Virus record (IMG/VR): IMGVR_UViG_3300008050_000019
Direction: 5' to 3' (one strand)
From: a virus
DNA: 49,320 nucleotides
The notes beneath the pieces are model-generated. The model had not been told where the DNA came from and did no database searches. It worked only from the letters and a program-made list of their open reading frames with translations. The translations under genes were made by a program, and so were the position numbers. Positions 1-49,320 of the stretch are shown piece by piece (position 1 is the first letter of the stretch; the number at the start of each line of letters is the position of its first letter).

Positions 1-173
1 CTCATGCTCATTTCTTCGAATCTTTCGTCCCACATTTCATTAATTTGGGCATCTTTAATTAAGTCAAGAACCTCAAGCAAATGCTCAGCAGTTAGGCCCA
101 ATTCCCCGATATTTTTAAATGCATCATATGATGACAGTCGCTCTTTTTCAAATTCAATACAGATTAAGCACAT
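1..173 (-). CDS. hypothetical protein, 5' part (runs off window start)
   Basis: ATG at 173..171, frame open to position 1 (MCLICIEFEKERLSSYDAFKNIGELGL...); 8-nt ATGTGCTTAA overlap with stop of upstream ORF 164..397. Confidence 0.4.
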   Translation of the reverse strand, partial: MCLICIEFEKERLSSYDAFKNIGELGLTAEHLLEVLDLIKDAQINEMWDERFEEMSM

Positions 174-397
174 ACCATAACTTTACATATGAGGTATTTT
201 TGCTGCCTTATGCTAACAGCATGAAAAGGGCTAGGTGTACTAGACTCTGGGTCTAACAATCTAACAACTGTGTCTTTATCGAGGCTTCCGACAAGGTCTA
301 AATGAAATCTAGGGTCTTTTTTTGATAAAGTTTTTATCTTTTTAACGTTAGACCTCTTAAACAAAAGGGTGCCTTGTTGTAATTTTACTCTTAACAT
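164..397 (-). CDS. hypothetical basic protein (77 aa)
   Basis: six-frame ORF, same strand as neighbouring tRNA block. Confidence 0.4.
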   Translation of the reverse strand: MLRVKLQQGTLLFKRSNVKKIKTLSKKDPRFHLDLVGSLDKDTVVRLLDPESSTPSPFHAVSIRQQKYLICKVMVCA

Positions 398-399
398 TA

Positions 400-488
400 A
401 GGAAGCGAAGGGATTCGAACCCCCAAAACGACTTGCATCGCCCTACTGGTTTTCAAAACCAGGCCCTCGTCCACCACGGACCGCTTCC
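400..488 (-). tRNA. tRNA-Ser (anticodon TGA), class II
   Basis: acceptor GGAAGCG/CGCTTCC, anticodon arm CTGGT-TTTGAAA-ACCAG, long variable arm, T arm GGGGG-TTCGAAT-CCCTT. Confidence 0.8.
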
Positions 489-531
489 ATTAAAATAATT
501 ATAACACGCATTTAAAAAAATGTACACGCAA

Positions 532-768
532 TCATTTTTTATATTTTATGATAACATTATATCCTGCTATAGAGATAAGTGACGCTATATTGAGTTCTAT
601 AGTTCTTGGTAATTCATCAATTGCAATGCAAGAAAGATATCTACTATCAGTAAAAGATAAAAAAATGATAGGGGTGAATAAGTGTTTTGCAAGCATAATA
701 TCACCAAACTTTAGATTCATAATATTATTTCTTGTAAAGGCTTGCATGCCATCATCTATCATGTTCAT
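532..768 (-). CDS. hypothetical protein (78 aa)
   Basis: ORF on cluster strand; opposite-strand ORF 548..790 looks less protein-like. Confidence 0.35.
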   Translation of the reverse strand: MNMIDDGMQAFTRNNIMNLKFGDIMLAKHLFTPIIFLSFTDSRYLSCIAIDELPRTIELNIASLISIAGYNVIIKYKK

Positions 769-840
769 GATTCATCACGCTCTTTTCTAGTATAGATTTT
801 ATATGAAAGTGTTGTTACATATATCCAAATATTCATTGCA

Positions 841-1083
841 TTAGAATGTTTTCTGGCTTATTCTTGCAAGTATTTTATGACCGATCAAAAAGCTTTTTGG
901 GAGATGTCCTATACCAGGTGATATCCACTTAAGATTTAAAAAAGCAAATTCTTTGTACGCATCATTGATATCATCATTTACAAACCCAAAAAAAACTAGC
1001 AAATTTTCGCTGTAACTTGTCTTAATAAGAATTATATCACCAATTGCCAACTCATTGAGGTTATCTTTGTCTATGATTTCCAT
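841..1083 (-). CDS. hypothetical protein (80 aa)
   Basis: six-frame ORF, cluster strand. Confidence 0.4.
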   Translation of the reverse strand: MEIIDKDNLNELAIGDIILIKTSYSENLLVFFGFVNDDINDAYKEFAFLNLKWISPGIGHLPKSFLIGHKILARISQKTF

Positions 1084-1086
1084 CTA

Positions 1087-1158
1087 TAGTGCTACCTGGT
1101 AACGCTCCAGGATTTCTGGTATGTCAAACCAGCGTTCATACTTCCCTACTATAGCACC
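1087..1158 (-). tRNA. tRNA-Val-like (anticodon GAC), non-canonical T loop AGCGTTA
   Basis: acceptor GGTGCTA/TAGCACT (G1-U72), anticodon arm CTGGT-TTGACAT-ACCAG, T arm CCTGG-AGCGTTA-CCAGG; near-identical copy at 7327..7398 differs only in anticodon arm. Confidence 0.5.
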
Positions 1159-1163
1159 AAAAT

Positions 1164-1236
1164 ACCCCCACCGAGAATCGAACTCGGGTCGCCGACGTGA
1201 AAAGCCAGTGTTCTAAACCACTAAACTATAGGGGCG
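1164..1236 (-). tRNA. tRNA-Glu (anticodon TTC)
   Basis: D arm GTTT/GAAC, anticodon loop TTTTCAC, T arm CCGAG-TTCGATT-CTCGG; G1-G72 acceptor mismatch. Confidence 0.65.
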
Positions 1237-1277
1237 TATTAAATATATTATAAATCAAGAAAAAACATTATTACATG

Positions 1278-1604
1278 CTAAAGATAACTTTCTTCGAATA
1301 AGATATCTTTATGGTTTGGACAGCGTGTACAAGAATAGTAGTTAACATGTATTAATTTACCATCGCCACCACAAATCTCACAAATTGAGCCAGATGCGTC
1401 TTCTGTACGGCAAATTAACTTAAACATTTGTGGCGTAACGCTTTTTGTGTAAAACCGCAACTCACCAAATTTTTCTTTTATTTGCGTTACGTTGCGGTTC
1501 CAGCCAAGTTTGTCTAGATCAATTATAAGCTGATCAATTATAGGCGTCCAACCTTCGCCAACGCCATAAGTATTATGGATCTTTATTCCGCTCTTATCTT
1601 TCAT
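1278..1604 (-). CDS. hypothetical protein with C-terminal CxxC...CxxC zinc-ribbon-like motif
   Basis: ORF 108 aa; CEICGG...CTRCPNH. Confidence 0.55.
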   Translation of the reverse strand: MKDKSGIKIHNTYGVGEGWTPIIDQLIIDLDKLGWNRNVTQIKEKFGELRFYTKSVTPQMFKLICRTEDASGSICEICGGDGKLIHVNYYSCTRCPNHKDILFEESYL

Positions 1605-1609
1605 TTAAA

Positions 1610-1681
1610 TTGTCCCTAGAGGACTCGAACCTCTAACGCCTGAACCAAAATCAAGTGTCTTGCCAATTAGACTAAGGGACA
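1610..1681 (-). tRNA. tRNA-Gln (anticodon TTG)
   Basis: U1-A72 acceptor TGTCCCT/AGGGACA, anticodon arm CTTGA-TTTTGGT-TCAGG, T arm AGAGG-TTCGAGT-CCTCT. Confidence 0.8.
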
Positions 1682-2092
1682 TTAATACTTTTTATTCGCG
1701 ATTGTTATATGGAAACATTTATAGTATTGCTTGGGTGGTAATGTCCATTTACTTCTAGGAAGCATGCCGAGACCAGCACGTAGCTCTGTGAGTCTATCAC
1801 ACCAAACATTAAGCCAATAATATACATTATCGAAATATACAGTCGGCTCATATTTAAATTGTACAATTTCATTATCAAATTCTCCCCAAGCTTTTAAGCA
1901 TAAAGGAGTTTCCTTAAATGGTCTTACAACTGTACAATGTGGGGGATATCTGGGCACTTGGCATTTCATATACTTTGGTATTAGTGCTCGATAATATCGC
2001 GCAATATCTTTATCTATTTCTAGATTAAGCTTTAACCCTTCATTTTGTCCAGAATATACCAACCTTCCAGTTGAAGTCAATAACTTTTTCAT
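1682..2092 (-). CDS. hypothetical protein (136 aa)
   Basis: six-frame ORF. Confidence 0.5.
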   Translation of the reverse strand: MKKLLTSTGRLVYSGQNEGLKLNLEIDKDIARYYRALIPKYMKCQVPRYPPHCTVVRPFKETPLCLKAWGEFDNEIVQFKYEPTVYFDNVYYWLNVWCDRLTELRAGLGMLPRSKWTLPPKQYYKCFHITIANKKY

Positions 2093-2096
2093 AAGA

Positions 2097-2168
2097 TGGG
2101 CCCAAAGAGAATCGAACTCTCATCATCTTGTATGTAAGACAAGCGCTTTACCGTTAAGCTATGTTCCC
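2097..2168 (-). tRNA. tRNA-Val (anticodon TAC)
   Basis: D arm GCTT/AAGC, anticodon arm CTTGT-CTTACAT-ACAAG, T loop TTCGATT; two A-G mismatches in acceptor. Confidence 0.6.
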
Positions 2169-3043
2169 TAATAAAACTCATTATTCTTTACATCGTTGTA
2201 AAGCCTTAAAGGAATCTTTGTTTTTTGTGTTTTCATGATTGGAGCATCTAGACTCCACCACCCTTTTTCGTAAACAGTCCCAAGTTGTAGAATAAATTTC
2301 TGGAGCTGTGCCTTCGACCCTCCGACAAATGCTTTATTCATAGCATTTCTAACAACAACCGCTGATCGGGCTGTTCCTGCTTGGCTTAGCGCTATATATA
2401 ATGCTTTTGTAGCTTTTACAAGATCATGTGCCCGTGGCTCAATTGTATACTGGGGTCTGGCAACAAGAACGCATGCAAAAACTTGTTCTTCTTCTATACC
2501 GAGTATTTTCAAAGCTATAATTGCAGAGTTTATCGTCTCGCCTGTTTGTAATGAATCATCGACAAGAACAATCGTTTTGCCGATATATTCTTCTGGGATG
2601 CGTTCCGACGTTGCGGTCATTATATCATCCGCTCGTTTTAAATAAGATTGCTTTTTCTTAATAGAGAGGTCCGACTTTATTGTTAAAATATCTGATGCGG
2701 TTCCGCCAAAGTCTTGCTCAAGGCGTTCGGCCAATGCATACCCCCATTTATTTTTACCTGTTGTCGAAGGAACGACAATCCATAATGGATCTTCACCCTT
2801 AAACAAAGAAAATGCATTTTTATTTTTATTATAAAGGGTCTCGAACACTTCATTTGACTGCAGCGTAGAAAGACCAGGATCATCTTTTTTTGCCTTTATA
2901 AAAGCATCAAACTGTGTCTCTGATGCTACCCCTGTAACAAGCCTGTCTTTTACAGATGAAAGCCTTGATACAGGGGCTTCTAAAATTAATGAAATAAACT
3001 CTTTTATTACACTAGTCATTGTAACTATTTGAAGATCGTCCAA
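2168..3043 (-). CDS. phosphoribosyltransferase (PRT type I) domain protein
   Basis: PRPP-binding motif TIVLVDDSLQTGET; 291 aa. Confidence 0.65.
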   Translation of the reverse strand: MDDLQIVTMTSVIKEFISLILEAPVSRLSSVKDRLVTGVASETQFDAFIKAKKDDPGLSTLQSNEVFETLYNKNKNAFSLFKGEDPLWIVVPSTTGKNKWGYALAERLEQDFGGTASDILTIKSDLSIKKKQSYLKRADDIMTATSERIPEEYIGKTIVLVDDSLQTGETINSAIIALKILGIEEEQVFACVLVARPQYTIEPRAHDLVKATKALYIALSQAGTARSAVVVRNAMNKAFVGGSKAQLQKFILQLGTVYEKGWWSLDAPIMKTQKTKIPLRLYNDVKNNEFY

Positions 3044-3575
3044 AGACCTTTTTTACGTATTTTTGTGTTTCTTCGAATGGCGGAACACCACCATGGCGCC
3101 TAACGTTTGTTGGGCCAGCATTATAAGCTGCAACCGCACTTCGCAAATCACCTGGAAACATCTTTATAAGCTTCTTTAAATATCTTGCTCCGCCGTCGAT
3201 ATTTTGTGCTGCATCCCAAGGGTCTTTAACACCTAGATACTCTGCAGTTTTTGGCATAAGCTGCATAACACCAATGGCACCCACGCCTGAATTGGCCGAG
3301 GGGTTGTATCTAGACTCAGTCCATGCCATTGCGTCAAGAATTGTGTATGGAACTTTATGCTTGATAGCAGCTTTCTTAATTAAGCTTGCAATGTCGGATT
3401 TGCTATATTCGATAGCTTGCTCTGCCTTAGGTTCCGCTGCAGAAGTATCCATGGGCCCAGATAAAGCTGCGACAGTTGCCAATCCTGCTGCGGCACGTTT
3501 TAATGGGCCTTCGTCAATTTTGCAATCCATTGACTCTTGAATCATCCCCTTGAGGTCTTTAATTGATATCTTCAT
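3012..3575 (-). CDS. lytic transglycosylase, SLT domain
   Basis: AMAWTESRYNPSANSGVGAIGVMQLMP catalytic-region motif; 32-nt overlap with downstream gene. Confidence 0.75.
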   Translation of the reverse strand: MKISIKDLKGMIQESMDCKIDEGPLKRAAAGLATVAALSGPMDTSAAEPKAEQAIEYSKSDIASLIKKAAIKHKVPYTILDAMAWTESRYNPSANSGVGAIGVMQLMPKTAEYLGVKDPWDAAQNIDGGARYLKKLIKMFPGDLRSAVAAYNAGPTNVRRHGGVPPFEETQKYVKKVFGRSSNSYND

Positions 3576-3671
3576 ATCTATATATATAAGCAGCTAACAG
3601 AATTTGCACCCATACTTTCAACTTGGCAAGCTGATATGCTACTGTTAAACATCATAGCTGCATTAATTTCA

Positions 3672-3743
3672 CATTTCTGAAGAGATTCGAACTCCCATTT
3701 CGACGTTCGTAGCGCCGCGCTCTATCCATTGAACTACAGAAAT
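3672..3743 (-). tRNA. tRNA-Arg (anticodon ACG)
   Basis: acceptor ATTTCTG/CAGAAAT, anticodon arm CGGCG-CTACGAA-CGTCG, T loop TTCGAAT. Confidence 0.8.
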
Positions 3744-3746
3744 AAA

Positions 3747-3818
3747 CACTCACAGAAAGACTCGAACTTTCACGATCAGTTTAGAAGACTGAGATGCTAT
3801 CCATTACATCATGCGAGC
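3747..3818 (-). tRNA. tRNA-Arg (anticodon TCT)
   Basis: acceptor GCTCGCA/TGTGAGT, anticodon arm TCAGT-CTTCTAA-ACTGA, T arm GAAAG-TTCGAGT-CTTTC. Confidence 0.8.
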
Positions 3819-3821
3819 ATA

Positions 3822-3895
3822 TGCCCTCGGCCGGGTTTGAACCGGCACTTTTTGGAATTTGAACCCAATGACTCTACCAGTTGGTCTACGAAGGC
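3822..3895 (-). tRNA. tRNA with Leu-type anticodon CAA but short (class I) variable arm, A73
   Basis: acceptor GCCTTCG/CGAGGGC, anticodon arm TTGGG-TTCAAAT-TCCAA, 5-nt variable loop, T arm GCCGG-TTCAAAC-CCGGC. Confidence 0.55.
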
Positions 3896-3898
3896 AAG

Positions 3899-3972
3899 TA
3901 CCCCTAGGCGGATTCGAACCGCCAACACTCAGATTTTAAATCTGATAACTCTACCAGTTGGTTTATAGGGGC
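3899..3972 (-). tRNA. tRNA with Leu-type anticodon TAA but class I architecture
   Basis: anticodon arm TCAGA-TTTAAAA-TCTGA, T arm GGCGG-TTCGAAT-CCGCC; paralog of 3822..3895. Confidence 0.55.
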
Positions 3973-4355
3973 GAAATTTGACTAACTTTTTTAAAACAAA
4001 TGCATGTATTATATCTTGATACAATTATATCAAATGCATTTGTATGTTGGTCAGTGCGTATTACAATTTCTCTTTGTATTGAAAGGTTTATATCATGAAA
4101 TATAGAGCCTGTAGCATAGAAATCAGAGTCATAGTAAGACTTATATACGCTTTTATGCTTAACAGAATAAACGCAGAGCGAGACATCTTCCGCTTCTGCG
4201 TGATCAACATATAGAACTATCATAGGCTCATCTTTCTTTATAAAATGTGTAATATAGTTTATATACTTCGGAATCTTACTTTGAACAAGCTCCATCTCTA
4301 ATTCTTGAATATCATCTTTAAGAATAACAAGATCACCAGGAATAAAATCATTCAT
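3963..4355 (-). CDS. hypothetical protein (130 aa)
   Basis: six-frame ORF. Confidence 0.5.
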   Translation of the reverse strand: MNDFIPGDLVILKDDIQELEMELVQSKIPKYINYITHFIKKDEPMIVLYVDHAEAEDVSLCVYSVKHKSVYKSYYDSDFYATGSIFHDINLSIQREIVIRTDQHTNAFDIIVSRYNTCICFKKVSQISPL

Positions 4356-4356
4356 A

Positions 4357-4431
4357 TGACACTGAAGGGATTCGAACCCATACTGTTCTGGTCCTAAACC
4401 AGATGCCTCCTACCGATTGGGCTACAGTGCC
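4357..4431 (-). tRNA. tRNA with Leu-type anticodon TAG, class I architecture
   Basis: acceptor GGCACTG/CAGTGTC, anticodon arm TCTGG-TTTAGGA-CCAGA, T loop TTCGAAT. Confidence 0.5.
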
Positions 4432-4436
4432 GAAAC

Positions 4437-4507
4437 AGGCCGCCAGGGACTCGAACCCTGATTAAAAGATTTGGAATCTTTTGTGTTACCAATTACACTA
4501 ACGTCCC
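4437..4507 (-). tRNA. tRNA-Trp (anticodon CCA)
   Basis: D arm GTGT/ACAC, anticodon arm AAAGA-TTCCAAA-TCTTT, T arm CAGGG-TTCGAGT-CCCTG; imperfect acceptor. Confidence 0.6.
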
Positions 4508-4661
4508 AGATGAATGCGGTATGATCTGACTTCGATACTCTTATGGGCATATGATCTCCATAAGGCTCTTTCTACGGTACTTTATAGGCTACCAGATTGC
4601 AGGCGTTGGAGTGAATCCTAGCATACAAAAATATAACCGCTAAGTTATACTACACATTCAA

Positions 4662-4735
4662 TGCTTTTGAGTGGACTCGAACCACCAAACACCAGACCCT
4701 CGACCTGGCCGCTTGACCGATTAGCGTACAAAAGC
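4662..4735 (-). tRNA. tRNA with Leu-type anticodon GAG, class I architecture, C33
   Basis: perfect acceptor GCTTTTG/CAAAAGC, anticodon arm CCAGG-TCGAGGG-TCTGG, T arm GGTGG-TTCGAGT-CCACT. Confidence 0.5.
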
Positions 4736-4748
4736 TCTATCATATTTA

Positions 4749-5174
4749 CTACAAGAAATCACAAGGTGGCGCAACATCTTCATGTCGGCAACCTAGCAAA
4801 TGCCCAAGTTCATGTCTTATGGTTTCTCGTTTTGCTTTATTCTGAATAAAAACTTGCCGAAAGATTATTTTTCTGTTGTGTCTTGTTATCATTATACAAC
4901 CATAATATCCACACCTTCGTGGGAGTGTGTTTACGAATGCTACCGGCACAAGATCATCACTGTCATTGCAAAAAGGAGAAATTTTAAAAACTTTTTCTTT
5001 CATCTTCCTATTCCAGAAAATAACTTCTTCTTCAAAAGGCTTAAGTTTCTTGCTTGGTATATCATCTATAAACAAGCATACTGGAAAAATTCCCCCTTCT
5101 CTTACTTTTAAGTCTATTACTGTTTTGCAACTTAATAATGAAATTATTACCAATGTTAACAATACTTTCTTCAT
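4749..5174 (-). CDS. metzincin-like zinc metallopeptidase, predicted lipoprotein
   Basis: HELGHLLGCRHE (HExxHxxGxxH); N-terminal signal MKKVLLTLVIISLLSC with lipobox-like LLSC. Confidence 0.6.
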   Translation of the reverse strand: MKKVLLTLVIISLLSCKTVIDLKVREGGIFPVCLFIDDIPSKKLKPFEEEVIFWNRKMKEKVFKISPFCNDSDDLVPVAFVNTLPRRCGYYGCIMITRHNRKIIFRQVFIQNKAKRETIRHELGHLLGCRHEDVAPPCDFL

Positions 5175-5202
5175 ACTACTAATTATAGTAGCTTAATCTA
5201 AA

Positions 5203-5275
5203 AGGGCAAAGCGAGACTTGAACTCGCGACCAATCGGTTAACAACCGACCGTTCTAACCACTGAACTATTCACCC
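5203..5275 (-). tRNA. tRNA-Asn (anticodon GTT)
   Basis: D arm GTTC/GAAC, anticodon arm GTCGG-TTGTTAA-CCGAT, T arm GCGAG-TTCAAGT-CTCGC. Confidence 0.8.
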
Positions 5276-5364
5276 GATCGAGGGGGAATTATTCCCCCTC
5301 TTTTGTTATCCTTGCTTAACCTTCATATTTCTTCCTCCGGAAAATAATATCTCTATTATTTAAG

Positions 5365-5439
5365 CCCCCCGTATGAGATTCGAACTCATGATCTCTGCGG
5401 TGACAACGCAACGTCCACTCCTGACTGGACCGACGGGGG
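5365..5439 (-). tRNA. tRNA-Asp (anticodon GTC)
   Basis: perfect acceptor CCCCCGT/ACGGGGG, anticodon arm TTGCG-TTGTCAC-CGCAG, T arm ATGAG-TTCGAAT-CTCAT. Confidence 0.8.
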
Positions 5440-5540
5440 AAATAAAATTTTATTTGGTCGATGGCCCGGCAATCGCGAGCTTGCCAGTTTGACCCCAAAG
5501 CAGAGTCCGGTAACAGCCTTATCTCTCTGGTGCACATCGA

Positions 5541-5615
5541 TCTAGACGGCAGGGCTTGAACCTGCAAAAAACCTGACACGGAATCAGGCGCCACACCAAA
5601 TTTGTGGTCGTCTAG
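5541..5615 (-). tRNA. tRNA-like, possibly Arg (anticodon CCG); atypical
   Basis: perfect acceptor CTAGACG/CGTCTAG, anticodon arm CCTGA-TTCCGTG-TCAGG (pyrimidine 37), T arm GCAGG-TTCAAGC-CCTGC, shifted D arm. Confidence 0.4.
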
Positions 5616-5626
5616 TTAAAATCAAC

Positions 5627-5700
5627 TCTGGGCAAAGGGATTCGAACCCCTGTTCTCACGGTCCCAAACCGCGTGTGATACCAAACTTCACCATACCCAG
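5627..5700 (-). tRNA. tRNA-Pro (anticodon TGG)
   Basis: acceptor CTGGGTA/TGCCCAG, anticodon arm CGCGG-TTTGGGA-CCGTG, T loop TTCGAAT. Confidence 0.8.
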
Positions 5701-5704
5701 TGAA

Positions 5705-5791
5705 TTTGAAGAGTGGGATTCGAACCGCACATTTCCGACCCTTCTCGGCCGTGAGACAGGATTGGCGTGTTACCGCTAACACTATCTTTAA
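5705..5791 (-). tRNA. degenerate tRNA-like element (class II length), anticodon not assignable
   Basis: TTCGAAT T-loop signature and D arm GTGT/ACAC present but T stem and anticodon stem do not pair cleanly. Confidence 0.3.
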
Positions 5792-5794
5792 TTA

Positions 5795-5873
5795 CCCGTA
5801 TAGCGGGATTTGAACCCACGTCTTCGCCACCCCTTAGAGGCCGAACGATGTTTTACCCTTAAACTACCAACGG
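5795..5873 (-). tRNA. degenerate tRNA-like element, anticodon not assignable
   Basis: T arm GTGGG-TTCAAAT-CCCGC and D arm GTTT/AAAC; acceptor with 2 mismatches, no clean anticodon stem. Confidence 0.3.
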
Positions 5874-5878
5874 ATAAA

Positions 5879-5961
5879 TGAATGAGGAGGGAGTTGAACC
5901 CCCAAAGACCGAAGCCGGGTCGTTTACAGCGACTTGATTTTACCAATAACCATACTCATCC
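5879..5961 (-). tRNA. tRNA-Tyr (anticodon GTA), class II
   Basis: acceptor GGATGAG/CTCATTC, anticodon loop CTGTAAA, variable-arm hairpin CCG-GCTT-CGG, T arm GGGGG-TTCAACT-CCCTC. Confidence 0.65.
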
Positions 5962-6079
5962 AAAAAAGTAAAGATAGGTCTTTCACCTATATCTTCCCCC
6001 TCATACGGGAGCTGTTCTATTTTAAACTACTTTACTACGCTTATAACATACATCATTACCACTATATGTTATAAACAAT

Positions 6080-6150
6080 TGCGGATCCCAGACTTGCACT
6101 GGGCCCTGTGGCTTATGAGGCCACCGAGGTACCTATATCCTCCAATCCGC
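6080..6150 (-). tRNA. tRNA-Met-like (anticodon CAT), non-canonical T loop TGCAAGT
   Basis: acceptor GCGGAT/ATCCGC, anticodon arm GTGGC-CTCATAA-GCCAC, T arm CCCAG-TGCAAGT-CTGGG. Confidence 0.5.
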
Positions 6151-6219
6151 GTCAATGGTTTTAATGAGATCCGAAAACTCCATATTGGTCCCGCCGATGA
6201 TTAAAAAAGCTAAACCCAC

Positions 6220-6591
6220 TCAGGAACTTGGAAAGATAACGCTTTCGACATATACCTTCAAAAAATCTGATTTATCATCGTTATCATAGCCCCCTCTCGG
6301 AAACCCAAAACTCCTTGATAAAAGATATTTCTTAGTAACTAGTCCTGGTTCAAACTGTCCCTCAAAACCATAACATGAACAGTGTCCACCCCGATTCAGG
6401 AACAATTTGTCTGTCTTTCTTTCTCTCAATACAAACCAAGATCCAGAATCACACCCCCAGGAACCTTCATGTTGGTATGCAATTAAAATTTTGAAGCGGT
6501 TAAGCTCTGCCAATGTAATATCATAATCTCCACAAATTTGTTCTTTTACTTCGTCTTTCGACATTCCTTCATAATCAGCTAACAATAACAT
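6220..6591 (-). CDS. hypothetical protein (123 aa) inside tRNA block
   Basis: six-frame ORF, protein-like composition. Confidence 0.5.
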   Translation of the reverse strand: MLLLADYEGMSKDEVKEQICGDYDITLAELNRFKILIAYQHEGSWGCDSGSWFVLRERKTDKLFLNRGGHCSCYGFEGQFEPGLVTKKYLLSRSFGFPRGGYDNDDKSDFLKVYVESVIFPSS

Positions 6592-6650
6592 AACAAACCC
6601 TCCGTATTATACAGAAATGCTTAGCGTTTGCTATATACTATTAACTAAAA

Positions 6651-6725
6651 TCCCCCCACCAGGACTCGAACCTGGAACCTCCGGCTTAAAAGGCCATTGC
6701 ACTAATCCAGTTGTGCTATGGAGGG
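6651..6725 (-). tRNA. tRNA-Lys (anticodon TTT)
   Basis: acceptor CCCTCCA/TGGGGGG, D arm GCAC/GTGC, anticodon loop CTTTTAA, T arm CCAGG-TTCGAGT-CCTGG. Confidence 0.7.
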
Positions 6726-6726
6726 T

Positions 6727-6799
6727 TTATAAGGGAAGAATTCGAATCTTCATTTCCCGCTTTAATCGTGCGGGTGTACTACCATTATACTACCTTATG
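6727..6799 (-). tRNA. tRNA-like with C1-A72 mismatch and 9-nt anticodon loop ACGATTAAA; identity ambiguous
   Basis: T arm GAAGA-TTCGAAT-TCTTC, D arm GTAT/GTAC, anticodon stem CCCGC/GCGGG around a 9-nt loop containing TTA. Confidence 0.4.
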
Positions 6800-6952
6800 G
6801 TTGTCATATGAAGAGTTTATACTTCAATTCCTCAATCCAAATGAGGCGCGATATTTTCACCAATATGACGATTTTAGATATTAACCTAGGCTATGAACCT
6901 ATATCCAATGCAACACTGCTATTGCAAAGGCCGGAATATATTTAATATCTAA

Positions 6953-7027
6953 TGGGATTACCGGGATTCGAACCCGGATCTGTCCGATTAAGAGTCGGCT
7001 ATATTAACACATTAATACTATAATCCC
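6953..7027 (-). tRNA. tRNA-Lys (anticodon CTT)
   Basis: perfect acceptor GGGATTA/TAATCCC, anticodon loop CTCTTAA, T arm CCGGG-TTCGAAT-CCCGG. Confidence 0.7.
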
Positions 7028-7078
7028 AATTTACATTTTATTCAATTTTCAAAGAAACAAATCACAAAATGATTTGAA

Positions 7079-7163
7079 TGAGGAACCTGAGGATCGAACT
7101 CAGTTGCACCCTAAGGCGACCAGGTTTACAGCCTGGGTTATCTCCATAATAATCTAGTTCCCC
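7079..7163 (-). tRNA. tRNA-Tyr (anticodon GTA), second diverged copy, class II
   Basis: acceptor GGGGAAC/GTTCCTC, anticodon arm CCAGG-CTGTAAA-CCTGG, long variable arm, T arm CTGAG-TTCGATC-CTCAG. Confidence 0.55.
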
Positions 7164-7252
7164 GTAATCATGAATGGCTTTAATCATCCAGTGTGTAGTT
7201 ATTATAACTCATTAGTTATCAAATTACAACATTTTTAAATTTTATTTTCATA

Positions 7253-7324
7253 AGATTGAGATGAGACTCGAACTCACAATCTTGGTTTTGCAGACCAAAG
7301 CCTTAACCATTTAGCTACTCAATC
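7253..7324 (-). tRNA. tRNA-Cys (anticodon GCA)
   Basis: perfect acceptor GATTGAG/CTCAATC, anticodon arm TTGGT-CTGCAAA-ACCAA, T arm GTGAG-TTCGAGT-CTCAT. Confidence 0.8.
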
Positions 7325-7326
7325 GA

Positions 7327-7398
7327 TGGTGCTACCTGGTAACGCTCCAGGATCTTCTGTTTATCAGACAGACGTTCATACTTCCCTACTATAGCACC
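7327..7398 (-). tRNA. tRNA-Ile-like (anticodon GAT), non-canonical T loop AGCGTTA
   Basis: same body as 1087..1158 (acceptor GGTGCTA/TAGCACC, T arm CCTGG-AGCGTTA-CCAGG) but anticodon arm TCTGT-CTGATAA-ACAGA. Confidence 0.5.
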
Positions 7399-7402
7399 AA
7401 AA

Positions 7403-7474
7403 CGCTTTTTAGTGGATTCGAACCACTACATCTGGTACTTCACACCAGCATGCTACCGTTAACATCAAAAAAGC
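7403..7474 (-). tRNA. tRNA-Phe (anticodon GAA)
   Basis: perfect acceptor GCTTTTT/AAAAAGC, D arm ATGT/GCAT, anticodon arm CTGGT-GTGAAGT-ACCAG, T arm AGTGG-TTCGAAT-CCACT. Confidence 0.8.
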
Positions 7475-7724
7475 ATAAATCCTATTACAACTAACTAGCC
7501 TTTTGGGCCTGTAATTGGCACCCGTTCTCTCAGCGGGTGTTATATTAACGAATGTTAATACATCCTCTAGCCAGCAGCTTAATTAAAAGCAGGATATTTC
7601 TCGCAATCAAGGTCTAGCGATGGTTTCGACCCATCTTCTGCACCCACTGCAGGTGTGCCGTAATACTTCTATACGAGCTAGACTTATTTCTTTTATATTT
7701 TCTTCCAATTTTTATGTAACATTA

Positions 7725-7793
7725 TGGAGAAGACGGGTAACGCTCCCGCTCATTCCGGTGTGCAAAACCAGATGCTATCCTTATAGCTTCCCC
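7725..7793 (-). tRNA. tRNA-Ala-like (anticodon TGC), short D arm, T loop AGCGTTA
   Basis: acceptor GGGGAAG/CTTCTCC, anticodon arm CTGGT-TTTGCAC-ACCGG, T arm GCGGG-AGCGTTA-CCCGT. Confidence 0.5.
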
Positions 7794-7797
7794 AATA

Positions 7798-7871
7798 AGC
7801 AAGTAAGGGGATTCGAACCCCTACATCAAGAGTGGAAATCTTGCATGCTATCCATTAAACATCATACTCGC
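7798..7871 (-). tRNA. tRNA-Gly (anticodon TCC)
   Basis: acceptor GCGAGTA/TACTTGC, D arm ATGT/GCAT, anticodon arm CAAGA-TTTCCAC-TCTTG, T arm AGGGG-TTCGAAT-CCCCT, U73. Confidence 0.8.
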
Positions 7872-7968
7872 ATACTCGATTTTGTTTTAACCTCATCATG
7901 TTAAATAATTATATAACATTTTTTTTCATTTAACACTTAATTTAAAACAAAATTGAAATTCTTATTCT

Positions 7969-8154
7969 TTAATCAGCAAACTTGTGAATGTTCCCACCCA
8001 CCTTCGTAACCATATTCTGAATGAACTCAGCACGCCCCAGAGCCCGCCAAGCAATTTTTAGTTCATCATCAATACGCTGGGTTGCATCCTTGATGGTTTC
8101 CTTTAACTTTCTAAAAGACTCTTCCATCTCTTGGTCAGTTTGATCATTACTCAT
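7969..8154 (-). CDS. hypothetical small protein (61 aa)
   Basis: six-frame ORF between tRNA genes. Confidence 0.35.
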   Translation of the reverse strand: MSNDQTDQEMEESFRKLKETIKDATQRIDDELKIAWRALGRAEFIQNMVTKVGGNIHKFAD

Positions 8155-8201
8155 AATTTATTTTATCACCTATAATATCCAATGACATATTTTATTTTTA
8201 A

Positions 8202-8288
8202 CGGAAGGCAGAAGGATTGAACTCCATCCACTTTTAAGAACCCACTGATTAGCAAACAGCGACCAGAACCAATCTGGTATTACCTTCC
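8202..8288 (-). tRNA. tRNA-Ser (anticodon GCT), class II
   Basis: acceptor GGAAGGT/GCCTTCC, D arm CCAG-ATTGGTT-CTGG, anticodon loop TTGCTAA, long variable arm. Confidence 0.65.
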
Positions 8289-8293
8289 AAAAG

Positions 8294-8407
8294 TTACGTT
8301 ACCAGGAGTCGAACCTGGCTTGTCAACCAGACACCAGATGAAAACATCTTGAATGGATTCGAACCACTATTACTCGCGCGCAGAGTATATACCGACTTAC
8401 TAACGTA
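8294..8407 (-). tRNA. irregular or nested tRNA-like locus (two T-arm signatures inside one perfect 7-bp acceptor pairing)
   Basis: TACGTTA (8401..8407) pairs perfectly with TAACGTA next to T arm CCAGG-TTCGACT-CCTGG (8302..8318); a second T arm AGTGG-TTCGAAT-CCATT lies between. Confidence 0.3.
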
Positions 8408-8413
8408 ACCAGA

Positions 8414-8486
8414 GGTACTCGAAGGGGATTGAACCCTCATCGTTCGGACCACAGCCGAAAGCTCTAACCATTGAGCTACGAGCACC
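8414..8486 (-). tRNA. tRNA-His (anticodon GTG) with genome-encoded G-1
   Basis: acceptor GTGCTCG/CGAGTAC preceded by G, D arm GCTC/GAGC, anticodon arm TTCGG-CTGTGGT-CCGAA, T arm GAGGG-TTCAATC-CCCTT. Confidence 0.8.
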
Positions 8487-8491
8487 ATAAA

Positions 8492-8563
8492 AGCCTGCGA
8501 GAGGAATTCAACCCCCATTTCTTGATTACAAAACAAGAGTAATAAGCATTATACTACACAGGC
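8492..8563 (-). tRNA. tRNA-Thr (anticodon TGT)
   Basis: acceptor GCCTGTG/CGCAGGC, anticodon loop TTTGTAA, T loop TTGAATT (G56). Confidence 0.6.
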
Positions 8564-8896
8564 ATTATTATTTATCTTTGTTGTGTTTATATTATAAAGC
8601 GAAATTTTCACTTTAACACATAAAATAAATATAAATTTTTCTTTTATTCAATTTTCAAATAACTCTTCCAACCTCTTTCAAGGCCTAAAGGTTACTTGAA
8701 AGAGGGCAGGAAACTAGGTTGGTAGTTTTGTACCTTGCGCTGTCTTATCACTTACACGCAAAAAGTGAATGGGATTAGTTAAATAGTCCCATCTTTCATT
8801 TGCGCAAATTTTAATATGATTATACATAGCAGTTTTAACCTTCGTTGTGATTAATATATACCACTAGGAAAAAGCTTTGTTCAATAAAAAATGATT

Positions 8897-9550
8897 TTAT
8901 TTTAAATAATAGCTTGCAGCCCTATCTGGAGCTGGAGTGTCTTTTAAATAAATTTCTTTCTCTTTTCTCCAAACTGAAGGGCTTGAAGAGACTTTCCTTA
9001 ACTTCGGGAGAAAAAACATACCATCTTTTTCTTCAAGGAGATGCTGAGGAAGTCGCATGTCTTTCTTGCTTGACCCTGGTAAATAGATTTGTGCATACAT
9101 GTTCGGTCCATATACTCTGTCTAAGGCGTGCTTGATGTCATTTTTCATTGTATTTCCAATGAACTCATACATGCCATAACATTCATTATTTCTTAGTGGC
9201 CTATTTGTTATAACATATAAATGAACTTTTCCCGTTGTCGATGGTATTGCTATATATGAATTTTCCTTAAATGGGAATTCGCTACTTCTCTCCCATTCAT
9301 AGAAATAACTCCAATTTCTTATGTCAATATCAACCCACATAAGGTGTTTATCTCCGCCTGCGGTTAAAACCTCACTTGCCTGAGTACCAACAATAATGCC
9401 CTTTCTGCATAAATCAGTAAGAAATCGAAATTTTTCATCTAGAGTCGTGAATTTCCCAAAGTGGCAAGATGAGGGCATCTTAAGAGATTTCGTTATTAGG
9501 TATGTAGTCCAGTATAGACTAATATCAGAAATCATACAAATGATTCCCAA
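8897..9550 (-). CDS. hypothetical protein (217 aa)
   Basis: six-frame ORF; 19-nt overlap with upstream gene. Confidence 0.55.
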   Translation of the reverse strand: MGIICMISDISLYWTTYLITKSLKMPSSCHFGKFTTLDEKFRFLTDLCRKGIIVGTQASEVLTAGGDKHLMWVDIDIRNWSYFYEWERSSEFPFKENSYIAIPSTTGKVHLYVITNRPLRNNECYGMYEFIGNTMKNDIKHALDRVYGPNMYAQIYLPGSSKKDMRLPQHLLEEKDGMFFLPKLRKVSSSPSVWRKEKEIYLKDTPAPDRAASYYLK

Positions 9551-11136
9551 ATTTTAATTTCTTCATCTACCCAATGGGCGAAATCTATGTAGTTTTTGAA
9601 ATCAATCGGTTGACCATCATGCGTTTCACCAGACGTCAAATGCCCATCATAAATTTTATTATATAGATTATTATAATACGCAATAGCCCCAGCTGCCTCT
9701 GCGATCATCTCTGATGTTGCGATCGCAGAGATATTACCATCCCAATCATCATCTTGCATGAACGCGGCGTCTTGTAACACACCTGCTGTACGTTTTACGA
9801 AGTCCTCATATGCATCAGGACTAAGCTGTTTTTGTAGCGCTTTAATATACTTGAATAAATTGTCTGTGTTGCCTTTGTATATCCATTTAAAATATGCTTC
9901 TGGAACGAGCTCTGGAGAAGACATGACACGTTTCAGTATTTTAATCGATAATACCGGGTTGTCATCCCAATTCCTGGCATACCCATCCAAAAATCCCTTC
10001 GCAATTGACTCATTCCCACTATCAAATATTTGATTTTGTTGTTGTTTTGTTACACCATTTTCTTCTGACGCATATCTTGCTATGAAATAGTTAACTCCTT
10101 CATCATTCGCTGCAAGCGCTGCCTCTATTAAATCATTAGTGTATTTAAATCCCTCTCCATATTCGAATACGCGTAGCGCGGTAGCCGCGGATCTTACTCT
10201 GCCTGAGTTTATTAGATCAGTGACGAGTGGCCCAGTGATACTCACGGGCTCGTCATACAGCATGTCACTGATATGAGCATGCAATGTTTCATCGCTTGTT
10301 TCATTAAAAAGCTTTTCTCTGATTTCTGATGGCGTATTCGGATTTTCGAGTAGCACCGTCTGACAAGTTTTATCATTCGCATACTTTTTAATGAGTTCCT
10401 GATCATCAGTTTTTGACAAAGTATATAACAACATTTCTCCCGAACTCATGCAGTCTTCGTGAATGACTTTTATAACATCATCACCCACCATATTCTCGAG
10501 TATATCGGCGCTAAATGTAGCATCCGTTGCATCAAAATTCTGTTGTGTGAAAGGTTTAACTTCCGTGCGCACCATTGCGACTGCTATCTTATGGTACTTA
10601 TCATCTTTATCTTTTGATTTATCGATAATAAAGTAAAACTTCACCCCTCTCTTAACATATGAAGCAAAATAATTATGAGACTGAGTAGCAGCGATACACC
10701 ACTTTGTCCCCCTACCATAATAACATGACGCTTCCTTTGTCGTAACTCTCAAGACGACTATGCTTCCCTGTGCATATATTACCTGAGCACCACTCTTGGC
10801 AAGTTTTTTGTCTTCGCCTTTTGAAGTTCCGAGAATTTCAAAAGCATTTCGCAAATCGGCCAGCGTAGCATATGAATTTATATCTTTAACTTGCAGTCTT
10901 TGCTTTTCTTTTTCAAATTTCTTTATTAAGTTGACAATTTCTGCAACAGGTTCATCATTAATTGCTTGTTTTAGCATCCAGTCAAGATACTTTTTTGTAG
11001 GTGACGGGTCTGCAATAGCTAATCTATCAATTATTTTAATATGGTCAGGATACTTAACTTTTAAGTCATCAATCCTACCTTCCGAAAGAAGTGTTTTTGC
11101 TAAAACTTCTTTAATAAGCCTTTTGATATTGTCCAT
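9532..11136 (-). CDS. hypothetical large protein (534 aa)
   Basis: long ORF with even composition; no recognised motif. Confidence 0.65.
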   Translation of the reverse strand: MDNIKRLIKEVLAKTLLSEGRIDDLKVKYPDHIKIIDRLAIADPSPTKKYLDWMLKQAINDEPVAEIVNLIKKFEKEKQRLQVKDINSYATLADLRNAFEILGTSKGEDKKLAKSGAQVIYAQGSIVVLRVTTKEASCYYGRGTKWCIAATQSHNYFASYVKRGVKFYFIIDKSKDKDDKYHKIAVAMVRTEVKPFTQQNFDATDATFSADILENMVGDDVIKVIHEDCMSSGEMLLYTLSKTDDQELIKKYANDKTCQTVLLENPNTPSEIREKLFNETSDETLHAHISDMLYDEPVSITGPLVTDLINSGRVRSAATALRVFEYGEGFKYTNDLIEAALAANDEGVNYFIARYASEENGVTKQQQNQIFDSGNESIAKGFLDGYARNWDDNPVLSIKILKRVMSSPELVPEAYFKWIYKGNTDNLFKYIKALQKQLSPDAYEDFVKRTAGVLQDAAFMQDDDWDGNISAIATSEMIAEAAGAIAYYNNLYNKIYDGHLTSGETHDGQPIDFKNYIDFAHWVDEEIKIWESFV

Positions 11137-11196
11137 TATATATTATATATTGCTACGTCATTGTAATTTAATTCTAGTTTTTCTATAATTAATATT

Positions 11197-12078
11197 ATGT
11201 TTAATCGTAAGAACACTCAGAGAAGAAATATAGCATTGATAATGTGTTTGTTCACATTCAGTATTGCATGCAGTAATGTACCAAACTGCGCTAGCATTAA
11301 TATTGCCCCACAAATCGCCGCAGTTCATGACACAAAAAATCTCCCCTTCAATTCTTTTGTCACTGTCAGAAGTAAGACTTTTGAGCGGACATGCACACCA
11401 TCGTTGGCGTTAACAAGCACAGCAGCAGATGTATGCCCGATAAATATTAGAATAGCTTCTGCATCTGGTGTCGTGATTTACAAATCAATACATGATACTG
11501 GCGTTGCATACGTCCTAACAGCAAAGCATATGTGTAATACCAAGCAAGAGATTAAAGGAGACGTAATAAACCATCAATTTGTAATTAAAGATTTCAACTA
11601 TGATTCGTATGAAGCGCTATCATTTGTAAAGTCTGATGCATCGGATTCTTGTATATTGATATTTGCGCACTCGCCCGATTGGATGCAGCCAGTTGAAATC
11701 ACAGAAACTGAACCATCACTTGGTGAGCGTGTATTTAATTTAGCAGCGCCAGAAAGTATGTCTGCGAAACAAACGATGATGGTCTTTGAAGGGTTCTACT
11801 CAGGTATATATGAAGACTACCATATATTTACTCTGCCGGCGTCACAAGGGTCATCTGGTTCACCGATTTTCAATAAAGAAAATCAACTTGTTGGAATGAT
11901 TTTTGCCGTTCCAACAAGTTTAAAAGACGAAAGACTGGGCGACAGTTCAACAAGAGTTACTAAACAAACTATGGAAAATTTAGCATATGCTGTAGGCATC
12001 GATGATATCAAAGCGCTTGTTACCGTACTAGTAGACGTCGATGCTAATATAGACATCGGCAGCATAGAAAAGAATTAA
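11197..12078 (+). CDS. secreted trypsin-like (S1) serine protease, predicted lipoprotein
   Basis: His motif VLTAKHM, Ser motif GSSGSPIF, N-terminal signal ending FSIAC. Confidence 0.75.
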   Translation: MFNRKNTQRRNIALIMCLFTFSIACSNVPNCASINIAPQIAAVHDTKNLPFNSFVTVRSKTFERTCTPSLALTSTAADVCPINIRIASASGVVIYKSIHDTGVAYVLTAKHMCNTKQEIKGDVINHQFVIKDFNYDSYEALSFVKSDASDSCILIFAHSPDWMQPVEITETEPSLGERVFNLAAPESMSAKQTMMVFEGFYSGIYEDYHIFTLPASQGSSGSPIFNKENQLVGMIFAVPTSLKDERLGDSSTRVTKQTMENLAYAVGIDDIKALVTVLVDVDANIDIGSIEKN

Positions 12079-12629
12079 CGTCTACCCAATACCCTCTTTT
12101 GATATTTCTTCATCTTCCGAAGCAGAATATCACGCTTCACCCTCGAAAGTCTATCAAAAAATAGCTTGCCATCCAAATGATCAATTTCATGTTGTAAGCA
12201 GCATGAAAGCAGGCCAAAAGCTTCAACCTCAATATTTTCGCCATTCTCATTTAAGCCCTGAACTTTAATATACGTTGAACGCTCAACCTTACCTGATTGT
12301 CCAGGGACCGACATACAACGCTCAGTCCATATAGATGAGCCTCGGGATTCAACAAGCTTCGGGTTTACGATTGCCAAGCGTCCATGGCTCTTGACGTTGC
12401 TGGTGTCTTCACCATCAGCATCAAGAGGCTCAACATCAACGACAATGACACGCTCAGTCCTTCCAACTTGTGTCGCAGCGAGGCCAATTGAGCCGTGTTG
12501 ATCAATAGTATGAAACATATCTTCGATCAGTTTTCGTGTACTGTCATTAACAACCCCTACTGCCTGTGACGGTACGCGAAGTAATTTATTAGGAGCTTTA
12601 ATAACATGAAGCAATGTAGGATTATTCAT
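12075..12629 (-). CDS. def: peptide deformylase
   Basis: GLAATQVG, CMSVPG and HEIDHLDG motifs; convergent 4-nt overlap with protease gene. Confidence 0.85.
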   Translation of the reverse strand: MNNPTLLHVIKAPNKLLRVPSQAVGVVNDSTRKLIEDMFHTIDQHGSIGLAATQVGRTERVIVVDVEPLDADGEDTSNVKSHGRLAIVNPKLVESRGSSIWTERCMSVPGQSGKVERSTYIKVQGLNENGENIEVEAFGLLSCCLQHEIDHLDGKLFFDRLSRVKRDILLRKMKKYQKRVLGRR

Positions 12630-12666
12630 TTTTTATAATTTATCACCAAAGAAATACTTTAACATA

Positions 12667-12796
12667 CTTAATATTCTTCTTTCCATGAATCTTGTTTTCC
12701 CAGTAAGTCTTGAAGTTCGGCGACGCTATCTTCATCACCTGACCATATAATTTCTTTGATCTCTTCTATCAAAGAGATTAGTTCTTGTTGTGACAT
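12667..12796 (-). CDS. small acidic ORF (~42 aa) upstream of def
   Basis: ATG...TAA MSQQELISLIEEIKEIIWSGDEDSVAELQDLLGKQDSWKEEY, below ORF-track cutoff. Confidence 0.25.
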
Positions 12797-13000
12797 ATCA
12801 GTTATATCTATCATAGTAGTTAGGTATTCATTTGCTAGTGAAATGTTAACGCCGCTGCCGCTTATTTTTGATAATCCTTGGTCTTTTTGGGCCCCTGATG
12901 CGACTCATCCGTGTCATGCTGTAGTATGCACGGCGTACATAATAGTCTTTAAAAAATGTCCACTTTATCATCCGACGTCGGTGCCCGGATATTTTTAATA

Positions 13001-13019
13001 TTGACATGTACGTATAATA
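13001..13019 (+). promoter_or_regulatory. candidate promoter for the cysteine-motif gene array (TTGACA ... TATAAT at 13014..13019)
   Basis: TTGACATGTACGTATAAT 17 nt upstream of first array gene; spacer is atypically short. Confidence 0.3.
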
Positions 13020-13035
13020 CCACAAAATAAAATGA

Positions 13036-13353
13036 TTGACACATTATTTTATTTTGTGCATTATGCATAATTTACGTGGTATTTTTAATAAAATGAAAAT
13101 TCATGAAGGAGATCTTATATGGCATCATAACCGATGCGAAACGTTTATCGTCATTGAACTCGCTGCTTTTGATCTATGGAGATGGAATCCGAATTCTGAG
13201 ATAGTCTGCAGATGCTCAAACTTCGCCTGTGTAGATATTCGTGTACTAAATATAAAAACGGGTGAATTGCATAACTTCGAGACGTGCTCAGATAGCTACC
13301 ATGAACATACACAGGAGTCGACAATATTGCTTATCAGGAAGCTAACTCCATAA
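13036..13353 (+). CDS. cysteine-motif array paralog 1
   Basis: HEGDLIWHHN ... CRC ... ETCSDSYHEH; likely true start at internal M (13093). Confidence 0.55.
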   Translation: MTHYFILCIMHNLRGIFNKMKIHEGDLIWHHNRCETFIVIELAAFDLWRWNPNSEIVCRCSNFACVDIRVLNIKTGELHNFETCSDSYHEHTQESTILLIRKLTP

Positions 13354-13619
13354 TGAACATACATGAATTAAAAGATGGAGATCTTATTGCGGCTCGCCAT
13401 AATAGAAAACTATTGATAGTTGCTACTACATTTACCTATGGTAATGATATACCAGCACTTAAGAAGCCAATATGCCATTGTGGTATGCCCGCACACAGAA
13501 GTATAAAGTTATACGATTCAGCATCAAAAACCGACTTCGAAATTGTTTGTTGCAAGAATCCAGAATGCTTAGAAGATCCTTCATTAAACGGTGCTAAGTT
13601 GGTATGCTCACTTGAATGA
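13353..13619 (+). CDS. cysteine-motif array paralog 2
   Basis: KDGDLIAARHN ... CHC ... CCKNPEC; ATGA overlap. Confidence 0.6.
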   Translation: MNIHELKDGDLIAARHNRKLLIVATTFTYGNDIPALKKPICHCGMPAHRSIKLYDSASKTDFEIVCCKNPECLEDPSLNGAKLVCSLE

Positions 13620-13839
13620 AGGGAAAACGGCGAAATTTAAACCAGGAGATATGCTTTGCTCAGAAACTTTCTGCCAAAAGTTCATCATATTAAATGAAGT
13701 TATCGGTAGTGCCTGGGCATACGAGAGATTTACTTTAAACCAATGTGGTGAACTTCCTCCCTGCGGAGTGTGCCACGCTTGCCTTGTGTTGAATACAGGT
13801 TCAATGTTTTGGACACTGATACGAATGAAGTCTACGTAA
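13591..13839 (+). CDS. cysteine-motif array paralog 3 (divergent)
   Basis: KPGDMLC ... CGELPPCGVCHAC. Confidence 0.5.
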   Translation: MLSWYAHLNEGKTAKFKPGDMLCSETFCQKFIILNEVIGSAWAYERFTLNQCGELPPCGVCHACLVLNTGSMFWTLIRMKST

Positions 13840-13915
13840 GGCGCTTATGTTCATCACCAAGGTGCATTAGCAGCTTTATGAAAAACTGGATTTTGGTTAA
13901 GATAGAGGTTTCATT

Positions 13916-14158
13916 ATGAGTGAGATACTTAAGGCGGGTGATTTATTACGTTACTGGCTGCCAAGCTTTGACGGACGATACTATATTGTGCTAGAGAAAC
14001 CAGCATGCGAGACTGGTGTCTGTCATACGTGCCTTACAAAATACTATTATATAACTTTTTTTGACCTTCAATGTAGCGACTTACTACAAATAGTGTTCTG
14101 TGATGATTTTAAATGCGAGACTCAGCGAAATTGGAGTCTTGTATCTGATGGAGTGTAG
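13916..14158 (+). CDS. cysteine-motif array paralog 4
   Basis: KAGDLLRYW ... CHTC ... FCDDFKCE. Confidence 0.55.
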   Translation: MSEILKAGDLLRYWLPSFDGRYYIVLEKPACETGVCHTCLTKYYYITFFDLQCSDLLQIVFCDDFKCETQRNWSLVSDGV

Positions 14159-14381
14159 GCTCAAGCTCGGCGAAATGTGGAAAACTGGCCATAATAGTAA
14201 GTGCTTCATAGTCATTGCTCATCCAAAAGCTTTATCACATCAGTGCCCACAGTGTGGGGGCGTGTGGTACAGAGTACAAATATATTATACGTCAAATCCT
14301 CTCCTGCGAGTAGGGTTGCTTGTCTGTGAAGCTGATGAATGCTTCAAGAGCACAGCATTAAATTTTGTGTCCTCAATCTAG
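14100..14381 (+). CDS. cysteine-motif array paralog 5
   Basis: LGEMWKTGHN ... CPQC ... VCEADEC; true start probably internal. Confidence 0.5.
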   Translation: MMILNARLSEIGVLYLMECRLKLGEMWKTGHNSKCFIVIAHPKALSHQCPQCGGVWYRVQIYYTSNPLLRVGLLVCEADECFKSTALNFVSSI

Positions 14382-14430
14382 TAATATATCGTGTATTTCG
14401 TATACTACAAGTAATAAAATTATTTAGGAA

Positions 14431-14676
14431 ATGAATAACCCATTTGAAATAGGCAAGTTATACCATGATACATCCGATACTGAGAAAGCCATTGTTATAT
14501 CTGAACCTTGGATTTTTTGTCGTTGGGATTGCACCACATGTGGACAGGATATCTATGCAGTAACTACTGTAGCATTTCCCCCTATATATTCCGAAGAAGT
14601 CAGGCGTGATAGAATAATATACTGTAAATCGCCAAAATGCAAAGATTACGAGACGACATGGGTGGTTTGTGCTTAA
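14431..14676 (+). CDS. cysteine-motif array paralog 6
   Basis: EIGKLYHD ... CTTC ... YCKSPKC. Confidence 0.6.
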   Translation: MNNPFEIGKLYHDTSDTEKAIVISEPWIFCRWDCTTCGQDIYAVTTVAFPPIYSEEVRRDRIIYCKSPKCKDYETTWVVCA

Positions 14677-14911
14677 CAAGCATGATCTGAAGGTTGGTGC
14701 ATTATGCTATATGAACAACAAAATCATAGCAGACTATGATTTTTTTGTTGTTGTAGATGTCAACTTACCATGTGATGCAATATGTGCACCCTGTAATCAC
14801 CCTTCCCTATTAATAGACGCTTTGTTTCTTCGTGACTACATCCTCATGCGTTATACGATTTGTGCTGCAGGATGTTCCACAACATTATATGAGATTGAGG
14901 TGGTAGTTTGA
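14669..14911 (+). CDS. cysteine-motif array paralog 7
   Basis: KVGALCYMNN ... CAPC ... ICAAGC. Confidence 0.55.
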   Translation: MLNKHDLKVGALCYMNNKIIADYDFFVVVDVNLPCDAICAPCNHPSLLIDALFLRDYILMRYTICAAGCSTTLYEIEVVV

Positions 14912-15210
14912 AATATGACCCGGCGTTCCATCAAGAGTCATTTATGTCGGCAAGCGTTGTCGGGGTTGGTGATATTTGCATCTTTTATGGCTACAAAAAC
15001 TCGGCGGCGCTGGTGGCTGAGATTCGTGATTTATCTGAGGGCAGCCGGAAATGTTATTGTACACAAGACACGAACAAAGAGCAAACAATGAAGATGATAA
15101 AATTATATTATGTGCAGCATAACATTATCGCCACAGAGGTGTGTTGTACATCTCCATTATGTCATAGGTTTCGATACAGAACAGCTGTCGTTCACGCAGG
15201 CATCGAGTGA
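14908..15210 (+). CDS. cysteine-motif array paralog 8
   Basis: GVGDICIFYG ... CYC ... CCTSPLC; ATGA overlap. Confidence 0.6.
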   Translation: MKYDPAFHQESFMSASVVGVGDICIFYGYKNSAALVAEIRDLSEGSRKCYCTQDTNKEQTMKMIKLYYVQHNIIATEVCCTSPLCHRFRYRTAVVHAGIE

Positions 15211-15554
15211 TGGAGATTTTGCCAGTGGTGATGCCGTCCTTTACACCCGCTTTTTTTAGTAGCCGCACAAAAGTGGCTGAGGTTCATGATTTATTACATT
15301 TTACGTGTGATGGTCGAAGATCATCAGCGATCGTCCTCCGCGTCGCACCTATATGTACAATACGCAGATGCAGATGTATTTTAGGTAGTACAGGTCCCTG
15401 GAATGGGCCAGAAACGTTTACATTGGCCCAAGTGTATGTATTTTTTTGTTCAACAGGATGTCTAATTAATTTAGATTATTGTAATAGTCCGACGTGTAAC
15501 ACCGCACATTTTATTGTTCAAAACACCACCACACTCGAAAGGCTGTCAGAATGA
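15207..15554 (+). CDS. cysteine-motif array paralog 9
   Basis: EVHDLLHF ... CRC ... YCNSPTC. Confidence 0.6.
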   Translation: MMEILPVVMPSFTPAFFSSRTKVAEVHDLLHFTCDGRRSSAIVLRVAPICTIRRCRCILGSTGPWNGPETFTLAQVYVFFCSTGCLINLDYCNSPTCNTAHFIVQNTTTLERLSE

Positions 15555-15874
15555 CAATGACAGAAGCAACGGCATGTGATTTATTTATTAGACCACATAT
15601 GAGTACCGTCGGTGCTGCGTTCGCACCCAGCGATTTGTTATATTTTCCGCCCCGATCTTATGAAGCACGGTATGGTGTTGTTCTTAAAGTAGAACAAGAG
15701 ACCAGCAAAAGCCAATGTAGATGTACCATCGCCGCAGACCCTAAAGATCGCGCGTTTTTAAGCTATGTCTACGTATATCTTTTTGATACTCATGACATCA
15801 GTAAATTAACATATTGTATTAATACTAAATGTGGCAATGGCTGGTTCTACCCTAAAGTAATAGGTAACCTATAG
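15551..15874 (+). CDS. cysteine-motif array paralog 10
   Basis: CRC ... YCINTKC. Confidence 0.6.
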   Translation: MTMTEATACDLFIRPHMSTVGAAFAPSDLLYFPPRSYEARYGVVLKVEQETSKSQCRCTIAADPKDRAFLSYVYVYLFDTHDISKLTYCINTKCGNGWFYPKVIGNL

Positions 15875-15875
15875 T

Positions 15876-16220
15876 ATGGATCTTTTGTCCCATATATACA
15901 TAGTGCCATTTATGAAAATAGGCGGCTCATACCCACAGGTACATGATTTAGCCTTTATTCCGTGGTATAGTCATCTTGCGAGAAACAAACATATATGTAT
16001 TATTGTAGAGATAATATCAGCTAAAACCGTAATTTGTAAGTGTTCGAAAAGTGATGTCCACAAAGGCGCAACGCCAATTCTGTACGTTCAAGTATACATT
16101 TTAAGTCTTAAAATTACTAAAAATTTAACTTGTTGTATTAATCCGGAATGCACGCAGCCTAGCAATAGCATGGAAACAGTTAGCATACTTCCACAGAAAG
16201 GTTCAAATGGACGATTATAG
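15876..16220 (+). CDS. cysteine-motif array paralog 11
   Basis: QVHDLAFIPW ... CKC ... CCINPEC. Confidence 0.6.
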   Translation: MDLLSHIYIVPFMKIGGSYPQVHDLAFIPWYSHLARNKHICIIVEIISAKTVICKCSKSDVHKGATPILYVQVYILSLKITKNLTCCINPECTQPSNSMETVSILPQKGSNGRL

Positions 16221-16497
16221 ACTTTCATTTATACATACTGACGTTCTTCCGGAAGCAGGTGATTTAATTATCGTACCTCATGTAGATTTATACGCAATCG
16301 TTATTGGCACGCCAGAGTCTCACTCATATTTTTGCCGGTGCATGAGTTCAAGAAAAGAAAAATATAGGTCAGTCAGTTCTGTTAACCTATATTTCATTAA
16401 CATGAATAAGTATCGGACACTGACATGGTGCACTGCACCTTCTTGTGATGAATCTGGGATTTATCCAGTTTTCATTACAATACGAACAGAAATATGA
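16207..16497 (+). CDS. cysteine-motif array paralog 12
   Basis: EAGDLIIVPH ... CRC ... WCTAPSC. Confidence 0.6.
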   Translation: MDDYRLSFIHTDVLPEAGDLIIVPHVDLYAIVIGTPESHSYFCRCMSSRKEKYRSVSSVNLYFINMNKYRTLTWCTAPSCDESGIYPVFITIRTEI

Positions 16498-16524
16498 CGT
16501 GCTATATACAATCAAGGTATCCAA

Positions 16525-16869
16525 ATGACTGAGAAAATCAAAAAACCAATTGCATATATCACACCTAGCCTTTCAATTCGTGATCAATATGACGCAGTTA
16601 TACAACGACCAGAGATCGGTGATATGTTGGCGTTGTTGACATATGCTCAAACAATGTCCTATGACAAAGCAATTATCATTGAAACTGAAGCTTTGGTCGA
16701 CAAGTGTGCTTGCTGGTGCAGCAGGCATGGGGAGCCAATGTGGCTTACTGAGTTGACATGTTTCGATGTAACAACGAGGGTGCTGTACACACCAACGTAT
16801 TGCAAATCTCCCAATTGTGATGAACACAGAAATTTGTCACGAATTATACGATATAGGAGCAAGAAATAA
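16525..16869 (+). CDS. cysteine-motif array paralog 13
   Basis: EIGDMLALL ... CACWC ... YCKSPNC. Confidence 0.6.
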   Translation: MTEKIKKPIAYITPSLSIRDQYDAVIQRPEIGDMLALLTYAQTMSYDKAIIIETEALVDKCACWCSRHGEPMWLTELTCFDVTTRVLYTPTYCKSPNCDEHRNLSRIIRYRSKK

Positions 16870-17220
16870 GTGTCTATTAAAGACATTGCATACTTAATAC
16901 CCAGCATAAAAGTGGGAATGAGCGATGGCAAGCCTCCTGGTCCTGGTGACGTCTTATTAGCGCTACCAGCGGCTGGGACCTCCTCCACGGAGGAGACTGG
17001 AGTCATCACCGGCTCTGCGCCCATCGAGTGTTATTACCTTTGTGCATGTCAAAAGTACGCTATAACGAAGATATCCACACTTGTCGCAGTTTATTTTTTC
17101 TCGCTTTTATATAAAGATGTTGGGCGAGCAATATATTGCAGTGAACCTAACTGTAATAAACATAATGTAACTGTAACTGGAATCCGATACGAAACGCGAG
17201 AGACAAAATGCTATTTATAG
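16870..17220 (+). CDS. cysteine-motif array paralog 14 (GTG start)
   Basis: GPGDVLLAL ... CAC ... YCSEPNC. Confidence 0.55.
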   Translation: MSIKDIAYLIPSIKVGMSDGKPPGPGDVLLALPAAGTSSTEETGVITGSAPIECYYLCACQKYAITKISTLVAVYFFSLLYKDVGRAIYCSEPNCNKHNVTVTGIRYETRETKCYL

Positions 17221-17531
17221 AACCACATGCAAAAGAGCTAACCGCACTTAATCCAGGTGACATAATATTTAAAGCTCCTGGAACTACCGATGTCGTTGGT
17301 GATATCGGGTTTGCAGTTATTGATAACATTAGGCCCGCGGTCAATGTTGGTTGCTTGTGCAATAGAGCTTGTAGAGGTATCATTAAGTTGGAAAAGGCAC
17401 TCACGGTAGTAACGTTTTTCTCTTTAAGCAATAATTGCTTAGACTGGTTCACGTATTGTACCAACCCTAACTGTAGTGAAGGTAGGGTCACTTACTGCGT
17501 GATAAAATACAAAAAGGGCGGGATAGAATGA
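17208..17531 (+). CDS. cysteine-motif array paralog 15
   Basis: NPGDIIFKAP ... CLC ... YCTNPNC. Confidence 0.6.
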   Translation: MLFIEPHAKELTALNPGDIIFKAPGTTDVVGDIGFAVIDNIRPAVNVGCLCNRACRGIIKLEKALTVVTFFSLSNNCLDWFTYCTNPNCSEGRVTYCVIKYKKGGIE

Positions 17532-17836
17532 GTCATACTGAATTAGATAGTGATATAGTGCCAACTATAGCCACACTCCTTCCTCATGTCGGCGACTTAC
17601 TCATTATTAACACACGGACTTACGTTGTTACCAATGACAAGTTTACCCTTGAAGATTACTACTTCTGCGAAGAACACTATAAAGAGCGCAAAAAGAGCAT
17701 TGTTATACTTGACACATTTTGCCTAGAAGAGAATTATTGCGCATACCTCATTTGCTGCATTGAACCTGGATGTAATTCTGCAGACAATGACGTGGCAATT
17801 GTAAAATATGAAAGGAGAAAGCAGGATGAGCTATAA
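17528..17836 (+). CDS. cysteine-motif array paralog 16
   Basis: HVGDLLIIN ... FCEEH ... CCIEPGC; ATGA overlap. Confidence 0.6.
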   Translation: MSHTELDSDIVPTIATLLPHVGDLLIINTRTYVVTNDKFTLEDYYFCEEHYKERKKSIVILDTFCLEENYCAYLICCIEPGCNSADNDVAIVKYERRKQDEL

Positions 17837-18149
17837 TATATACAAAGGAAAGCTCGTACGCGTGCATAAAGGTGTACAGCTAGGTGATCTTCTTATAGAG
17901 CGTGGTAACTATGAAGACAGTTCTATGCTGATGACGAATGTCATCGTCGGCCAGGAGACTGAGAGTCAACGCCTTTATTGCTCGTGTCTCTTACCACCCG
18001 AGCCCCATAAATCGACCATTCGCTGGATTCGTGCGTATAATGTCGAGGATGACTATAGCTTATATCATACTTTTTGCGCGAACCCAGAGTGCGTTGAAGC
18101 CGTCAGGTGTGATATCGACATAATCTATATGAGTAAAGACCATGAATAA
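17808..18149 (+). CDS. cysteine-motif array paralog 17
   Basis: QLGDLLIERG ... CSC ... FCANPEC. Confidence 0.6.
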   Translation: MKGESRMSYNIYKGKLVRVHKGVQLGDLLIERGNYEDSSMLMTNVIVGQETESQRLYCSCLLPPEPHKSTIRWIRAYNVEDDYSLYHTFCANPECVEAVRCDIDIIYMSKDHE

Positions 18150-18489
18150 AAGTAAGTGGAGGAAACAAATGACTGAAGCCTTATATTGGCCCGCTTTCGT
18201 GTCAAGTCAACCAGGAGGTCCGATGACCCCAGAACCTGGCGATTATTTTTATACAAAAGAACAAATTGGGCAGAACGAAACGTCAGGAATTGTCATTCAT
18301 GCTGAACTTAATTCTGAGAGATATTGTTCTTGCCAGCGTTGTTTACCGAAAAGGGTGTTCACTGTCTTCGACGTTGAACTTGCCTTCTTCCCTCCCGACT
18401 TTGCACGTCATCTGACATGGTGCACAAACACGCGATGCAACGTGTCATCTTATTGCCCCAACCTTGTCAAACTTGAACCTACAGAGTAA
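18142..18489 (+). CDS. cysteine-motif array paralog 18
   Basis: EPGDYFY ... CSCQRC ... WCTNTRC. Confidence 0.6.
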   Translation: MNKSKWRKQMTEALYWPAFVSSQPGGPMTPEPGDYFYTKEQIGQNETSGIVIHAELNSERYCSCQRCLPKRVFTVFDVELAFFPPDFARHLTWCTNTRCNVSSYCPNLVKLEPTE

Positions 18490-18919
18490 TCCTGCCTAGC
18501 TATCCACTTGTCACGCGCAACAGGGGCACCACCCTACGACGCCCAAAAAAACACTCGAGAAAAATTTGAGAAGTGCGACAAAATGGTCTTGTATGGGTGT
18601 GGTGGGCAATGGTTGGGAAAGTTTTGGGCAGCGGGGGACAAAATTTCTCTCGAAAATCTGGAAAAATCTCCCAGCAGAGAAGGGCGCTTAGGCCGCCCTA
18701 GGCAGCCCCACAGGCCGCCCACACACCTTGCTACGGGCCGGGGGGCCCCAGGCCCCCGTTATATAGGCCCCAAGGGGCCCCCAAGAGGGGCCAGGCCCCT
18801 ACGTGCAGAATGATGAGGGGTACTATGGGGCTCTCCAGAATGCCGACACGAGTGCTCCTGTGCACGCAGAATACAGGGAAGTCCCGGGCTCTGTACAGGT
18901 CTAAATAAAATAAAAAAAG

Positions 18920-19090
18920 CCTGTACAGTCTCTGATTTTCCACTGTCGAAAATAAGTGAATTTAGCTGTATCTATTTCCTCGAGCCTGTGTTACTATATT
19001 CTTACCAGGTCAGGAATGGCACTGGGAAAACGGAGTTTAAATAATTATAAAATAATCCTGTTCTTTGAACCGAGATTGTGTTATAATATT
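18920..19090 (+). repeat. ~170-bp direct repeat, copy 1 (promoter-bearing leader of GC-rich paralog 1)
   Basis: cctgtaca..ccactgtcgaaaa.aagtgaa...ctgtatctattt...taccaggtcaggaatggcactg..gagtttaaataattataaaataatcctgttcttt..gagatt.tgttataat recurs at 21470..21640. Confidence 0.7.
19077..19087 (+). promoter_or_regulatory. extended -10 promoter TGTGTTATAAT
   Basis: matches the window-wide consensus TGTGTTATAATATTCTTA; 56 nt upstream of ATG 19144. Confidence 0.55.
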
Positions 19091-19143
19091 CTTACCAACT
19101 GGGGAGCTTAAAACCTTCCCCCCAAACAGAAAGCAGAGTCACT

Positions 19144-19671
19144 ATGACCTTCAAATTTACCGTCGGACAAACCTACAACGTCATCGACGAGAAGGGAGCC
19201 CGCGTCAACAAGGCCGGTGTGGTCGCCATCTCCGAACGGGAGAACAAGGGTGTCCTTACTCCTGACATGGACCTTGAGTACATCGGGAAGGCCGCCAAGG
19301 ACACGCCCCAGGCCGGACACCACATGTTCAAATTGCCCGAGGGTGTTGAAATCCTGGGTGAGACCACGATCGCCGGAGTCCGAAACCACTTCGACTTCAA
19401 TGCGGCTTACGTTCAAGCCAAGAAAAATATCCCGACCAAGGGGACGCTGCAGGAGCGTGCCGACGAGGCCACTCGCCAAGCGGAAGCAGCCAGCGACCAT
19501 GCCGAGAAGCTGCAAAGGATTGCTGCAGACCTGAGGGTCGAAATCCTCTGCCTCCAAGCGGATGAGCAGAAGGCTGCGGAGGCTGCGGCTAAGACACAGG
19601 CCGAAATCGACGCCTCCTGGGATGAGGCTGAGGCACAAGCCTCAGGGTACACCACCAACGCCCCAGAGTAA
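19144..19671 (+). CDS. GC3-rich paralog family member 1 (175 aa, N-terminal conserved domain and Ala/Glu-rich C-terminus)
   Basis: GxTYNVI..KGA...PDMDL.Y.GK...HH.F.LPEGV..LG..TI.G..NHFD shared with 21873..22409 and 40570..41214; GC-rich codons in an AT-rich genome. Confidence 0.7.
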   Translation: MTFKFTVGQTYNVIDEKGARVNKAGVVAISERENKGVLTPDMDLEYIGKAAKDTPQAGHHMFKLPEGVEILGETTIAGVRNHFDFNAAYVQAKKNIPTKGTLQERADEATRQAEAASDHAEKLQRIAADLRVEILCLQADEQKAAEAAAKTQAEIDASWDEAEAQASGYTTNAPE

Positions 19672-19684
19672 TGGGCACTGGGAC

Positions 19685-19712
19685 GGGGGAGGGAAATCTC
19701 CCCCTTCTCTTT
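19685..19712 (+). terminator. intrinsic terminator
   Basis: 7-bp G/C stem GGGGGAG/CTCCCCC, loop GGAAAT, then TTCTCTTT, 14 nt after stop of 19144..19671. Confidence 0.6.
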
Positions 19713-19784
19713 ATGGTAATGAGGATTGACTTCTTTGCCATAAAGAGGATTGACACCCCTCTGTATTCTTCCCGACCATTCCCT

Positions 19785-20183
19785 ATGAAAGTGGGTATTC
19801 TCTTGTCGCAACTAAAATGTAACGCTGTATTCTCCTTCTCACCTGGTGGTTCTGTGCGTGCAGTCATCACCGGTGACAGGCCAGGTGAGCATTCCTTCAA
19901 ACCTGACCTTGATCGCTCTCTAAACGAGAACATCTACGATTTCCTGCATTCCCAAGGGAATGGTGAGGGTCTAGAATTTATCATTCAGGCAAGGCATTTC
20001 CTGACCTCTCCCAAGAACGCCGAGGGTAAGTTCCACTGGTCCACTCGTGATTCTGTGGGACACGAATCCATTGAGGTTTCCTATGTGGGTATCCCCAAGA
20101 ACGCTGGATTCTCCGATGTCGTTTCCGCGTTCTTTCCTGGCCTGGCTAAACGCCGGCAACCTCAGGCAGCTGCCTGTTCTTGA
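19785..20183 (+). CDS. hypothetical protein (start uncertain)
   Basis: ORF 19671..20183 overlaps a terminator; internal ATG at 19785 keeps frame (MKVGILLSQ...). Confidence 0.3.
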   Translation: MKVGILLSQLKCNAVFSFSPGGSVRAVITGDRPGEHSFKPDLDRSLNENIYDFLHSQGNGEGLEFIIQARHFLTSPKNAEGKFHWSTRDSVGHESIEVSYVGIPKNAGFSDVVSAFFPGLAKRRQPQAAACS

Positions 20184-20714
20184 TGGTTCGTGACATTCTG
20201 GTCAACCCGTCGTTCTTCATTCCTGATGCCTGCCTTTCTGCTGGACTATTCCTCATCCGGTACCCATTCCTGCTCACCAGTCTAGTCTAGCCTAGCATTC
20301 TTCAGGATTCCTGCCATTACCACGTTCCTCCATCAGGAATGCCCAGAGCCATGAGGCTCCTTTCTGGTCCTTCCGGATAGGAATGATGATGGATTCCACA
20401 TCCCGCCATAAATGAGCACCCGGGCATTCCTGTAACACTGGTCAAGAGCGCTTGTTCCTCATATTTCTAACCCTTTGTAGTCTCGCCTCTTTCTTGGCTT
20501 CGCGCCTTTTCCTGCGGGCATTCCTGGCTATGGCCTTTCTTGGCCAGCTCATAAATACAGAGAACGCTATGCAGATTCCCATCACGATTACGAAGACGGG
20601 ATCAAACATGCGAGTGTTCTGTGGTTGCGGTTGCGGTTGCTTCTTCCGCTCCCATCTGGTCCACCAGCAAAATCCTCAACCCAAGGCTTGGAGCTTCAAG
20701 CCCTCTTTCCTCAA

Positions 20715-21038
20715 TCACCTGTTATACACACCTTCAATTGGGTGTGGTGTGGGCTTGATGTCCCAACCTTGGCGTGGCTCTACGGTGAGGTCAGCCCCTT
20801 GAAGTGGGATGACACGCCATCTCGTTCGGGAGTTACGTAGCGTATCAAACGAATCAAGAAACATTTCTAGCGCTGCTTCCGGCGTTTCTGCTGCGTACAC
20901 GCCCTTAAACATGTGGCCGTAGCTTGCCTTACAGATCTTCTCAGGGTCGGCATCTAAAGCGACCTGGAGTATCATCCAAAGAGGCAGCCACGATCCGGCC
21001 CTGGATGTATGAATATGAATTCCCTGCTTACTTGTCAT
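20715..21038 (-). CDS. hypothetical protein, leaderless start
   Basis: TGTGATATAATATTCCT immediately precedes ATG on minus strand; 3' end runs into motif-dense GC region. Confidence 0.4.
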   Translation of the reverse strand: MTSKQGIHIHTSRAGSWLPLWMILQVALDADPEKICKASYGHMFKGVYAAETPEAALEMFLDSFDTLRNSRTRWRVIPLQGADLTVEPRQGWDIKPTPHPIEGVYNR

Positions 21039-21085
21039 AGGAATATTATATCACAGGTGATTGAGGAAAGATACAACTAAGTGAT

Positions 21086-21391
21086 TTATTGTTTATCCCT
21101 TGGTAGAGATCTTCCAGGTCCCGAGGTAAATGACCTCGGTTTGTACGTTTCTGTGCCTGGCCGGAGTGGGATGCTGCCTTCACTTTTCACTTCCCAATCA
21201 TCGCCCATGATCTCAGCCACCGTGGCGTCAGTGCCCGCTATCCACTCCTGTCTGGTGAACGTAAGATTGTGCGCAGCCCTAGAAAGAAGAACTCCATCCC
21301 ACTTCAAGTTTGAAGCGAATGTGTTCGCTGGTGCCGCGAGGTTCACGTAGACTGGGTGCTCCCGTGTTGCAGGGATGTCGGTCAACTTCAT
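21086..21391 (-). CDS. hypothetical protein, leaderless start
   Basis: TGTGATATAATATTCTT-ATG on minus strand; upstream conserved GTATCTTTCCTCAATCAC box shared with 20715..21038. Confidence 0.45.
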   Translation of the reverse strand: MKLTDIPATREHPVYVNLAAPANTFASNLKWDGVLLSRAAHNLTFTRQEWIAGTDATVAEIMGDDWEVKSEGSIPLRPGTETYKPRSFTSGPGRSLPRDKQ

Positions 21392-21469
21392 AAGAATATT
21401 ATATCACAAGTGATTGAGGAAAGATACCATTAAGTTCATTATGATTTATTTTCAATTAGCAGAGAAAAA

Positions 21470-21640
21470 CCTGTACAAGGCACGAAATTCCACTGTCGAA
21501 AAAGAGTGAAAATAACTGTATCTATTTTTCTGAGCCTATGATACCATATTCATACCAGGTCAGGAATGGCACTGAGTAAATACTGAGTTTAAATAATTAT
21601 AAAATAATCCTGTTCTTTTGAATGAGATTATGTTATAATT
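21470..21640 (+). repeat. ~170-bp direct repeat, copy 2 (leader of GC-rich paralog 2)
   Basis: see 18920..19090. Confidence 0.7.
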
Positions 21641-21810
21641 GAAAGGACGGAGGAGATAGAAACGGTACGGAAATAAAAATTAATATATAAATAAAAAAAC
21701 CTTTTAAAATAACCGAGTTTATGTTATAATAATCTTACGGAAACGGAGCAAAAACAAAAAACTTAAATATTAAATATAAATAAAACAAACCTTTTCTCGG
21801 TACCGAAACC

Positions 21811-21820
21811 GTGTTATAAT
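21811..21820 (+). promoter_or_regulatory. promoter GTGTTATAAT (last of four stacked promoter-like boxes 21530..21830)
   Basis: boxes ATGATACCATATTC, ATGTTATAATTG, ATGTTATAATAATC, GTGTTATAATAATC in tandem before ATG 21873. Confidence 0.5.
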
Positions 21821-21872
21821 AATCTAACAACGGGGACCTAATAAATCCTCCCTAACACAAAGGCAAATACAT

Positions 21873-22409
21873 ATGGCTATCTCACTCATCGTCGGCAACA
21901 CCTACAACGTCATTGGGGCGAAAGGGGCGTTTACCAACGCGCAGATTATGGTGGCGATTTCCGAGAACAAGCAGGTCGGCCTTGTCACCCCTGACATGGA
22001 CCTGAAATACCTCGGGAAGCTTGCGGGCGGCAAGAGCGGCGGGAAGCATCACACCTTCCAACTCCCCGAGGGAGTAACCGTGCTGGGCAGCAACACCATC
22101 GTGGGACACCCGAACCACTTCGATGTGGCAGCAGGGTACAACGCGAACAAGGTTGGGGCGACCAAAGGGACCCTCGCCGAGCAAATCGCCACGGCATCCC
22201 GCAATGTAGCGGAAGCCCAGGCTCACCTGGCACGAGCCCAAGGCCGCATGGCAGAACTGGAGCAGAAACGAGTCGAGACCGAAGCGGGCATCGAAAAGGC
22301 AGCCGCCGAAAAGGCGAAAGCCGGGCCCTGCACCGTCTTCACCCCCGAGGAGATCGCTGGGTGGGAGCAAATGGAAGCTGAGCGAAAGGCCGCCGCTTCC
22401 GCTGAGTAA
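21873..22409 (+). CDS. GC3-rich paralog family member 2 (178 aa)
   Basis: conserved N-terminal domain shared with 19144..19671; Ala/Glu/Lys-rich C-terminus. Confidence 0.7.
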   Translation: MAISLIVGNTYNVIGAKGAFTNAQIMVAISENKQVGLVTPDMDLKYLGKLAGGKSGGKHHTFQLPEGVTVLGSNTIVGHPNHFDVAAGYNANKVGATKGTLAEQIATASRNVAEAQAHLARAQGRMAELEQKRVETEAGIEKAAAEKAKAGPCTVFTPEEIAGWEQMEAERKAAASAE

Positions 22410-22421
22410 TCAATAACCTCC

Positions 22422-22455
22422 GGGGAGGGCTCACGCCCTCCCCACTTTCTCTGTG
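22422..22455 (+). terminator. intrinsic terminator
   Basis: 9-bp stem GGGGAGGGC/GCCCTCCCC, loop TCAC, then ACTTTCTCT. Confidence 0.6.
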
Positions 22456-22653
22456 TTCTTAATGAGTATTCTTGCGCTGACCCTGGTATATCCTTGGTCA
22501 TGGAGTTCCGCCCATTAAGAACACAGAGAGGGTCTCTGGGTTCCCCCCTTTGATTCTTCGTGACCATTCCATGGTTACATACCCATGATAGTTCTCGTTA
22601 TTCTGGTTAAGAGCCAGTGTTCTCTGTGACTGTCCTACCACCATTCCTTAGGA

Positions 22654-23148
22654 GTGTTCTCTGTGATTAACTGCGAAGCTGTATTCTCCCTAATTCCCAC
22701 GCCGGGTGTTTCTGGCCCTGGGAATTCTGTCAAGATGGTTGTTCTTAATGGGCGTTCTGAAGAAAGGATCTGGCCCACTGCGTTCCTGCCTGGTGTTTCT
22801 TTGGCTGAGATGGCTGACAACATTCTTCGGACCATTCTTCCGACCAAGACCCAGGATATCCTGGTTGAGGAAACTATCATCCTTCCTGACGGGACTGTTA
22901 CAGTATTCTTCAGTCTCACCAATCCAGATGAGCCCATTCTCCTGACGGAGCCCTATGTTCCGGTTGACGACCAGGATATTCTGCATGTGGTTCCCTTCGT
23001 TCCGAATTCTTCAGAACTGGCGTCTATTCTCTCTTCACTGGAGAATGCCAGGTATGATATTCCGGACAATTCCGCATTCTCAAAGAATGGTCCCGTCGTC
23101 ATGGTTCCTTGGGAACCAATGATTTGTGTCCAGCGTCCCCGGAAATAG
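22654..23148 (+). CDS. hypothetical protein (164 aa) in GC-rich island
   Basis: six-frame ORF; preceded by GTGTTCTCTGTGA direct repeats. Confidence 0.4.
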   Translation: MFSVINCEAVFSLIPTPGVSGPGNSVKMVVLNGRSEERIWPTAFLPGVSLAEMADNILRTILPTKTQDILVEETIILPDGTVTVFFSLTNPDEPILLTEPYVPVDDQDILHVVPFVPNSSELASILSSLENARYDIPDNSAFSKNGPVVMVPWEPMICVQRPRK

Positions 23149-23322
23149 CATGATCACTCAGCTAAAAACTTTTTTCATAAATCCCCTTGTGCTGGCTTTG
23201 CTGGTCATCTTTCCGGCTAGCCTGTACGGGGGTAAGGGAGTTTATTTCTTGCTTAGCCTTCTGTAGCCCAGCATTCCCTCTCTAATAATGTTGTAATATT
23301 TTTGTATCTTTCGGGGTATGGC

Positions 23323-23333
23323 TGTATTACAAT
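23323..23333 (+). promoter_or_regulatory. promoter core TGTATTACAAT of the conserved intergenic module
   Basis: module TCTCTTTCTAATAATGTTGTAATATTCTTGTATC...GTATTACAATATTTTTAGGAATTGG occurs before at least 9 genes. Confidence 0.5.
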
Positions 23334-23357
23334 ATTCTTGAGGATGGAAACAACAAC

Positions 23358-23813
23358 ATGATTTATGGAACTGATGATTGCGCAACCCCTCCCGAAACGC
23401 TGACCGGCCGGATTCAAGTCCAGGTCGAGTTCCGCAATGGCAAATGGCTGATCTCCATCGCTGATGAGGACTGTATTAAAAAGCAGTATGAGTCTGACCA
23501 CATGCCGAAACTTACTGATCTCAGACCAACAAGGCCTCCCTCGAAGTCCAGTGCAGTGCTTGAATCGACGAAGACTCCCTCGGATCTTGAAGGGATGAGG
23601 GAATTCGTCATTGAATTCCAGCCGCCGGTTGGAAACATCACACATCTCAAATGCGTCGAGGGAGATGCTGCAGGCTACGGGTGGCACGTCAAGATTGATG
23701 AAGAATGGATTAACGGATACATAGTCGACCGAACCCACCTTAAAGAAGTCTGGGACGTCGCCGGAGCATTCTTCGAAAAGATGGGTGTCTACAACACTCC
23801 CGCTTTAGACTGA
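23358..23813 (+). CDS. hypothetical protein (151 aa)
   Basis: module promoter plus GAGGATGG SD before ATG. Confidence 0.55.
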   Translation: MIYGTDDCATPPETLTGRIQVQVEFRNGKWLISIADEDCIKKQYESDHMPKLTDLRPTRPPSKSSAVLESTKTPSDLEGMREFVIEFQPPVGNITHLKCVEGDAAGYGWHVKIDEEWINGYIVDRTHLKEVWDVAGAFFEKMGVYNTPALD

Positions 23814-23814
23814 C

Positions 23815-23862
23815 TCCCCATTCTCCTCGTTCTCCCCACCCTCCTCGTTCTCCCCACCCTCC
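23815..23862 (+). repeat. tandem 21-nt repeat (2.3 copies) CCTCCTCGTTCTCCCCACCCT
   Basis: direct tandem copies immediately after stop of 23358..23813. Confidence 0.6.
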
Positions 23863-23942
23863 TCATTCTCTTCATGATATAATATCGTAATTTTTCTGTA
23901 TTCTCTGTGATATGATCGTATTATAATATTTTTAGGAAAAAA

Positions 23943-24284
23943 ATGGAAACCGAATTTGAATACCCTGACTGGGAAAAAATTAGGGCTAAACACCCAAACA
24001 TGATCATCGGATCAACTTTTTATCATGGCTGTGGTGAATTTATCGCTTCCATCAACGGTCAGCGCTTTTGGAAGGGAGGGGTAGAAGAGGGCGACGGCAA
24101 CACATTGGTTGAAAAAGCGATATCAACGTACGATATGGTTCAGCGGAGAATGGAAGCTGCTGGAGTCACACATTGCCTCGTTGATGAAGAAGATCCCAGC
24201 ATGGAACTTCGCCCCATCCAAAAATTCTTCGATGAAGATCGAGAGCGCGCCGCAGATGTCTATTACGACATCTGCGACTACTGA
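23943..24284 (+). CDS. hypothetical protein (113 aa)
   Basis: module promoter then ATG. Confidence 0.55.
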   Translation: METEFEYPDWEKIRAKHPNMIIGSTFYHGCGEFIASINGQRFWKGGVEEGDGNTLVEKAISTYDMVQRRMEAAGVTHCLVDEEDPSMELRPIQKFFDEDRERAADVYYDICDY

Positions 24285-24356
24285 TTTCTCTTTCTAATAA
24301 TGTTGTAATACTCTTGTGTCCTCAGGGATATGATTGTATTACAATATTTTTAGGAA

Positions 24357-24371
24357 TTGGGAATTTCCCAA
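24357..24371 (+). promoter_or_regulatory. operator-like palindrome TTGGGAATTTCCCAA at or just after predicted transcription start
   Basis: perfect 7-bp arms; related palindromes in the same module position at 26491, 27895, 28255, 40510. Confidence 0.5.
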
Positions 24372-24393
24372 CATCCAAACAAGGAGCAAAATT

Positions 24394-25122
24394 ATGGGCG
24401 CAGGATCTAGAGGTCGTCAAGCGGGCGACGCAGACGAGTTGGATGAATCAATCACAACGGCATACGCTGATGGTGATGGGACGATGCAGTCAGTTCTTGA
24501 AGCGCTAAGCGTTTTCGACATTCACCATAATCTCTCAATCCTCCGTGGTTATCTTGATGTCGTCCCCCTGACCGGCATGTCCATTGCGGAGAGTAGAGAG
24601 ATCGAAGAGCTTGTGGATGACCTGATGGATAGCCTCAAGTGCTTTCTCGAAACTGGAGAATACTATCCAGGCGCTCGTGCAAACCGGGCCGACCAGTTGC
24701 GCGAAGAAGCTGATTTTCAAGCAGAAAAACTTTGGGACGAGACCATCGCGCAAGTTGAGGTTCTTGCTGAGGGTGAAATAGAGCTTGAACAGCCAAAACC
24801 AACAACCATCTTCGTTCTCACATACGACGTTGTAGGCGAGGACGAGCTTCTAGGCTTCTTCAGCACAAGGGCTCTGGCTTGGAAGTTCGCCGAGGATTGT
24901 GCACAAGAAGATTGGGAATCGGAGCAGGAATATGGCACTGACGAAACTTTCGAAGAGTTTATGATCGATTGGAGACGTGCAGTCGTTCATGAGTGTGCTT
25001 TGGATCAATGCTTCAAGCCGTATAAATCCGGAGATCCGGACCGCAACCTCAGCCTCCGCCTTCGTGATCAAGACTGGGGCAACGCCAAAGAGACCACATA
25101 CGAGAGCTTTAAAAACAGCTAG
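24394..25122 (+). CDS. hypothetical acidic protein (242 aa)
   Basis: AAGGAG SD 8 nt before ATG; ORF-track N-extension is translated promoter. Confidence 0.6.
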   Translation: MGAGSRGRQAGDADELDESITTAYADGDGTMQSVLEALSVFDIHHNLSILRGYLDVVPLTGMSIAESREIEELVDDLMDSLKCFLETGEYYPGARANRADQLREEADFQAEKLWDETIAQVEVLAEGEIELEQPKPTTIFVLTYDVVGEDELLGFFSTRALAWKFAEDCAQEDWESEQEYGTDETFEEFMIDWRRAVVHECALDQCFKPYKSGDPDRNLSLRLRDQDWGNAKETTYESFKNS

Positions 25123-25195
25123 CCTGCCATTCTCTTTCTAATAATGTTGTAATATTCTTGTATCTTCCGAGAATATTCGTGATATAATATTATTA

Positions 25196-25618
25196 ATGAA
25201 AAAAACTGGGTATGCCACATTTACATATAGATGGTTCAGTCAAGCTGAACCATCAGTAACACAAGAGCTTCGGGACAAAATCAATGCAGCCTTTGATGAA
25301 GGCGGCTATGGTGCGGGAATGAAGTACTGGCATGATAACCGTCCCTCAGATGAAGTCCTAGATGCAGTCTGGGCATCCCTTACCGATGTCAGGGCCGAGA
25401 TTGAAATGGCTGCACAGGAAGTCGGCTTTAGTCCAAAGAGTCAAAAGGCTTTTGATCGTATCATGAAAGAAGGACCCCATCGAGTCCCGCTCAAAAGTAA
25501 CAGGCTCAAAAAGATGGCAGATAGGCTTTCACCCGTTGCTTCGCACATCGCAAATTCACTATGTGATTATGAAGCACAGGTTTTTTGTGGAGCTTTGCGA
25601 GGTCATGACGAAGGATAA
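25196..25618 (+). CDS. hypothetical protein (140 aa), leaderless
   Basis: GTGATATAATATTATTA-ATG: -10 ends 6 nt before ATG. Confidence 0.55.
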   Translation: MKKTGYATFTYRWFSQAEPSVTQELRDKINAAFDEGGYGAGMKYWHDNRPSDEVLDAVWASLTDVRAEIEMAAQEVGFSPKSQKAFDRIMKEGPHRVPLKSNRLKKMADRLSPVASHIANSLCDYEAQVFCGALRGHDEG

Positions 25619-25712
25619 ACTCCTCGTTAAATTCTCTTTCTAATAATGTTGTAATATTCTTGTATCTTCCGAGAATATTCGTGATATAATATTATTAGGA
25701 GTTAAACACTAC

Positions 25713-26123
25713 ATGGCAAGCTTACCCAACCAAGACTACCACCGACGTAATGCTGCACCGATCCCAGCAGAAATCTGGGCCACCGATAAGTGGCAAGAGC
25801 AGAATGCTGCCAAATTCAAATCACGTAGAGATGCAGTGGAACTTTACGCTGCCACGTTCAAGCTTGTTCTGAATGTTGATCCCATGGAGGAGTGGTACGA
25901 AGACATCGGCCTGCATGACTACAGTGCATCAGAATTCGGCACCTCTCATGAACCCCCAGTAATCTACTTGGCGATTCGTGATGTTGTTGAAGAAGAGTTG
26001 GAGGAGCTTCCTGAGTATGAAGTTGAGGGCATCTTCATCACCGACTCGACCGGGACCCAGATGAGAACGCTCCAGTTTGTCAAGAATTGCTGCAGCTTCG
26101 GAATTGCTGCACATAATAAGTAA
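25713..26123 (+). CDS. hypothetical protein (136 aa)
   Basis: AGGAG SD then ATG. Confidence 0.6.
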   Translation: MASLPNQDYHRRNAAPIPAEIWATDKWQEQNAAKFKSRRDAVELYAATFKLVLNVDPMEEWYEDIGLHDYSASEFGTSHEPPVIYLAIRDVVEEELEELPEYEVEGIFITDSTGTQMRTLQFVKNCCSFGIAAHNK

Positions 26124-26172
26124 ACAATTTAGTATTCCCTGTATCCTAATCGTGTTACCATGTTCTTAGGAA

Positions 26173-26418
26173 ATGACACAAACTCATATAATTTTATCTT
26201 ATGAAGATCTGAGTCTTCGTTTATGTGATCAGGGCACCCGTGATGACCTGATCAAGCTTTTGAATGAAGGGTGGAAACCTGAGCCTGGGCCGTTCTCCCT
26301 TTGGGACATCACCGATGACGGCCACATCTATAAGGTAAATACGTACCTAGGCAAAATCGTGATTGCCCCATTACCTAAAGGTGGTAACTCCCTTGATGTC
26401 ACGTCGTTAATTGACTAA
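26173..26418 (+). CDS. hypothetical protein (81 aa)
   Basis: six-frame ORF. Confidence 0.5.
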   Translation: MTQTHIILSYEDLSLRLCDQGTRDDLIKLLNEGWKPEPGPFSLWDITDDGHIYKVNTYLGKIVIAPLPKGGNSLDVTSLID

Positions 26419-26526
26419 ATTCTCTTTCTAATAATGTTGTAATACTTTTGTATCTTTCGGGACATGATCGTATTATAATATTTTTAGGAATTGGGAATTT
26501 CCCAACATCCCTTTACAGGAGTTAAT

Positions 26527-26931
26527 ATGGAAGCACCCTTCGACTGGGGCACGATCAGTGTCAACTTTCCTTCAATTGCCAACCTGCTTCTTGAGCAAGT
26601 CGAGGAGTTTGGTGATGAAGGTGAGGAAGAGTTCACCCCAATCTACCTGGACGACGACGAGTATCTTGGTGAACCCCCGGGTGATGCTGAAGCTTATCTT
26701 GAGGGCGACACCCTTATGATTGTGCACCCCACTGAGCTCGATGCTTACCTCATTTGCATCAACCCGTCCGGAATGGTGTACCACCCAGGACCAACCTTCT
26801 ACACATATCGGAACGGCAAGCTTCACTATGAATCTCAAATGGACAATAATTCCACCATCGACCTCTTCGAGGGTGATGAAGCCTTCACGGGCGACCAAGG
26901 CCGGTCGTATATGGCTGCTTCAACAACATGA
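26527..26931 (+). CDS. hypothetical acidic protein (134 aa)
   Basis: CAGGAG SD then ATG; module operator TTGGGAATTTCCCAA at 26491..26505. Confidence 0.55.
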   Translation: MEAPFDWGTISVNFPSIANLLLEQVEEFGDEGEEEFTPIYLDDDEYLGEPPGDAEAYLEGDTLMIVHPTELDAYLICINPSGMVYHPGPTFYTYRNGKLHYESQMDNNSTIDLFEGDEAFTGDQGRSYMAASTT

Positions 26932-27177
26932 AGTGCAGTGGCGAGTTTAGGGAATCGACTGGGTGGATTTATACCAAATGGGACGCTGAGAACACTGCAC
27001 CAAACACTTGCGCTCGGAAGCCCTATGGCCAGAGGAGAAAAAGAGGGAAATAATCCCCCTAATTTCCTTCTCTAATAATGTTGTAATATTCTTGTGTCCT
27101 CAGGGATATGATTGTATTACAATATTCTTAGGAATTGGGAATCACTGAGGTCACCCTCCATTGCAAAGCAGGTAAGT

Positions 27178-27486
27178 ATGTCAGAATGTATCAGAAGCCC
27201 CCACAAAAGTGGGAACCTCTCTATCAAGGCTGTCGATGAAGGGGGCGAAACCTTCGGGAACATGCTCCTTAGGTTCATATGCTATGAGCTTTCGACATGG
27301 CACCTCATGCCGAAGGACTATGAGGCTTTGAGAGTGTTCTTAGAACAAACACATGATGATTGCGCATGGATTGACTATAAGGGTACTCTGGATGCTCCTG
27401 GACCCGTGAGCATCACCATTTATGTGTGGAATAGCTGGCTACATGATGGACTCCCGAAGACGCCAAGGTCACTTATCCTCCGGTAA
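27178..27486 (+). CDS. hypothetical protein (102 aa)
   Basis: module promoter; GCAGGTAAG then ATG. Confidence 0.45.
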   Translation: MSECIRSPHKSGNLSIKAVDEGGETFGNMLLRFICYELSTWHLMPKDYEALRVFLEQTHDDCAWIDYKGTLDAPGPVSITIYVWNSWLHDGLPKTPRSLILR

Positions 27487-27545
27487 GCCAGGAAAAAAGA
27501 GGAAAATAATCCTCAATCGTATCCTATCTGTGTTATAATATTCCT

Positions 27546-27830
27546 ATGGAAAATGCGGATATTGAATCCAAACTCATCTCTGATGAACTCCTTCGCCTCT
27601 CCACCCTCGATACCTTCCGAACCGTCGCATTTCGGGTCAAGGGAATTGACCCGGGTGAATATGGGGGTGGGCACGAACTTCAAGCAATCTGTTTTGAGTT
27701 TCTGGAAGAGTCGAACTCCAAGGACTTCATGGGTCTGACGGACGCCGATTTGGACGAAGGGCCAGGAATCTGGTACAGACTGAATGATGATCTCACCACC
27801 TTCATGCAAGAATTTAGCTTCAAAAGCTGA
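27546..27830 (+). CDS. hypothetical acidic protein (94 aa), leaderless
   Basis: TGTGTTATAATATTCCT-ATG. Confidence 0.55.
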   Translation: MENADIESKLISDELLRLSTLDTFRTVAFRVKGIDPGEYGGGHELQAICFEFLEESNSKDFMGLTDADLDEGPGIWYRLNDDLTTFMQEFSFKS

Positions 27831-27937
27831 TTCCCTTCTCTAATAATGCTGTAATATTCTTGTATCTTCCGGGATATGATTGTATTACAATATTTTTAGG
27901 AATTGGAATTAATCCAATATCCAAACAAGGAGTTTCT

Positions 27938-28189
27938 ATGACTAGCAAAGTGTATCTCGTTATTCGTGAAGATGAGTTCGGTGACTCAGTCAAGATTGTC
28001 CCAGAAACCTATCAAATCGTAGGGTTTACTCACTCAAAAGAGTTGGCGGAAGCCGCAGCAAACAAGCTCAATCACACTGGGCGCGATGGATGTGGTCATG
28101 ACATCGACTTCAGTGATCCCTATTGGGGAGATGAGTTCTGTGATGGTGATATAACTGTCTGGACAGTCGAGGAAGTTGACGCACTCTAA
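27938..28189 (+). CDS. hypothetical protein (83 aa)
   Basis: CAAGGAG SD then ATG. Confidence 0.55.
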   Translation: MTSKVYLVIREDEFGDSVKIVPETYQIVGFTHSKELAEAAANKLNHTGRDGCGHDIDFSDPYWGDEFCDGDITVWTVEEVDAL

Positions 28190-28287
28190 TCTCATTTTCT
28201 AAGAATATTGTAATATTTTTGTATCCTTCGGGGTATGATCGTATTACAATATTTTTAGGAATTGGAAATTCCGAATAAGGAGCAACT

Positions 28288-28527
28288 ATGAGAAGCCCAC
28301 ATAGACTATCCGTGAAGGCAGCGGCAGAATTCTTCGAAGAACCAATTTGGCATAACTACGCCAATGGCAGCCTGATGTTGACCGAAGGTCGCAAGTATTT
28401 TGACTACTGCGCATCTCCCGCCCTAAAGTTCAAGGTGAGACTGGTGTCACCACATGATGTGACAGCGATCGTTTATCAGGGCAACTGCCTCTTTGAGGCA
28501 CTGCATGCATATAATGAGTTAGACTAA
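28288..28527 (+). CDS. hypothetical protein (79 aa)
   Basis: AATAAGGAG SD then ATG. Confidence 0.55.
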   Translation: MRSPHRLSVKAAAEFFEEPIWHNYANGSLMLTEGRKYFDYCASPALKFKVRLVSPHDVTAIVYQGNCLFEALHAYNELD

Positions 28528-28530
28528 TTA

Positions 28531-28589
28531 GTCGAAACGGGTTTAACCCGTCACTTGGGAGTTCCTTCCCAGGTCTGATGAGACAGGAG
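28531..28589 (+). ncRNA. hammerhead ribozyme, type II (HH1); predicted cleavage after C28552
   Basis: GUC-GAAA-[ACGGG-uuuaa-CCCGU]-C|A-[CUUGGGA-guuccu-UCCCAGG]-U-CUGAUGA-GAC-AGGAG; 3' AGGA can pair loop-I UCCU. Confidence 0.8.
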
Positions 28590-28594
28590 CATAG

Positions 28595-28903
28595 ATGAAA
28601 TTATCCGAACTTAAGAAGCAAATCGTTACGCTGGAAGAACGATTCCCAGGGGAGAATATCGAGGTTCGTGTGGGGACCAACGCAAAAATTGATCCCTTCC
28701 TGTCCCAAGTCGTGACCACAGGTCTGCGATTTCACAATTCCAGCCCGCCATTCTACGGGCATGAAATCCAGAGCCCACCAATGGAAGCCAGGGTGGTTTT
28801 GCACATCACTGTCACACAGAAGCCAGTCATTGTCGATCCCATTGCTCACGCTGATGACTTTGATATCCGTGATAGTCAGTGTCGGAACCCTTCCCAGGAT
28901 TAA
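28595..28903 (+). CDS. hypothetical protein (102 aa) downstream of HH1
   Basis: GGAG SD 6 nt after ribozyme core, then ATG. Confidence 0.55.
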   Translation: MKLSELKKQIVTLEERFPGENIEVRVGTNAKIDPFLSQVVTTGLRFHNSSPPFYGHEIQSPPMEARVVLHITVTQKPVIVDPIAHADDFDIRDSQCRNPSQD

Positions 28904-28907
28904 CAAA

Positions 28908-29165
28908 ATGTCAGCAGACAACAACATCCTAAACAACCTCACACCAAAAGAGAAAACACTCGTTGAGTATGCGACGATGGTCGAAAGGATGCGAATCGCG
29001 AAGATTGTGCATGCTCAAATGGATGACATGCAGAAGGTGGTCGACGGTCCGCGAGACAACATTAAGGGGTACTATGAAATGCTACCCCAGCTGTTAAGCG
29101 GGATTAGTGTGTTAAAGTTTACCTTTGACAACATCACCAAGGAGCCTTCCGATGACACAGACTGA
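28908..29165 (+). CDS. hypothetical protein (85 aa)
   Basis: MSADNNILNNL...; ORF-track upstream extension overlaps previous gene. Confidence 0.45.
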   Translation: MSADNNILNNLTPKEKTLVEYATMVERMRIAKIVHAQMDDMQKVVDGPRDNIKGYYEMLPQLLSGISVLKFTFDNITKEPSDDTD

Positions 29166-29487
29166 AAGAGCCATTCGGCAATCTGAGCGTGAGGACATTG
29201 TCCAGCAATTACAGGCCAAGCTTGATAAGCTTACGCTTCGAATCGAAAGCTGGTCAGATGAAGGTGATAGACCATTCAGCCTAATCAGGGCATGCATAGC
29301 ACAGGAATGTGTCCTTAAAGACATGATTGAGGAGATCACGTATGATGCTGATCTTACTTTCTCTAATGATGTGGCGGGTGTGTATGTGTTTGCAGATGAT
29401 GGTTCCGCGGGTGATGGTCTTCCTGATGAAGCAATGTGTGCGTTGAATAATTTTTGCATGTTCCTGGACGTCATCATCCGAAAGTGA
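29152..29487 (+). CDS. hypothetical protein (~111 aa)
   Basis: ATGA overlap with previous stop; alternative start 29125. Confidence 0.45.
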   Translation: MTQTERAIRQSEREDIVQQLQAKLDKLTLRIESWSDEGDRPFSLIRACIAQECVLKDMIEEITYDADLTFSNDVAGVYVFADDGSAGDGLPDEAMCALNNFCMFLDVIIRK

Positions 29488-29488
29488 T

Positions 29489-30040
29489 TCACTCCCTGTG
29501 AACAGCACGAAAAGTAGCCGTTAACCCTTCCTCTTTATTCCTGGCGAGACACCACAGCCTATACTCAGAAACCGTCATTGGCTGTCCATTGATGCTGTAA
29601 CTCTCCGCCCGAGTCTTTGTTCTACGTGACCAACTTCTGTATGAAGGTCCAGTCTCGCAGTGTTCTCTTCCTTCGAACATATGCTGTTCTGACCATACAC
29701 TCCCGTCTTCATCATATACTATCACAGCCGGTCCATCTTCTCTATGGTATAGACCATGAGTATAATACTTATCTGTGAGCTTAATTCCTTGTCTCGTCAT
29801 GCAGTATGCAGGCCCATCCGTTCTATGATAGATGCCTAGCGGTCCCTTAAAATCAGCTATCGAAGGATTAAAGAGCCTCTGATCACCTGCAAAACCCACC
29901 CTATGTTGATAAATTTGATAAATGCTGTTCTGTGAAAGTGTACTATCTATCATCACAAAGTGTGCAGAGACTTCATAACCCTCAAGCTTTCTTACAATCT
30001 TGAGAGTATTCTCGTCATAGATACTAGACGTCCATTCCAT
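29489..30040 (-). CDS. HREDGPA / MORN-like repeat protein
   Basis: YHRTDGPAY, YHREDGPAV repeats; leaderless TGTGATATTATAAAAT-ATG. Confidence 0.6.
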   Translation of the reverse strand: MEWTSSIYDENTLKIVRKLEGYEVSAHFVMIDSTLSQNSIYQIYQHRVGFAGDQRLFNPSIADFKGPLGIYHRTDGPAYCMTRQGIKLTDKYYTHGLYHREDGPAVIVYDEDGSVWSEQHMFEGREHCETGPSYRSWSRRTKTRAESYSINGQPMTVSEYRLWCLARNKEEGLTATFRAVHRE

Positions 30041-30106
30041 ATTTTATAATATCACATCTAGCGAGCTCCTACAACATATTTTACTCACGCTCGCCGGCGC
30101 AAAAAG

Positions 30107-30433
30107 TTATCTTTTAAAAGTTGATTCTAAGCCCTTTTTGCAGCCTCTAACAAGGCAATGTAGCCTGAATATTTCGATTGACAGCACCACTCCCTCTTGA
30201 TACCAGATCTGATAATAAACCTCACCTGTGTGGTAATATGAGATGTATGCTGGCCCATCGTCTCTGTGTATTAAGCCATTTACATACCAGCGCTCGTAGT
30301 TAATGTTGCCATTTGGGTAATAAGCGATAACTGCTGGCTTATCTTTCCTATGTGGTCTGCAGTTTTGATACCAGTATTCTGAGCTAATTTTGCCGTTTGA
30401 ATAATAATCAATTATTGATTCAGCACCATCCAT
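30107..30433 (-). CDS. HREDGPA / MORN-like repeat protein with conserved C-terminal tail
   Basis: WYxNGxxHRDDGPA repeats; tail FRLHCLVRGCKKGLESTFKR; leaderless TGTGATATTATAAACTG-ATG. Confidence 0.65.
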   Translation of the reverse strand: MDGAESIIDYYSNGKISSEYWYQNCRPHRKDKPAVIAYYPNGNINYERWYVNGLIHRDDGPAYISYYHTGEVYYQIWYQEGVVLSIEIFRLHCLVRGCKKGLESTFKR

Positions 30434-30640
30434 CAGTTTATAATATCACATCTGATGAACTTTTGCAACATATTTTACTCACACTCGCCGGCGCAAAAAG
30501 TTATCTTTTTTTGAAAAAAAGGGTTATAAGAGCACATTATCATGAACGGTAAAAAATCATTAAAGTTGCAAAAGCTGTATTAAATGAGACAGGAATGTCA
30601 TATAATATTTTAAGGGACAGGAAAATTATAATGAGCAAGC

Positions 30641-30985
30641 TTAATCATCACGCCAATCTTCGATATCGTATATCCCGTACGTATCTTTCAAGGGTTGTTC
30701 TTTACCTGTCATTAGCAGGTAAACACGATACAGTTCTATTGGTAGTTCCTCTCCATGTAAATAAAAGATAGCGTTTTTTCTTAGTGAGTTGCTATGAGCA
30801 AAAACAACCGCTGGACCATCTTCTCTGTGCGTGATACAAGAAGCATCACGATAATGCACCAAAATAAGCTCGCCATAATCGTCTTTTACTTTTCTTAGAA
30901 ACCCACCATTAGGTAAGGAAATTCTGCTAATCATATTGCACGCTTCATATTTGATAATATCACATCTGGTGAACTCTTGCAACAT
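30641..30985 (-). CDS. HREDGPA / MORN-like repeat protein
   Basis: THREDGPAVVF; tail LYRVYLLMTGKEQPLKDTY; leaderless TGTGATATTATCAAAT-ATG. Confidence 0.55.
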   Translation of the reverse strand: MLQEFTRCDIIKYEACNMISRISLPNGGFLRKVKDDYGELILVHYRDASCITHREDGPAVVFAHSNSLRKNAIFYLHGEELPIELYRVYLLMTGKEQPLKDTYGIYDIEDWRDD

Positions 30986-31089
30986 ATTTTACTCGCATCC
31001 ACCCCGGGGCAAGTATACCGCTAACTGTTCTTATTTTGTGTCAAATGTTCCTAATTCGTGGTATAATTTATATAGAAATGAGGAACATA

Positions 31090-31586
31090 TGAAGTTTAGT
31101 TCTATTAAGTGCTTTCTAGGGTTTCATGATTGGTTTCGCATGTATCGATCAGCAGAACAAAACAAGAGGTACGATGGTGTACCCTTGCAGGATGCGTATG
31201 CGTACATTACCGTCTGGGAGGCATGGAAGTTAGGGACCACCATTGGCGGGAGGCATATTACACAGACTTCTACAGCTCGACAAAAAAACTTTATTGCCGA
31301 CATCCATCGTGACAAAACATGCATACACTGCAAGAAGGTTAATCTGAGGTTTGAAAAGTTGCTAGTTTCGTGTGAAGCGAAGCAAGCAGTAAGAGATCGT
31401 GCTAGAGTCGCCGAGTTGGGGCGCCAAAACTGCATTCCCATTGACACTTATGTAGCCAGGATCTGTGAAGCACGTGAAGCGTATGGTAAGCCTGTAACAC
31501 CTCTAGTGACAGGTAAGGCCCAGGGGAAGCTTTCAATAGCAGAACTTGGGCCAGGAAACATCTCACTTTCAGAAAAGAGTAAATAG
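31090..31586 (+). CDS. CFxGxHDW / CxxC / GKLSIAE family paralog 1
   Basis: MKFSSIKCFLGFHDWF ... DKTCIHCKKVNLRFEKLL ... GKLSIAELGPGNISL; AGGAACAT then ATG. Confidence 0.55.
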
Positions 31587-31587
31587 T

Positions 31588-32064
31588 ATGTCATTAAAAA
31601 GGCTACTGTGTTTCATTGGTAGACATGATTACCATAACGTTCCTAAAACATTTGAACATGCCACTAAGTTCAAAGCAATTGAACTTTACTGGATAGTGCG
31701 ACAGCTTACACCAGCGCAATTTTCTGCGTGTAACATTTCCCTAGAGAGATCACTTAACCAGAAGCACCTGCAAGTCAATAAAGCAAAAATCTTATGCACG
31801 ATACATGATAGTGTGTGCGTAAGGTGTAATAATGTCGACTTAGCATTTACGAAGATTCTTTCTGGAGCGGAGAAGGCAATCAGTGAGGCATGCACCAAAA
31901 ACCAACGAGATGCTGCCAGAAACAATGAGTATGAAGAAATGGTCAAGAAGGCTAGAATGATATACTTTGATGAAAGGCCAGCCCACACTCTTATAACAGA
32001 TGGGAAGCTTTCAATAGCAGAACCACATAATGGTAGGGTTTCTATACCTAGGAGTCACAAATAA
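31588..32064 (+). CDS. CFxGxHDW / CxxC / GKLSIAE family paralog 2
   Basis: MSLKRLLCFIGRHDY ... DSVCVRCNNVDLAFTKIL ... GKLSIAEPHNGRVSIP. Confidence 0.55.
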   Translation: MSLKRLLCFIGRHDYHNVPKTFEHATKFKAIELYWIVRQLTPAQFSACNISLERSLNQKHLQVNKAKILCTIHDSVCVRCNNVDLAFTKILSGAEKAISEACTKNQRDAARNNEYEEMVKKARMIYFDERPAHTLITDGKLSIAEPHNGRVSIPRSHK

Positions 32065-32065
32065 T

Positions 32066-32587
32066 ATGGGTTGGAAAAAGTTGCAATGTTTCATTGGGTG
32101 GCATGATTGGTGCAACGCTCTGCCAACGGTCGAGCAAATAAAGAGGTGGGATTCCTTAGATATTGCTCATATCAAGCAAGCAGCCAGCTGGGCCGTCCGT
32201 AGTCATTCTAAGAAGGAAGTCAAGTATTTTTATCGTGATAAAGCATGTAGGCGATGCGAGAAGATTGATTTGGCACATGAAAAGCTGCTGGAAGAATCAG
32301 AAAAGATAGAGTATAAAAGCACCCAAATTGAGCATAAGTCCAAAGATATAGAACATATTCTGATAAGTAAGATTACGGGTGCTAGGATGCAACGCCATAA
32401 AGAGCTTGTCGCAGGGACAGAGATAAAACAATCTTCTGGTGGGAAGCTTTCAATCGCAGAAAATGTTGAGGGGAGCGTTTCGCTGCCAAGTGATGAGACT
32501 TTAAAAGCACGACACACAGAAGATGAGCTTGATTTCGAAGTTAGTCAACAAAGAGAAGCAAAAATAGTAGACAATTACGTTTCTTAA
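32066..32587 (+). CDS. CFxGxHDW / CxxC / GKLSIAE family paralog 3
   Basis: MGWKKLQCFIGWHDW ... DKACRRCEKIDLAHEKLL ... GKLSIAENVEGSVSLP. Confidence 0.55.
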   Translation: MGWKKLQCFIGWHDWCNALPTVEQIKRWDSLDIAHIKQAASWAVRSHSKKEVKYFYRDKACRRCEKIDLAHEKLLEESEKIEYKSTQIEHKSKDIEHILISKITGARMQRHKELVAGTEIKQSSGGKLSIAENVEGSVSLPSDETLKARHTEDELDFEVSQQREAKIVDNYVS

Positions 32588-32908
32588 AGTTAGGAGGGGA
32601 TGGGTAAGAGCATAAAAGCAGCATAATTGTGAGGCTCGAAAAAAGGGCCGAGCCAAGTCCCACCAGCCCCCGTCGCCAGCCACTACTATCCCACGCCTCC
32701 CCACATAAAAAATAACACCTTCCCACAATCATGAGGTCATCATCTAGCCCTATGATTCGAGGGATATATGTACACTTGTCGTTCTGTGCTTGATTAAATC
32801 CGAGTGATTCTGTGCATTTCTGTGCTGTTCCAGCATACCATATACAAAGCATCAAAAAACATGTGGGGATATGTGTGCTAAAAAGCACCAGATGTGGTAT
32901 AATAAAGG

Positions 32909-33463
32909 ATGAAAAATATAATCTTAGCTGGCCTATTTACTCTAACTGTGGGGTGTGGACCTGCAATCGAAAAAGAAGACTTCATTGGTGCATGGACTTA
33001 TTATAGCGGAATTTCGACAGACATATGTTCTAATGGTCAAACACAAGTACGTTCCGCTGCAGGCGCAACAATCGCATATGAACAGAAGGGTGACCTCATA
33101 AGGGCGTATGGCATAAATGACACCAATGTAGGGGAACTTATATTTGGTGATGATGGGTTCTATTACAAGTTAAACAAGAATAAGCTTGTGGCAGAAGGAC
33201 CCCAGTCTCAATGTTGGAGAATTTACAATGGCAATTACCCCTATGAATGTCTAACCCAAGAAGAAGCCACGTTCAGCATGGAGTATTCAAATGTTAAACG
33301 AGAAGGTGCTGAAGATGTTGAGGAGCTGGTCATAACCATGGCAGGTAGTGGTCACCATGAAGGATTGCTTAGTAATGATACACGTGATGTTGGTTTGTCT
33401 TGTGACTATACAATAGAGGGTAAGTTGTTGTTCAACCCTATTGCAACCAACTTGTTAGACTAG
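32909..33463 (+). CDS. predicted secreted lipoprotein (184 aa)
   Basis: MKNIILAGLFTLTVGC signal and lipobox. Confidence 0.55.
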   Translation: MKNIILAGLFTLTVGCGPAIEKEDFIGAWTYYSGISTDICSNGQTQVRSAAGATIAYEQKGDLIRAYGINDTNVGELIFGDDGFYYKLNKNKLVAEGPQSQCWRIYNGNYPYECLTQEEATFSMEYSNVKREGAEDVEELVITMAGSGHHEGLLSNDTRDVGLSCDYTIEGKLLFNPIATNLLD

Positions 33464-33600
33464 TTCTATTCCTTTAGTCTATCCTAGATCTTTGCTTTAT
33501 TTTGGTTTGCTGCCCTGGATGAGGGCTTGATATGGCAGCCACATGGCGGAGGAGTGGGGCAACACAATCATCATCAAGTATATGTCCGTCCTTCCTTTCT

Positions 33601-33660
33601 AATGTCGAAACACCTTCGGGTGTCATATTGGGTGACCTCCAACGTCTGATGAGATAGGTC
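33601..33660 (+). ncRNA. hammerhead ribozyme, type II (HH2); predicted cleavage after C33624
   Basis: GUC-GAAA-[ACACC-uucg-GGUGU]-C|A-stemI(UUGGG..GACCU..CCAA)-CUGAUGA-GAU-AGGUC; AGGUC pairs loop-I GACCU. Confidence 0.8.
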
Positions 33661-33671
33661 AAGGAGAAGTT

Positions 33672-34247
33672 ATGAGCGCATCTAGAAGAGACACTCAAGT
33701 AAGCAGATTAAAGAAAATCCTCCCGGGAGTACTTCAGACGAAGGGTATAATGTGCTTCATCCATGCTTATGATGAAGGCGGAATGAACCGAGCCTGGGAA
33801 AATGTTGATACAGAAGACAAGCAGGCATTCATGGCTTTCTGTGAAAGCATCATGGATGAAGAGCTAGAGTACTTGGCCGCCTTTCTTGGTCATGGTGATG
33901 AAAGCCTAAGTAGCCTATTCTCTGATTTCCTTGAAAAAATGGAGGTTCTATTTCAAATAGAATCAGACAAGGAGTATACAGAACAGCAAAACGCCCACAA
34001 CGAGTGGGTGAAAACTACCAGGACCTCGAACCAGGGGAAAGTCATTACTCGAGGTGATCGCGTCTTATCGGAATCTGGAATGACTGGTGTGGTCGTCGGG
34101 GTGGTTTCTGAGACGGCACAACACTTTGGGTCCATTAAAGTATGGAATGAAGACACCAAGGGGTGTTGTGACCAATGCGGAGAAAATCCCACTCGCACAT
34201 TTTCATTTAGCAATTGGGAATCAGAATTAATAATTCTCGATAAGTAA
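33672..34247 (+). CDS. hypothetical protein (191 aa) downstream of HH2
   Basis: AAGGAG SD overlaps ribozyme 3' tail; ATG 33672. Confidence 0.55.
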   Translation: MSASRRDTQVSRLKKILPGVLQTKGIMCFIHAYDEGGMNRAWENVDTEDKQAFMAFCESIMDEELEYLAAFLGHGDESLSSLFSDFLEKMEVLFQIESDKEYTEQQNAHNEWVKTTRTSNQGKVITRGDRVLSESGMTGVVVGVVSETAQHFGSIKVWNEDTKGCCDQCGENPTRTFSFSNWESELIILDK

Positions 34248-34329
34248 CATCCTTGTATCCTTCGTGTCCTTCTTGTATTAAAATATTTCAGGATTCGGGA
34301 ATCACCCAATCTTTTGAGATAGGATTCAT

Positions 34330-34392
34330 ATGTACGAATTGTTGAGTGGCATCTTTATTTTTTCAATCACCATCATGTCAGTGTTTGCCTGA
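34330..34392 (+). CDS. candidate micro-ORF encoding 20-aa hydrophobic peptide MYELLSGIFIFSITIMSVFA
   Basis: ATG..TGA behind a module-like promoter CTTGTATTAAAATATTTCAGGATTCGGGAATCACC. Confidence 0.2.
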   Translation: MYELLSGIFIFSITIMSVFA

Positions 34393-34483
34393 TGTTGGAA
34401 GCTGTCTTAAACTGAGTGGAACGCCGTATTGACGCTATTGGTGGCATGAGTTGCAGAGCATGTCCAATTTAAAATCGGCTGCA

Positions 34484-34540
34484 TTCGAAACGCCCTAAGG
34501 GCGTCATGTTGGGTGACCTCCAACGTCTGATGAGATAGGT
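34484..34540 (+). ncRNA. hammerhead ribozyme, type II (HH3); predicted cleavage after C34505
   Basis: GAAA-[ACGCCC-uaa-GGGCGU]-C|A then sequence identical to HH2 from stem I onward; stem III differs by compensatory changes. Confidence 0.75.
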
Positions 34541-34552
34541 CAAGGAGAAGTT

Positions 34553-34678
34553 ATGAATATCACGAAACCCAAACCCACATCTGCAGTTATTACGCACACC
34601 TGCGGGCCAGCCGAGAAGACGTATAAAGTTACAAGCACCGTCAAGCTCAAGAAAGTGAGCACAAAGGAGCTAAAATAA
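34553..34678 (+). CDS. small ORF (~41 aa) downstream of HH3
   Basis: AAGGAG SD then ATG; MNITKPKPTSAVITHTCGPAEKTYKVTSTVKLKKVSTKELK. Confidence 0.35.
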   Translation: MNITKPKPTSAVITHTCGPAEKTYKVTSTVKLKKVSTKELK

Positions 34679-34680
34679 CA

Positions 34681-34929
34681 ATGATGTACTTTGTAGGAAC
34701 TGCACAAGAGGAAAATAAGAACTCACTTAAGTATTTTTTGACCCAATTGTGTTCCTCTGTCGAAACAGAGGACGGACCGGAAGCTGCAGCTAAGCTATAT
34801 GCAGCCGATATGGATAGCGTTGACAGGGAAGATCTCGTTATTTATGTTATAAGTCAACGAACCACTTGTACTGTACGCAATGAAACTGTTTCGACGGTTA
34901 CGGATATAGAAACAAAAGATGAAAAATAA
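34681..34929 (+). CDS. hypothetical protein (82 aa)
   Basis: six-frame ORF directly after previous stop. Confidence 0.45.
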   Translation: MMYFVGTAQEENKNSLKYFLTQLCSSVETEDGPEAAAKLYAADMDSVDREDLVIYVISQRTTCTVRNETVSTVTDIETKDEK

Positions 34930-35006
34930 GTATCATCTGTAGGATGCCAGTGTTACAATATTCTTGGAAATAGGAAATAAAGCCTATCTCCAATGGAGTA
35001 TATAGC

Positions 35007-35537
35007 ATGGCTGGCATCAACTCAATCGACATCTACTCAATTCCACATTCGCAATCCAAGAAAGCTGGCATTACCAATGTCGACTTCATCGCGTTATACC
35101 TCATGAAATATGGACCAACGAAGTACACGCCACTTCGTAATGCACTTCTGCGTTGGCGGGGCATCAATCCTAAGAGGGCATCTCGTGGATACCTCACCAA
35201 CTACTTCAGCGGAGCACCCTCAAGTGGTCGATACAGGGCATACAGTGACGGCTATGCTGGACTTACCTACGGGTTTGGAGTTAGGTACGGCCCTATCACC
35301 CACAACTGGAGAGCATATTGGTGGAAACCAGAGACGTCCATTCGCACAGAAACCCAAGTCATGCGGGAAATTCCGATCTATAAAGATGGTAAAGAGACTG
35401 GAGAAACGAAGAGCATTCCGCAATTGGACGTCACTATGACCCCATCCGGACACCACAATGATCCTTTCCAACTTACTGGACGAGGCAAGAGGCGGGCGAC
35501 TTTGGTATTAAAGACCATCACTTCCCTAAAGCTCTAA
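35007..35537 (+). CDS. hypothetical protein (176 aa)
   Basis: promoter CCAGTGTTACAATATTCTTGG then ATG. Confidence 0.55.
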   Translation: MAGINSIDIYSIPHSQSKKAGITNVDFIALYLMKYGPTKYTPLRNALLRWRGINPKRASRGYLTNYFSGAPSSGRYRAYSDGYAGLTYGFGVRYGPITHNWRAYWWKPETSIRTETQVMREIPIYKDGKETGETKSIPQLDVTMTPSGHHNDPFQLTGRGKRRATLVLKTITSLKL

Positions 35538-36032
35538 ATCCCTCTCAGCTGCTCGCCTCTTTGCTTCCTGCAAATTTTCTAATGCCATAATAAGTGATTC
35601 AAGTTCGCTTGTTGAATTTGTTCCACCTACCCCTCGGACACACCAGTTCATCGGCCTAGGCCTCCCACTCATATCTGGTTGATTATTTTGCCAGACATGG
35701 GTGGTAATTTTATCATCTTTATAGGCTTTGCGAACGATATCAATCAACACGCAGGCTGTCATTATGTCACTGAAGTCTGGCCACCATCGCTGCTGATCTA
35801 GCAGTTCAGTGTAAACATGATATCTGCCTGGCCCAAACCAACCGTCTTCAGTGATAATGTCATTGCACAACCTCCCCCAGATAAGATCATTCGTAGGGTG
35901 GTTGTATCTCATACCATCCCTGAGCTCATCAGATGATGTACATGCGTTAAATAGTTCACCAAGAGCGTGCCAATAATCTCTATCTTTTGTCATTCTAGTC
36001 ACCGCACTCGATTGTTTTAACGCAACCATCAT
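35526..36032 (-). CDS. hypothetical protein (168 aa), last gene of 7-gene minus-strand operon
   Basis: six-frame ORF. Confidence 0.5.
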   Translation of the reverse strand: MMVALKQSSAVTRMTKDRDYWHALGELFNACTSSDELRDGMRYNHPTNDLIWGRLCNDIITEDGWFGPGRYHVYTELLDQQRWWPDFSDIMTACVLIDIVRKAYKDDKITTHVWQNNQPDMSGRPRPMNWCVRGVGGTNSTSELESLIMALENLQEAKRRAAERDLEL

Positions 36033-36225
36033 GATGGCAAAATAGATTAATCAATCCACTTTCCGTGCGAACAGAGCAGTTATTAACTGAGCAGTGAACG
36101 CCAGTTATCGGGATGCCAAGATCGTCTGCCCACTTTTTTGCAAGAACATCTCTTGGTACTGATCCGCAACATGAAATGCAGCTAGCAAGTACGAGTAAAA
36201 CTACCCACTCAACTATATGTTTCAT
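35995..36225 (-). CDS. predicted lipoprotein (76 aa)
   Basis: MKHIVEWVVLLVLASC signal and lipobox; Cys-rich. Confidence 0.5.
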   Translation of the reverse strand: MKHIVEWVVLLVLASCISCCGSVPRDVLAKKWADDLGIPITGVHCSVNNCSVRTESGLINLFCHHDGCVKTIECGD

Positions 36226-36228
36226 TTG

Positions 36229-36666
36229 TTATGCTTTCTGCCTGTATACAGATCCGATGTCAATCCACTTTCCCCCGATGTGGTTGCCAGCATGGTTATC
36301 ACGTTGTTCATAGATGATCCCATCTACAGAAAACTCTTCTGGAGGGTGAACGAAGCAGACGCCACCGGGCTGCACATACGCTGGAAGTTGTTCTTTACAT
36401 AGCATACGGCGCTGCAGGACCAAGACAGACATGCGACCATTTATAGCGCGCTGGACAACTTCCAGCTCTAGGATGGGTGCGACTGGAATATCCATTTTTC
36501 CAAGAAAAGCTTGATGCACAGCGAGCGTGTCGTCGTACATCATAGATAATTTAAGAACTGTGTTACCGGGCATGGGCCAAACATATGACTCAGTACCATA
36601 CCAGGGTGGATACCCATAGGCTTCTTTGAGACTATTTAATATATGATTGTCTAATTCGAGATTCAT
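36229..36666 (-). CDS. hypothetical protein (145 aa)
   Basis: six-frame ORF. Confidence 0.5.
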   Translation of the reverse strand: MNLELDNHILNSLKEAYGYPPWYGTESYVWPMPGNTVLKLSMMYDDTLAVHQAFLGKMDIPVAPILELEVVQRAINGRMSVLVLQRRMLCKEQLPAYVQPGGVCFVHPPEEFSVDGIIYEQRDNHAGNHIGGKWIDIGSVYRQKA

Positions 36667-36872
36667 CTGTTGCCCTCTCTTACGGCTCGGATCTTTTTTT
36701 CGAAGTCAAAAACGGCATGATAAAGAGAGTGAAGGTCTGCTCGATGATCAGAGTCCCATTCTGATGGATTATTAATCCTCTCGTTCATTGCTTCGAGCAG
36801 ACCTTCACACCCATCAATAATCTTGTCGCAGTGTGGTGTTAACTGTTGTTCATCTGGTGTATATGACATCAT
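36663..36872 (-). CDS. hypothetical protein (69 aa)
   Basis: ATGA-type overlap with downstream gene. Confidence 0.45.
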   Translation of the reverse strand: MMSYTPDEQQLTPHCDKIIDGCEGLLEAMNERINNPSEWDSDHRADLHSLYHAVFDFEKKIRAVREGNR

Positions 36873-36876
36873 GTCC

Positions 36877-37275
36877 TCAAATATCTAAAGCTGTGGTTTG
36901 TTTAACCAGCACCCGTGTTCGTCCTCTTGTTACGGTTGCTTGATATGTGAATGGTCGGCCAGAACAATCATATGCTGACTCAGCCCATTCAACATTGAGA
37001 TCAAAGTCATGAGCGATGTCGATGTCTGGAGTACCAGCTGAGTATACTTTCCATCGTGTCCAGGACTCACCGCAACCGCCCTTGTCGGACACTCCCTCAG
37101 ATAAAATGGGCTGAGTGCATTCCCATAATACTTTCCCTAGGAGATAAGCAAATTCATCCCGTGCCCTAAACTCATCAGGTGAGCACTCCAGCTCCTTCAG
37201 GCGCCTAAGAACTTCTTTTAAAGAAACACCAGGAATGCGATAAAAGGTATGACGTGAGTGCGGGTAAGGCTTCAT
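36877..37275 (-). CDS. hypothetical protein (132 aa)
   Basis: six-frame ORF. Confidence 0.5.
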   Translation of the reverse strand: MKPYPHSRHTFYRIPGVSLKEVLRRLKELECSPDEFRARDEFAYLLGKVLWECTQPILSEGVSDKGGCGESWTRWKVYSAGTPDIDIAHDFDLNVEWAESAYDCSGRPFTYQATVTRGRTRVLVKQTTALDI

Positions 37276-37284
37276 ATTTCCTCC

Positions 37285-37476
37285 TTAGAGCAAGCTTCGT
37301 AAGTCTGCAACGAGTGCTTTGCACCTAACGTATTGACTCAAATATGTGATTGTATCTTCGACGTCGGTTGGATCAACCGGTTCACCAGCTCGACCCCTTT
37401 CGAGAAGAAGCTCTCCATACTCAACCTGCTTATCGAAGATATCAACAATCTCGAATGCTGCATCACAATCGAACAT
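37285..37476 (-). CDS. hypothetical protein (63 aa)
   Basis: six-frame ORF. Confidence 0.4.
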   Translation of the reverse strand: MFDCDAAFEIVDIFDKQVEYGELLLERGRAGEPVDPTDVEDTITYLSQYVRCKALVADLRSLL

Positions 37477-37811
37477 CAGTTAAGCTCAGGTTCTTGGCAA
37501 ATGAAATAGTTATTGGCCATTTCCATAGCTTCCAAGAAGCCGTCAAGAGGAAACTCATATCCGCCCCTGTCACGGCGGGCATAGGACCCATCATGTTTAA
37601 TGATGAAAGTATATCTTGCTTCAGCGCTTGTTGTACCTACACGATGCTCACTATCAGCAAAGCTATGATACACATATCCAGAGACATCAGTCTCATTAGG
37701 AAATGCTTGTTCAGCATTTACCTGCAGAGCTTTGAAAAGCTGGTTTGCAGAGTAAGTATTAATGTCAGCCGTAGTTCCAGGTGGGAGTTTATTTTTCAAT
37801 TCTGGCCTCAT
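37476..37811 (-). CDS. hypothetical protein (111 aa), first gene of operon
   Basis: minus-strand TGTGTTATAATATTATTAGGAA-ATG promoter at 37812..37845. Confidence 0.5.
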   Translation of the reverse strand: MRPELKNKLPPGTTADINTYSANQLFKALQVNAEQAFPNETDVSGYVYHSFADSEHRVGTTSAEARYTFIIKHDGSYARRDRGGYEFPLDGFLEAMEMANNYFICQEPELN

Positions 37812-37854
37812 TTCCTAATAATATTATAACACATGTATTAAACCTATGTTACGT

Positions 37855-38013
37855 TTATTTTTCCTGTTGTCTCAGTACTCGAGGCGCAAGCTTCGGCGCA
37901 TAGCACGGCGTTGATACCGCTTCATCATCCTGCGGCCGTTGGGTCCGTAATCCCGTAAGCCGATAGAAATCGCTTCCGACATAGAATTCACTATACTTAT
38001 TAACCTTTGTCAT
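37855..38013 (-). CDS. small basic ORF (~52 aa), near-leaderless
   Basis: minus-strand ATGTTATAATATTCTTACG-ATG. Confidence 0.25.
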   Translation of the reverse strand: MTKVNKYSEFYVGSDFYRLTGLRTQRPQDDEAVSTPCYAPKLAPRVLRQQEK

Positions 38014-38276
38014 CGTAAGAATATTATAACATATTCATGAAACAAAAGAACTTGTTTTTATCATTTTGTGTATAATATTATCACCGATTTTATATAACCA
38101 CAGCCGCATAAGTGCTATTAGGCTCACCTCTCGGGGACTGGATATCCTTTATTATATGGATATATATCCAAAATTATGGTTTATTAGAGGTGAGCCCAGG
38201 AATACCGTCAATAAAAGTAAGATAGTGAAATCTGTTGTATCTTCAGATTCAATGATGTGTTATAATATTTTAACCG

Positions 38277-38555
38277 ATGGAAATACCACAAAGCGTTCAC
38301 GAAAAAGTTCATAGTGTTGAGTCACAATGGCATTATACTATCATGACAAAGTATGGTTATAAGACTGAAGTGAGGGAGCGTAAGGGGCTTGTTCGTTCGT
38401 ATAATTATTCATCATCCAATGATTGTAAAGACATCACTTGCTCGACCGGCGTCAACGGAGATCATTGGTTTACCAGATCCGAGTGTGGCGGGTGGGCGGG
38501 AGGGTATGCAGGTGAACTAGAAGATTACCTTCGCTCAATTACGGAAACTAAATAG
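38277..38555 (+). CDS. hypothetical protein (92 aa), leaderless
   Basis: TGTGTTATAATATTTTAACCG-ATG. Confidence 0.5.
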   Translation: MEIPQSVHEKVHSVESQWHYTIMTKYGYKTEVRERKGLVRSYNYSSSNDCKDITCSTGVNGDHWFTRSECGGWAGGYAGELEDYLRSITETK

Positions 38556-38593
38556 TATCATTGGTTAAACATACGTGTTATAATATATCTACA

Positions 38594-38884
38594 ATGACAA
38601 AGGTTATTAACAACAACGCCCCACACAGAATCACATTGTCGCTTACACTGAATCCTGCTAAGGATGCAGTCAGAATTCAAAGCTCTGATGGCGATGCTGC
38701 AGAGATCAGGGTTAAAGACTTGCACGGGTGGGATTCTAATCAAGAACCACCCCAAGCTATGCTTAATGTAGGCTCCGAAATCCTCAGTGATTTCTGCTCA
38801 GGGCAAGATGTTCGAATGATGAGCAAGCGCCTGTGGGGAAATCAAGTAACCATCTTTTACACGCTCTATCCAAACGAAGGGTAA
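38594..38884 (+). CDS. hypothetical protein (96 aa), leaderless
   Basis: CGTGTTATAATATATCTACA-ATG. Confidence 0.5.
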   Translation: MTKVINNNAPHRITLSLTLNPAKDAVRIQSSDGDAAEIRVKDLHGWDSNQEPPQAMLNVGSEILSDFCSGQDVRMMSKRLWGNQVTIFYTLYPNEG

Positions 38885-38889
38885 TCACG

Positions 38890-39228
38890 ATGACAATTCG
38901 AACATACTCCTATGTCCTGACAGCCTGTATTGATGGGTCTTCACCCATTCCCATTGGCCATTTTCCTGATTGGTCTTCGGCACTGGAATTTGTCACAAAA
39001 AGTGTACCCCCGACCCAAAAACATTGGGTGGAACATGACGGCTCCACGGACATTGAATACATTAACATCACACCCATTGTGATGTACCCATCTTCGCTAC
39101 AGGAAGCCTCTGACTCTGTCAGGCAAACAAAAGAGCTGGTTGATTTTGGCGCATGGCCATGCTGGTCTACCGAAGACGGCAAAAAGCCGGTGTCATTCAA
39201 TAGCATAAGAAACACGTCAGAGATTTAA
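38890..39228 (+). CDS. hypothetical protein (112 aa)
   Basis: 5 nt after previous stop. Confidence 0.45.
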   Translation: MTIRTYSYVLTACIDGSSPIPIGHFPDWSSALEFVTKSVPPTQKHWVEHDGSTDIEYINITPIVMYPSSLQEASDSVRQTKELVDFGAWPCWSTEDGKKPVSFNSIRNTSEI

Positions 39229-39269
39229 TCGTTTCATTAGTATCCTGTCTGTATTATAATAATCACACA

Positions 39270-39491
39270 ATGGATATGTTCATGATCTTCGATCAATCTG
39301 GCCCAAGCAATGATTTGCTGGGATCATTTCCCTCAGAAGGTGAAGCAAAACACTTCGCATATGCACAGTCAAGGGGATACGACTACTGTCAAGGTCTCAA
39401 AGTGCCTTCAGGCACCCCCGTCGAACTCCTCGACCCAGACTGTGACGATGCCGAGCTTGAGGAGTATGGCATCACTCGATTCCAAATATAA
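39270..39491 (+). CDS. hypothetical acidic protein (73 aa)
   Basis: TGTATTATAATAATCACACA-ATG. Confidence 0.5.
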   Translation: MDMFMIFDQSGPSNDLLGSFPSEGEAKHFAYAQSRGYDYCQGLKVPSGTPVELLDPDCDDAELEEYGITRFQI

Positions 39492-39540
39492 AATATTCCT
39501 TTCTTCAGTATCTCACCTGTGTTATAATATTCTTACAATT

Positions 39541-39741
39541 ATGACAGGAACAAACAAACCCACAATGTGTAAAGGTAAGCTCGAAGCTGTTGCTAATGAG
39601 CGCCGCCGGATCTTGGACTTCTTCGAAGCCACTGCTGCGAGACTTGAGGCCAATATGTCAAAAGGTGACGCTGAAGCTGAAGCTGCTTGTGCTCAACTAT
39701 CAATTCTGCAGGAGCTGGAGGATGTTGTCCTAAATAAGTGA
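39541..39741 (+). CDS. hypothetical coiled-coil protein (66 aa)
   Basis: TGTGTTATAATATTCTTACAATT-ATG. Confidence 0.5.
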   Translation: MTGTNKPTMCKGKLEAVANERRRILDFFEATAARLEANMSKGDAEAEAACAQLSILQELEDVVLNK

Positions 39742-39802
39742 TAATGCCTGTATCTATCGAGTCAAGACAGTGTTAATATATTCTTAGGAATTGAGGAACA
39801 AC

Positions 39803-40180
39803 ATGAAATTAGAAATTACTCTTGCACCATGTATTAAACAACTCGGCGGCGGACCTGAAAGTGAACTGCAGTTTGAGCCCGCGATCACTGTCAACGTGTA
39901 CGAAGCAGCGCGGCCGCCAAGAAATACGATGCCGAAAAGTGTTGAGTCTACCACGGATTTATTTCCAGCCGAAGACGAAATTGAACTCACTCTTAAAGCG
40001 CGCCAGTCTGGTGTCTTGCTAGAACAAACTAGGGTTTTAGCACTGGTTAACGAAATGCATGAGACTCTATGCGAAGCTCTTAAGGAAGATGGCCACTTCA
40101 ACGGGAATCACACCAAGTATGATGCTCAGATTGATGCACTCAATCAACTCCAAAAATTAATTTTGGGCACAGAAAAATAA
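39803..40180 (+). CDS. hypothetical protein (125 aa)
   Basis: AGTGTTAATATATTCTTAGGAATTGAGGAACAAC-ATG. Confidence 0.5.
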   Translation: MKLEITLAPCIKQLGGGPESELQFEPAITVNVYEAARPPRNTMPKSVESTTDLFPAEDEIELTLKARQSGVLLEQTRVLALVNEMHETLCEALKEDGHFNGNHTKYDAQIDALNQLQKLILGTEK

Positions 40181-40195
40181 AGGTATCCATCGAAC

Positions 40196-40313
40196 CAAGA
40201 CAGTGTTAATATAAACCAACAAACCGGATAATGGAAATTAAATAAAGAGAAAAAATAAAGAAAAAATAAAGTATCTTTAGAGCCAAGACAGTGTTAATAT
40301 AAACCAACAAATG
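40196..40313 (+). repeat. two 29-nt direct repeats CCAAGACAGTGTTAATATAAACCAACAAA (promoter-like) flanking A-rich spacer
   Basis: copies at 40196..40224 and 40285..40313; third related copy at 39762..39790. Confidence 0.6.
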
Positions 40314-40403
40314 ATGAAAGGCGGAATTAAAATGAAGAAAACCTGACGATCTTGACTTTAATAAATAAATGCAAAACTGGGAATTAAGAAACGGAAAGAA
40401 AAA

Positions 40404-40460
40404 GCCGAAACGCTGAGAAGCGTCTGCTAAGACTAACCCCTTGGCACTGATGAGGCAGGT
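40404..40460 (+). ncRNA. hammerhead ribozyme, type II (HH4); predicted cleavage after C40424
   Basis: GCC-GAAA-[CGCU-gaga-AGCG]-UC|U-[GCUAAG..UUGGC]-A-CUGAUGA-GGC-AGGU. Confidence 0.7.
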
Positions 40461-40569
40461 AAATAAATTAATTACCTTGTTTCAATTGAATTAAGAATGT
40501 AATAATATATTCTTACAAACGGGGATTGGAAATTCCCCCTCAACATTCAAAAGAAAGCAATAACCAATT

Positions 40570-41214
40570 ATGCCTAAAGCAATCAACTTCGTCTCCGGCC
40601 AGTCTTACAACGTCTTCGAGGACAAGGGTTCCGCCATCAATGGTAAGGGTCAGCTCCAAATTTCCGAAAACAAGAATAAGGGGAGCATCACCCCAAGCAT
40701 GGACCTCACGTACGTCGGTCGTGGGGCAAAGGACACTCCCAACGCCGGCAAGGATATCTTCGACTTGCCTGCTGGGGTGGTACTTCAAGGCCAAAGCCAA
40801 ATCGTTGGCCACAAGAACCACTTCGATTCCCAGACCGAATACAATCTCGCCAAGAACGGAAGTGCCCGAAAGGGTACTTTGGCGGAGCAGATTGCCGACG
40901 TCAGGAGCCGGCTGGCTTCGAATGCCACTTTCCGCCTCAAGCTTGAAGGGCAAATTGCTGCTCTTGAGGTTAAGCAGTCCGAACAAGAAGTAGCTGAGGA
41001 GCTTGCGGCACAGGTGAATGCTGCGGCTGCTGCTGATTTGGCTGCTGCAGAAGCTGAAGGGCCTAGCGCCCCTGAAGAGGTCTCTGAGGCTGACGCTGAG
41101 GAAGCGGAAGCATTGGCTGCTGCAGAAGCGGAGAGTGATTCCGAGGTCGACCTTGAGGCTTTGATGGGGAGCCTTACGGAATCTACGCCAGTCGTCGACT
41201 ACGACGAAGCCTAA
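40570..41214 (+). CDS. GC3-rich paralog family member 3 (214 aa, acidic Ala/Glu-rich C-terminus)
   Basis: GQSYNVFEDKGS...PSMDLTYVGRGAKDTP...VGHKNHFD matches 19144 and 21873 genes. Confidence 0.7.
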   Translation: MPKAINFVSGQSYNVFEDKGSAINGKGQLQISENKNKGSITPSMDLTYVGRGAKDTPNAGKDIFDLPAGVVLQGQSQIVGHKNHFDSQTEYNLAKNGSARKGTLAEQIADVRSRLASNATFRLKLEGQIAALEVKQSEQEVAEELAAQVNAAAAADLAAAEAEGPSAPEEVSEADAEEAEALAAAEAESDSEVDLEALMGSLTESTPVVDYDEA

Positions 41215-41228
41215 GCCGAAAGGGCTAA

Positions 41229-41287
41229 GCCGAAACCCCCTCGGGGGTTATCCTAGGGTTACCTCCTAGGGTCTGATGAGGCAGGTT
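41229..41287 (+). ncRNA. hammerhead ribozyme, type II (HH5); predicted cleavage after GUU at 41249
   Basis: GCC-GAAA-[CCCCC-ucg-GGGGG]-UU|A-[UCCUAGGG-uuaccu-CCUAGGGU]-CUGAUGA-GGC-AGGU. Confidence 0.7.
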
Positions 41288-41309
41288 CCCTCCCTATTCT
41301 TAGGAAAAC

Positions 41310-41546
41310 ATGAAACAAAAAATTACTCGGGCAATGAACAAATCTGATTGGAAGTGCCCATGTCATGGTAAACAAGTTGTTGAAAAGCGGCGGATGAGAG
41401 AGGATAATCAAGGCCGACGTAAATACGCTGGTACATATTTTTCATGCCCCCAGTATTCTGAGTGTGGCTACTACGTCTCAGGGACATTTCAAGTCCCACT
41501 AACTGATGATGCTGGCATCGCCCTTAACCGTCAAAAGAAAGACTAA
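41310..41546 (+). CDS. hypothetical protein with CxxC...C...CxxC motif (78 aa)
   Basis: WKCPCHG ... FSCPQYSECGYY. Confidence 0.5.
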   Translation: MKQKITRAMNKSDWKCPCHGKQVVEKRRMREDNQGRRKYAGTYFSCPQYSECGYYVSGTFQVPLTDDAGIALNRQKKD

Positions 41547-41549
41547 GAT

Positions 41550-41750
41550 ATGAGTAAAATGTACATTGTTGTTGACCAAACTACACCCAAAGATGTGGTG
41601 GCCTTAGCAACGGGTGACCAAATTGAAGCAGAAGAATATGCGGTCAAGTATGACCCAAGCCACTTCAACATGCGAATCATTTGCCTTTCACCAGGTGACA
41701 CCATCGTTCCAGGTGCTAATGAACGCTTCCCGGGTAAAGTAATTTTCTAA
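41550..41750 (+). CDS. hypothetical protein (66 aa)
   Basis: six-frame ORF. Confidence 0.45.
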   Translation: MSKMYIVVDQTTPKDVVALATGDQIEAEEYAVKYDPSHFNMRIICLSPGDTIVPGANERFPGKVIF

Positions 41751-41810
41751 GTCGAAACGGGCTTCGGCCCGTCGTTCTGGAATGACTCCCAGGGCCTGAT
41801 GAGACAAGTC
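41751..41810 (+). ncRNA. hammerhead ribozyme, type II (HH6); predicted cleavage after C41773
   Basis: GUC-GAAA-[CGGGC-uucg-GCCCG]-UC|G-[UUCUGG..CCAGGGC]-CUGAUGA-GAC-AAGUC; AAGUC pairs loop-I GACU. Confidence 0.8.
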
Positions 41811-41836
41811 TTAACCTTAAACAAAACGAGAACTTT

Positions 41837-42016
41837 ATGAAGACTATGGGATTTTTTGGATTTCTTTTTGCGCTGATTTTCCTTGTTGCCGGTGCGGAAC
41901 TTGGCTATAGCGTTTTTAAATCAGCAACTGATCAGTGTGATGTCCGGCTTCCGATCGACGCATATCTACATGGGCAGTGGTTGTGCCCCGAAACCAACAT
42001 CATTGGTGAACGATGA
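41837..42016 (+). CDS. small predicted membrane protein (~58 aa)
   Basis: MKTMGFFGFLFALIFLVAGAELGY... one TM helix; stop overlaps next ATG. Confidence 0.35.
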   Translation: MKTMGFFGFLFALIFLVAGAELGYSVFKSATDQCDVRLPIDAYLHGQWLCPETNIIGER

Positions 42017-42240
42017 AGCAGTCTAATTCAAGCGATTTCATCTTCTGGGCGGCTGCAGCAGCCACCATTGGGTCCGCTTGTTTATCAATCGGGTTTGTGT
42101 TAGGTAACCTTTGGTTAAGCCTAAGCTTCGGCGCAAGTGCATTGAAGGCTTTCACCAAAGGATGTGACAGAACGTACACCATTGAAAAATATGTCAGTGG
42201 TGATTGGTTCTGCGAAGCGAAAACCCCCTACACACGATAA
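42013..42240 (+). CDS. small predicted membrane protein (75 aa)
   Basis: two hydrophobic segments. Confidence 0.45.
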   Translation: MKQSNSSDFIFWAAAAATIGSACLSIGFVLGNLWLSLSFGASALKAFTKGCDRTYTIEKYVSGDWFCEAKTPYTR

Positions 42241-42301
42241 GTCGAAACGGGCTTCGGCCCGTCATTCTGGTCTAACCTCCAGAATCTGATGAGACAGGTT
42301 A
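42241..42301 (+). ncRNA. hammerhead ribozyme, type II (HH7); predicted cleavage after C42263
   Basis: GUC-GAAA-[CGGGC-uucg-GCCCG]-UC|A-[AUUCUGG-ucuaaccu-CCAGAAU]-CUGAUGA-GAC-AGGUUA; AGGUUA pairs loop-I UAACCU. Confidence 0.8.
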
Positions 42302-42312
42302 AAGGAAGCAAG

Positions 42313-42606
42313 ATGAAGTGCATAGTTTATCACACGTTGATGGCAGGGAAAATATTTCTTCCTAACCCGGAGCTGCCGGTTGCTGAGTACGCAAAGACTG
42401 TTGATTGTTGTCGGAATCTTGGCCATAAAGAAATTTATACTTTCAACCCGCTAATTGTTTCATGCTTTGATGCTTCCGATGTGTTCATCTACGGAACGGG
42501 CATCTGCCTAGCCGATCATCCTGCGTGGTCTGAGTGGAAAGACTCACTTAGTACTGGGGAATTTTATGAACATGTCGGAGCCGACATCACCAATTGGGGG
42601 TTTTGA
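42313..42606 (+). CDS. hypothetical protein (97 aa) downstream of HH7
   Basis: AAAGGAAG SD then ATG 42313. Confidence 0.5.
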   Translation: MKCIVYHTLMAGKIFLPNPELPVAEYAKTVDCCRNLGHKEIYTFNPLIVSCFDASDVFIYGTGICLADHPAWSEWKDSLSTGEFYEHVGADITNWGF

Positions 42607-42608
42607 AT

Positions 42609-42968
42609 ATGTCTGGCGAACTTGCTGACGAAAATTTTGCATTGCAACTTCAATTGCAAGAAGCTAGAAAGAAAATTGAGCGATACGAAAAGCTCCTTTC
42701 AATGGAGTCCATTCTTGAACTCGCTTACACATTCGTAGTGGCAAAAGGCGCGGGTAACCTTGATGCTCATATCTTGGTGAAGTTCGTACCGAACACTTCT
42801 CTCAGGGCAGCGAAAGAAATATGTGAGCTATTCCGTGCAGAGGCAATAATCGGTGCCAAGCATGTAACAGCACACACTGCATACTACGCCGCTTGCCGAA
42901 TCATGCATAAACTCCAATTTAAAATTGTGCGACCAAATACGCACACAGACACAAGAGAAAGTAAATGA
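42609..42968 (+). CDS. hypothetical protein (119 aa)
   Basis: MSGELADEN...; 2 nt after previous stop. Confidence 0.5.
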   Translation: MSGELADENFALQLQLQEARKKIERYEKLLSMESILELAYTFVVAKGAGNLDAHILVKFVPNTSLRAAKEICELFRAEAIIGAKHVTAHTAYYAACRIMHKLQFKIVRPNTHTDTRESK

Positions 42969-43285
42969 ACAAATCTAATATCGGTGCCATACTCATGGCA
43001 TCCTGCATACAATTTGCATGTGGAGGGTCTGGTCCTGTATCAAGTGATGCTTCTATTCCAGACGCCATGTCTGCTCAGGATTCCGGCATCGATGCGGGCG
43101 TTCTGCATGCTGATTCTGGTGTGACCAATACTACATGCATCGTGGATCTAGCATCAGGTGCAATTATCGTTTACATGCAGTGCACATTTTCTGATGAGTG
43201 TCAAAACGTGTGCACTGCATGTAATGCAGCAAATGATGTGGCGTGTGTGTCTGATAGCACACCATACTGCTACTGTCGAAATTAA
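42965..43285 (+). CDS. Cys-rich predicted secreted lipoprotein (106 aa)
   Basis: MNKSNIGAILMASCIQFACGG signal; 12 Cys. Confidence 0.55.
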   Translation: MNKSNIGAILMASCIQFACGGSGPVSSDASIPDAMSAQDSGIDAGVLHADSGVTNTTCIVDLASGAIIVYMQCTFSDECQNVCTACNAANDVACVSDSTPYCYCRN

Positions 43286-43297
43286 GGAGACTAATTA

Positions 43298-44113
43298 ATG
43301 CCAACCCCACCTGTGCCCTGGACGGGCTTCCAAGATGATGAGCCTGTCGAAGATGAGTTGTTCATGTTCAAGGTCAGATGTAAATCCCTGACCGATGAAA
43401 CTTGGTACCACTTCAGTGCTCACTCGCCTGTTGGTGCTGCTAAGAGGTATATGAATACCCGACTGTCTTTCCTGCAAGAGAGGGAGTCCAAGGCCGGCTA
43501 TATCATTGATATTATGCCACATACCGCTATAGGAATTGCGGGCCACAAAGTTAAGATTGGTCTAGCTCTTTGTGAGGGAAAGTGGGTTCAAGGTACCATC
43601 ATAAGTGATGCGGGTGTCGCCCCTCACGTTGAAATTAGGACACCTCAAAAGTTTATGAATGACTGGCTTCCTGTGTATGATACAATGGAAGAAATGCAAC
43701 GCTTAAACAAACTGAATAGAGGCGGGGATCTTGCGGTTCCTGACTGGCAATCAGATCAACCATCAATGCAAGATGGTGTCATTGCTCTTCCGCTCGGAGA
43801 TGACTCTCCTGACCCATCTCAGGACACCTCATTTCTGCTCTTCGATGAAGCTAACGTTGCAAGCGAAGAGGAACATAATCAGCTCCTGGATCTCATTGCC
43901 GGGCAGTCAGGCGGAACCAGGGCAGTCAGAGTTATTAGGAAGCATTGGAGGGTTGCAATTGCCATTGCACTCATCTTGGAAGCCATTCTCTTGGTGTGCG
44001 TGCCCACCAAATTTGTGTTATTTGGTTGGTTCGTCTTATTCATGTTTGGCCCATTTGCCTGGGCATTTGAAAAGCATATCATGAGAAAAATCTTACGTTA
44101 TGTGGGTCAGTAA
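43298..44113 (+). CDS. hypothetical membrane-anchored protein (271 aa)
   Basis: C-terminal hydrophobic segments VAIAIALILEAILLV and FVLFGWFVLFMFGPFAWAF. Confidence 0.6.
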   Translation: MPTPPVPWTGFQDDEPVEDELFMFKVRCKSLTDETWYHFSAHSPVGAAKRYMNTRLSFLQERESKAGYIIDIMPHTAIGIAGHKVKIGLALCEGKWVQGTIISDAGVAPHVEIRTPQKFMNDWLPVYDTMEEMQRLNKLNRGGDLAVPDWQSDQPSMQDGVIALPLGDDSPDPSQDTSFLLFDEANVASEEEHNQLLDLIAGQSGGTRAVRVIRKHWRVAIAIALILEAILLVCVPTKFVLFGWFVLFMFGPFAWAFEKHIMRKILRYVGQ

Positions 44114-44334
44114 AATAAGAGATTGGCTCAGGTTGATGGCTAAGCAACCTGATGTTATGCCCGATAACTGGGTTAATGGCATCAACAAATTGCTGGGGCC
44201 CTCGGGTGGATAGTGCTCATTGCATCAGACCCGCCACTTGCCTTCATGGCATTTCTATCATACTACTACATTATCATCCCCGTCTTTATCGTCGTCTGGT
44301 ATTACTTCTACAGACTTCCTGATCCTGAATAGTT

Positions 44335-44727
44335 TTGTTCTTTATGATTAAGGGCTCAGTCATTACACGCTATACAAGTGACATTGAACTTCATACATCA
44401 TATTATGATAATGGAAACCGATGGCTTGAGCGTTATATCAACATAAAGTTTTATAAACTGCACAGGGAAGATGGACCTGCTGAGATTACTTATGAAGTGA
44501 GTGGTGAGGTCACATCAAAGAAATGGTATATAGAGGGTCAATTGCATAGAGAAGACGGGTGCGCACATATGCTTAGGGGTTTTGATGCTGGGACATTCAT
44601 TTCGTACTATTTTTTAAAAGACGTTAACTATAGTGTAGGTGACTTCCGCTTGTATTGCTTGGCATCTGGTAACATAAAAGGGTTAGAATCTACTTTTAGC
44701 AACAACATAAACATCAAAAATATGTAA
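44335..44727 (+). CDS. HREDGPA / MORN-like repeat protein
   Basis: YKLHREDGPAEITY, LHREDGCA; tail DFRLYCLASGNIKGLESTFS. Confidence 0.6.
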   Translation: MFFMIKGSVITRYTSDIELHTSYYDNGNRWLERYINIKFYKLHREDGPAEITYEVSGEVTSKKWYIEGQLHREDGCAHMLRGFDAGTFISYYFLKDVNYSVGDFRLYCLASGNIKGLESTFSNNINIKNM

Positions 44728-44771
44728 AATATACGTGGATATTTGATTAATAACTTGTGATATAATATACT

Positions 44772-45182
44772 ATGAAGCCTGATTATATATGGTATACGGA
44801 TAAAATTCGATTAGAGACGGACAGAACGAAGACTGGCAAAATAACCTCAGAGATTTACACTATACTCTCTGGTGAAAAGCCAAATAATTGGAACTTCGAA
44901 AAAACAAGAATTTATCACAGAGAAGATGGTCCAGCGTTTGTGTCATATTTTGAAGATGGTACTATAATGCATGAATTCTGGTACAGAAATGGATCACCCA
45001 ACAATCCTATTGGACCGGCGTGTGTGTCGTACAATCAAGCTGGTAAGGTTGTAAAAAAATCATATTTCATAATGGGTTATGGTAAAGTAGACGAAGCCTT
45101 TTTTCGACTACACTGTCTTATAACTGGCAACGCGGAAGGCCTAAATTCCACCTTCAGGGAAGAACATAGTGGAAGCGTATAA
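44772..45182 (+). CDS. HREDGPA / MORN-like repeat protein
   Basis: YHREDGPAFVSY; tail FFRLHCLITGNAEGLNSTF. Confidence 0.6.
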   Translation: MKPDYIWYTDKIRLETDRTKTGKITSEIYTILSGEKPNNWNFEKTRIYHREDGPAFVSYFEDGTIMHEFWYRNGSPNNPIGPACVSYNQAGKVVKKSYFIMGYGKVDEAFFRLHCLITGNAEGLNSTFREEHSGSV

Positions 45183-45600
45183 AGTTATTGATTATACGGA
45201 CGAGATCAAGATACTACGTGTGTATGATGCTAAAGGCATTTTAATACGCGAAGAGTATAGCAAAGAGGGAGCCCGCTCCAAAGACAACTCTGTGTATATT
45301 GAACCTTATCATCTTGATACACGCGAATGGTTTACAAAAAATCGGCGCCATAGAGACGATGGGCCTGCTGAGATTTGTTATTTCGAAAATGGAGACATCT
45401 TCCGAAAATCTTGGTACAAAGATGATCTTCTTCATAATCAAGCAGGGCCTGCATATATACGGTATAGTGATGATGGTCGTGTCAGTATGAAATACTATGT
45501 GTTATGGGGAACTGACGTAAGCTTTCATGATTTTCGTATGTACTGTCTTATAACTGGTAACATGGAGGGTTTAGCTTCTACTTACGAAACCACTAAATGA
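45169..45600 (+). CDS. HREDGPA / MORN-like repeat protein
   Basis: RHRDDGPAEICY; tail DFRMYCLITGNMEGLASTY. Confidence 0.6.
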   Translation: MEAYKVIDYTDEIKILRVYDAKGILIREEYSKEGARSKDNSVYIEPYHLDTREWFTKNRRHRDDGPAEICYFENGDIFRKSWYKDDLLHNQAGPAYIRYSDDGRVSMKYYVLWGTDVSFHDFRMYCLITGNMEGLASTYETTK

Positions 45601-46003
45601 TTCCCTCTAACATATTGGCGTATTTTTCTAAATTGGTTTTCTCGTATGTTTCTTCAAAGGCATCAAAATCTTTTTGAATTATCGTATGCAACCTGTACTC
45701 TTCGAGTGTTACGAATTCTCCATTAAAAGAATAATATTTATTGCCATCTTCGATCAGTGATATGCCATTGTTCTTACAAACCTCACCCATCACCCAAAAT
45801 TCAACGCAAGTGATTTTGTTGCGTATATATTTGATATATGCTGGACCACTTTCATTATGAAGTATCCTGTGAGTAGCATGTTCGTTGTCTAAAGCATAAT
45901 AATAAACTATACCTGAGTGCTTTGTGAGTCTAACGACCTTTTTAAAGTGAGCTTTTTCATCTGGCCTAATCAAGCTTTTTATATGTTGATTCAAGTCCAT
46001 CAT
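45593..46003 (-). CDS. HREDGPA / MORN-like repeat protein (diverged)
   Basis: LHNESGPAYIKY; tail EYRLHTIIQKDFDAFEETY. Confidence 0.55.
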   Translation of the reverse strand: MMDLNQHIKSLIRPDEKAHFKKVVRLTKHSGIVYYYALDNEHATHRILHNESGPAYIKYIRNKITCVEFWVMGEVCKNNGISLIEDGNKYYSFNGEFVTLEEYRLHTIIQKDFDAFEETYEKTNLEKYANMLEGII

Positions 46004-46370
46004 TATAACCTCTAATAAGACAATATAGCCTGTAGTGCTCGATAGTTAAGTATTCATCATTGATAACAAAATAGACATCTGGAATGCCGTCAGGATTGTA
46101 CGTGATACGCGCTGGCCCGTTTGTATTATGCAGTCTATCTTTTCTGTACCATCCTTTACTTACAACTTTCCTATAAGGCTTATTGCAGGCATGAATGCCA
46201 CCATCATCATACAGAAAACTTGAGAATATAATGCGAGCTGGGCCATCAACTCGGTGTAGGGTGTGATCAGCAGCTGATCTGTACTCAATGCTGACTGGGT
46301 TCGTATGATCACGGCGCATGAAGCGCAACAGCTTCAATATCCCGGGAGCGTAATTAAAAATTCTTATCAT
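45966..46370 (-). CDS. HREDGPA / MORN-like repeat protein
   Basis: LHRVDGPARIIF, LHNTNGPARITY; tail HYRLYCLIRGYNDGLESTY. Confidence 0.6.
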   Translation of the reverse strand: MIRIFNYAPGILKLLRFMRRDHTNPVSIEYRSAADHTLHRVDGPARIIFSSFLYDDGGIHACNKPYRKVVSKGWYRKDRLHNTNGPARITYNPDGIPDVYFVINDEYLTIEHYRLYCLIRGYNDGLESTYKKLD

Positions 46371-46797
46371 ATGTTGACCTAAGCCCTCTTGTATAACCGA
46401 GCTTTAAGCAGTGAAGCCTATACTCCCCTTTTGATAATATCGTCCCGTTTAAAGCGTATATCCTACTATAAACTTCGCCCTTGCAGTTGTAGTACATACT
46501 GGCAGGACCTGTAATGTTATGCCTATGGCCCTCTTCATACCAGCTCTCTATCCTGATAGAGCCGTCAGCGAAGAACTCAATATATGCAGGACCATCTTCC
46601 TTGTGAAGCATCCCCTGAGCGTTTCCGGTTCTAAATTTGTTAAATTTAAGGTTTTCCCATGTTAAGCTCTGTGGCATTTTGTCTTCGACCGTGTAGCTTT
46701 TGCTTATCATATGCCCAGCAGGACCTTCACCAATAACACCCTCAGGAAGGTATGCTATTGTGCAAATCCCAGTGTCTAATTGAATAATTTCTTGCAT
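46354..46797 (-). CDS. HREDGPA / MORN-like repeat protein
   Basis: LHKEDGPAYIEF; tail EYRLHCLKLGYTRGLRSTY. Confidence 0.6.
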   Translation of the reverse strand: MQEIIQLDTGICTIAYLPEGVIGEGPAGHMISKSYTVEDKMPQSLTWENLKFNKFRTGNAQGMLHKEDGPAYIEFFADGSIRIESWYEEGHRHNITGPASMYYNCKGEVYSRIYALNGTILSKGEYRLHCLKLGYTRGLRSTYDKNF

Positions 46798-46800
46798 ACT

Positions 46801-47268
46801 TTATTTATCCCCCGAAATAGAGAAAGTAGCAGTTAACCCTTTCATATTATTAGTGGCAAGACAGTGAAGCCTATACTCACCTTCTGTTATGTATTGGTCA
46901 AACAAGTAGTACCTTACTACCCATGGAGCGCGTGGGTGATCCCGTTCAATGATCGCCGGTCCATCTTCTCTGTGGAGGCGACCATAATGATAGTAAGTTA
47001 TCACACTGGGAGAACCACAAAGAAAGAAAGTTATGTGAGCTGGCTCATTATCTCGGTGATATGTTACAGAGCAAGTCTCATTACTAGGTAATGTATAATA
47101 TACACAGAAGTTGCTATTTTCGGCCTTAGGCCCGTAATATGGACCCCATGTTGTGACAGTTTTTACGAGAGAAATTCCGTTGACACAGATGTTTTCTTTT
47201 CTTATTATCATATTTCTCATTTTAGATTTAGAAGTCGTAGATAACTGCTTCGTCATATTTGCAGTCAT
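46801..47268 (-). CDS. HREDGPA / MORN-like repeat protein
   Basis: LHREDGPAIIER; tail EYRLHCLATNNMKGLTATF. Confidence 0.6.
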   Translation of the reverse strand: MTANMTKQLSTTSKSKMRNMIIRKENICVNGISLVKTVTTWGPYYGPKAENSNFCVYYTLPSNETCSVTYHRDNEPAHITFFLCGSPSVITYYHYGRLHREDGPAIIERDHPRAPWVVRYYLFDQYITEGEYRLHCLATNNMKGLTATFSISGDK

Positions 47269-47623
47269 AAGTTGCTTCTAAACCCACTAGATTATCATTA
47301 GTTAAACAATAAAGCCTATATTCCATGAGTGTCATTGTAGTTCCGAGAATGGCATATGATATGCCAATAACTGCACCTGTAATTTTATAGTCAATATATG
47401 ATGGACCCTCTTCATGGTGTTCAAGCCCTGATCTTGCATATAATACACTTAATAAGTTGCCGAGACGTGAGTATTGCACTCGAGCAGGGCCAGAATCTCT
47501 ATGGAAGAGACCCTCTGCAGAATACATCAGTTTACCACATTCATAGTCAATCTCAGAATCCCCGAGTTCATTCACAAGTGTATACACTTCAGAAAGTATA
47601 GTGCCGTCTTCATAAAAAGCCAA
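47228..47623 (-). CDS. HREDGPA / MORN-like repeat protein
   Basis: FHRDSGPARVQY; tail EYRLYCLTNDNLVGLEATY. Confidence 0.6.
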   Translation of the reverse strand: MAFYEDGTILSEVYTLVNELGDSEIDYECGKLMYSAEGLFHRDSGPARVQYSRLGNLLSVLYARSGLEHHEEGPSYIDYKITGAVIGISYAILGTTMTLMEYRLYCLTNDNLVGLEATYDCKYDEAVIYDF

Positions 47624-47830
47624 CGTTTTGCGTGTAACTCTATCATATGAAGATATTTTTTCATATGATTATATTAACACATTTGATTAAACATTTACAA
47701 CAAATGTGTTAAACACTAGTCTGTTTATTTGTTACAAAGTGTTATAAATTAGTGATATAATTTATATAGAAATATGGATATTCAATCTATTATGTGCTTT
47801 TTTGGATGTCACAGGCAATAATCTCTACCT

Positions 47831-48196
47831 ATGAAAAAAGTCAGCCAGTACTCATCTAATCTCCGCCTAACAGAGAGTTATACCAATGATATCAAAGTAT
47901 CTGAAGCTTATACTCTTGAGGACATCGAGAGCTGTGAAGATGGACCATGCTATCATCGTGAAGATGGCCCGGCATTCATAAGTTACTACTCCACTGGTGA
48001 GCGTCAATGTGAGTATTGGTTTATACGTGACAAACTCAACAGAAAGAATGGACCATCAATAATTCAGTATCACAGAAACCAAAGCGTGATCGCGAAGACG
48101 TACATGGTAGACAGCACTAAGGTATCTGTGAATTATTTTAGAGTATTATGCCTTGTGACCAGCAACGTAAAGGGCTTAGCATCAACTTTCGAGTAA
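47831..48196 (+). CDS. HREDGPA / MORN-like repeat protein
   Basis: YHREDGPAFISY; tail YFRVLCLVTSNVKGLASTFE. Confidence 0.6.
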   Translation: MKKVSQYSSNLRLTESYTNDIKVSEAYTLEDIESCEDGPCYHREDGPAFISYYSTGERQCEYWFIRDKLNRKNGPSIIQYHRNQSVIAKTYMVDSTKVSVNYFRVLCLVTSNVKGLASTFE

Positions 48197-48204
48197 ATGA
48201 CATT

Positions 48205-48621
48205 ATGAAACTCAATGGCATAAAGAAGCATTATTATGATAATGACAACCTAATGGAGGTTAGTATTTGGAGGGATGACCGGCTTCATAGTACTGGTAGA
48301 CCTGCTTTACAAATATTTTTAAACAATGGAGACCTTAGATGCGAAGTATTTTACCAAAATGGGTTAATACACAGAGAAAATGGCCCAGCGGTTGAAAAAT
48401 TTTATGATACTACGCCTGAGCACTGCTGGTTTAGAGCGCACTTTAGACATGGCATATTACATAATGCGCGTGGACCAGCGAGAGAACATAGCCCTGTCCG
48501 GAATATACCACACAAAGTGTACTCACTTAATGGGCATAAACTATCTGTTAGCGAATTTAGAATATTTTTGCTTACCAACAAAAATTTTGAAGCTTTGGCT
48601 AACACGTATGATGATTTATAA
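48205..48621 (+). CDS. HREDGPA / MORN-like repeat protein
   Basis: IHRENGPAVEKF, LHNARGPAREHS; tail EFRIFLLTNKNFEALANTY; ATG 9 nt after previous stop. Confidence 0.55.
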   Translation: MKLNGIKKHYYDNDNLMEVSIWRDDRLHSTGRPALQIFLNNGDLRCEVFYQNGLIHRENGPAVEKFYDTTPEHCWFRAHFRHGILHNARGPAREHSPVRNIPHKVYSLNGHKLSVSEFRIFLLTNKNFEALANTYDDL

Positions 48622-48825
48622 TTCCTTGATATTATACCAAAGTAGCACCAGGGTAATCAGGTTCACACCCGATAAACTATAATCATATTATAATAATGGC
48701 CTATATCAAAAATTCCGGTTCATTAGAAGTGATTACATGAATACCAATAAAACTACATTATGTCGTGAATAAATAGTGTTAATCACTTGTGCAATGTGAT
48801 ATTATAGCAAACAAGGCAAAATCAT

Positions 48826-49014
48826 ATGAACGAGATAAAATTACACGATGAGTGGGTCACGGCGTATAAGCGAATGAAAAACTGGATCACGACGCAGGTA
48901 CCGCTTGATGAAGCGCAGGATGATGCGACGCGTGAAGTGACAGATGCTTTACGAAAAGATACATCAGACAAATTGGATGCATGGCAAAATGAACTCATCA
49001 AAGAGTCAGAGTGA
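48826..49014 (+). CDS. hypothetical acidic protein (62 aa)
   Basis: six-frame ORF after AT-rich promoter-like region. Confidence 0.4.
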   Translation: MNEIKLHDEWVTAYKRMKNWITTQVPLDEAQDDATREVTDALRKDTSDKLDAWQNELIKESE

Positions 49015-49035
49015 ACTATTCCCTACTTATCAACC

Positions 49036-49308
49036 TTACGCAACCCCACTATCTTCGAATGTGCTAGCTAATCCTGCTTGGTTGTTAACTATTAAGCACC
49101 TAAGGCGAAACTCTTCAACTGTATATATCATATCTTCTAACCAGTATGAACCACTTCTGGTAACATAACTATCACGTATATATGCTGGACCATTTTCATT
49201 ATGGAGACGATTTCTCAAGTAAAAAGATTGTGAAGTCATTTCGCCTGATCGCGAAAATGTTTCTATTGCAGGGCCATCTTCACGATGTGTGCCAAAATCT
49301 CTATGCAT
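49036..49308 (-). CDS. HREDGPA / MORN-like repeat protein
   Basis: THREDGPAIETF, LHNENGPAYIRD; tail EFRLRCLIVNNQAGLASTFE. Confidence 0.55.
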   Translation of the reverse strand: MHRDFGTHREDGPAIETFSRSGEMTSQSFYLRNRLHNENGPAYIRDSYVTRSGSYWLEDMIYTVEEFRLRCLIVNNQAGLASTFEDSGVA

Positions 49309-49320
49309 ATATTGCAGTTC

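Follow-up and report, generated by a model that had tools for sequence, protein, structure and literature searches.

The four leucine-anticodon tRNA genes of the viral sequence IMGVR_UViG_3300008050_000019 probably encode functional leucine tRNAs. They belong to a widespread type with a short variable arm and the length of class I tRNAs, and tRNA-Leu is a confident annotation for all four. The stretch of DNA analysed, referred to here as the window, comprises 49,320 nucleotides, and the four genes lie within a minus-strand tRNA block. These tRNAs have retained the core of bacterial class II tRNA-Leu, namely a 3-bp D stem with unpaired 13/22, the D-loop AAYYGGUAGA (in three of the four), A14, A15-U48, G18G19 and A73, and a 5-nt variable loop takes the place of the long arm. 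Bacterial LeuRS reads this core, with both the anticodon and the long arm being dispensable. Because the elements that LeuRS reads are exactly those retained, the host LeuRS should charge all four tRNAs with leucine, which is the most likely route of charging. We further infer that the four tRNAs are expressed and used by the ribosome; they belong to a nearly complete set of phage tRNAs and could make phage translation independent of the host tRNA pool.

Four short leucine tRNAs in a phage tRNA block

Both ARAGORN and Rfam RF00005 called four tRNAs of 74-75 nt with the anticodons CAA, TAA, TAG and GAG, which places them where an earlier note, made from the sequence alone, had located them.

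3822..3895, minus strand, tRNA-Leu(CAA), 74 nt; variable loop AAAGU; A73, A14 A15, U48; D-arm GAC-C-AACUGGUAGA-GUC (17 nt, 3-bp stem)
3899..3972, minus strand, tRNA-Leu(TAA), 74 nt; variable loop GUGUU; A73, G1-U72, A36A37A38; D-arm AAC-C-AACUGGUAGA-GUU (17 nt, 3 bp)
4357..4431, minus strand, tRNA-Leu(TAG), 75 nt; variable loop ACAGU; A73, G37; D-arm GCC-C-AAUCGGUAGGA-GGC (18 nt, 3 bp); one U-U mismatch in the T stem
4662..4735, minus strand, tRNA-Leu(GAG), 74 nt; variable loop UGUUU; A73, G37, C33; D-arm of 17 nt, with a possible fourth pair in the D stem

The variable loop consists of five unpaired nucleotides in each of the four, within the 4-5 nt given previously, and the class II long arm is absent. 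Acceptor stems are complete (7 bp) and T-loops canonical throughout, and the CCA end is not encoded. The RF00005 matches cover the full model (positions 1-71 of 71) and score 53.8 (CAA), 57.3 (TAA), 58.0 (TAG) and 51.6 bits (GAG) against a gathering score of 29, with E values of about 1e-9 to 1e-10.

The fold is supported by the family to which these tRNAs belong. In an alignment of 27 distinct short Leu tRNAs from unrelated phages (A1), 97.4% of positions expected to pair were paired and 19 of 20 pairs showed compensatory changes; the covariation score was 0.92, compared with 0.22 for shuffled and at most 0.18 for slid alignments, and none of 500 shuffles reached the observed value. A covariance model (R1) was built from 25 short Leu tRNAs, none of them from the window. 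When the block was searched with R1, the four Leu tRNAs were matches 1-4, led by Leu(TAA) at 88.3 bits and followed by Leu(CAA) at 81.4, Leu(TAG) at 74.3 and Leu(GAG) at 58.7 bits. The best non-Leu tRNA, Lys(TTT), scored 51.0 bits, leaving Leu(GAG) a margin of just 7.7 bits. Single-sequence folding, which is weakly informative, gave a cloverleaf as the minimum free energy (MFE) structure for Leu(CAA) and Leu(TAA) (z -4.1 for the latter) and a different structure for Leu(GAG). Leu(GAG) is the most divergent and weakest member of the set, and its D-loop, AAUCGGUCAA, has C after U20, where the other three have A (the A20a place). Assigning the short Leu D-arms to their nearest neighbours by edit distance gave no useful signal, since variation in the stems dominates, and a table of D-arm architectures and the covariance model were used instead.

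The remainder of the block is as follows.

400..8563, minus strand, whole tRNA block, with small same-strand ORFs interspersed (ARAGORN, Rfam)
400..488, minus strand, tRNA-Ser(TGA), 89 nt, long variable arm kept; internal control (ARAGORN)
1086..1159, minus strand, tRNA-Val(GAC)-like, altered elbow; T-loop AGCGUUA (ARAGORN; RF00005 36.6 bits)
1163-1235, minus strand, tRNA-Glu
1610-1681, minus strand, tRNA-Gln
2097-2168, minus strand, tRNA-Val(TAC)
3671-3744, minus strand, tRNA-Arg
3746-3819, minus strand, tRNA-Arg
4435-4508, minus strand, tRNA-Trp
5203-5275, minus strand, tRNA-Asn
5364-5439, minus strand, tRNA-Asp
5627-5700, minus strand, tRNA-Pro
5878..5962, minus strand, tRNA-Tyr(GTA), 85 nt, long arm kept; control (ARAGORN; RF00005 39.1 bits)
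6079-6151, minus strand, tRNA-Met
6651-6725, minus strand, tRNA-Lys(TTT)
6953-7027, minus strand, tRNA-Lys(CTT) (Rfam RF00005 55.8 bits)
7079..7163, minus strand, second tRNA-Tyr(GTA), 85 nt, long arm kept (ARAGORN)
7253-7324, minus strand, tRNA-Cys
7325..7399, minus strand, tRNA-Ile(GAT), altered elbow (ARAGORN; RF00005 42.7 bits)
7402-7475, minus strand, tRNA-Phe
7726..7795, minus strand, tRNA-Ala(TGC)-like, altered elbow (ARAGORN -ps80; motif search)
7798-7871, minus strand, tRNA-Gly
8202..8288, minus strand, tRNA-Ser(GCT)-like, 87 nt, long arm kept (ARAGORN -ps90)
8412..8486, minus strand, tRNA-His(GTG), encoded G-1 paired to C73 (ARAGORN; RF00005 61.5 bits)
8492-8563, minus strand, tRNA-Thr
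3589-3661, 5794-5874, 5966-6036, 6727-6799, 6798-6870, 7611-7683 and 8305-8397, minus strand, weak or odd tRNA-like elements

ARAGORN at default settings found 26 tRNA genes, all on the minus strand and all within 400-8563, and Rfam added those at 6953-7027, 5795-5873, 6802-6869 and 5966-6036. The approximately 33 tRNA or tRNA-like genes counted earlier were recovered exactly under relaxed settings (-ps90), beyond which further, weaker matches occur, but the firm default count is 26. The genome-encoded G-1 of tRNA-His had likewise been recognized correctly and lies opposite C73. The Rfam tRNA-Sec model matched tRNA-Ser(TGA) at 50.9 bits because of its long arm; the Ser(GCT)-like gene scored 31.2 bits, under that model's gathering score. 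The degenerate tRNA-like elements score 25-37 bits with RF00005. A scan of the block for sigma-70 promoter-like sequences gave nothing above chance.

Three tRNAs of the block (Val, Ile and Ala) have an altered D-loop/T-loop elbow. The Ile(GAT) gene is nearly a duplicate of 1086-1159 except in the anticodon arm, and it is the sole Ile(GAT) gene that ARAGORN detects in the window. No paper on altered-elbow tRNAs of this sort was found in the open-access literature.

Leucine identity and decoding

The determinants of leucine identity in E. coli are A73, A15-U48, G18G19 and A20a (PMC9976931). All four window tRNAs carry A73, A14, A15, U48 and G18G19; the earlier note had credited only two of them with A73. 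A14, A15 and U48 are also invariant in alignment A1 and in a further alignment (A3). With leuX and leuZ of MG1655 as the E. coli reference, the D-arm and loop are colinear (AAUCGGUAGA) for the CAA, TAA and TAG tRNAs (AAYYGGUAGA), the GAG tRNA having the loop given above, and A73, A14, A15-U48, G18G19 and the T-loop are shared. In contrast to the window tRNAs, leuX and leuZ are 85-87 nt long and have a stem-loop variable arm in place of five unpaired nucleotides.

Although the long arm is typical of tRNA-Leu, it is no determinant for E. coli LeuRS: leucylation is uncorrelated with its sequence or fold, and armless variants are still active (PMC9976931). An engineered armless E. coli tRNA-Leu stays a LeuRS substrate if A73 and the tertiary contacts of the D- and T-loops are intact (Asahara et al. 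1993, 1998; Larkin et al. 2002, as summarised in PMC9976931); these were laboratory constructs, whereas the window genes are natural and evolutionarily maintained. Animal mitochondrial tRNA-Leu also has no long arm, and its identity rests on A73 and A14 (PMC9976931), but the D and T loops of mitochondrial tRNAs are irregular or reduced in size and mitochondria have a LeuRS of their own, whereas the elbows of the window tRNAs are of the canonical bacterial kind. Nucleotide 47h of the variable arm is contacted by LeuRS (Arg811 of EcLeuRS, Arg921 of MtbLeuRS), a contact that its authors deem important (PMC3561953); charging without the arm may therefore be less efficient.

The anticodons UAA, CAA, UAG and GAG jointly read all six Leu codons, and none of the four would read a stop codon. 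Position 37 is A in the UUR readers and G in the CUN readers, a pattern that agrees with E. coli tRNA-Leu. The phage uses all six Leu codons, each accounting for 11-25% of its Leu codons, and in its peptide deformylase the six codon types fall on conserved Leu or hydrophobic columns.

Short leucine tRNAs in phages and bacteria

The short form had been considered odd for a phage, a view that a wider sample contradicts. Among 120 viral loci picked without regard to Leu, 50 of 110 Leu tRNAs (~45%) were short, compared with 0 of 96 for Ser and 1 of 51 for Tyr. SerRS and TyrRS depend on the long variable arm, and the loss of the arm in Leu tRNAs only is consistent with this dependence. A73 was present in 48 of 50 short and 58 of 60 long Leu tRNAs, and the trio of A73, A14A15 and U48 in 46 of 50 short Leu, 55 of 60 long Leu and 117 of 937 other short tRNAs. 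A 3-bp D stem was found in 46 of 50 short Leu tRNAs, as in long Leu tRNAs, whereas in the majority of the remaining short tRNAs this stem has 4 bp. Sixteen viral loci carry long and short Leu tRNAs together. The C33 previously reported for one of the four is present in Leu(GAG), and it recurs in 7 of 19 distinct phage Leu(GAG) tRNAs compared with 37 of 1268 non-Leu tRNAs, related sequences being counted individually.

Cultured phages with annotated short tRNA-Leu genes include Vibrio phage KVP40 (tRNA-Leu-1, tRNA-Leu-2), Synechococcus phage S-CRM01, Xanthomonas phage X1, the Felixounavirus Escherichia phage vB_EcoM_ESCO50 (three genes) and phages of Mycobacterium, Streptomyces, Gordonia and Lactobacillus. 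They have in common with the window genes a length of 74-76 nt before CCA, a short variable loop (4-7 nt), A73, A14A15, U48, Leu anticodons, a D-arm that has a 3-bp stem and follows the pattern N-AAYYGGYAGA, and a location in clusters where Ser and Tyr tRNAs stay long-armed. They align with the window genes at only ~75-87% identity, and over parts of the tRNA; several cultured-phage genes encode the CCA end, unlike those of the window, and the window differs from these phages in having four isoacceptors that cover the six Leu codons. Actinomycetota chromosomes (for example, Bifidobacterium, Salinispora and Nocardioides) also carry short tRNA-Leu(CAA/UAA), which resemble the window tRNAs in length class, D-arm motif (CCAAYYGGTAGAG) and A73. 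Their variable loop has the form NCAGU, and they are single genes in housekeeping neighbourhoods, such as beside pyruvate kinase, rather than in phage clusters. As short Leu tRNAs occur in Actinomycetota chromosomes and in E. coli and Vibrio phages, diverse bacterial LeuRS must meet them. Given this commonness in phage clusters and occurrence in some bacterial chromosomes, the short form is ordinary here. No paper describing short-arm Leu tRNAs in phages was found in the open-access literature.

For the window itself, the result is of little import. Reviews and a 2025 structural paper, however, still class bacterial-type tRNA-Leu as class II, whereas nearly half of the sampled phage-cluster Leu tRNAs, and Actinomycetota chromosomal genes, are armless and Ser and Tyr tRNAs almost never are. 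This pattern would amount to a natural, large-scale confirmation that bacterial LeuRS is arm-independent, and natural short Leu tRNAs offer ready substrates for asking what purpose the arm serves.

Alternative explanations and other elements of the block

It is a testable question whether phages shed the arm to evade tRNA-targeting defences. Under this explanation, which extends the one preferred here and which we consider unlikely, the short shape and the C33 of Leu(GAG) are adaptations that evade a host defence directed at class II tRNAs or at the Leu anticodon loop; the tRNAs would still be charged with leucine, and Leu decoding would continue after the host Leu tRNAs are destroyed. The very high frequency of short Leu tRNAs in phage clusters (50/110), the enrichment of C33 in phage Leu(GAG) (a comparison that ignores relatedness) and the altered-elbow tRNAs of the same block all fit, as do the proposal that changes in the anticodon loop let phage tRNAs evade anticodon nucleases (PMC10264068) and the selective cutting of type II tRNAs by mammalian Schlafen nucleases. 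However, we found no bacterial nuclease specific to the class II shape, ordinary chromosomal short Leu genes beside housekeeping genes suit neutral tolerance by LeuRS equally well, and the 16 viral loci with both forms also speak against it. A broader version, to which we give slightly less credence, regards the block as a defence-proof translation kit, in which three departures in shape would each have been selected to remove a feature recognized by some tRNA-cleaving immune nuclease of the host while charging and decoding stay intact. It would unite the absence of the class II arm from all four Leu tRNAs, the C33 of Leu(GAG) and the altered D-loop/T-loop elbow of the Ile, Val and Ala tRNAs.

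It is improbable that any of the four is a non-functional relic or a decoy, tRNA-shaped and unused in translation. Many degenerate tRNA-like sequences lie in the block, and Leu(GAG) has C33, an atypical D-loop and a non-cloverleaf MFE structure; against this stand the intact acceptor stems, canonical T-loops and full Leu identity set of the four, the strong compensatory covariation of the family across unrelated phages, and RF00005 scores of 51.6-58.0 bits compared with 25-37 for the degenerate elements. C33 also recurs in the Leu(GAG) tRNAs of other phages, which speaks for selection and against decay. Recoding of Leu codons by tRNAs of another identity, which was the second reading offered by the earlier note, is highly improbable. 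There are precedents in yeast mitochondrial tRNA-Thr(UAG) and in allo-tRNAs by which Leu codons are read as Ser (PMC7609411), and the missing class II arm is the single observation in its favour. G3-U70, which would mark Ala, is absent from all four, as is the combination of a long arm and G73 that would mark Ser, and none has anticodon bases suiting an anticodon-reading synthetase. Under R1 they fall in with the short Leu tRNAs of many phages whose hosts use the standard code. The Leu determinants and the deformylase columns instead support the first reading of that note, namely leucine tRNAs charged without the long arm.

No close relatives useful for testing conservation of the four-gene set were found. 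None of 50,697 phage records matched 3600-8600 in a Megablast search, protein-based locus searches with the ORFs at 3966-4355 and 1685-2092 returned nothing, and a search with a transglycosylase ORF gave four loci, none of which (0/4) has tRNAs. The Leu(GAG) D-arm has no exact match in IMG/VR. A metagenome scan did reveal further tRNA arrays that include short Leu genes; in one of them (L027) the four Leu anticodons are the same, yet only 43-49 of 74-75 positions match the window tRNAs. The ORF at 1682-2092 has no Pfam or PDB sequence match, and it contains two H-x-T-x motifs; our guess is that it might encode a 2H phosphoesterase. Six hammerhead ribozymes were noticed alongside.

Short leucine tRNA genes of the tRNA block

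The minus-strand tRNA cluster at 400-8563 contains four leucine tRNA genes of class-I length, which lack the long variable arm, and the coordinates and anticodons proposed for them in an earlier note from the sequence alone agree with both ARAGORN and Rfam RF00005:

3822-3895 (-), tRNA-Leu CAA, RF00005 53.8 bits
3899-3972 (-), tRNA-Leu TAA, RF00005 57.3 bits
4357-4431 (-), tRNA-Leu TAG, RF00005 58.0 bits
4662-4735 (-), tRNA-Leu GAG, RF00005 51.6 bits

These genes are 74-75 nt long, with a 5-nt variable loop, a complete 7-bp acceptor stem and no encoded CCA end. All four share A14, A15, G18G19 and U48, and A73, which the earlier note had granted to only two, is likewise present in all. The D-arms of the CAA, TAA and TAG genes (loop AAYYGGUAG(G)A, 3-bp stem, position 13/22 unpaired) are colinear with those of E. 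coli leuX and leuZ (GCG-A-AAUCGGUAGA-CGC; from MG1655). The GAG gene departs in three features, namely a C after U20, positions 13 and 22 that are able to pair, and C33, and its minimum free energy structure in single-sequence folding is not a cloverleaf. In E. coli, tRNA-Leu has A37 in the UUR readers and G37 in the CUN readers, and the window genes have the same pattern (A37 in both UUR readers, G37 in both CUN readers). A scan of the block for promoter-like signals remained at chance level.

The fold of the short genes is supported by covariation. In an almost gap-free alignment of 27 distinct short Leu tRNAs (the four from the window, the others from IMG/VR and cultured phages), the cloverleaf with a 3-bp D stem was paired at 97.4%. 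Of its 20 pairs, 19 showed compensatory changes, and it had a covariation score of 0.92, compared with 0.22 when shuffled and no more than 0.18 when the partners were slid. Part of the aligned loci had been found with a D-arm motif, which leaves the other stems unconstrained. When a covariance model was built from 25 short Leu tRNAs with the window sequences left out, the window Leu genes, at 88.3, 81.4, 74.3 and 58.7 bits, took the first four places in the block, where no non-Leu tRNA scored above 51.0 bits; by this score, the GAG gene is a marginal member.

Leucine identity and loss of the long arm

Leucine identity is the best reading of the four genes. The determinants of E. coli LeuRS are A73, the A15-U48 pair, G18G19, A20a and the tertiary contacts of the D- and T-loops (PMC9976931), and this set is present in the window Leu genes, except that the GAG gene has a C at the place of A20a. 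No other anticodon-independent identity was found in the four, which are without G3-U70 and without G73 plus a long arm. All six Leu codons are in use in the phage, each making up 11-25% of its Leu codons, and in an alignment of the phage peptide deformylase with solved deformylases, each of the six types is found at Leu or hydrophobic columns, some of them in the GLAA and HEIDHL motifs; therefore, the codons mean leucine.

Leucylation by E. coli LeuRS is uncorrelated with how the long arm folds and with its sequence, and tRNA-Leu variants without the variable arm and the anticodon arm retain activity (PMC9976931). SerRS needs the long arm (PMC9976931, PMC12360207), as does bacterial TyrRS (PMC12360207), and long arms are kept by the window Ser tRNAs (89 and 87 nt) and by both Tyr tRNAs (85 nt), a built-in control. 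One possibility is that the loss was neutral, the bacterial LeuRS tolerating the absence of the arm. Loss by selection, for example in evading a defence that recognises class II tRNAs, seems improbable to us. According to one study, Arg921 of M. tuberculosis LeuRS (Arg811 in E. coli) touches arm nucleotide 47h and is relevant to activity (PMC3561953), and therefore the short forms may be poorer LeuRS substrates.

Distribution in phages and bacteria

The earlier note considered such tRNAs odd for a phage; however, they occur in many cultured phages and make up nearly half of the Leu tRNAs in a viral sample chosen independently of Leu. This sample came from an IMG/VR scan for two adjacent canonical T-arms, which gave 120 loci with 1235 ARAGORN tRNAs.

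Short tRNAs (78 nt or less) in the 120-locus viral sample
Leu: 50 short, 110 total
Ser: 0 short, 96 total
Tyr: 1 short, 51 total

In the same sample, the trio of A73, A14A15 and U48 was found in 46/50 short and 55/60 long Leu tRNAs, compared with 117/937 other short tRNAs, and a 3-bp D stem in 46/50 short Leu tRNAs, distributed as in long Leu, whereas other short tRNAs mostly have 4 bp. In D-arm design, short Leu tRNAs therefore match long tRNA-Leu, from which they differ only in the missing long arm. They were also present in 12 of the 13 loci returned by an IMG/VR motif scan. One IMG/VR phage has 72-nt Tyr(GTA) and Ser(GCT) calls beside short Leu tRNAs (L006:3584-3655 and L006:7630-7701), which, if the calls are right, are rare armless cases of class II Ser and Tyr tRNAs.

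Among cultured phages, BLAST matched annotated tRNA-Leu genes over their full length and without gaps in cyanophages and in phages of Mycobacterium, Streptomyces, Gordonia, Rhodococcus, Lactobacillus, Myxococcus, Pseudomonas, Vibrio and Escherichia. KVP40 has two (77 nt with the CCA end counted), one Felixounavirus three (77-79 nt, beside Ser and Tyr tRNAs of 90 and 88 nt), S-CRM01 one (75 nt) and Xanthomonas phage X1 one (74 nt). Records of cultured phages have long listed short Leu genes as tRNA-Leu. In the open-access literature searched, we found no description of Leu tRNAs with a short arm, either from phages or from bacteria, and bacterial tRNA-Leu is still counted as type II in reviews and in a structural paper from 2025.

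Short tRNA-Leu is not limited to phages, and occurs as single chromosomal genes in many Actinomycetota and other bacteria (L156-L274; examples, L177:6515-6589, L182:3340-3416 and L194:2884-2958). When one genome of each bacterial species was scanned with the short-Leu motif, at least 120 loci matched; the matches listed include 66 short Leu tRNAs, mostly with TAA or CAA anticodons, and 50 ordinary tRNA-Trp. Many of the listed short Leu tRNAs are the sole tRNA within 8 kb of Actinomycetota isolate genomes, including Bifidobacterium, Salinispora, Actinomadura, Frankia, Nocardioides and Nesterenkonia, and others lie within large tRNA arrays of bacterial assemblies. The Bifidobacterium gene adjoins pyruvate kinase, and that of Salinispora is flanked by an AsnC-type regulator on one side and by an ANTAR response regulator on the other; these settings are housekeeping and non-prophage.

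The C33 that the earlier note had reported in one Leu tRNA is indeed seen in the GAG gene at 4662-4735(-), and is no private defect. It replaces the near-universal U33 in Leu(GAG) of other loci too (L010, L024, L025, L029, L030, L034 and L100). Over the fetched loci, C33 is present in 7/19 distinct Leu(GAG) versus 37/1268 non-Leu tRNAs (Fisher ~1e-6, ignoring relatedness). Its recurrence fits, short of proof, the published idea that phage tRNAs evade anticodon nucleases through changes in the anticodon loop (PMC10264068).

Altered-elbow tRNAs and other features of the window

Three tRNA-like genes of the block have a non-standard T-loop and D-loop, here termed an altered elbow:

1086-1159 (-), Val(GAC), T-arm GGAGCGUUACC
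7325-7399 (-), Ile(GAT), T-arm GGAGCGUUACC
7726-7795 (-), Ala(TGC), T-arm GGAGCGUUACC

Their T-loop reads A54 G55 C56 G57 U58 U59 A60 instead of the standard U54 U55 C56 R57 A58, and their D-loop has AAG where a GG context is usual. At least 120 loci of IMG/VR have such a T-arm followed by an encoded ACCA. The class, enriched in Ile(GAU), has the T-loop AGCGUUA or AUCGUUA, in which positions 54 and 58 are exchanged and U55 is substituted; its members beyond the window are at L275-L393, L113, L121 and L394:3001-3074. Among the matches listed, the D-loop GG was present in 9/83 ARAGORN-recognised altered-elbow tRNAs versus 1074/1090 canonical tRNAs of the same loci, and the motif A(A/U)AG in 71/83 versus 45/1090; these 83 are enriched for Ile (27), CAT (13), Val (9), Lys (8) and Tyr (6), and a canonical tRNA of matching anticodon lies close to only 6 of them. 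In Xanthomonas phage X1, a canonical Ile(GAT) adjoins an altered one (T-loop AUCGUUA), both annotated as tRNA-Ile. Across 28 altered-elbow tRNAs, pairing was 96.9% and the covariation score 1.02 versus 0.24 for shuffles. No paper on this class was found in the open-access literature.

ARAGORN at its default called 26 tRNA genes at 400-8563, every one on the minus strand, and at a relaxed threshold exactly 33, the number that the earlier note had put at about 33. Most were confirmed by Rfam, which also detected a Lys(CTT) gene (6953-7027) as well as several tRNA-like elements with weaker scores, and a further model search gave still weaker remnants. The encoded G-1 of tRNA-His is also present, paired to C73. 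Irregular or degenerate tRNA-like elements lie at the following positions:

5541-5615 (-)
5705-5791 (-)
5794-5874 (-)
5966-6036 (-)
6727-6799 (-), called Asn(ATT), yet with G33 or else a 9-nt anticodon loop
6798-6870 (-)
8305-8397 (-)

The elements other than 6727-6799 have poor stems or unassigned anticodons.

The window (GC 42%) has the look of an accessory region from a large, uncultured phage. Megablast with 3600-8600 found no close match among 50,697 phage records, and distant protein matches lead only to Pseudomonas jumbo phages. Its ORFs are mostly small; others encode a lytic transglycosylase, a phosphoribosyltransferase-like protein, a trypsin-like protease and the deformylase, a second translation-related gene adjoining the tRNA block:

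12075-12629 (-), peptide deformylase, Pfam PF01327 E 2e-44, PDB matches ~1e-32
1682-2092 (-), 136-aa ORF between tRNA-Gln and tRNA-Val, two H-x-T-x motifs (HCTV, HITI)

The motifs of the latter recall 2H phosphoesterases and LigT-type RNA ligases; its only match is PHROG 12204 (unknown function), with no Pfam or PDB sequence match.

Six type II hammerhead ribozymes, a type reportedly described in association with phages by Perreault et al. in 2011 (PMC3088659), were matched on the plus strand at 28.5-42.3 kb (37.7-40.8 bits; Rfam gathering score 37):

28530-28592 (+), type II hammerhead
34483-34544 (+), type II hammerhead
40403-40464 (+), type II hammerhead
41228-41290 (+), type II hammerhead
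41750-41814 (+), type II hammerhead
42240-42303 (+), type II hammerhead

The catalytic core CGAAAC...GUC...CUGAUGA is intact in the two alignments inspected, and every hammerhead lies in a gap separating small plus-strand ORFs, as if they would cut a polycistronic transcript.

Follow-up and report, generated by a model that had tools for sequence, protein, structure and literature searches.

The window, a 49,320-nt stretch of viral DNA, carries on its minus strand a dense array of tRNA genes. Three of them, for Val, Ile and Ala, share the T loop AGCGTTA. They are listed here together with the array and its other odd members.

400..8563, minus strand: tRNA array, about 33-35 tRNA or tRNA-like genes, no encoded CCA
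1087..1158, minus strand: tRNA-Val(GAC), 71 nt plus A73; ARAGORN, Rfam and class model R1
7327..7398, minus strand: tRNA-Ile(GAU), 71 nt plus A73; ARAGORN, Rfam and class model R1
7725..7793, minus strand: tRNA-Ala(UGC), 68 nt plus A73; class model R1 and fold
5966..6036, minus strand: tRNA-like gene; Rfam tRNA 34.8 bits, R1 23.3 bits
6079..6151, minus strand: initiator-like tRNA(CAU) with a C1xA72 mismatch; ARAGORN
7612..7683, minus strand: previously undetected tRNA-like gene between Phe and Ala; R1 alone, 30.9 bits, E 1.4e-6
8492..8563, minus strand: tRNA-Thr(UGU); ARAGORN, Rfam 51.5 bits

The array is interspersed with small ORFs, a phosphoribosyltransferase gene (2168-3043) and an SLT lytic transglycosylase gene (3012-3575). 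The first-pass annotation had placed and spelled the Val, Ile and Ala genes correctly. In all three, the acceptor stem has 7 bp and the anticodon and T stems 5 bp each, both with 7-nt loops, and the anticodon loop carries U33 and R37; these stems are all perfect in the Val and Ile genes. Spacers of 0-4 nt separate the three from canonical tRNAs of the same strand.

In tRNA-Val(GAC), which lies 3 nt downstream of tRNA-Glu(UUC) (1163-1235), the anticodon arm CTGGT-TTGACAT-ACCAG occupies 1116-1132 (anticodon 1123-1125), the D loop GGAAGTAT 1138-1145 and the T loop AGCGTTA 1100-1106; it has G1:U72, and CCA is not encoded. The body of tRNA-Ile(GAU) is that of tRNA-Val(GAC), D loop GGAAGTAT included, and holds the arm TCTGT-CTGATAA-ACAGA at 7356-7372 (anticodon 7363-7365; T loop 7340-7346). 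This sole Ile(GAU) gene of the array lies 2-3 nt from tRNA-Phe (7402-7475) and abuts tRNA-Cys (7253-7324); spacers this short, 0-3 nt, require its co-transcription with both.

The third gene, also noted in the first pass as having the AGCGTTA loop, is the only Ala tRNA of the array and sits 4 nt downstream of tRNA-Gly (7798-7871). Its acceptor stem, GGGGAAG/CTTCTCC, contains G3:U70. Without an 8-9 linker, the miniature D arm CTAT-AAGG-ATAG (4-bp stem, 4-nt loop) abuts the acceptor stem and is followed by a 3-nt connector. The anticodon lies at 7762-7764 and the T arm reads GCGGG-AGCGTTA-CCCGT, with its loop at 7738-7744. The cloverleaf is the minimum-free-energy fold. At three other loci (L075, L085, L107) lie homologs that share this architecture and G3:U70, and all four stems show compensatory changes among them.

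All three T arms follow the pattern NNNGG-AGCGTTA-CCNNN. The 11-mer GGAGCGTTACC occurs three times in the window, at 1098-1108, 7338-7348 and 7736-7746, against a chance expectation of 0.35 from shuffles; none of 100 shuffles held three or more copies. Covariance-model scoring, which the first pass had suggested, gave 36.6 bits for Val and 42.7 bits for Ile with the Rfam tRNA model, low scores that nevertheless exceed its gathering score of 29 bits. The Ala gene was not called by ARAGORN, nor reported by Rfam at E<=1. Class model R1, whose training alignment excluded the three genes, scored them as the best three matches of the window: Ile at 60.5 bits (E 4.8e-15), Val at 54.4 bits (E 2.7e-13) and Ala at 31.7 bits (E 8e-7), with canonical tRNAs at 30 bits or less. 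A canonical T loop in another register can be set aside: no TTC is present in the 3′ halves, and R1 and ARAGORN agree in placing AGCGTTA as the T loop.

Identity elements, judged by the established E. coli rules, match the anticodons: G3:U70 and A73 in Ala, A73 and class-type anticodon loops in Val and Ile. The loop TTGACAT of the Val gene is that of the class Val tRNAs at loci L070 and L082, and CTGATAA or TTGATAA, as in the Ile gene, is found in 18 of 20 class Ile tRNAs.

The Val/Ile pair and its anticodon arms

The Val and Ile genes had been described as one scaffold with a replaced anticodon arm, and their alignment bears this out. Identity extends from a TTTT leader (-4) into the 3′ trailer (about +8) except at 11 positions, namely 27, 28, 29, 32, 36, 38, 41, 42, 43, 45 and 72. 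Ten of these fall within a 19-nt segment made of the anticodon arm and variable loop (binomial P about 1.4e-5). At pairs 27-43, 28-42 and 29-41 both sides have changed with pairing preserved. Such pairs are rare: the sample holds 2 among 10,040 intra-locus pairs. Phe(GAA) is found on related scaffolds at loci L013 and L009; the Val(GAC), Ile(GAU) and Phe(GAA) anticodons differ only in nucleotide 36.

Remolding of tRNA genes, or anticodon shift, in which duplication is followed by a change of identity, is known from mitochondrial and bacterial cases. The present pair resembles it in the one body common to Val(GAC) and Ile(GAU), but differs in having exchanged three stem pairs and positions 32 and 38, beyond nucleotide 36. 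Most probably, one scaffold was duplicated and its whole anticodon arm then replaced or re-tuned. The exchange would be workable, as the anticodon and A73 are what ValRS and IleRS mainly read, the body being neutral to both.

The D arms are unusual too, a point absent from the first-pass annotation. In the Val and Ile genes, only G10-C25 and U11-A24 of the D stem are Watson-Crick pairs, A12xA23 and G13xG22 are mismatched, and position 14 is G instead of A14. Their cloverleaf lies 2-4 kcal/mol above the minimum-free-energy fold. With this and the weak D stem, the two copies could be decaying.

Elbow covariation and the spread of the class

T54-Psi55 and G18 are near-universal in tRNAs. The Val, Ile and Ala genes carry A54 G55 C56 and A18 G19 in their place, so that only the 19:56 pair is canonical. 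The replacement of T54/Psi55 by A54/G55, and the altered contact between T and D loops that was predicted from it, are thus both present; the contact is compensated and not lost, with A18 for G18 and A17, A60 and U58 accompanying A54.

This follows from covariation in larger samples. Positions 18 and 55 are G/U in 246 tRNAs, A/G in 31, G/G in 2 and A/U in 1 (Fisher 1e-37), and have the top mutual information among all pairs of D-loop and T-loop positions. U55 goes with a D-loop GG in 1077 of 1110 tRNAs, and G55 with AG and no GG in 92 of 104. Positions 54 and 58 are U-A 1088 times, A-U 95 times, A-A 26 times and U-U once; A17 stands alongside A54 in 65-68% of cases, compared with 12% for canonical loops. 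A control sample chosen by its canonical T arm independently replicates the covariation: AG alone was found in 7 of 7 G55 tRNAs, and U58 in 15 of 16 A54 tRNAs. In the class, G18:U55 has become A18:G55, and U54:A58 with Y60 and Y17 has become A54:U58 with A60 and usually A17.

A54:U58 cannot be isosteric with the reverse-Hoogsteen pair U54:A58.

Intermediate elbows exist: TGCRAAT (18:55 alone), ATCGTTA (the 54/58/60 module alone), ATCGAAA and 19:56 swaps. In an unbiased sample of phage arrays, re-wired elbows make up about 4% of tRNAs. The window itself holds further unusual D and T loops. The initiator-like tRNA(CAU) has the D loop ATATAGGTA and the T loop TGCAAGT, in which U54 is retained next to G55; only the A18:G55 change is present. 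The gene at 5966..6036, with T loop TGAAAGA, D loop AAAATA and anticodon loop CGTATGA (UAU, G33), reads as A18:G55 plus U19:A56. The D loop AATGCTTA and T loop TTGAATT of tRNA-Thr(UGU) show G19:C56 swapped to C19:G56. The gene at 7612..7683 has D loop AGAAGTA, T loop GTCGAAA and anticodon loop CTGCAGT (possibly GCA).

The AGCGTTA T loop was found on more than 100 viral contigs, in tRNAs of more than 20 anticodons. The T-arm 17-mer occurs at 23 viral loci, about 14 of them tRNAs, and the pattern GGAGCGTTACC-N11-CCA at no fewer than 120 viral loci, nearly all of the matches listed being tRNA-like. A strict cloverleaf test left 81 unique class genes with 26 anticodons. The motif itself served to gather this sample, and the set behind the stem statistics, in which 20 of 21 pairs change on both sides and 97% of cells are paired, had been pre-filtered for pairing. 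All 40 of 40 aligned members have A18 and G19. The heptamer and G52G53/C61C62 do not vary across more than 20 identities, on contigs widely diverse in sequence and base composition.

The invariance of AGCGTTA is stricter than structure alone demands.

As far as sequence can tell, the identity elements of the class fit bacterial rules. Position 73 is C in His (5 of 5), U in Gly and Cys, G in Asn, Trp, Gln and Asp, and A in Ile, Val, Lys, Tyr and most Phe; class Ala tRNAs have G3:U70 and class Tyr tRNAs a long variable arm. Among the carriers of the class loop are also initiator-like CAU tRNAs, which have the C1xA72 mismatch. Only 3 of 91 members share their anticodon with a canonical tRNA of the same locus, compared with 13% redundancy among canonical tRNAs, and Ile(GAU) is enriched about tenfold.

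In a scan of bacterial genomes with one T-arm variant, only 5 of the 120 matches listed were tRNA-like, all on metagenome-bin contigs with dense, phage-like tRNA arrays. In 0.87 Mb of bacterial loci, 35 of 35 tRNAs had canonical T loops, and the class was not seen in the sampled isolate-genome loci. Within the reach of this single variant and the matches listed, the class occurs almost only in phage DNA. We found no description of it in the searchable literature.

Relation to known tRNAs

With canonical bacterial and phage elongator tRNAs (RF00005; T5 and T4-like arrays) the class shares the cloverleaf, the sizes of the acceptor, anticodon and T stems and of the T loop, U33, R37 and bacterial identity elements, and it keeps G19:C56, G53:C61 and R57; dense arrays among small ORFs are likewise typical of T5 and T4-like phages. 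It differs in A54 G55 U58 U59 A60 for T54 Psi55 A58 N59 Y60, and in A17-A18 for Y17-G18. No class tRNA was found in T5 or Aeromonas phage 31.

Eukaryotic initiator tRNA and some tRNA-Ala have an A54/A58 T loop of the AUCGAAA type (PMC7912444, PMC7566577). A54 and A60 occur together there as in the class, and the exact ATCGAAA is present on some phage tRNAs of the same arrays. That type, however, keeps U55/G18 and A58 where class tRNAs have G55, A18 and U58, and the class setting is bacterial-type, phage-encoded and of elongator identities. For the genes of the window, a T loop of the eukaryotic initiator type is ruled out by U58, G55 and A18.

Metazoan mitochondrial tRNAs are similar in their lost GG/T-Psi-C signature, small D loops (4 nt in our Ala gene) and poor detection by tools. 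Class tRNAs, by contrast, keep a D/T contact that covaries, along with a full-size, G+C-rich T arm, and their loop sequence shows strict conservation in place of erosion. Mitochondrial-type loss of the interaction is ruled out by the covariation of 18:55, 19:56 and the 17/54/58/60 module.

Phage tRNAs resist tRNA-targeting defence nucleases through changes of the anticodon loop or arm, and resistance to P2-OLD was transferred by exchanging the anticodon arm on a constant body (PMC10264068, PMC12445682, PMC11555353). There too a phage tRNA differs from that of the host at otherwise conserved positions, and the Val/Ile exchange is of the same kind. Those changes, however, concern the anticodon arm of one isoacceptor, whereas the class concerns the elbow of all identities. 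We know of no nuclease that would select for the class elbow.

A probable compensated elbow and its alternatives

On the likeliest reading, the Val, Ile and Ala genes of this novel jumbo phage are true tRNA genes, with the class elbow built from different, matched nucleotides. We put at roughly 0.75 the probability that they encode genuine, working tRNAs with a compensated alternative elbow, in the absence of expression, charging or structural data.

A neutral origin is unlikely but keeps some weight: phage tRNAs act briefly and would not need elbow modifications, so equivalent elbows could arise by compensatory mutation without adaptive meaning and spread via duplication, anticodon remolding and gene exchange. 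The many intermediate forms, the low frequency of re-wired elbows in the unbiased sample and the failure to find a partner gene are all in keeping with it. It does not readily account for the invariance of AGCGTTA and G52G53/C61C62 over so many identities and divergent contigs, for the Ile(GAU) enrichment, or for a class unseen in sampled isolate-genome loci.

A non-decoding role appears improbable. Such tRNA-like molecules could be decoys for tRNA-targeting nucleases or modification enzymes, or carry a mark by which a phage-encoded tRNA-depleting factor distinguishes phage from host tRNAs. It is known that phage tRNAs, by changes of their own sequence, can rescue infection from tRNA nucleases (PMC10264068, PMC12445682, PMC11555353), and an altered elbow would make a uniform, anticodon-independent mark. 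Yet the identity elements, U33/R37 and non-redundant anticodons indicate ordinary decoding and speak against a pure decoy; a self-mark could coexist with decoding, though nothing supports it directly, and the window yielded no recognisable gene for a partner enzyme or nuclease.

Still less probable is that duplication and recombination in a fast-evolving array left the Val and Ile copies, or the whole trio, as non-functional relics: the degenerate D stem with G14, the low or missing Rfam scores, the non-cloverleaf minimum-energy fold of Val and Ile and the failure to find a close relative of this phage in which to test conservation would suit it, but it conflicts with the perfect acceptor, anticodon and T stems, the three compensatory pairs distinguishing the two anticodon stems, anticodon loops matching class Val and Ile tRNAs elsewhere, the obligatory co-transcription of Ile with Phe and Cys, the covarying stems of the Ala homologs, and the position of the three genes as sole source of Ile(GAU), Val(GAC) and Ala in an array whose other genes account for the remaining 18 amino acids. 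Array spacing, non-redundant slots and homologous genes make relic status unlikely for Val and Ile; the weak D stem prevents its full exclusion.

If the three are working tRNAs with a compensated elbow, the L shape and the flat G19:C56 face, the surface used by the ribosome, RNase P, EF-Tu and the CCA-adding enzyme, would survive the change. With that face intact, we infer that the tRNAs would be processed from a polycistronic transcript of the array, be given CCA by the host enzyme and charged by host ValRS, IleRS and AlaRS, and read the codons that the phage uses most for Val, Ile and Ala (GTT+GTC are 58% of Val, ATT+ATC 70% of Ile, and GCA is the top Ala codon). Without U54, U55 and G18, they could not acquire m5U54 (TrmA), Psi55 (TruB) or Gm18 (TrmH), and would presumably also escape factors that read the canonical T-loop sequence. 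Escape from a host factor directed at the T loop or elbow is our leading guess for the selective reason; it has not been shown, and we hold it at less than even odds. Standard tRNA finders often miss members of the class (ARAGORN detects 26 of 81, Rfam 11 of 21), and the AGCGTTA elbow is not private to the paralogs of the window but marks a large phage tRNA class that spans all identities.

Three AGCGTTA tRNAs in a dense array

A dense tRNA array occupies positions 400-8563 of the minus strand. ARAGORN recovers 26 genes there, Rfam six more and the class-specific covariance model another two; none encodes its CCA. Three of them, found where the first-pass annotation had placed them, have a T arm of the form NNNGG-AGCGTTA-CCNNN:

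1087-1158, minus strand, tRNA-Val(GAC)
7327-7398, minus strand, tRNA-Ile(GAU)
7725-7793, minus strand, tRNA-Ala(UGC)

The pattern GGAGCGTTACC is present three times in the window against 0.35 expected, and no shuffle attains three. A canonical loop in another register would have refuted the annotation, but no register yields a TTC-type loop. Scored with R1, a covariance model of the class trained on forty gapless 70-nt members with the window genes left out, the three genes are the top window matches (Ile 60.5, Val 54.4 and Ala 31.7 bits). Several points speak for function. The genes lie 0-4 nt from canonical tRNA genes, in the orders Glu-Val, Phe-Ile-Cys and Gly-Ala, from which co-transcription with these neighbours is inferred. 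The codons that they read are the ones preferred by the phage, and without the Ala and Ile genes the array, which with them spans all 20 amino acids, would be incomplete.

The Ala gene, the third tRNA for which the loop had been claimed, indeed carries it, along with G3:U70 and A73. It escapes ARAGORN as well as Rfam, the latter even at E<=1. Homologs in three sampled loci (L075, L085 and L107) share its unusual architecture, in which the acceptor stem, with G3:U70, leads into a 4-bp D stem capped by an AAGR tetraloop, and a 3-nt connector follows. Covariation among these Ala genes extends to all four stems; MAFFT misplaced the 5' end in the set of four homologs, and the pairs were taken by hand reading.

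The Val and Ile genes were thought to be one scaffold with exchanged anticodon arms, and alignment bears this out. They are identical from 4 bases upstream to about 8 bases downstream, except at positions 27, 28, 29, 32, 36, 38, 41, 42, 43, 45 and 72. Ten of these 11 differences fall within 19 nt (P ~1.4e-5), and three stem pairs are changed on both sides from Val to Ile (C-G to U-A, U-A to C-G and G-C to U-A). Of the 10,040 pairs of differing anticodon compared within the loci of our sample, only 2 combine the same body with a different anticodon arm, this one and Arg(CCG)/Arg(CCT) of L107 (862-933 and 3930-4001), whose bodies are 92-96% and whose anticodon arms are 53% identical. In its anticodon stem, TCTGT/ACAGA, Ile exactly matches a class Phe(GAA) tRNA in loci L009 and L015, and the anticodons on related scaffolds (GAA, GAU and GAC) vary at nucleotide 36 alone.

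The likeliest history of the pair is a duplication with a shift of identity, the anticodon arm being either re-tuned or exchanged. This fits the reliance of ValRS and IleRS on the anticodon and A73, known from E. coli. By inference, it also fits the idea of an 'extended anticodon', in which the stem, together with positions 32 and 38, is fitted to the anticodon. The nearest relative of the scaffold that we found, a Phe(GAA) tRNA in locus L013, has a perfect D stem, and compensatory changes at 10-25 and 11-24 set it apart; because the window scaffold has, against it, a weak D stem and G14, the two copies may be sub-optimal or decaying. The pair remains a clean natural instance of two anticodon arms on one tRNA body, of use for 'extended anticodon' studies and for the design of orthogonal tRNAs.

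The window, from a jumbo-type phage, has a G+C content of 42% and matches none of 50,697 phage records at the DNA level. Most of its ORFs are orphans; one, of 534 aa, resembles proteins of PA5oct-like Pseudomonas jumbo phages at only ~30% identity. Recognised proteins are limited to one with an SLT domain and three others:

2168-3043, minus strand, phosphoribosyltransferase, within the tRNA array
11197-12078, plus strand, trypsin-like protease
12075-12629, minus strand, peptide deformylase (Pfam E 2e-44)

A Pfam and PHROGs scan of 66 ORFs yielded no tRNA-related partner enzyme. A search for close relatives of the phage with a 22-mer from the D arm found no viral or metagenome contig, no tRNA array accompanies the relatives of the SLT protein at their loci, and for the 534-aa protein no record was found.

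A compensated elbow

The three genes belong to a class of phage tRNAs in which the AGCGTTA loop (A54, G55, U58 and A60) is joined to a D loop with A18-G19. Few nucleotides in biology are as well conserved as T54, Psi55 and G18, on which tRNA finders rely by design. In 1,223 unique ARAGORN tRNAs from viral loci carrying the class, the T-loop change is compensated in the D loop. With U55 the D loop has GG (1077/1110); with G55 it has AG and no GG (92/104). Within 7-nt D loops, the 18/55 combinations are G/U (246), A/G (31), G/G (2) and A/U (1; Fisher 1e-37), and 18:55 has the highest mutual information of all D-loop by T-loop pairs. Positions 54/58 are U-A in 1088 cases, A-U in 95, A-A in 26 and U-U in one; A54 is accompanied by A60, and in 65-68% by A17, versus 12%. 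The two modules are separable: TGCRAAT loops have changed 18:55 alone and ATCGTTA loops the 54/58/60 module alone, while AGCGTTA combines both. G19:C56 is retained, or swapped as a Watson-Crick pair.

An independent control of 117 loci selected by a canonical T arm (562 tRNAs) replicates these rules: 7/7 tRNAs with G55 have AG only, and 15 of the 16 with A54 have U58. Re-wired elbows amount there to ~4%. AGCGTTA is absent from all 562 control tRNAs, and the double variant is therefore a rare extreme. The class replaces T54, Psi55 and G18 by matched partners, recurrently and in nature, a ready-made double-mutant experiment on elbow construction.

Other genes of the window array are unusual as well:

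5795-5873, minus strand, 79-nt tRNA-like gene, Rfam alone (37.2 bits), possible CTA anticodon context (CTCTAAG)
5966-6036, minus strand, tRNA-like gene (Rfam 34.8 bits)
6079-6151, minus strand, initiator-like tRNA(CAU) with a C1xA72 mismatch, G55 (TGCAAGT) and D loop ATATAGGTA
6727-6799, minus strand, Asn(ATT) according to ARAGORN, 9-nt anticodon loop ACGATTAAA on stems CCCGC/GCGGG, decoding unclear
6802-6869, minus strand, second Pro(UGG), tRNA-like, Rfam alone (36.3 bits)
6953-7027, minus strand, canonical-looking Lys(CUU), Rfam 55.8 bits, undetected by ARAGORN
7612-7683, minus strand, tRNA-like gene, class covariance model alone (30.9 bits)
8203-8288, minus strand, Ser(GCU)-like tRNA with a long arm, undetected by ARAGORN
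8492-8563, minus strand, tRNA-Thr(UGU), T loop TTGAATT, D loop AATGCTTA

The Thr gene has the elbow pair in swapped form, C19:G56 for G19:C56. The gene at 5966-6036 combines T loop TGAAAGA with D loop AAAATA, and we read these as A18:G55 with U19:A56; its anticodon loop, CGTATGA (UAU), has G33 in place of U33, and it may decode AUA, 30% of the Ile codons of the window. At 7612-7683, D loop AGAAGTA and T loop GTCGAAA stand with anticodon loop CTGCAGT (perhaps GCA) and discriminator C; this may be a second, non-canonical Cys-type tRNA. The second Pro gene has AT-rich D and T loops without GG and TTC signatures.

Extent and distribution of the class

The 17-mer CCTGGAGCGTTACCAGG matched 23 viral contigs, about 14 of them at tRNA genes that differ in identity (Tyr, Phe, Met, Ile and others) and as a rule encode their CCA. 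The pattern GGAGCGTTACC-N11-CCA extends the class to at least 120 loci, tRNA-like in nearly all of those listed. Among the matches listed, 81 unique genes with 26 anticodons pass a strict cloverleaf test that gave no false positives in ~170 chance occurrences in bacterial DNA. An earlier, looser test (6/7 acceptor pairs at any offset) had many false positives in coding DNA, passing 51 of the 120 genome matches listed, of which 5 were genuine.

Members carry bacterial identity elements fitting their anticodon: C73 in His (5/5), U73 in Gly and Cys, G73 in Asn, Trp, Gln and Asp, A73 in Ile and Val, G3:U70 in Ala and a long variable arm in Tyr. Initiator-like CAU tRNAs with C1xA72 also carry the loop. 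D loops are identity-specific (Ile AAAAGTA, Lys TAAAGTG, Trp ACAAGAA), and the window Val and Ile genes share their anticodon loops, TTGACAT and CTGATAA, with class members of the same identity. One contig, L001, has six AGCGTTA-loop tRNAs on differing T stems. In the forty gapless 70-nt members, a set pre-filtered for pairing, 97% of the cells are paired and 20 of 21 pairs show both-sided change. A same-anticodon canonical tRNA stands alongside a class member in only 3 of 91 cases, versus 13% redundancy among canonical tRNAs. For the class as a whole we rejected a recent radiation of a single ancestor, because D loops, discriminator bases and acceptor stems are family-specific. The invariance of AGCGTTA and a tenfold enrichment of Ile(GAU) in the class are unexplained.

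In bacteria (one genome per species), the same 17-mer is mostly a coding motif (LERYQ) of Pseudomonas and Streptomyces among the matches listed. Five of the 120 loci listed are tRNA-like, all on metagenome-bin contigs whose dense arrays abound in G55 loops; in the other bacterial loci (0.87 Mb), 35 of 35 tRNAs have canonical loops. One 'Verrucomicrobiales' metagenome-bin contig (L214, CAYGQD010000084, 25.9 kb) has G55 T loops in ~11 of 16 array genes (TGCAAAT, TGCGACT and AGCGTTA, with AG-type D loops), an almost complete re-wired set; it is probably a mis-binned phage or prophage. Separately, a group I intron lies within the phage tRNA array of locus L024 (926-1123, minus strand; Rfam 56.9 bits, above the gathering score).

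Three cultured phages have copies for which their GenBank records give no annotation:

L270, Pelagibacter phage HTVC008M, NC_020484:91140-91213, Gly-ACC with the AGCGTTA loop
L272, Vibrio phage CHOED, NC_023863: ~56556-56640, Tyr-GUA with the AGCGTTA loop
L271, Pseudomonas phage ventosus, MG018930: ~9870-9945, degenerate AGCGTTA copy, Pro-UGG-like, with two acceptor mismatches and a Lys-type body

In Xanthomonas phage X1, ATCGTTA loops occur on tRNAs for Ile and Lys. No class tRNA was found in T5, checked as a possible model system, or in Aeromonas phage 31.

ARAGORN finds 26 of the 81 strict members (32%), and Rfam at its gathering score 11 of 21 (52%, at 39-55 bits). Phage tRNA inventories are hence under-counted, the sole Ala tRNA of the window being among those overlooked, and estimates of codon compensation, recoding and the completeness of phage tRNA sets are affected.

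Possible roles of the alternative elbow

Our literature search returned no description of the loop sequence, of a T-loop or elbow variant in phage tRNAs, or of A18 with G55 or A54 with U58 in any tRNA; reviews of the T loop and elbow mention A54:A58 solely for eukaryotic initiator and Ala tRNAs. With subscription journals outside its scope, a prior description is possible, and a compensated, phage-restricted alternative elbow is only apparently new.

That the elbow preserves the L shape, and that it confers some gain on phages, is inferred only. So is the lack of m5U54, Psi55 and Gm18, deduced from the absence of the substrate bases. Avoidance of restriction sites (TCGA or TTCGAA in the canonical loop) as a driver at the DNA level was judged insufficient by reasoning alone, because the common variant TTCAAAT avoids the sites without re-wiring the elbow.

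We tentatively propose, at a probability of roughly 0.3, that phages keep a parallel, near-complete tRNA set with an 'orthogonal' elbow, competent on the ribosome and invisible to host readers of the T-Psi-C/GG elbow. A17-A18 of the D loop and the AGCGUUA T loop would form this elbow. Modification enzymes, and possibly defence or decay nucleases directed at the elbow or T loop, would be blind to it; it might also serve as a self mark on phage tRNAs, read by a phage factor that depletes those of the host. Known phage tRNA countermeasures work through the anticodon arm (PMC10264068, PMC12445682), and the T-arm backbone is contacted by Cas12a3 (PMC12851939). As far as the literature search shows, no factor is known that would select for the AGCGTTA loop.

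The confinement of the class to phage-like DNA, among the matches listed, raises the question of whether the elbow, beside the anticodon arm, is a target of phage-host conflict. If the proposal is true, the elbow would open a new axis of this conflict over tRNA, independent of the anticodon, and would offer the design of orthogonal tRNAs a natural module that can be transferred.

Follow-up and report, generated by a model that had tools for sequence, protein, structure and literature searches.

An uncultivated jumbo phage (~309 kb), recovered solely in metagenome assemblies, carries 18 consecutive paralogous ORFs, and the question is what kind of proteins they encode and what such a series of copies could be for. 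We analysed a window of 49,320 nt (IMG/VR record IMGVR_UViG_3300008050_000019) in which the locus occupies positions 13036-18489 on the plus strand. Within this region, 97.8% of the plus strand lies in stop-free frames of 75 codons or more, which form 18 ORFs; the coverage in shuffled sequences (n = 300) had a mean of 10.7% and a maximum of 33%, with six ORFs at most.

One tandem array of anciently duplicated genes

A family HMM was run against the six-frame translation of the window. All 18 members scored 27-85 bits, and the next-best ORF 8.8 bits. With leave-one-out HMMs, 14 members were recovered at 17-48 bits, while the maxima of the shuffles were 11 bits or lower. The values for m1, m3, and m5 were above those of 500 of 500 shuffles once the starts had been refined and a frameshift had been corrected; m7 is the weakest member, and its score was reached by 2 of 500 shuffles. 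An earlier note had listed 18 same-strand ORFs and called them a diverged tandem paralog family. All of them lie where it had placed them, and both sets of HMM scores bear out the relationship. The region is thus one tandem array of anciently duplicated genes, 17 intact and one frameshifted. The genes and the elements upstream of m1 are the following:

13021..13058, no strand: inverted repeat, 16-nt arms (94% complementary), 6-nt spacer; brackets the -35 hexamer
13038..13066, plus: sigma-70-like promoter candidate, TTGACA-17 nt-CATTAT, 10/12 consensus match, 27 nt upstream of the m1 ATG at 13093
13093..13353, plus: m1, 86 aa, short type, CxC; longest ORF from TTG 13036
13353..13619, plus: m2, 88 aa, short type, CxC and CKNPEC
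13612..13919, plus: m3, frameshifted copy; frame A (start 13612 or 13591, to 13839) and frame B (13782-13919)
13916..14158, plus: m4, 80 aa, short type, CxxC (CHTC) and CDDFKC
14148..14381, plus: m5, 77 aa, CxxC (CPQC) and CEADEC; longest ORF from GTG 14100
14431..14676, plus: m6, 81 aa, CxxC (CTTC) and CKSPKC
14669..14911, plus: m7, 80 aa, CxxC (CAPC) and CAAGC (one residue shorter)
14908..15210, plus: m8, 100 aa from TTG 14908; gene callers' start is ATG 14944
15210..15554, plus: m9, 114 aa, long type
15551..15874, plus: m10, 107 aa, long type, ATGA overlap with m9
15876..16220, plus: m11, 114 aa, long type
16207..16497, plus: m12, 96 aa, long type
16525..16869, plus: m13, 114 aa, long type
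16870..17220, plus: m14, 116 aa, long type, GTG start, AGGAG 10 nt upstream
17208..17531, plus: m15, 107 aa, long type
17528..17836, plus: m16, 102 aa, long type, first ligand Cys lost, CEEH present
17826..18149, plus: m17, 107 aa, long type; longest ORF from 17808
18169..18489, plus: m18, 106 aa, long type; longest ORF from 18142

The products have 75-116 aa and 9-13 kDa, with GRAVY values of about 0, and the mean pairwise identity among the 18 copies is ~19%. Identity drops with distance along the array (Mantel p ~0.01), and the members with a CxxC pair (m3-m7) as well as the long members (m8-m18) form contiguous blocks, which is in keeping with local duplication. Between the window and two other assemblies, the array shows 100% identity, with eight differences elsewhere in the shared 20 kb. 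No short-term hypervariability or ongoing arms-race turnover is therefore visible among the independent assemblies.

The ORFs had been described as abutting or overlapping by ATGA. This holds literally for about five junctions, which have 4-nt (A/T/G)TGA overlaps; the others vary, ranging at the preferred starts from 14-nt overlaps up to a 49-nt gap. For m8, the start at TTG 14908 retains the N-terminal YDPAF motif and gives a TTGA overlap with m7. The 76-nt gap that had been reported between m3 and m4 is in fact the out-of-frame C-terminal half of m3. This copy carries a one-base frameshift, and its correction recovers the C-terminal cysteine motif: frame A holds GDM and CGVC, and frame B reads ...YVRRLCSSPRC... 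and ends in the ATGA overlap with m4. The m3 sequence is the same in assemblies L001 and L002. A programmed frameshift was ruled out, as no slippery heptamer lies ahead of the obligatory start of frame B, which points to a likely pseudogene or truncated product.

All genes would be transcribed as one operon from the promoter candidate, with largely coupled translation, and the inverted repeat may be an operator. The candidate has host-type -35/-10 hexamers and differs from a phage-specific motif that occurs ten times downstream. The array is a separate, divergently oriented unit. A 534-aa ORF adjoins it on the opposite strand; its product shows weak similarity to a virion protein of Pseudomonas phage PA5oct that has been verified by mass spectrometry. 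Only one distant relative of the 534-aa gene was found, L004 on a 214-kb IMG/VR contig, and the 10 kb to each side of it contain no family member. The array lies within a translation-related island with at least 26 tRNA genes and a peptide deformylase gene; the latter shares 43% identity with a gene from Clostridium and 33% with a MAG from the Eubacteriales, values that are uninformative on the host. The GC-rich spacer after the array (18660-18920) was rejected as a candidate for a structured RNA (z-score -1.15, not significant).

The cysteine site and the predicted fold

Cysteine makes up 6.0% of the array residues versus 1.1-1.2% in the neighbouring genes, with 4-8 cysteines per protein. The earlier note had set the alignment of the cysteine positions as a test, and in a proper multiple alignment they line up across the family. 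The four ligand columns contain 17 Cys and a gap, 18 Cys, 18 Cys, and 17 Cys and one His (m3 frameshift corrected), i.e. four aligned Cys/His ligands family-wide, as in a generic Cys4/Cys3His site. The central CxC that had been ascribed to all copies is present in most of them; the five adjacent members m3-m7 have CxxC, and m16 is without the first Cys and has CEEH instead. Likewise, the N-proximal GD(L/M/I) motif occurs as GD(L/M/I/V) in 13 of the 18 members, and the rest deviate. For the single positions, the values are 15/18 for G, 15/18 for D, and 18/18 for the hydrophobic residue.

Swaps from Cys to His at ligand positions are typically seen in metal sites rather than in disulfides. The His that forms the fourth ligand of m1 (CSDSYH), together with the His nearby in m16, thus favours a metal site, and we infer that the CxC/CxxC pair and the C-x2-P-x-C pair bind one structural Zn2+.

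The 11 members m8-m18 have an N-terminal extension, which the earlier note had missed. It contains a (Y/F/I)xP(S/H/A)-hydrophobic peptide that is conserved in 9 of the 11, compared with a mean of 1.4 and a maximum of 6 in shuffles for this motif, which was defined post hoc. The seven short members are without it altogether.

AlphaFold models of m4 and m15 had pLDDT values of 78 and 75, respectively, and were built from one shared input alignment of 17-18 sequences, all from the array, so that they are not fully independent. The members are predicted to fold as SH3/Tudor-like five-stranded small β-barrels, with the order β1-RT-β2-nSrc-β3-distal-β4-(3-10)-β5 and superposition on known members of the class. 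The N-terminal peptide falls into a segment of the m15 model with pLDDT <50. In the alignments, a conserved hydrophobic core is set against variable loops with indels across the family. Foldseek against BFVD yielded nothing below E = 0.02.

A zinc ribbon is a compact three-stranded mini-domain with two Cys knuckles at β-hairpin turns. The array proteins resemble it in having two Cys ligand pairs, one of them with CxxC-like spacing; however, their pairs are two full barrel strands apart and do not form two β-hairpin knuckles. The earlier suggestion of a zinc-ribbon-like site was therefore right about the four ligands, but not about the ribbon: the AlphaFold check that it had proposed predicts a shared fold for m4 and m15, but an SH3-like barrel. 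The proteins also differ from the known SH3-like class (Tudor, KOW/EF-P domain I, CarD/TRCF, UvrD/PcrA C-terminal domain), in which they have no sequence-level membership, and the four-ligand site, which spans from the β2-β3 loop to the turn after β4, was not found by sequence in any of the matched families. The Pfam family model of the CarD_CdnL_TRCF/Tudor-like domain gave no significant match, and the EFP_N and KOW models gave none; the β3-β4 loop is unconserved and thus without the conserved modifiable Lys/Arg that marks its tip in EF-P/eIF5A.

Searches for relatives

Pfam (10 members), PHROGs (18), NCBIfam (17), and PADLOC (17) returned isolated chance matches only, PADLOC without any meaningful defence-protein match and with one chance hit at 0.022, and PDB sequences did not match the family. 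The proposal that the signature belongs to an undescribed family is thus upheld in all five collections. The search with an HMM built from the members, which had been suggested as a check, was run as a full scan of 1.84 billion representative proteins (~15 billion public proteins), and no homologue outside this phage was found. The only non-self matches, P0017 and P0018, were rejected as homologues because the match spans just 23-25 residues. It comprises a strand and a C-x-(N/D)-P-x-C turn, which are repeated 6-8 times in these long bacterial repeat proteins; the resemblance is a local motif, not homology. A tblastn search of m13 against 50,697 phage records gave no match outside the array. 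A three-member profile had no match in IMG/VR, where the array itself was likewise not recovered. The sole match in the JGI metagenomes was a 1.5-kb copy from the same phage.

Possible roles of the array

Large lineage-specific paralog expansions are recognised yet unexplained in giant phages. The present array is unusually clean, with 18 uninterrupted copies, a simple predicted fold, a putative metal site, a constant core, and variable loops. We tentatively favour, at somewhat less than an even chance, an operon of zinc-clipped β-barrel binding modules, probably for host takeover or counter-defence. The barrel would be the constant scaffold, and the zinc site would clip the β2-β3 (n-Src) loop to the turn directly after β4 (the usual 3-10 position). 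The variation, in sequence and length, would reside mainly in the RT (β1-β2) and distal (β3-β4) loops, the segment that follows the first Cys pair, and the tails. RT and n-Src are the loops with which SH3-type domains classically bind ligands, and functional elaboration of the distal loop is known in this fold class (bioRxiv 10.1101/140376). A constant barrel with variable loops suggests that the array is most likely a repertoire of binding modules. It would supply small intracellular modules with differing specificity, which would sequester or redirect host proteins, and the N-terminal peptide of nine long members may dock these to one common partner. The GRAVY values and the lack of an obvious hydrophobic N-terminal leader in any member, as judged by eye, indicate a cytoplasmic character.

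Should the members prove to bind different host targets, the array would expose many vulnerabilities or defence components of the host at once and would give the phage effector repertoire a new small zinc-stabilised scaffold. The virulent phage and the host-interaction or anti-defence arsenal of the earlier note are plausible guesses, the anti-defence role by analogy. The bolder version, a hard-wired "binder library" of 18 zinc-clipped SH3-like mini-domains, 11 of them with the N-terminal extension and nine of these with one docking peptide, in which every member neutralises another defence or hub protein of the host, is unlikely; it would represent an undescribed counter-defence scaffold and nature's counterpart to the small-barrel affinity reagents made by engineering.

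As the main alternative, which has precedents of equal weight, the products could be virion-packaged internal (head or ejection) proteins that are injected with the DNA, the N-terminal peptide being a capsid-targeting sequence that the prohead protease may cleave off; we regard this as rather doubtful. A precedent of the same shape is paralog family B of the giant Salmonella phage SPN3US, with 20 members, 17 of them consecutive (gp138-154), all detected as head proteins; for gp160 (18.5 kDa) and gp141 (32.6 kDa), presence in the head was shown by mass spectrometry, and the numbers of head paralogs differ widely between phages (PMC5694885). The array shares with this family and with phiKZ-like head paralogs that it is very large, lineage-specific, mostly tandem, and highly diverged in a giant phage. 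In contrast, the array proteins are smaller (9-13 kDa) and Cys-rich, and neither the 1.84-billion HMM scan nor the m13 tblastn revealed similarity to family B; no similarity to any known virion protein family was found. The T4 internal proteins have little in common beyond an N-terminal capsid-targeting sequence (PMC5694885). The peptide of the long members, located in a low-confidence region of the model, recalls this situation in IPI-III and Alt, i.e. otherwise dissimilar small proteins with a short conserved N-terminal peptide. However, it is unlike the T4 targeting sequence, has no identifiable cleavage site or definable protease-site pattern, and is missing from all seven short members. 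The similarity of the adjoining 534-aa ORF to a PA5oct structural protein is in line with packaging, but the array is separate and divergent, with a host-type promoter rather than the ten-fold phage motif. If the members are packaged in the virion, head paralogy of the SPN3US type would be seen in an unrelated protein family as well.

Three further readings concern the barrel, the cysteines, and the state of the genes. The KOW, EF-P domain I, ribosomal L19, and CarD/UvrD Tudor domains dock on ribosomes or RNA polymerase β. Members that mimic them could bind nucleic acid or the translation/transcription machinery, which is compatible with the island of tRNA and peptide deformylase genes and which we consider improbable. 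That the proteins are exported and contain two disulfides instead of a metal site is extremely improbable. The high Cys content would fit, and the C-x-(N/D)-P-x-C turn is likewise found in the repeats of P0017 and P0018, the latter with a hydrophobic N-terminus that suggests export; but those matches are short, no member has a signal peptide that is obvious by eye, m1 has His at a ligand position, and Zn knuckles typically show a spacing of CxC/CxxC plus Cx4C. It is very improbable that the array is a decaying relic of an old amplification with little or no present function, for which the frameshift in m3, the degeneracy of m1, m5, and m7 (the most degenerate members), and the absence of the family around L004, the one distant relative found, would speak. 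Against this, 17 of 18 frames are open at ~19% identity and the ligand columns and core hydrophobics are kept, which requires long-term purifying selection on each copy.

Reality and architecture of the tandem array

The 18 ORFs proposed in an earlier note, made from the sequence alone, were all found on the (+) strand at positions 13036-18489 of the window. Taken as stop-free frames of ≥75 codons, these 18 ORFs cover 97.8% of this strand. For comparison, the same measure yielded a mean of 10.7% and a maximum of 33% for 300 shuffles, and 23% for the actual (-) strand. When the whole window was scanned in all six frames with a family HMM, 18 of 18 members (m1 to m18, from 5′ to 3′) were recovered at 27-85 bits, and the next-best ORF, at 8.8 bits, is the out-of-frame C-terminal half of m3. 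With leave-one-out HMMs, 14 members scored 17-48 bits versus ≤11 bits for shuffled versions, and m1, m3, m5, and m7 were weak. With refined starts and a corrected m3, the values for m1, m3, and m5 are above those of all 500 shuffles; m7 is marginal, its score being equaled by 2 of 500. Cysteines make up 6.0% of the array residues, versus 1.1-1.2% in adjoining genes. The array is genuine, a tandem family of 18 copies that has been maintained for a long time and encodes small Cys-rich proteins. ORF cover, HMM scores, and Cys content bear out the earlier observation as a whole, with the corrections that follow.

The claimed four-cysteine site is conserved. The four ligand columns, i.e. a central CxC or CxxC pair and a C-terminal C-x2-P-x-C pair, align and contain 17 Cys and one gap, 18 Cys, 18 Cys, and 17 Cys and one His, respectively (m3 corrected). 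In m1, the His of CSDSYH takes exactly the place of the fourth Cys, and m16, in which the first ligand Cys is missing, has C-E-E-H, so that every copy has kept four potential ligands. A central CxC, ascribed earlier to all members, is present in m1, m2, and m8-m18 (only the second Cys in m16), whereas m3-m7 have CxxC. The long members, m8-m18, carry an N-terminal extension of 15-30 residues. In nine of these eleven it includes the motif (Y/F/I/L)-x-P-(S/H/A/T/F)-hydrophobic, compared with 1.4 on average and never more than 6 in shuffles, a statistic that is generous because the motif was defined post hoc. On account of this motif, TTG 14908 was preferred as the start of m8 over ATG 14944 of the gene callers, which results in a TTGA overlap at the m7/m8 junction.

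The 76-nt “gap” previously assigned to the junction of copies 3 and 4 turned out to be coding sequence of m3 in the wrong frame. Frame A of m3 stops at 13839 after ...PPCGVCHAC..., and frame B (13782-13919), which reads ...VEYRFNVLDTDTNEVYVRRLCSSPRCISS... and ends in an ATGA overlap with the start of m4, carries the missing half. The frameshift is most likely a genuine indel, because there is no slippery site upstream and the sequence is the same in other assemblies. Of the junctions, described earlier as abutting or overlapping by ATGA with four exceptions, only about five are literal four-base overlaps; with the preferred starts, the remaining ones lie between an overlap of 14 nt and a gap of 49 nt.

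The derived characters are distributed in contiguous blocks, i.e. m1-m2 (short, CxC), m3-m7 (short, CxxC), and m8-m18 (long, CxC). By our own combinatorial estimate, the five CxxC copies would be contiguous by chance with a probability of ~0.002, and the eleven long copies with one of ~0.0003. The paralogs have a mean pairwise identity of 19%, which declines weakly with distance in the array (Spearman -0.19, Mantel p ~0.01), and the best-matching pairs are neighbors or near-neighbors, e.g. m13/m14/m15 and m10/m11. These three features fit growth of the array by ancient local tandem duplication. Rapid evolution is suggested solely by the divergence of the paralogs; between assemblies, the array shows no polymorphism.

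Predicted fold and distribution of the family

AlphaFold2 models of m15 (pLDDT 74.9, pTM 0.66) and m4 (pLDDT 78.0, pTM 0.62) share one shallow input alignment, consisting of the array paralogs alone. Their strand order is identical: the GD-hydrophobic motif lies at the start of β1, the I/V-rich stretch is β2, the first Cys pair is in the β2-β3 loop, the aromatic-rich stretches are β3 and β4, and C-x2-P-x-C stands immediately C-terminal to β4, followed by a short β5. Based on this strand order, the family is predicted with confidence to belong to the SH3-like small β-barrel class. The two models agree with a shared fold, and give an SH3-like barrel instead of the zinc ribbon that had been suggested. 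Structure scores favor no particular superfamily within the class, and no sequence-level match to any SH3-like superfamily was found.

Classical SH3 domains bind their ligands via the RT loop, the n-Src loop, and the 3-10 helix (bioRxiv 10.1101/140376). The Cys pairs of the array proteins occupy the n-Src loop and the usual position of the 3-10 turn, and a single Zn bridging both pairs would be geometrically reasonable. Differences in length and sequence cluster in the RT loop (7-18 residues), the stretch that follows the first Cys pair (4-16 residues), the distal loop, and the tails; strands and ligands are conserved across the alignments.

A word-indexed search of 5.8 billion clusters retrieved four proteins, all of them array members. 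An HMM scan run exhaustively over 1.84 billion representatives yielded 16 array members and no homologue outside the array, in agreement with the claim of an undescribed family; two long repeat proteins were also retrieved and rejected as relatives because their match is limited to a 23-25-residue strand-plus-C-x-(N/D)-P-x-C turn. No family member beyond the phage itself was found in IMG/VR, JGI metagenomes, and GenBank phages, and none within 10 kb on either side of L004, the single distant relative of the 534-aa ORF that neighbors the array. Foldseek against BFVD gave no match below E=0.02. The family is an orphan, confined to one phage lineage. It is a previously undescribed small β-barrel family with a putative zinc clip, and a variant of the known giant-phage paralog expansions.

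Genomic setting and possible function

The window belongs to a metagenomic contig of 308,593 bp (ENA ERZ27249009 k141_306648), on which the array lies at ~183.4-188.9 kb; independent assemblies of the same DNA come from SRR5467136, ERZ27249139, and one JGI sample. Megablast of the window against 50,697 phage records gave no match. The source is an uncultivated jumbo phage without a close sequenced relative.

Features 5′ of the array:
400-8563 (-), tRNA gene cluster, 26 (ARAGORN) to 29 (Rfam) genes
2168-3043, phosphoribosyltransferase, among these tRNA genes
3012-3575, SLT transglycosylase, among these tRNA genes
9532-11136 (-), 534-aa ORF
11197-12078 (+), trypsin-like serine protease with a lipoprotein-type N-terminus (...LFTFSIAC...)
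13038-13066, sigma-70-like promoter candidate, TTGACA-17 nt-CATTAT

The tRNA cluster is dense, with most amino acids represented and small ORFs interspersed. Directly 5′ of the array are the genes of the 534-aa ORF, the trypsin-like protease, and a peptide deformylase. The 534-aa ORF has remote similarity to a virion structural protein of the Pseudomonas jumbo phage PA5oct, in which the counterpart was verified as a virion protein by mass spectrometry. Comparison of 20 kb with two other assemblies placed all eight differences inside 463 bp of this ORF (9578-10040), five of them in 9925-9939; the segment is a local hypervariable patch in the relative of the PA5oct virion protein. Phage-encoded proteases do not usually have such a lipoprotein-type N-terminus; the protease gene adjoins that of the phage peptide deformylase.

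A 16-nt inverted repeat flanks the -35 hexamer of the promoter candidate. The 20-nt motif TGTGTTATAATATTCTTACC is absent upstream of the array and has ten sites in 18987-39537 (0.02 expected), e.g. 18987-19006, 19077-19096, and 39518-39537. It looks like an extended -10 element to which a fixed downstream box is added, precedes small genes on both strands, and likely represents a phage-specific promoter class. The GC3 is low in the array (0.37) and the tRNA-side genes (0.33-0.37 for both together) and reaches 0.57 in the downstream genes; this sharp change in composition lies at ~18500, where the array ends (13000-18500 versus 19000-23000).

The array may be co-expressed from a host-type promoter, a structural zinc clip would hold the barrel, and the members might act as diversified intracellular binding modules, a reading that we favor tentatively. 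It is suggested by the predicted combination of a conserved scaffold with variable ligand-binding loops, and by the apparent transcriptional separation of the unit from the blocks with the putative phage-specific promoter motif. The members have pI values of 4.6-9.0, most of them acidic or neutral, and this speaks against a general affinity for nucleic acids; inspection revealed no obvious export signal in any of the 18, which also favors intracellular binders; exported disulfide proteins are less likely, and the same applies to mimicry of translation or transcription factors and to a decaying relic.

The main rival, a family of virion-internal proteins, seems rather improbable. Precedents are the giant phage SPN3US, with a 20-member paralog family (17 consecutive genes) of which all members were found in the head, and the internal proteins of T4, with an N-terminal capsid-targeting peptide as main common feature (PMC5694885). 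Both the conserved N-terminal peptide of the long members, which is apparently unstructured, and the adjoining virion-like gene would fit, but the seven short members, which lack the peptide, do not. The anti-defense label in the earlier note is an analogy, not a result.

Other features downstream of the array

18490-19143, 650-nt non-coding spacer with GGCC/CCCC runs of very high GC content
18914-19087 and 21465-21639, intergenic repeat
24281-24364, 27059-27142, and 26414-26510, intergenic repeat
25129-25195 and 25631-25697, intergenic repeat
40403-40464, 41228-41290, 41750-41814, and 42240-42303 (+), type II hammerhead ribozyme matches (Rfam RF02276)

An RNA fold in the GC-rich spacer was not significant (z -1.15). 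The copies of the intergenic repeats are 85-100% identical and probably contain the TGTGTTATAATATTCTTACC promoter motif.

The four ribozyme matches have 37.7-40.8 bits (gathering score 37). Those at 41228, 41750, and 42240, the three sites for which the upstream gene end was read, are in short intergenic spacers, directly past a stop codon and just 5′ of the next small gene; the one at 40403 is upstream of ORF 40570-41214. The position between stop codon and next gene suggests that the ribozymes process a polycistronic phage transcript.

The window has a further set of paralogs, the dispersed pair of ORFs 19144-19671 (+) and 40570-41214 (+). By eye, their N-terminal halves are clearly alike (M.F.F..GQ.YNV.DEKG... 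/ MPKAINFVSGQSYNVFEDKG...), and both continue with Ala/Glu-rich tails.

Follow-up and report, generated by a model that had tools for sequence, protein, structure and literature searches.

The left end of phage T7, reportedly described by Dunn and Studier in 1983, is said to combine a 160-bp terminal repeat, short repeats, the tandem host promoters A1-A3 and gene 0.3. To our knowledge, that phage shows neither strong recoding at synonymous sites nor a gradient in GC3. The locus considered here lies in a window of 49,320 nucleotides (the whole stretch of viral DNA analysed, from IMG/VR record IMGVR_UViG_3300008050_000019) and resembles the T7 end in several features predicted from its sequence, namely a short terminal repeat, a non-coding region of repeats and palindromes, stacked strong promoters for the host RNA polymerase, and a small acidic first protein, with all genes directed away from the end. 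Unlike T7, it belongs to a genome of ~308 kb with roughly 28 tRNAs, its terminus is deduced rather than mapped, and its first gene family is unrelated to Ocr, with a putative SH3-like barrel and a helix.

In T4-type phages that carry tRNAs, codon usage is partitioned between early and late genes according to expression class (PMC5683454). Codon usage also appears to differ by expression class within the present genome, in which the phage tRNAs fit the AT-rich codons of the bulk of the genes, but the contrast is unusually sharp (GC3 of 0.74 vs ~0.35), local, tied to position relative to the putative genome end, and conserved for one family across phages that differ widely in GC content. PA5oct and Rak2-like phages, which are AT-rich jumbo phages, depend on the host RNA polymerase, encode many tRNAs, and carry highly transcribed early genes and abundant non-coding RNAs near their termini (PMC7318152). 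They are the only cultured relatives identified, remote ones linked through a single 534-aa protein, part of which is 26-34% identical, but share no DNA similarity with this locus, and the P1 family described below is absent from the phage collection. The terminal repeat of PA5oct spans 39 kb (PMC7318152) as opposed to the 105 bp proposed here, a difference which counts against a short terminal repeat.

Base composition and codon usage of the island

Sliding-window analysis confirmed the abrupt rise in GC content that a preliminary description of this DNA had placed at about 18.5 kb, from 39.0% at positions 1-18489 to 50.2% at 18490-23200 (hereafter “the island”), compared to 42.3% for the window, and the island represents the GC maximum among all 4.7-kb windows. 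This compositional anomaly is real but had been overstated. An overall GC content of 55-60% had been proposed, whereas the island is not uniform, forming instead a mosaic of a 70%-GC non-coding element, two genes of 59-61% GC, and promoter blocks of 29-41% GC (Table 1). Both flanks had also been described as returning to AT-rich sequence, whereas the right flank remains at 45.8% GC up to 29.5 kb and declines gradually beyond.

Table 1. Predicted features and GC content of segments in and around the island, in window coordinates
Feature	Position	Strand	GC	Description
Segment X	18579-18683	.		105 nt, G-tract rich; putative direct terminal repeat (junction of physical genome ends)
GC-palindrome element	18684-18830	.	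70.1%	Conserved, non-coding; GGCCCC/GGGGCC palindromes
Promoter block segment	18831-19143		41%	
P1 promoter block	18915-19095	+		Two extended -10 boxes: TGTTACTAT at 18989, TGTTATAAT at 19079
P1 5'-UTR stem-loop	19101-19120	+		GGGGAG...CUUCCC
P1	19144-19671	+	58.5%	175 aa; putative SH3-like beta-barrel, long helix, acidic tail; GC3 0.71
Segment between P1 and promoter block	19672-21391		~51%	
Terminator-like hairpin	19685-19704	+		3' of P1
RTTCY array A	19700-20650	+		Overlies ORF A (19671-20183) and non-coding spacer (20184-20441)
Three small genes	20442-21391	-		55 aa (membrane-like), 107 aa, 101 aa
Promoter block segment	21392-21872		29%	
P2 promoter array	21465-21830	+	24-33%	Four tandem -10 boxes ~90 nt apart; repeats D1-D3
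P2	21873-22409	+	60.9%	178 aa; P1 paralog; GC3 0.74
Segment 3' of P2	22410-23148		49.4%	
Terminator-like hairpin	22422-22443	+		3' of P2
RTTCY array B	22450-23300	+		Overlies ORF B (22654-23148)
P3	40570-41214	+	55%	214 aa; third paralog; GC3 0.59

Three features listed in Table 1 had been overlooked in the preliminary description, namely the motif arrays, P3 as a third paralog, and a likely genome terminus (18579-18683). The two paralogous genes with strong GC3 bias that it did report, P1 and P2, were recovered as such (44% protein identity, E 3e-37), with a codon choice biased relative to the other genes of the genome: GC3 is 0.71 and 0.74, compared to 0.27-0.47 for left-hand genes and 0.37-0.62 for right-hand genes. 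GC3 is where both genes deviate most (+0.2 to +0.4 above their neighbours), while GC2 (0.41-0.45) stays inside the neighbours' range of 0.22-0.51. This pattern speaks against the GC-richness being a mere product of amino-acid composition, i.e., of an Ala/Gly/Glu-rich coiled coil encoded with no special codon choice. The proteins do contain 17% Ala and 8.5% Gly, their GC1 reaches 0.64, and the internal paralog P0007, from one of the other phage lineages described below, lies 4-12 GC points above its neighbours despite an ordinary GC3. Amino-acid composition is hence a partial contributor only, and very improbable as the whole explanation.

Codons ending in C are strongly preferred in P1 and P2 (ACC 72%, ATC 78%, TAC 100%, GAC 79%), and within four-fold boxes C is chosen well over G (ACC 72 vs ACG 16, GTC 57 vs GTG 22, TCC 50 vs TCG 0), a pattern better explained by selection on codons than by GC pressure alone. 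Codons ending in A, cognate to the phage tRNAs with U34, make up 21% of codons compared to 45% in left-flank genes. Because the phage tRNAs for Thr, Pro, Ser, and Gly carry U34 and no tRNA-Ala is encoded, ACC, CCC, TCC, and GCC are left without an exactly matching phage tRNA. Independence from the phage tRNAs is only partial, however, since phage tRNAs with G34 cover several NNC codons (Asn, Asp, Tyr, His, Phe, Ile, Val) and a Lys-CUU tRNA is likely available too. Some preferences also count against tuning, as GGG represents 40% of Gly codons and AAG and GAG are favoured, which are not classic optimal-codon choices.

Beyond the paralogs, GC3 drops with distance from position 18579 (rho -0.57, p 1.5e-5, paralogs left out). 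A decay of this kind across all genes would also be expected from a non-adaptive process, namely GC-biased gene conversion driven by recombination or repair at a genome end and between paralogs. The location of the 70%-GC non-coding element right at the putative end fits such a process, and conversion between the paralogs is hinted at by promoter blocks that are 85% identical vs 44% protein identity for the genes behind them. Several observations nonetheless make gene conversion a doubtful explanation: C-ending codons far exceed G-ending ones, intergenic promoter DNA within the island has only 29-41% GC, P3 is again an outlier against its own neighbours although it lies 22 kb from the putative end, and the GC3 excess goes with the promoter-rich copy in each phage. 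The internal paralog P0007 of another lineage, by contrast, has a GC3 of 0.29 like its neighbours, which ties the bias to position or expression and not to the protein itself. Overall, codon retuning of a putatively early and highly expressed terminal module is the supported, and best, reading of the island.

A candidate genome end and adjacent signals

Evidence for a physical end comes from the contig ends of five independent assemblies. Three contigs (L002, L003, L005) start at 18579/18580 and two (L021, L022) end at 18683, so that all five match the boundaries of segment X exactly and are oriented as a terminal repeat would predict. Such a pattern points to a probable physical end of the genome, bearing a putative 105-bp terminal repeat at 18579-18683. 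Neither strain variation nor GC dropout explains these contig breaks: samples differ by only 0-8 SNPs per 10-20 kb, indicating near-clonal populations, and right-hand contigs cross the GC element intact. A separate reading of X as a clean insertion relative to other phages was withdrawn, because its 3' half aligns with the GGGCAGCCGTTCG...CTCGAG segment of these relatives.

Next to X, the stretch of G/C palindromes previously described as lacking a convincing ORF was found as reported, including the string quoted for it; no convincing ORF was detected there, and 8 of the window's 10 GGCCCC hexamers fall within 18742-18799. In L018, L011, L013, and L016, a homologous element precedes the family gene at the same place, with a mean column identity of 63%. 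Searching the island against Rfam in E-value mode yielded no match better than E = 0.28, all far under gathering scores, and the covariation term of an RNAalifold prediction for the element was unfavourable. The element most likely serves in end processing or packaging, as a signal at the DNA level.

Alternatively, X and the GC element could function as an origin, as a regulatory hub, or as an RNA gene, with the contig breaks being assembly artefacts. This would accommodate the two contigs that read through X (the 308-kb contig and one Logan contig), which are also compatible with concatemers or low-k joining, as well as the folding of 18490-18960, which is better than that of shuffled sequences (z = -3.6). 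In L011 and L013, the element is also found between divergently oriented genes, beside AT-rich promoters and iteron-like motif arrays. However, a repeat or variant branch would not place the whole of X on both left and right contigs, X (105 nt) falls short of k = 141 and is present once in the ~60 kb of this genome searched, and the near-identity across samples, the right-hand contigs passing the GC element, and the Rfam and covariation results all weigh against artefacts or an RNA gene. We therefore consider such an origin, hub, or RNA gene unlikely, and retain a terminal repeat as the more probable interpretation of X.

The genes downstream carry sequence hallmarks of strong promoters and stabilised mRNA ends. 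P1 and P2 are preceded by two and four tandem consensus extended -10 boxes, respectively, each with a 5' stem-loop and a terminator hairpin, and the P1 promoter block (repeats D1-D3) is 85% identical to 21465-21639. Matches to TGNTATAAT numbered 70 compared to 21.7 expected, and an equivalent stem-loop between the -10 box and the ATG was found at all 8 family loci examined. P3 has the same promoter type and 5' stem-loop, with type II hammerhead ribozymes on either side. On the minus strand, the 107-aa and 101-aa genes have duplicated near-leaderless promoters (TGTGATATAATATTCCTATG; repeat D4), and none of the three small genes there matched Pfam or PHROGs.

The P1 family, its recurrence in other phages, and the motif arrays

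P1, P2, and P3 appear to define a new and very small protein family, nearly all known members of which lie on phage-like contigs. The N-terminal domain was compared with SH3-like barrel proteins (SH3, PsaE/NdhS, KOW, Tudor), whose fold it may share. Among 1.84 billion representative proteins, 14 family matches were obtained, all from phage-like contigs, while a search of 185,579 genomes returned a single match, on a Myxococcota MAG contig carrying an integrase. No match was found in Pfam, PHROGs, PDB sequences, or BFVD structures (Foldseek), by tblastn of P1 against 50,697 phage records, or by scans of IMG/VR by protein and by DNA pattern, and a word-indexed search of 5.8 billion proteins with P1 returned only P1 itself.

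The same order of GC element, 2-4 tandem promoters, stem-loop, and family gene recurs in L018, L011, L013, and L016, which represent four other diverged phage lineages with genome GC contents of ~42 to 65%. The absence of a compositional shift in related phages had been named as grounds for rejecting the island. A GC3 excess of the equivalent copy recurs in other phages regardless of their genome GC: the family gene ranks at or near the top of its neighbourhood for both GC and GC3 in L011, L012, and L013, and lies 14-18 GC points above its own contig in L017-19. In L015/16, the contig is as GC-rich as the gene.

The preliminary description had left open whether the module was horizontally acquired or codon-retuned. 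Retuning is upheld by the GC3 bias, the C-ending codons, and the recurrence of the bias in other phages, whereas acquisition is not supported. The island shares with classical genomic islands a compositional discontinuity, but differs from them in that no donor homologs, no mobility genes or repeats at its borders, and no absence or other placement in relatives were found. The atypical composition, the abrupt step at 18.5 kb, and the orphan status of the genes within the annotated phage collection, whose 50,697 records showed no DNA similarity, near or distant, could all be expected of DNA taken from a GC-rich donor, either a host or another phage, which has not yet drifted to the composition of the phage. 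Yet, among 1.84 billion representatives, homologs are confined to phage-like contigs, and the single MAG contig is all that the search of 185,579 genomes offered for a bacterial origin. No ORF in 18.1-23.2 kb matched Pfam, with no integrase, transposase, or att-like flank detected, and the repeats present are promoter duplications rather than insertion-site repeats. The module is moreover syntenic in the four diverged phages; in L018, L011, and L013 the GC content of its gene exceeds that of the surroundings, and the island itself contains AT-rich promoters of the same type as those of the phage. A donor origin is thus already largely refuted, and we give it very little credence.

Downstream of P1 and P2 lie two arrays of the motif RTTCY, with 26 copies in array A (7.0 expected, maximum of 16 in 500 Markov simulations) and 32 in array B (7.3 expected, maximum of 17 in 500 simulations). 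The 5' part of array B is homologous to array A (repeats D9, D11). Copies in array A are spread over all three frames, and its + strand is predicted to fold into a stable RNA (z = -5.1). The underlying ORF A displays a gene-like codon periodicity and was matched only by itself in the word-indexed search of 5.8 billion proteins, and is possibly an orphan coding sequence. Other roles considered for the arrays were rejected. A CsrA/RsmA sponge on the minus strand (CAGGAAUG copies) is at odds with the lack of a minus-strand promoter for array B, with a consensus in relatives, RGAAYGC, that often lacks GGA, and with the co-orientation of the arrays with plus-strand genes. RTTCY is unlikely to be a -35 or discriminator promoter element, as relatives show no consistent -10 partner, and tandem or peptide repeats are contradicted by TRF, which reported trivial repeats only, and by the presence of copies in all three frames.

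A putative start-up module

In our assessment, the island is probably a vertically inherited start-up module that occupies one of the two physical ends of a linear jumbo-phage genome. Read rightward, this module would consist of the 105-bp terminal repeat and the GC-palindrome element, then stacked host-type extended -10 promoters, a 5' stem-loop, and the phage-specific genes P1 and P2, with P3 further in. In the copies close to the terminus, synonymous recoding would have favoured codons ending in G or C, mainly C, that are read by host tRNAs instead of the largely A-decoding tRNA set of the phage. Since such codons could be translated by host tRNAs, P1 and P2 proteins may be made fast and in quantity, before the phage tRNAs accumulate.

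A bolder and rather speculative extension is that of a marine jumbo-phage lineage with two codon dialects, in which the first-entering, host-codon end is packaged with a conserved GC-palindrome end signal, and a new, abundant SH3-like protein acts on the dense and strand-specific RTTCY arrays directly downstream of its gene, either as DNA iterons or as structured RNA. This would constitute an undescribed start-up or take-over system, although we regard this combination as improbable.

The locus provides three leads: the likely terminus of the genome, a non-coding element conserved at that end, and a small protein family that is new. If correct, the start-up module would represent a clear natural case of a phage genome split into two codon regimes, a host-compatible one for the first-expressed genes and an AT-rich one, with its own tRNAs, for the rest. 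This split would be anchored to a physical end and would hold across phages that differ widely in base composition. It would allow a direct test, in an uncultured lineage, of the long-discussed proposal that late genes are served by phage tRNAs and early genes are adapted to the host.

Composition and codon usage of the island

At 50.2% GC, against 42.3% for the whole window and 39.0% for all sequence left of 18490, the segment 18490-23200 is the GC maximum among all 4.7-kb windows. Its composition is a mosaic with no single block, and eight of the ten GGCCCC hexamers in the window fall within 18742-18799. Right of the island, GC stays at 45.8% up to 29.5 kb before drifting down to ~41%, hence the flanks are not symmetric. 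The GC-rich island of the preliminary description is thus a real compositional feature, albeit smaller and patchier than claimed, and the string of G/C palindromes quoted there is present in the sequence.

The island holds two paralogs of one phage protein family, P1 and P2 (44% identical, E 3e-37), whose GC at codon positions 1/2/3 is 0.64/0.41/0.71 and 0.64/0.45/0.74, respectively, compared to a GC3 of 0.27-0.47 in 14 genes on the left and 0.37-0.62 in those on the right. This bias mainly favours codons that end in C (TAC 100%, AAC 81%, GAC 79%, ATC 78%, ACC 72%, GTC 57%, TCC 50%), with AAG and GAG at ~69% each, while amino-acid composition (17% Ala) contributes a smaller part of the GC excess. 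Within the eleven boxes served by phage U34 tRNAs, A-ending codons represent 21% in P1/P2, 45% in genes to the left, and 34% in those to the right. Since phage tRNAs for Thr, Pro, Ser, and Gly are U34 only, and no tRNA-Ala was found among the phage tRNA genes of the window, no phage tRNA is an exact match for the favoured ACC, CCC, TCC, and GCC codons, which probably rely on tRNAs of the host.

Features of the window and of related contigs (L011-L018, contigs of other phages; L027, Myxococcota MAG contig)
Feature	Contig	Coordinates	Strand	Details
tRNA block	window	400-8563	-	26-28 genes; unusual tRNA-Asn (anticodon ATT); one Ser tRNA scored Sec-like by Rfam
Likely tRNA Lys-CUU	window	6953-7027		overlooked by ARAGORN
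Tandem small-gene array	window	13353-18489	+	~ten paralogs (80-116 aa), stopping at putative genome end; zinc-ribbon-like C-x-N/E-P-x-C terminates at least the last six
Boundary word GAGAAGTGCG	window	18568-18579
X, putative terminal repeat	window	18579-18683		105 nt
Boundary word GAGAAGGGCG	window	18677-18687
Non-coding GC element	window	18684-18830		147 nt, GC 70.1%
Promoter DNA	window	18831-19143		GC 41%
P1	window	19144-19671		GC 58.5%
Stretch after P1	window	19672-21391		GC ~51%
RTTCY array, region A	window	19700-20650	+	26 copies
Duplicated promoters, two genes	window	21038-21053, 21391-21406	-	TATAAT, ATTCCT, ATG (TGTGATATAATATTCCTATG)
Promoter DNA	window	21392-21872		GC 29%
P2	window	21873-22409		GC 60.9%
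Stretch after P2	window	22410-23148		GC 49.4%
RTTCY array, region B	window	22450-23300	+	32 copies
18-nt tandem repeat CTCCCCACCCTCCTCGTT	window	23814-23870		intergenic; 3.2 copies, 92% matches
Repeated intergenic blocks	window	24281-24386, 25129-25195, 25631-25697, 26414-26510, 27059-27142, 27827-27932		67-108 nt, 86-100% identity
P3	window	40570-41214		214 aa, GC 55%, GC3 0.59
Type II hammerheads	window	40403-40464, 41228-41290, 41750-41814, 42240-42303	+	between small plus-strand genes; two bracket P3
RTTCY array	L011	10305-11860
Type II hammerhead	L012	~1175-1250		by eye
RTTCY array	L013	3673-5960
RTTCY array	L015	810-1710
AT-rich gene array	L018	1-2600		FKIGDLV motif; analogous to window array
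Type II hammerheads	L018	5714-5778, 6211-6274, 8110-8173		three copies
Family gene	L027	6001-6477		sole member in a cellular genome bin

A likely genome end

A 308,593-bp metagenomic contig (ENA ERZ27249009 k141_306648) contains a match to the window at 99.96% identity. None of 50,697 deposited phages resembled the window at the DNA level, and only a 534-aa product connected it, remotely, with PA5oct-like Pseudomonas jumbo phages (26-34% identical across 25-38% of its length); judged from these comparisons, its source is an uncultured jumbo phage. Besides the tRNA block, the window holds numerous small orphan genes and a gene for peptide deformylase.

Contigs from three assemblies (ERZ27249216, JGI 3300010150, JGI 3300037635) start at 18579/18580 and contigs from two others (ERZ27249147, JGI 3300006924) stop at 18683, so that the whole of X lies on both left and right contigs. 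Virion DNA carrying a direct terminal repeat of 105 bp would produce this pattern, and we consider it the probable explanation, based on assemblies rather than on a mapped terminus. A repeat or strain variant would not give this pattern and was rejected; X occurs once within the ~60 kb of this genome searched and is shorter than the final assembly k of 141, and samples differ by 0-8 SNPs per 10-20 kb. GC dropout was excluded because right-hand contigs span the 70%-GC element. Two contigs read through X, which is compatible with concatemers or low-k joining. The similar words at the two boundaries of X may mark a pair of sites that are recognised or nicked during terminal-repeat formation.

Among the 51 non-paralog genes to the right, GC3 is lower the farther a gene lies from 18579 (rho -0.57, p 1.5e-5) and averages 0.51, 0.41, and 0.37 at 0-11, 11-26, and 26-30 kb; this trend is consistent with a genome end at this position. 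GC-biased conversion at a recombinogenic end, the main rival to a codon-retuned module, would account for this gradient, but leaves unexplained why C is favoured over G, why promoters within the island are AT-rich, and why P3, flanked on both sides by hammerhead ribozymes, is a GC outlier of its own neighbourhood.

A protein family and its conserved surroundings

P3, the third paralog of the window, is one of only 14 family proteins that a profile search retrieved from 1.84 billion cluster representatives. The N-terminal domain (~95 residues) includes invariant Y11, G18, S30-E31, Y46, G48, G72, N81-H82, and Y89 (GHxNHFD motif), and is followed by a long helix and a variable, usually very acidic, tail. 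AlphaFold models are confident (pLDDT 88-90), yet no match was found in sequence searches of PDB, Pfam, and PHROGs or in a structure search of BFVD. They form a new family of small proteins at the heart of the proposed module. Among 185,579 species-representative genomes, the one match was a Myxococcota MAG contig (JANQQN010000029.1), which may be a prophage or mis-binned and on which the family gene lies close to genes for a phage integrase and a DDE transposase and to a TIR-pentapeptide gene; the tail of its protein is basic and Lys/Ala/Thr-rich, not acidic.

The GC content of the family gene is above that of its contig in L011 (63 vs 55.5%), L012 (50 vs 38.5%), L013 (67 vs 57%), and L017-19 (60 vs 42-47%), but not in L015/16 (65 vs 64-65%). 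Its GC3 likewise exceeds the neighbour mean in L011 (0.87 vs 0.65), L012 (0.49 vs 0.32), and L013 (0.84 vs 0.66), and reaches 0.80 in L017-19. The SPJK phage (contig of 105.8 kb, encoding rIIB, RNase T, NUDIX, and tRNAs) has two paralogs: GC3 is 0.80 in the 234-aa copy, whereas the internal second one, P0007, has the 0.29 of its neighbours; the bias therefore follows genomic position or expression context, not the protein. Related phages had been proposed as a check, a missing compositional shift counting against the island, and this comparison favours a conserved trait.

Upstream of the family gene, L011, L013, L016, and L018 share the same parts in the same order: a GC element homologous to 18684-18830 (...AGGCCGCCCC..., GGCCCACATACAGTG, GGGGCCCCGTTAGGGGCCCG, GGGGCCGGGGCCCC, CAGAA; mean column identity 63%), two to four tandem extended -10 promoters, and, in the 5'-UTR, a stem-loop of the GGGGA...UCCCC type. 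The resemblance of L018 to the window goes further: on its left, small paralogous genes stand in an AT-rich tandem array, and on its right lies a domain of higher GC. The GC element shows sequence conservation, and RNAalifold gave it no covariation support; we favour a DNA signal, with RNA as the alternative.

Immediately after P1 and P2, RTTCY (CATTCC, TATTCT, GTTCC) is densely repeated on the plus strand, 4-5 fold over local expectation (~7 copies from dinucleotide content; 0/500 simulations as high). Copies occur in all three reading frames and cover non-coding spacer and two orphan ORFs. Relatives display a sharper consensus, RR-C-R-TTC-Y, which is strongly biased to one strand in the sequence following the family gene (39 vs 8 in L011, 24 vs 8 in L013, 13 vs 1 in L015). 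Overlap of the motif with the stop codon of the family gene, or a position next to start codons, is frequent. A 6-7 nt copy lies inside five of seven Rfam-called hammerheads (two of the window, at 41750 and 42240, and all three of L018); in both window copies that were inspected, the motif makes up the 3' side of the cleavage site (GUC|AUUCUGG). Region A plus-strand RNA folds unusually well (z = -5.1). The arrays may be iterons, a processing signal, or structured RNA; a CsrA-sponge reading was rejected. The hammerheads suggest that ribozymes process early polycistronic RNA in phages of this group. Separately, the proximity of TATAAT to ATG, via ATTCCT, at the duplicated minus-strand promoters implies that both mRNAs would be leaderless or near-leaderless, and each repeated intergenic block places paired -10 boxes before a successive small gene, as a modular promoter cassette.

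A proposed start-up module

We propose that the island acts as an entry-end start-up module, in which the terminal repeat and GC element would function in end processing or packaging, the stacked promoters would be fired by host RNA polymerase, and the stem-loop and terminator would stabilise short mRNAs. Because P1 and P2 avoid A-ending codons, which the rest of the genome uses and phage tRNAs serve, host tRNAs would support their efficient translation. The preliminary description had offered horizontal acquisition or codon retuning: the former is not supported, as the family is nearly confined to phage contigs and the layout is conserved, while the GC3 and codon data of P1/P2 favour the latter. 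A partition of codon usage between early and late genes is already known (PMC5683454), as are highly transcribed early genes near the termini of PA5oct (PMC7318152); what is unusual here is the sharp contrast, the link to a genome end, and the conservation with one family across phages with genome GC of ~38 to 57%. Overall, the best reading of the island is a conserved early module that has been codon-retuned and lies at a likely genome end.
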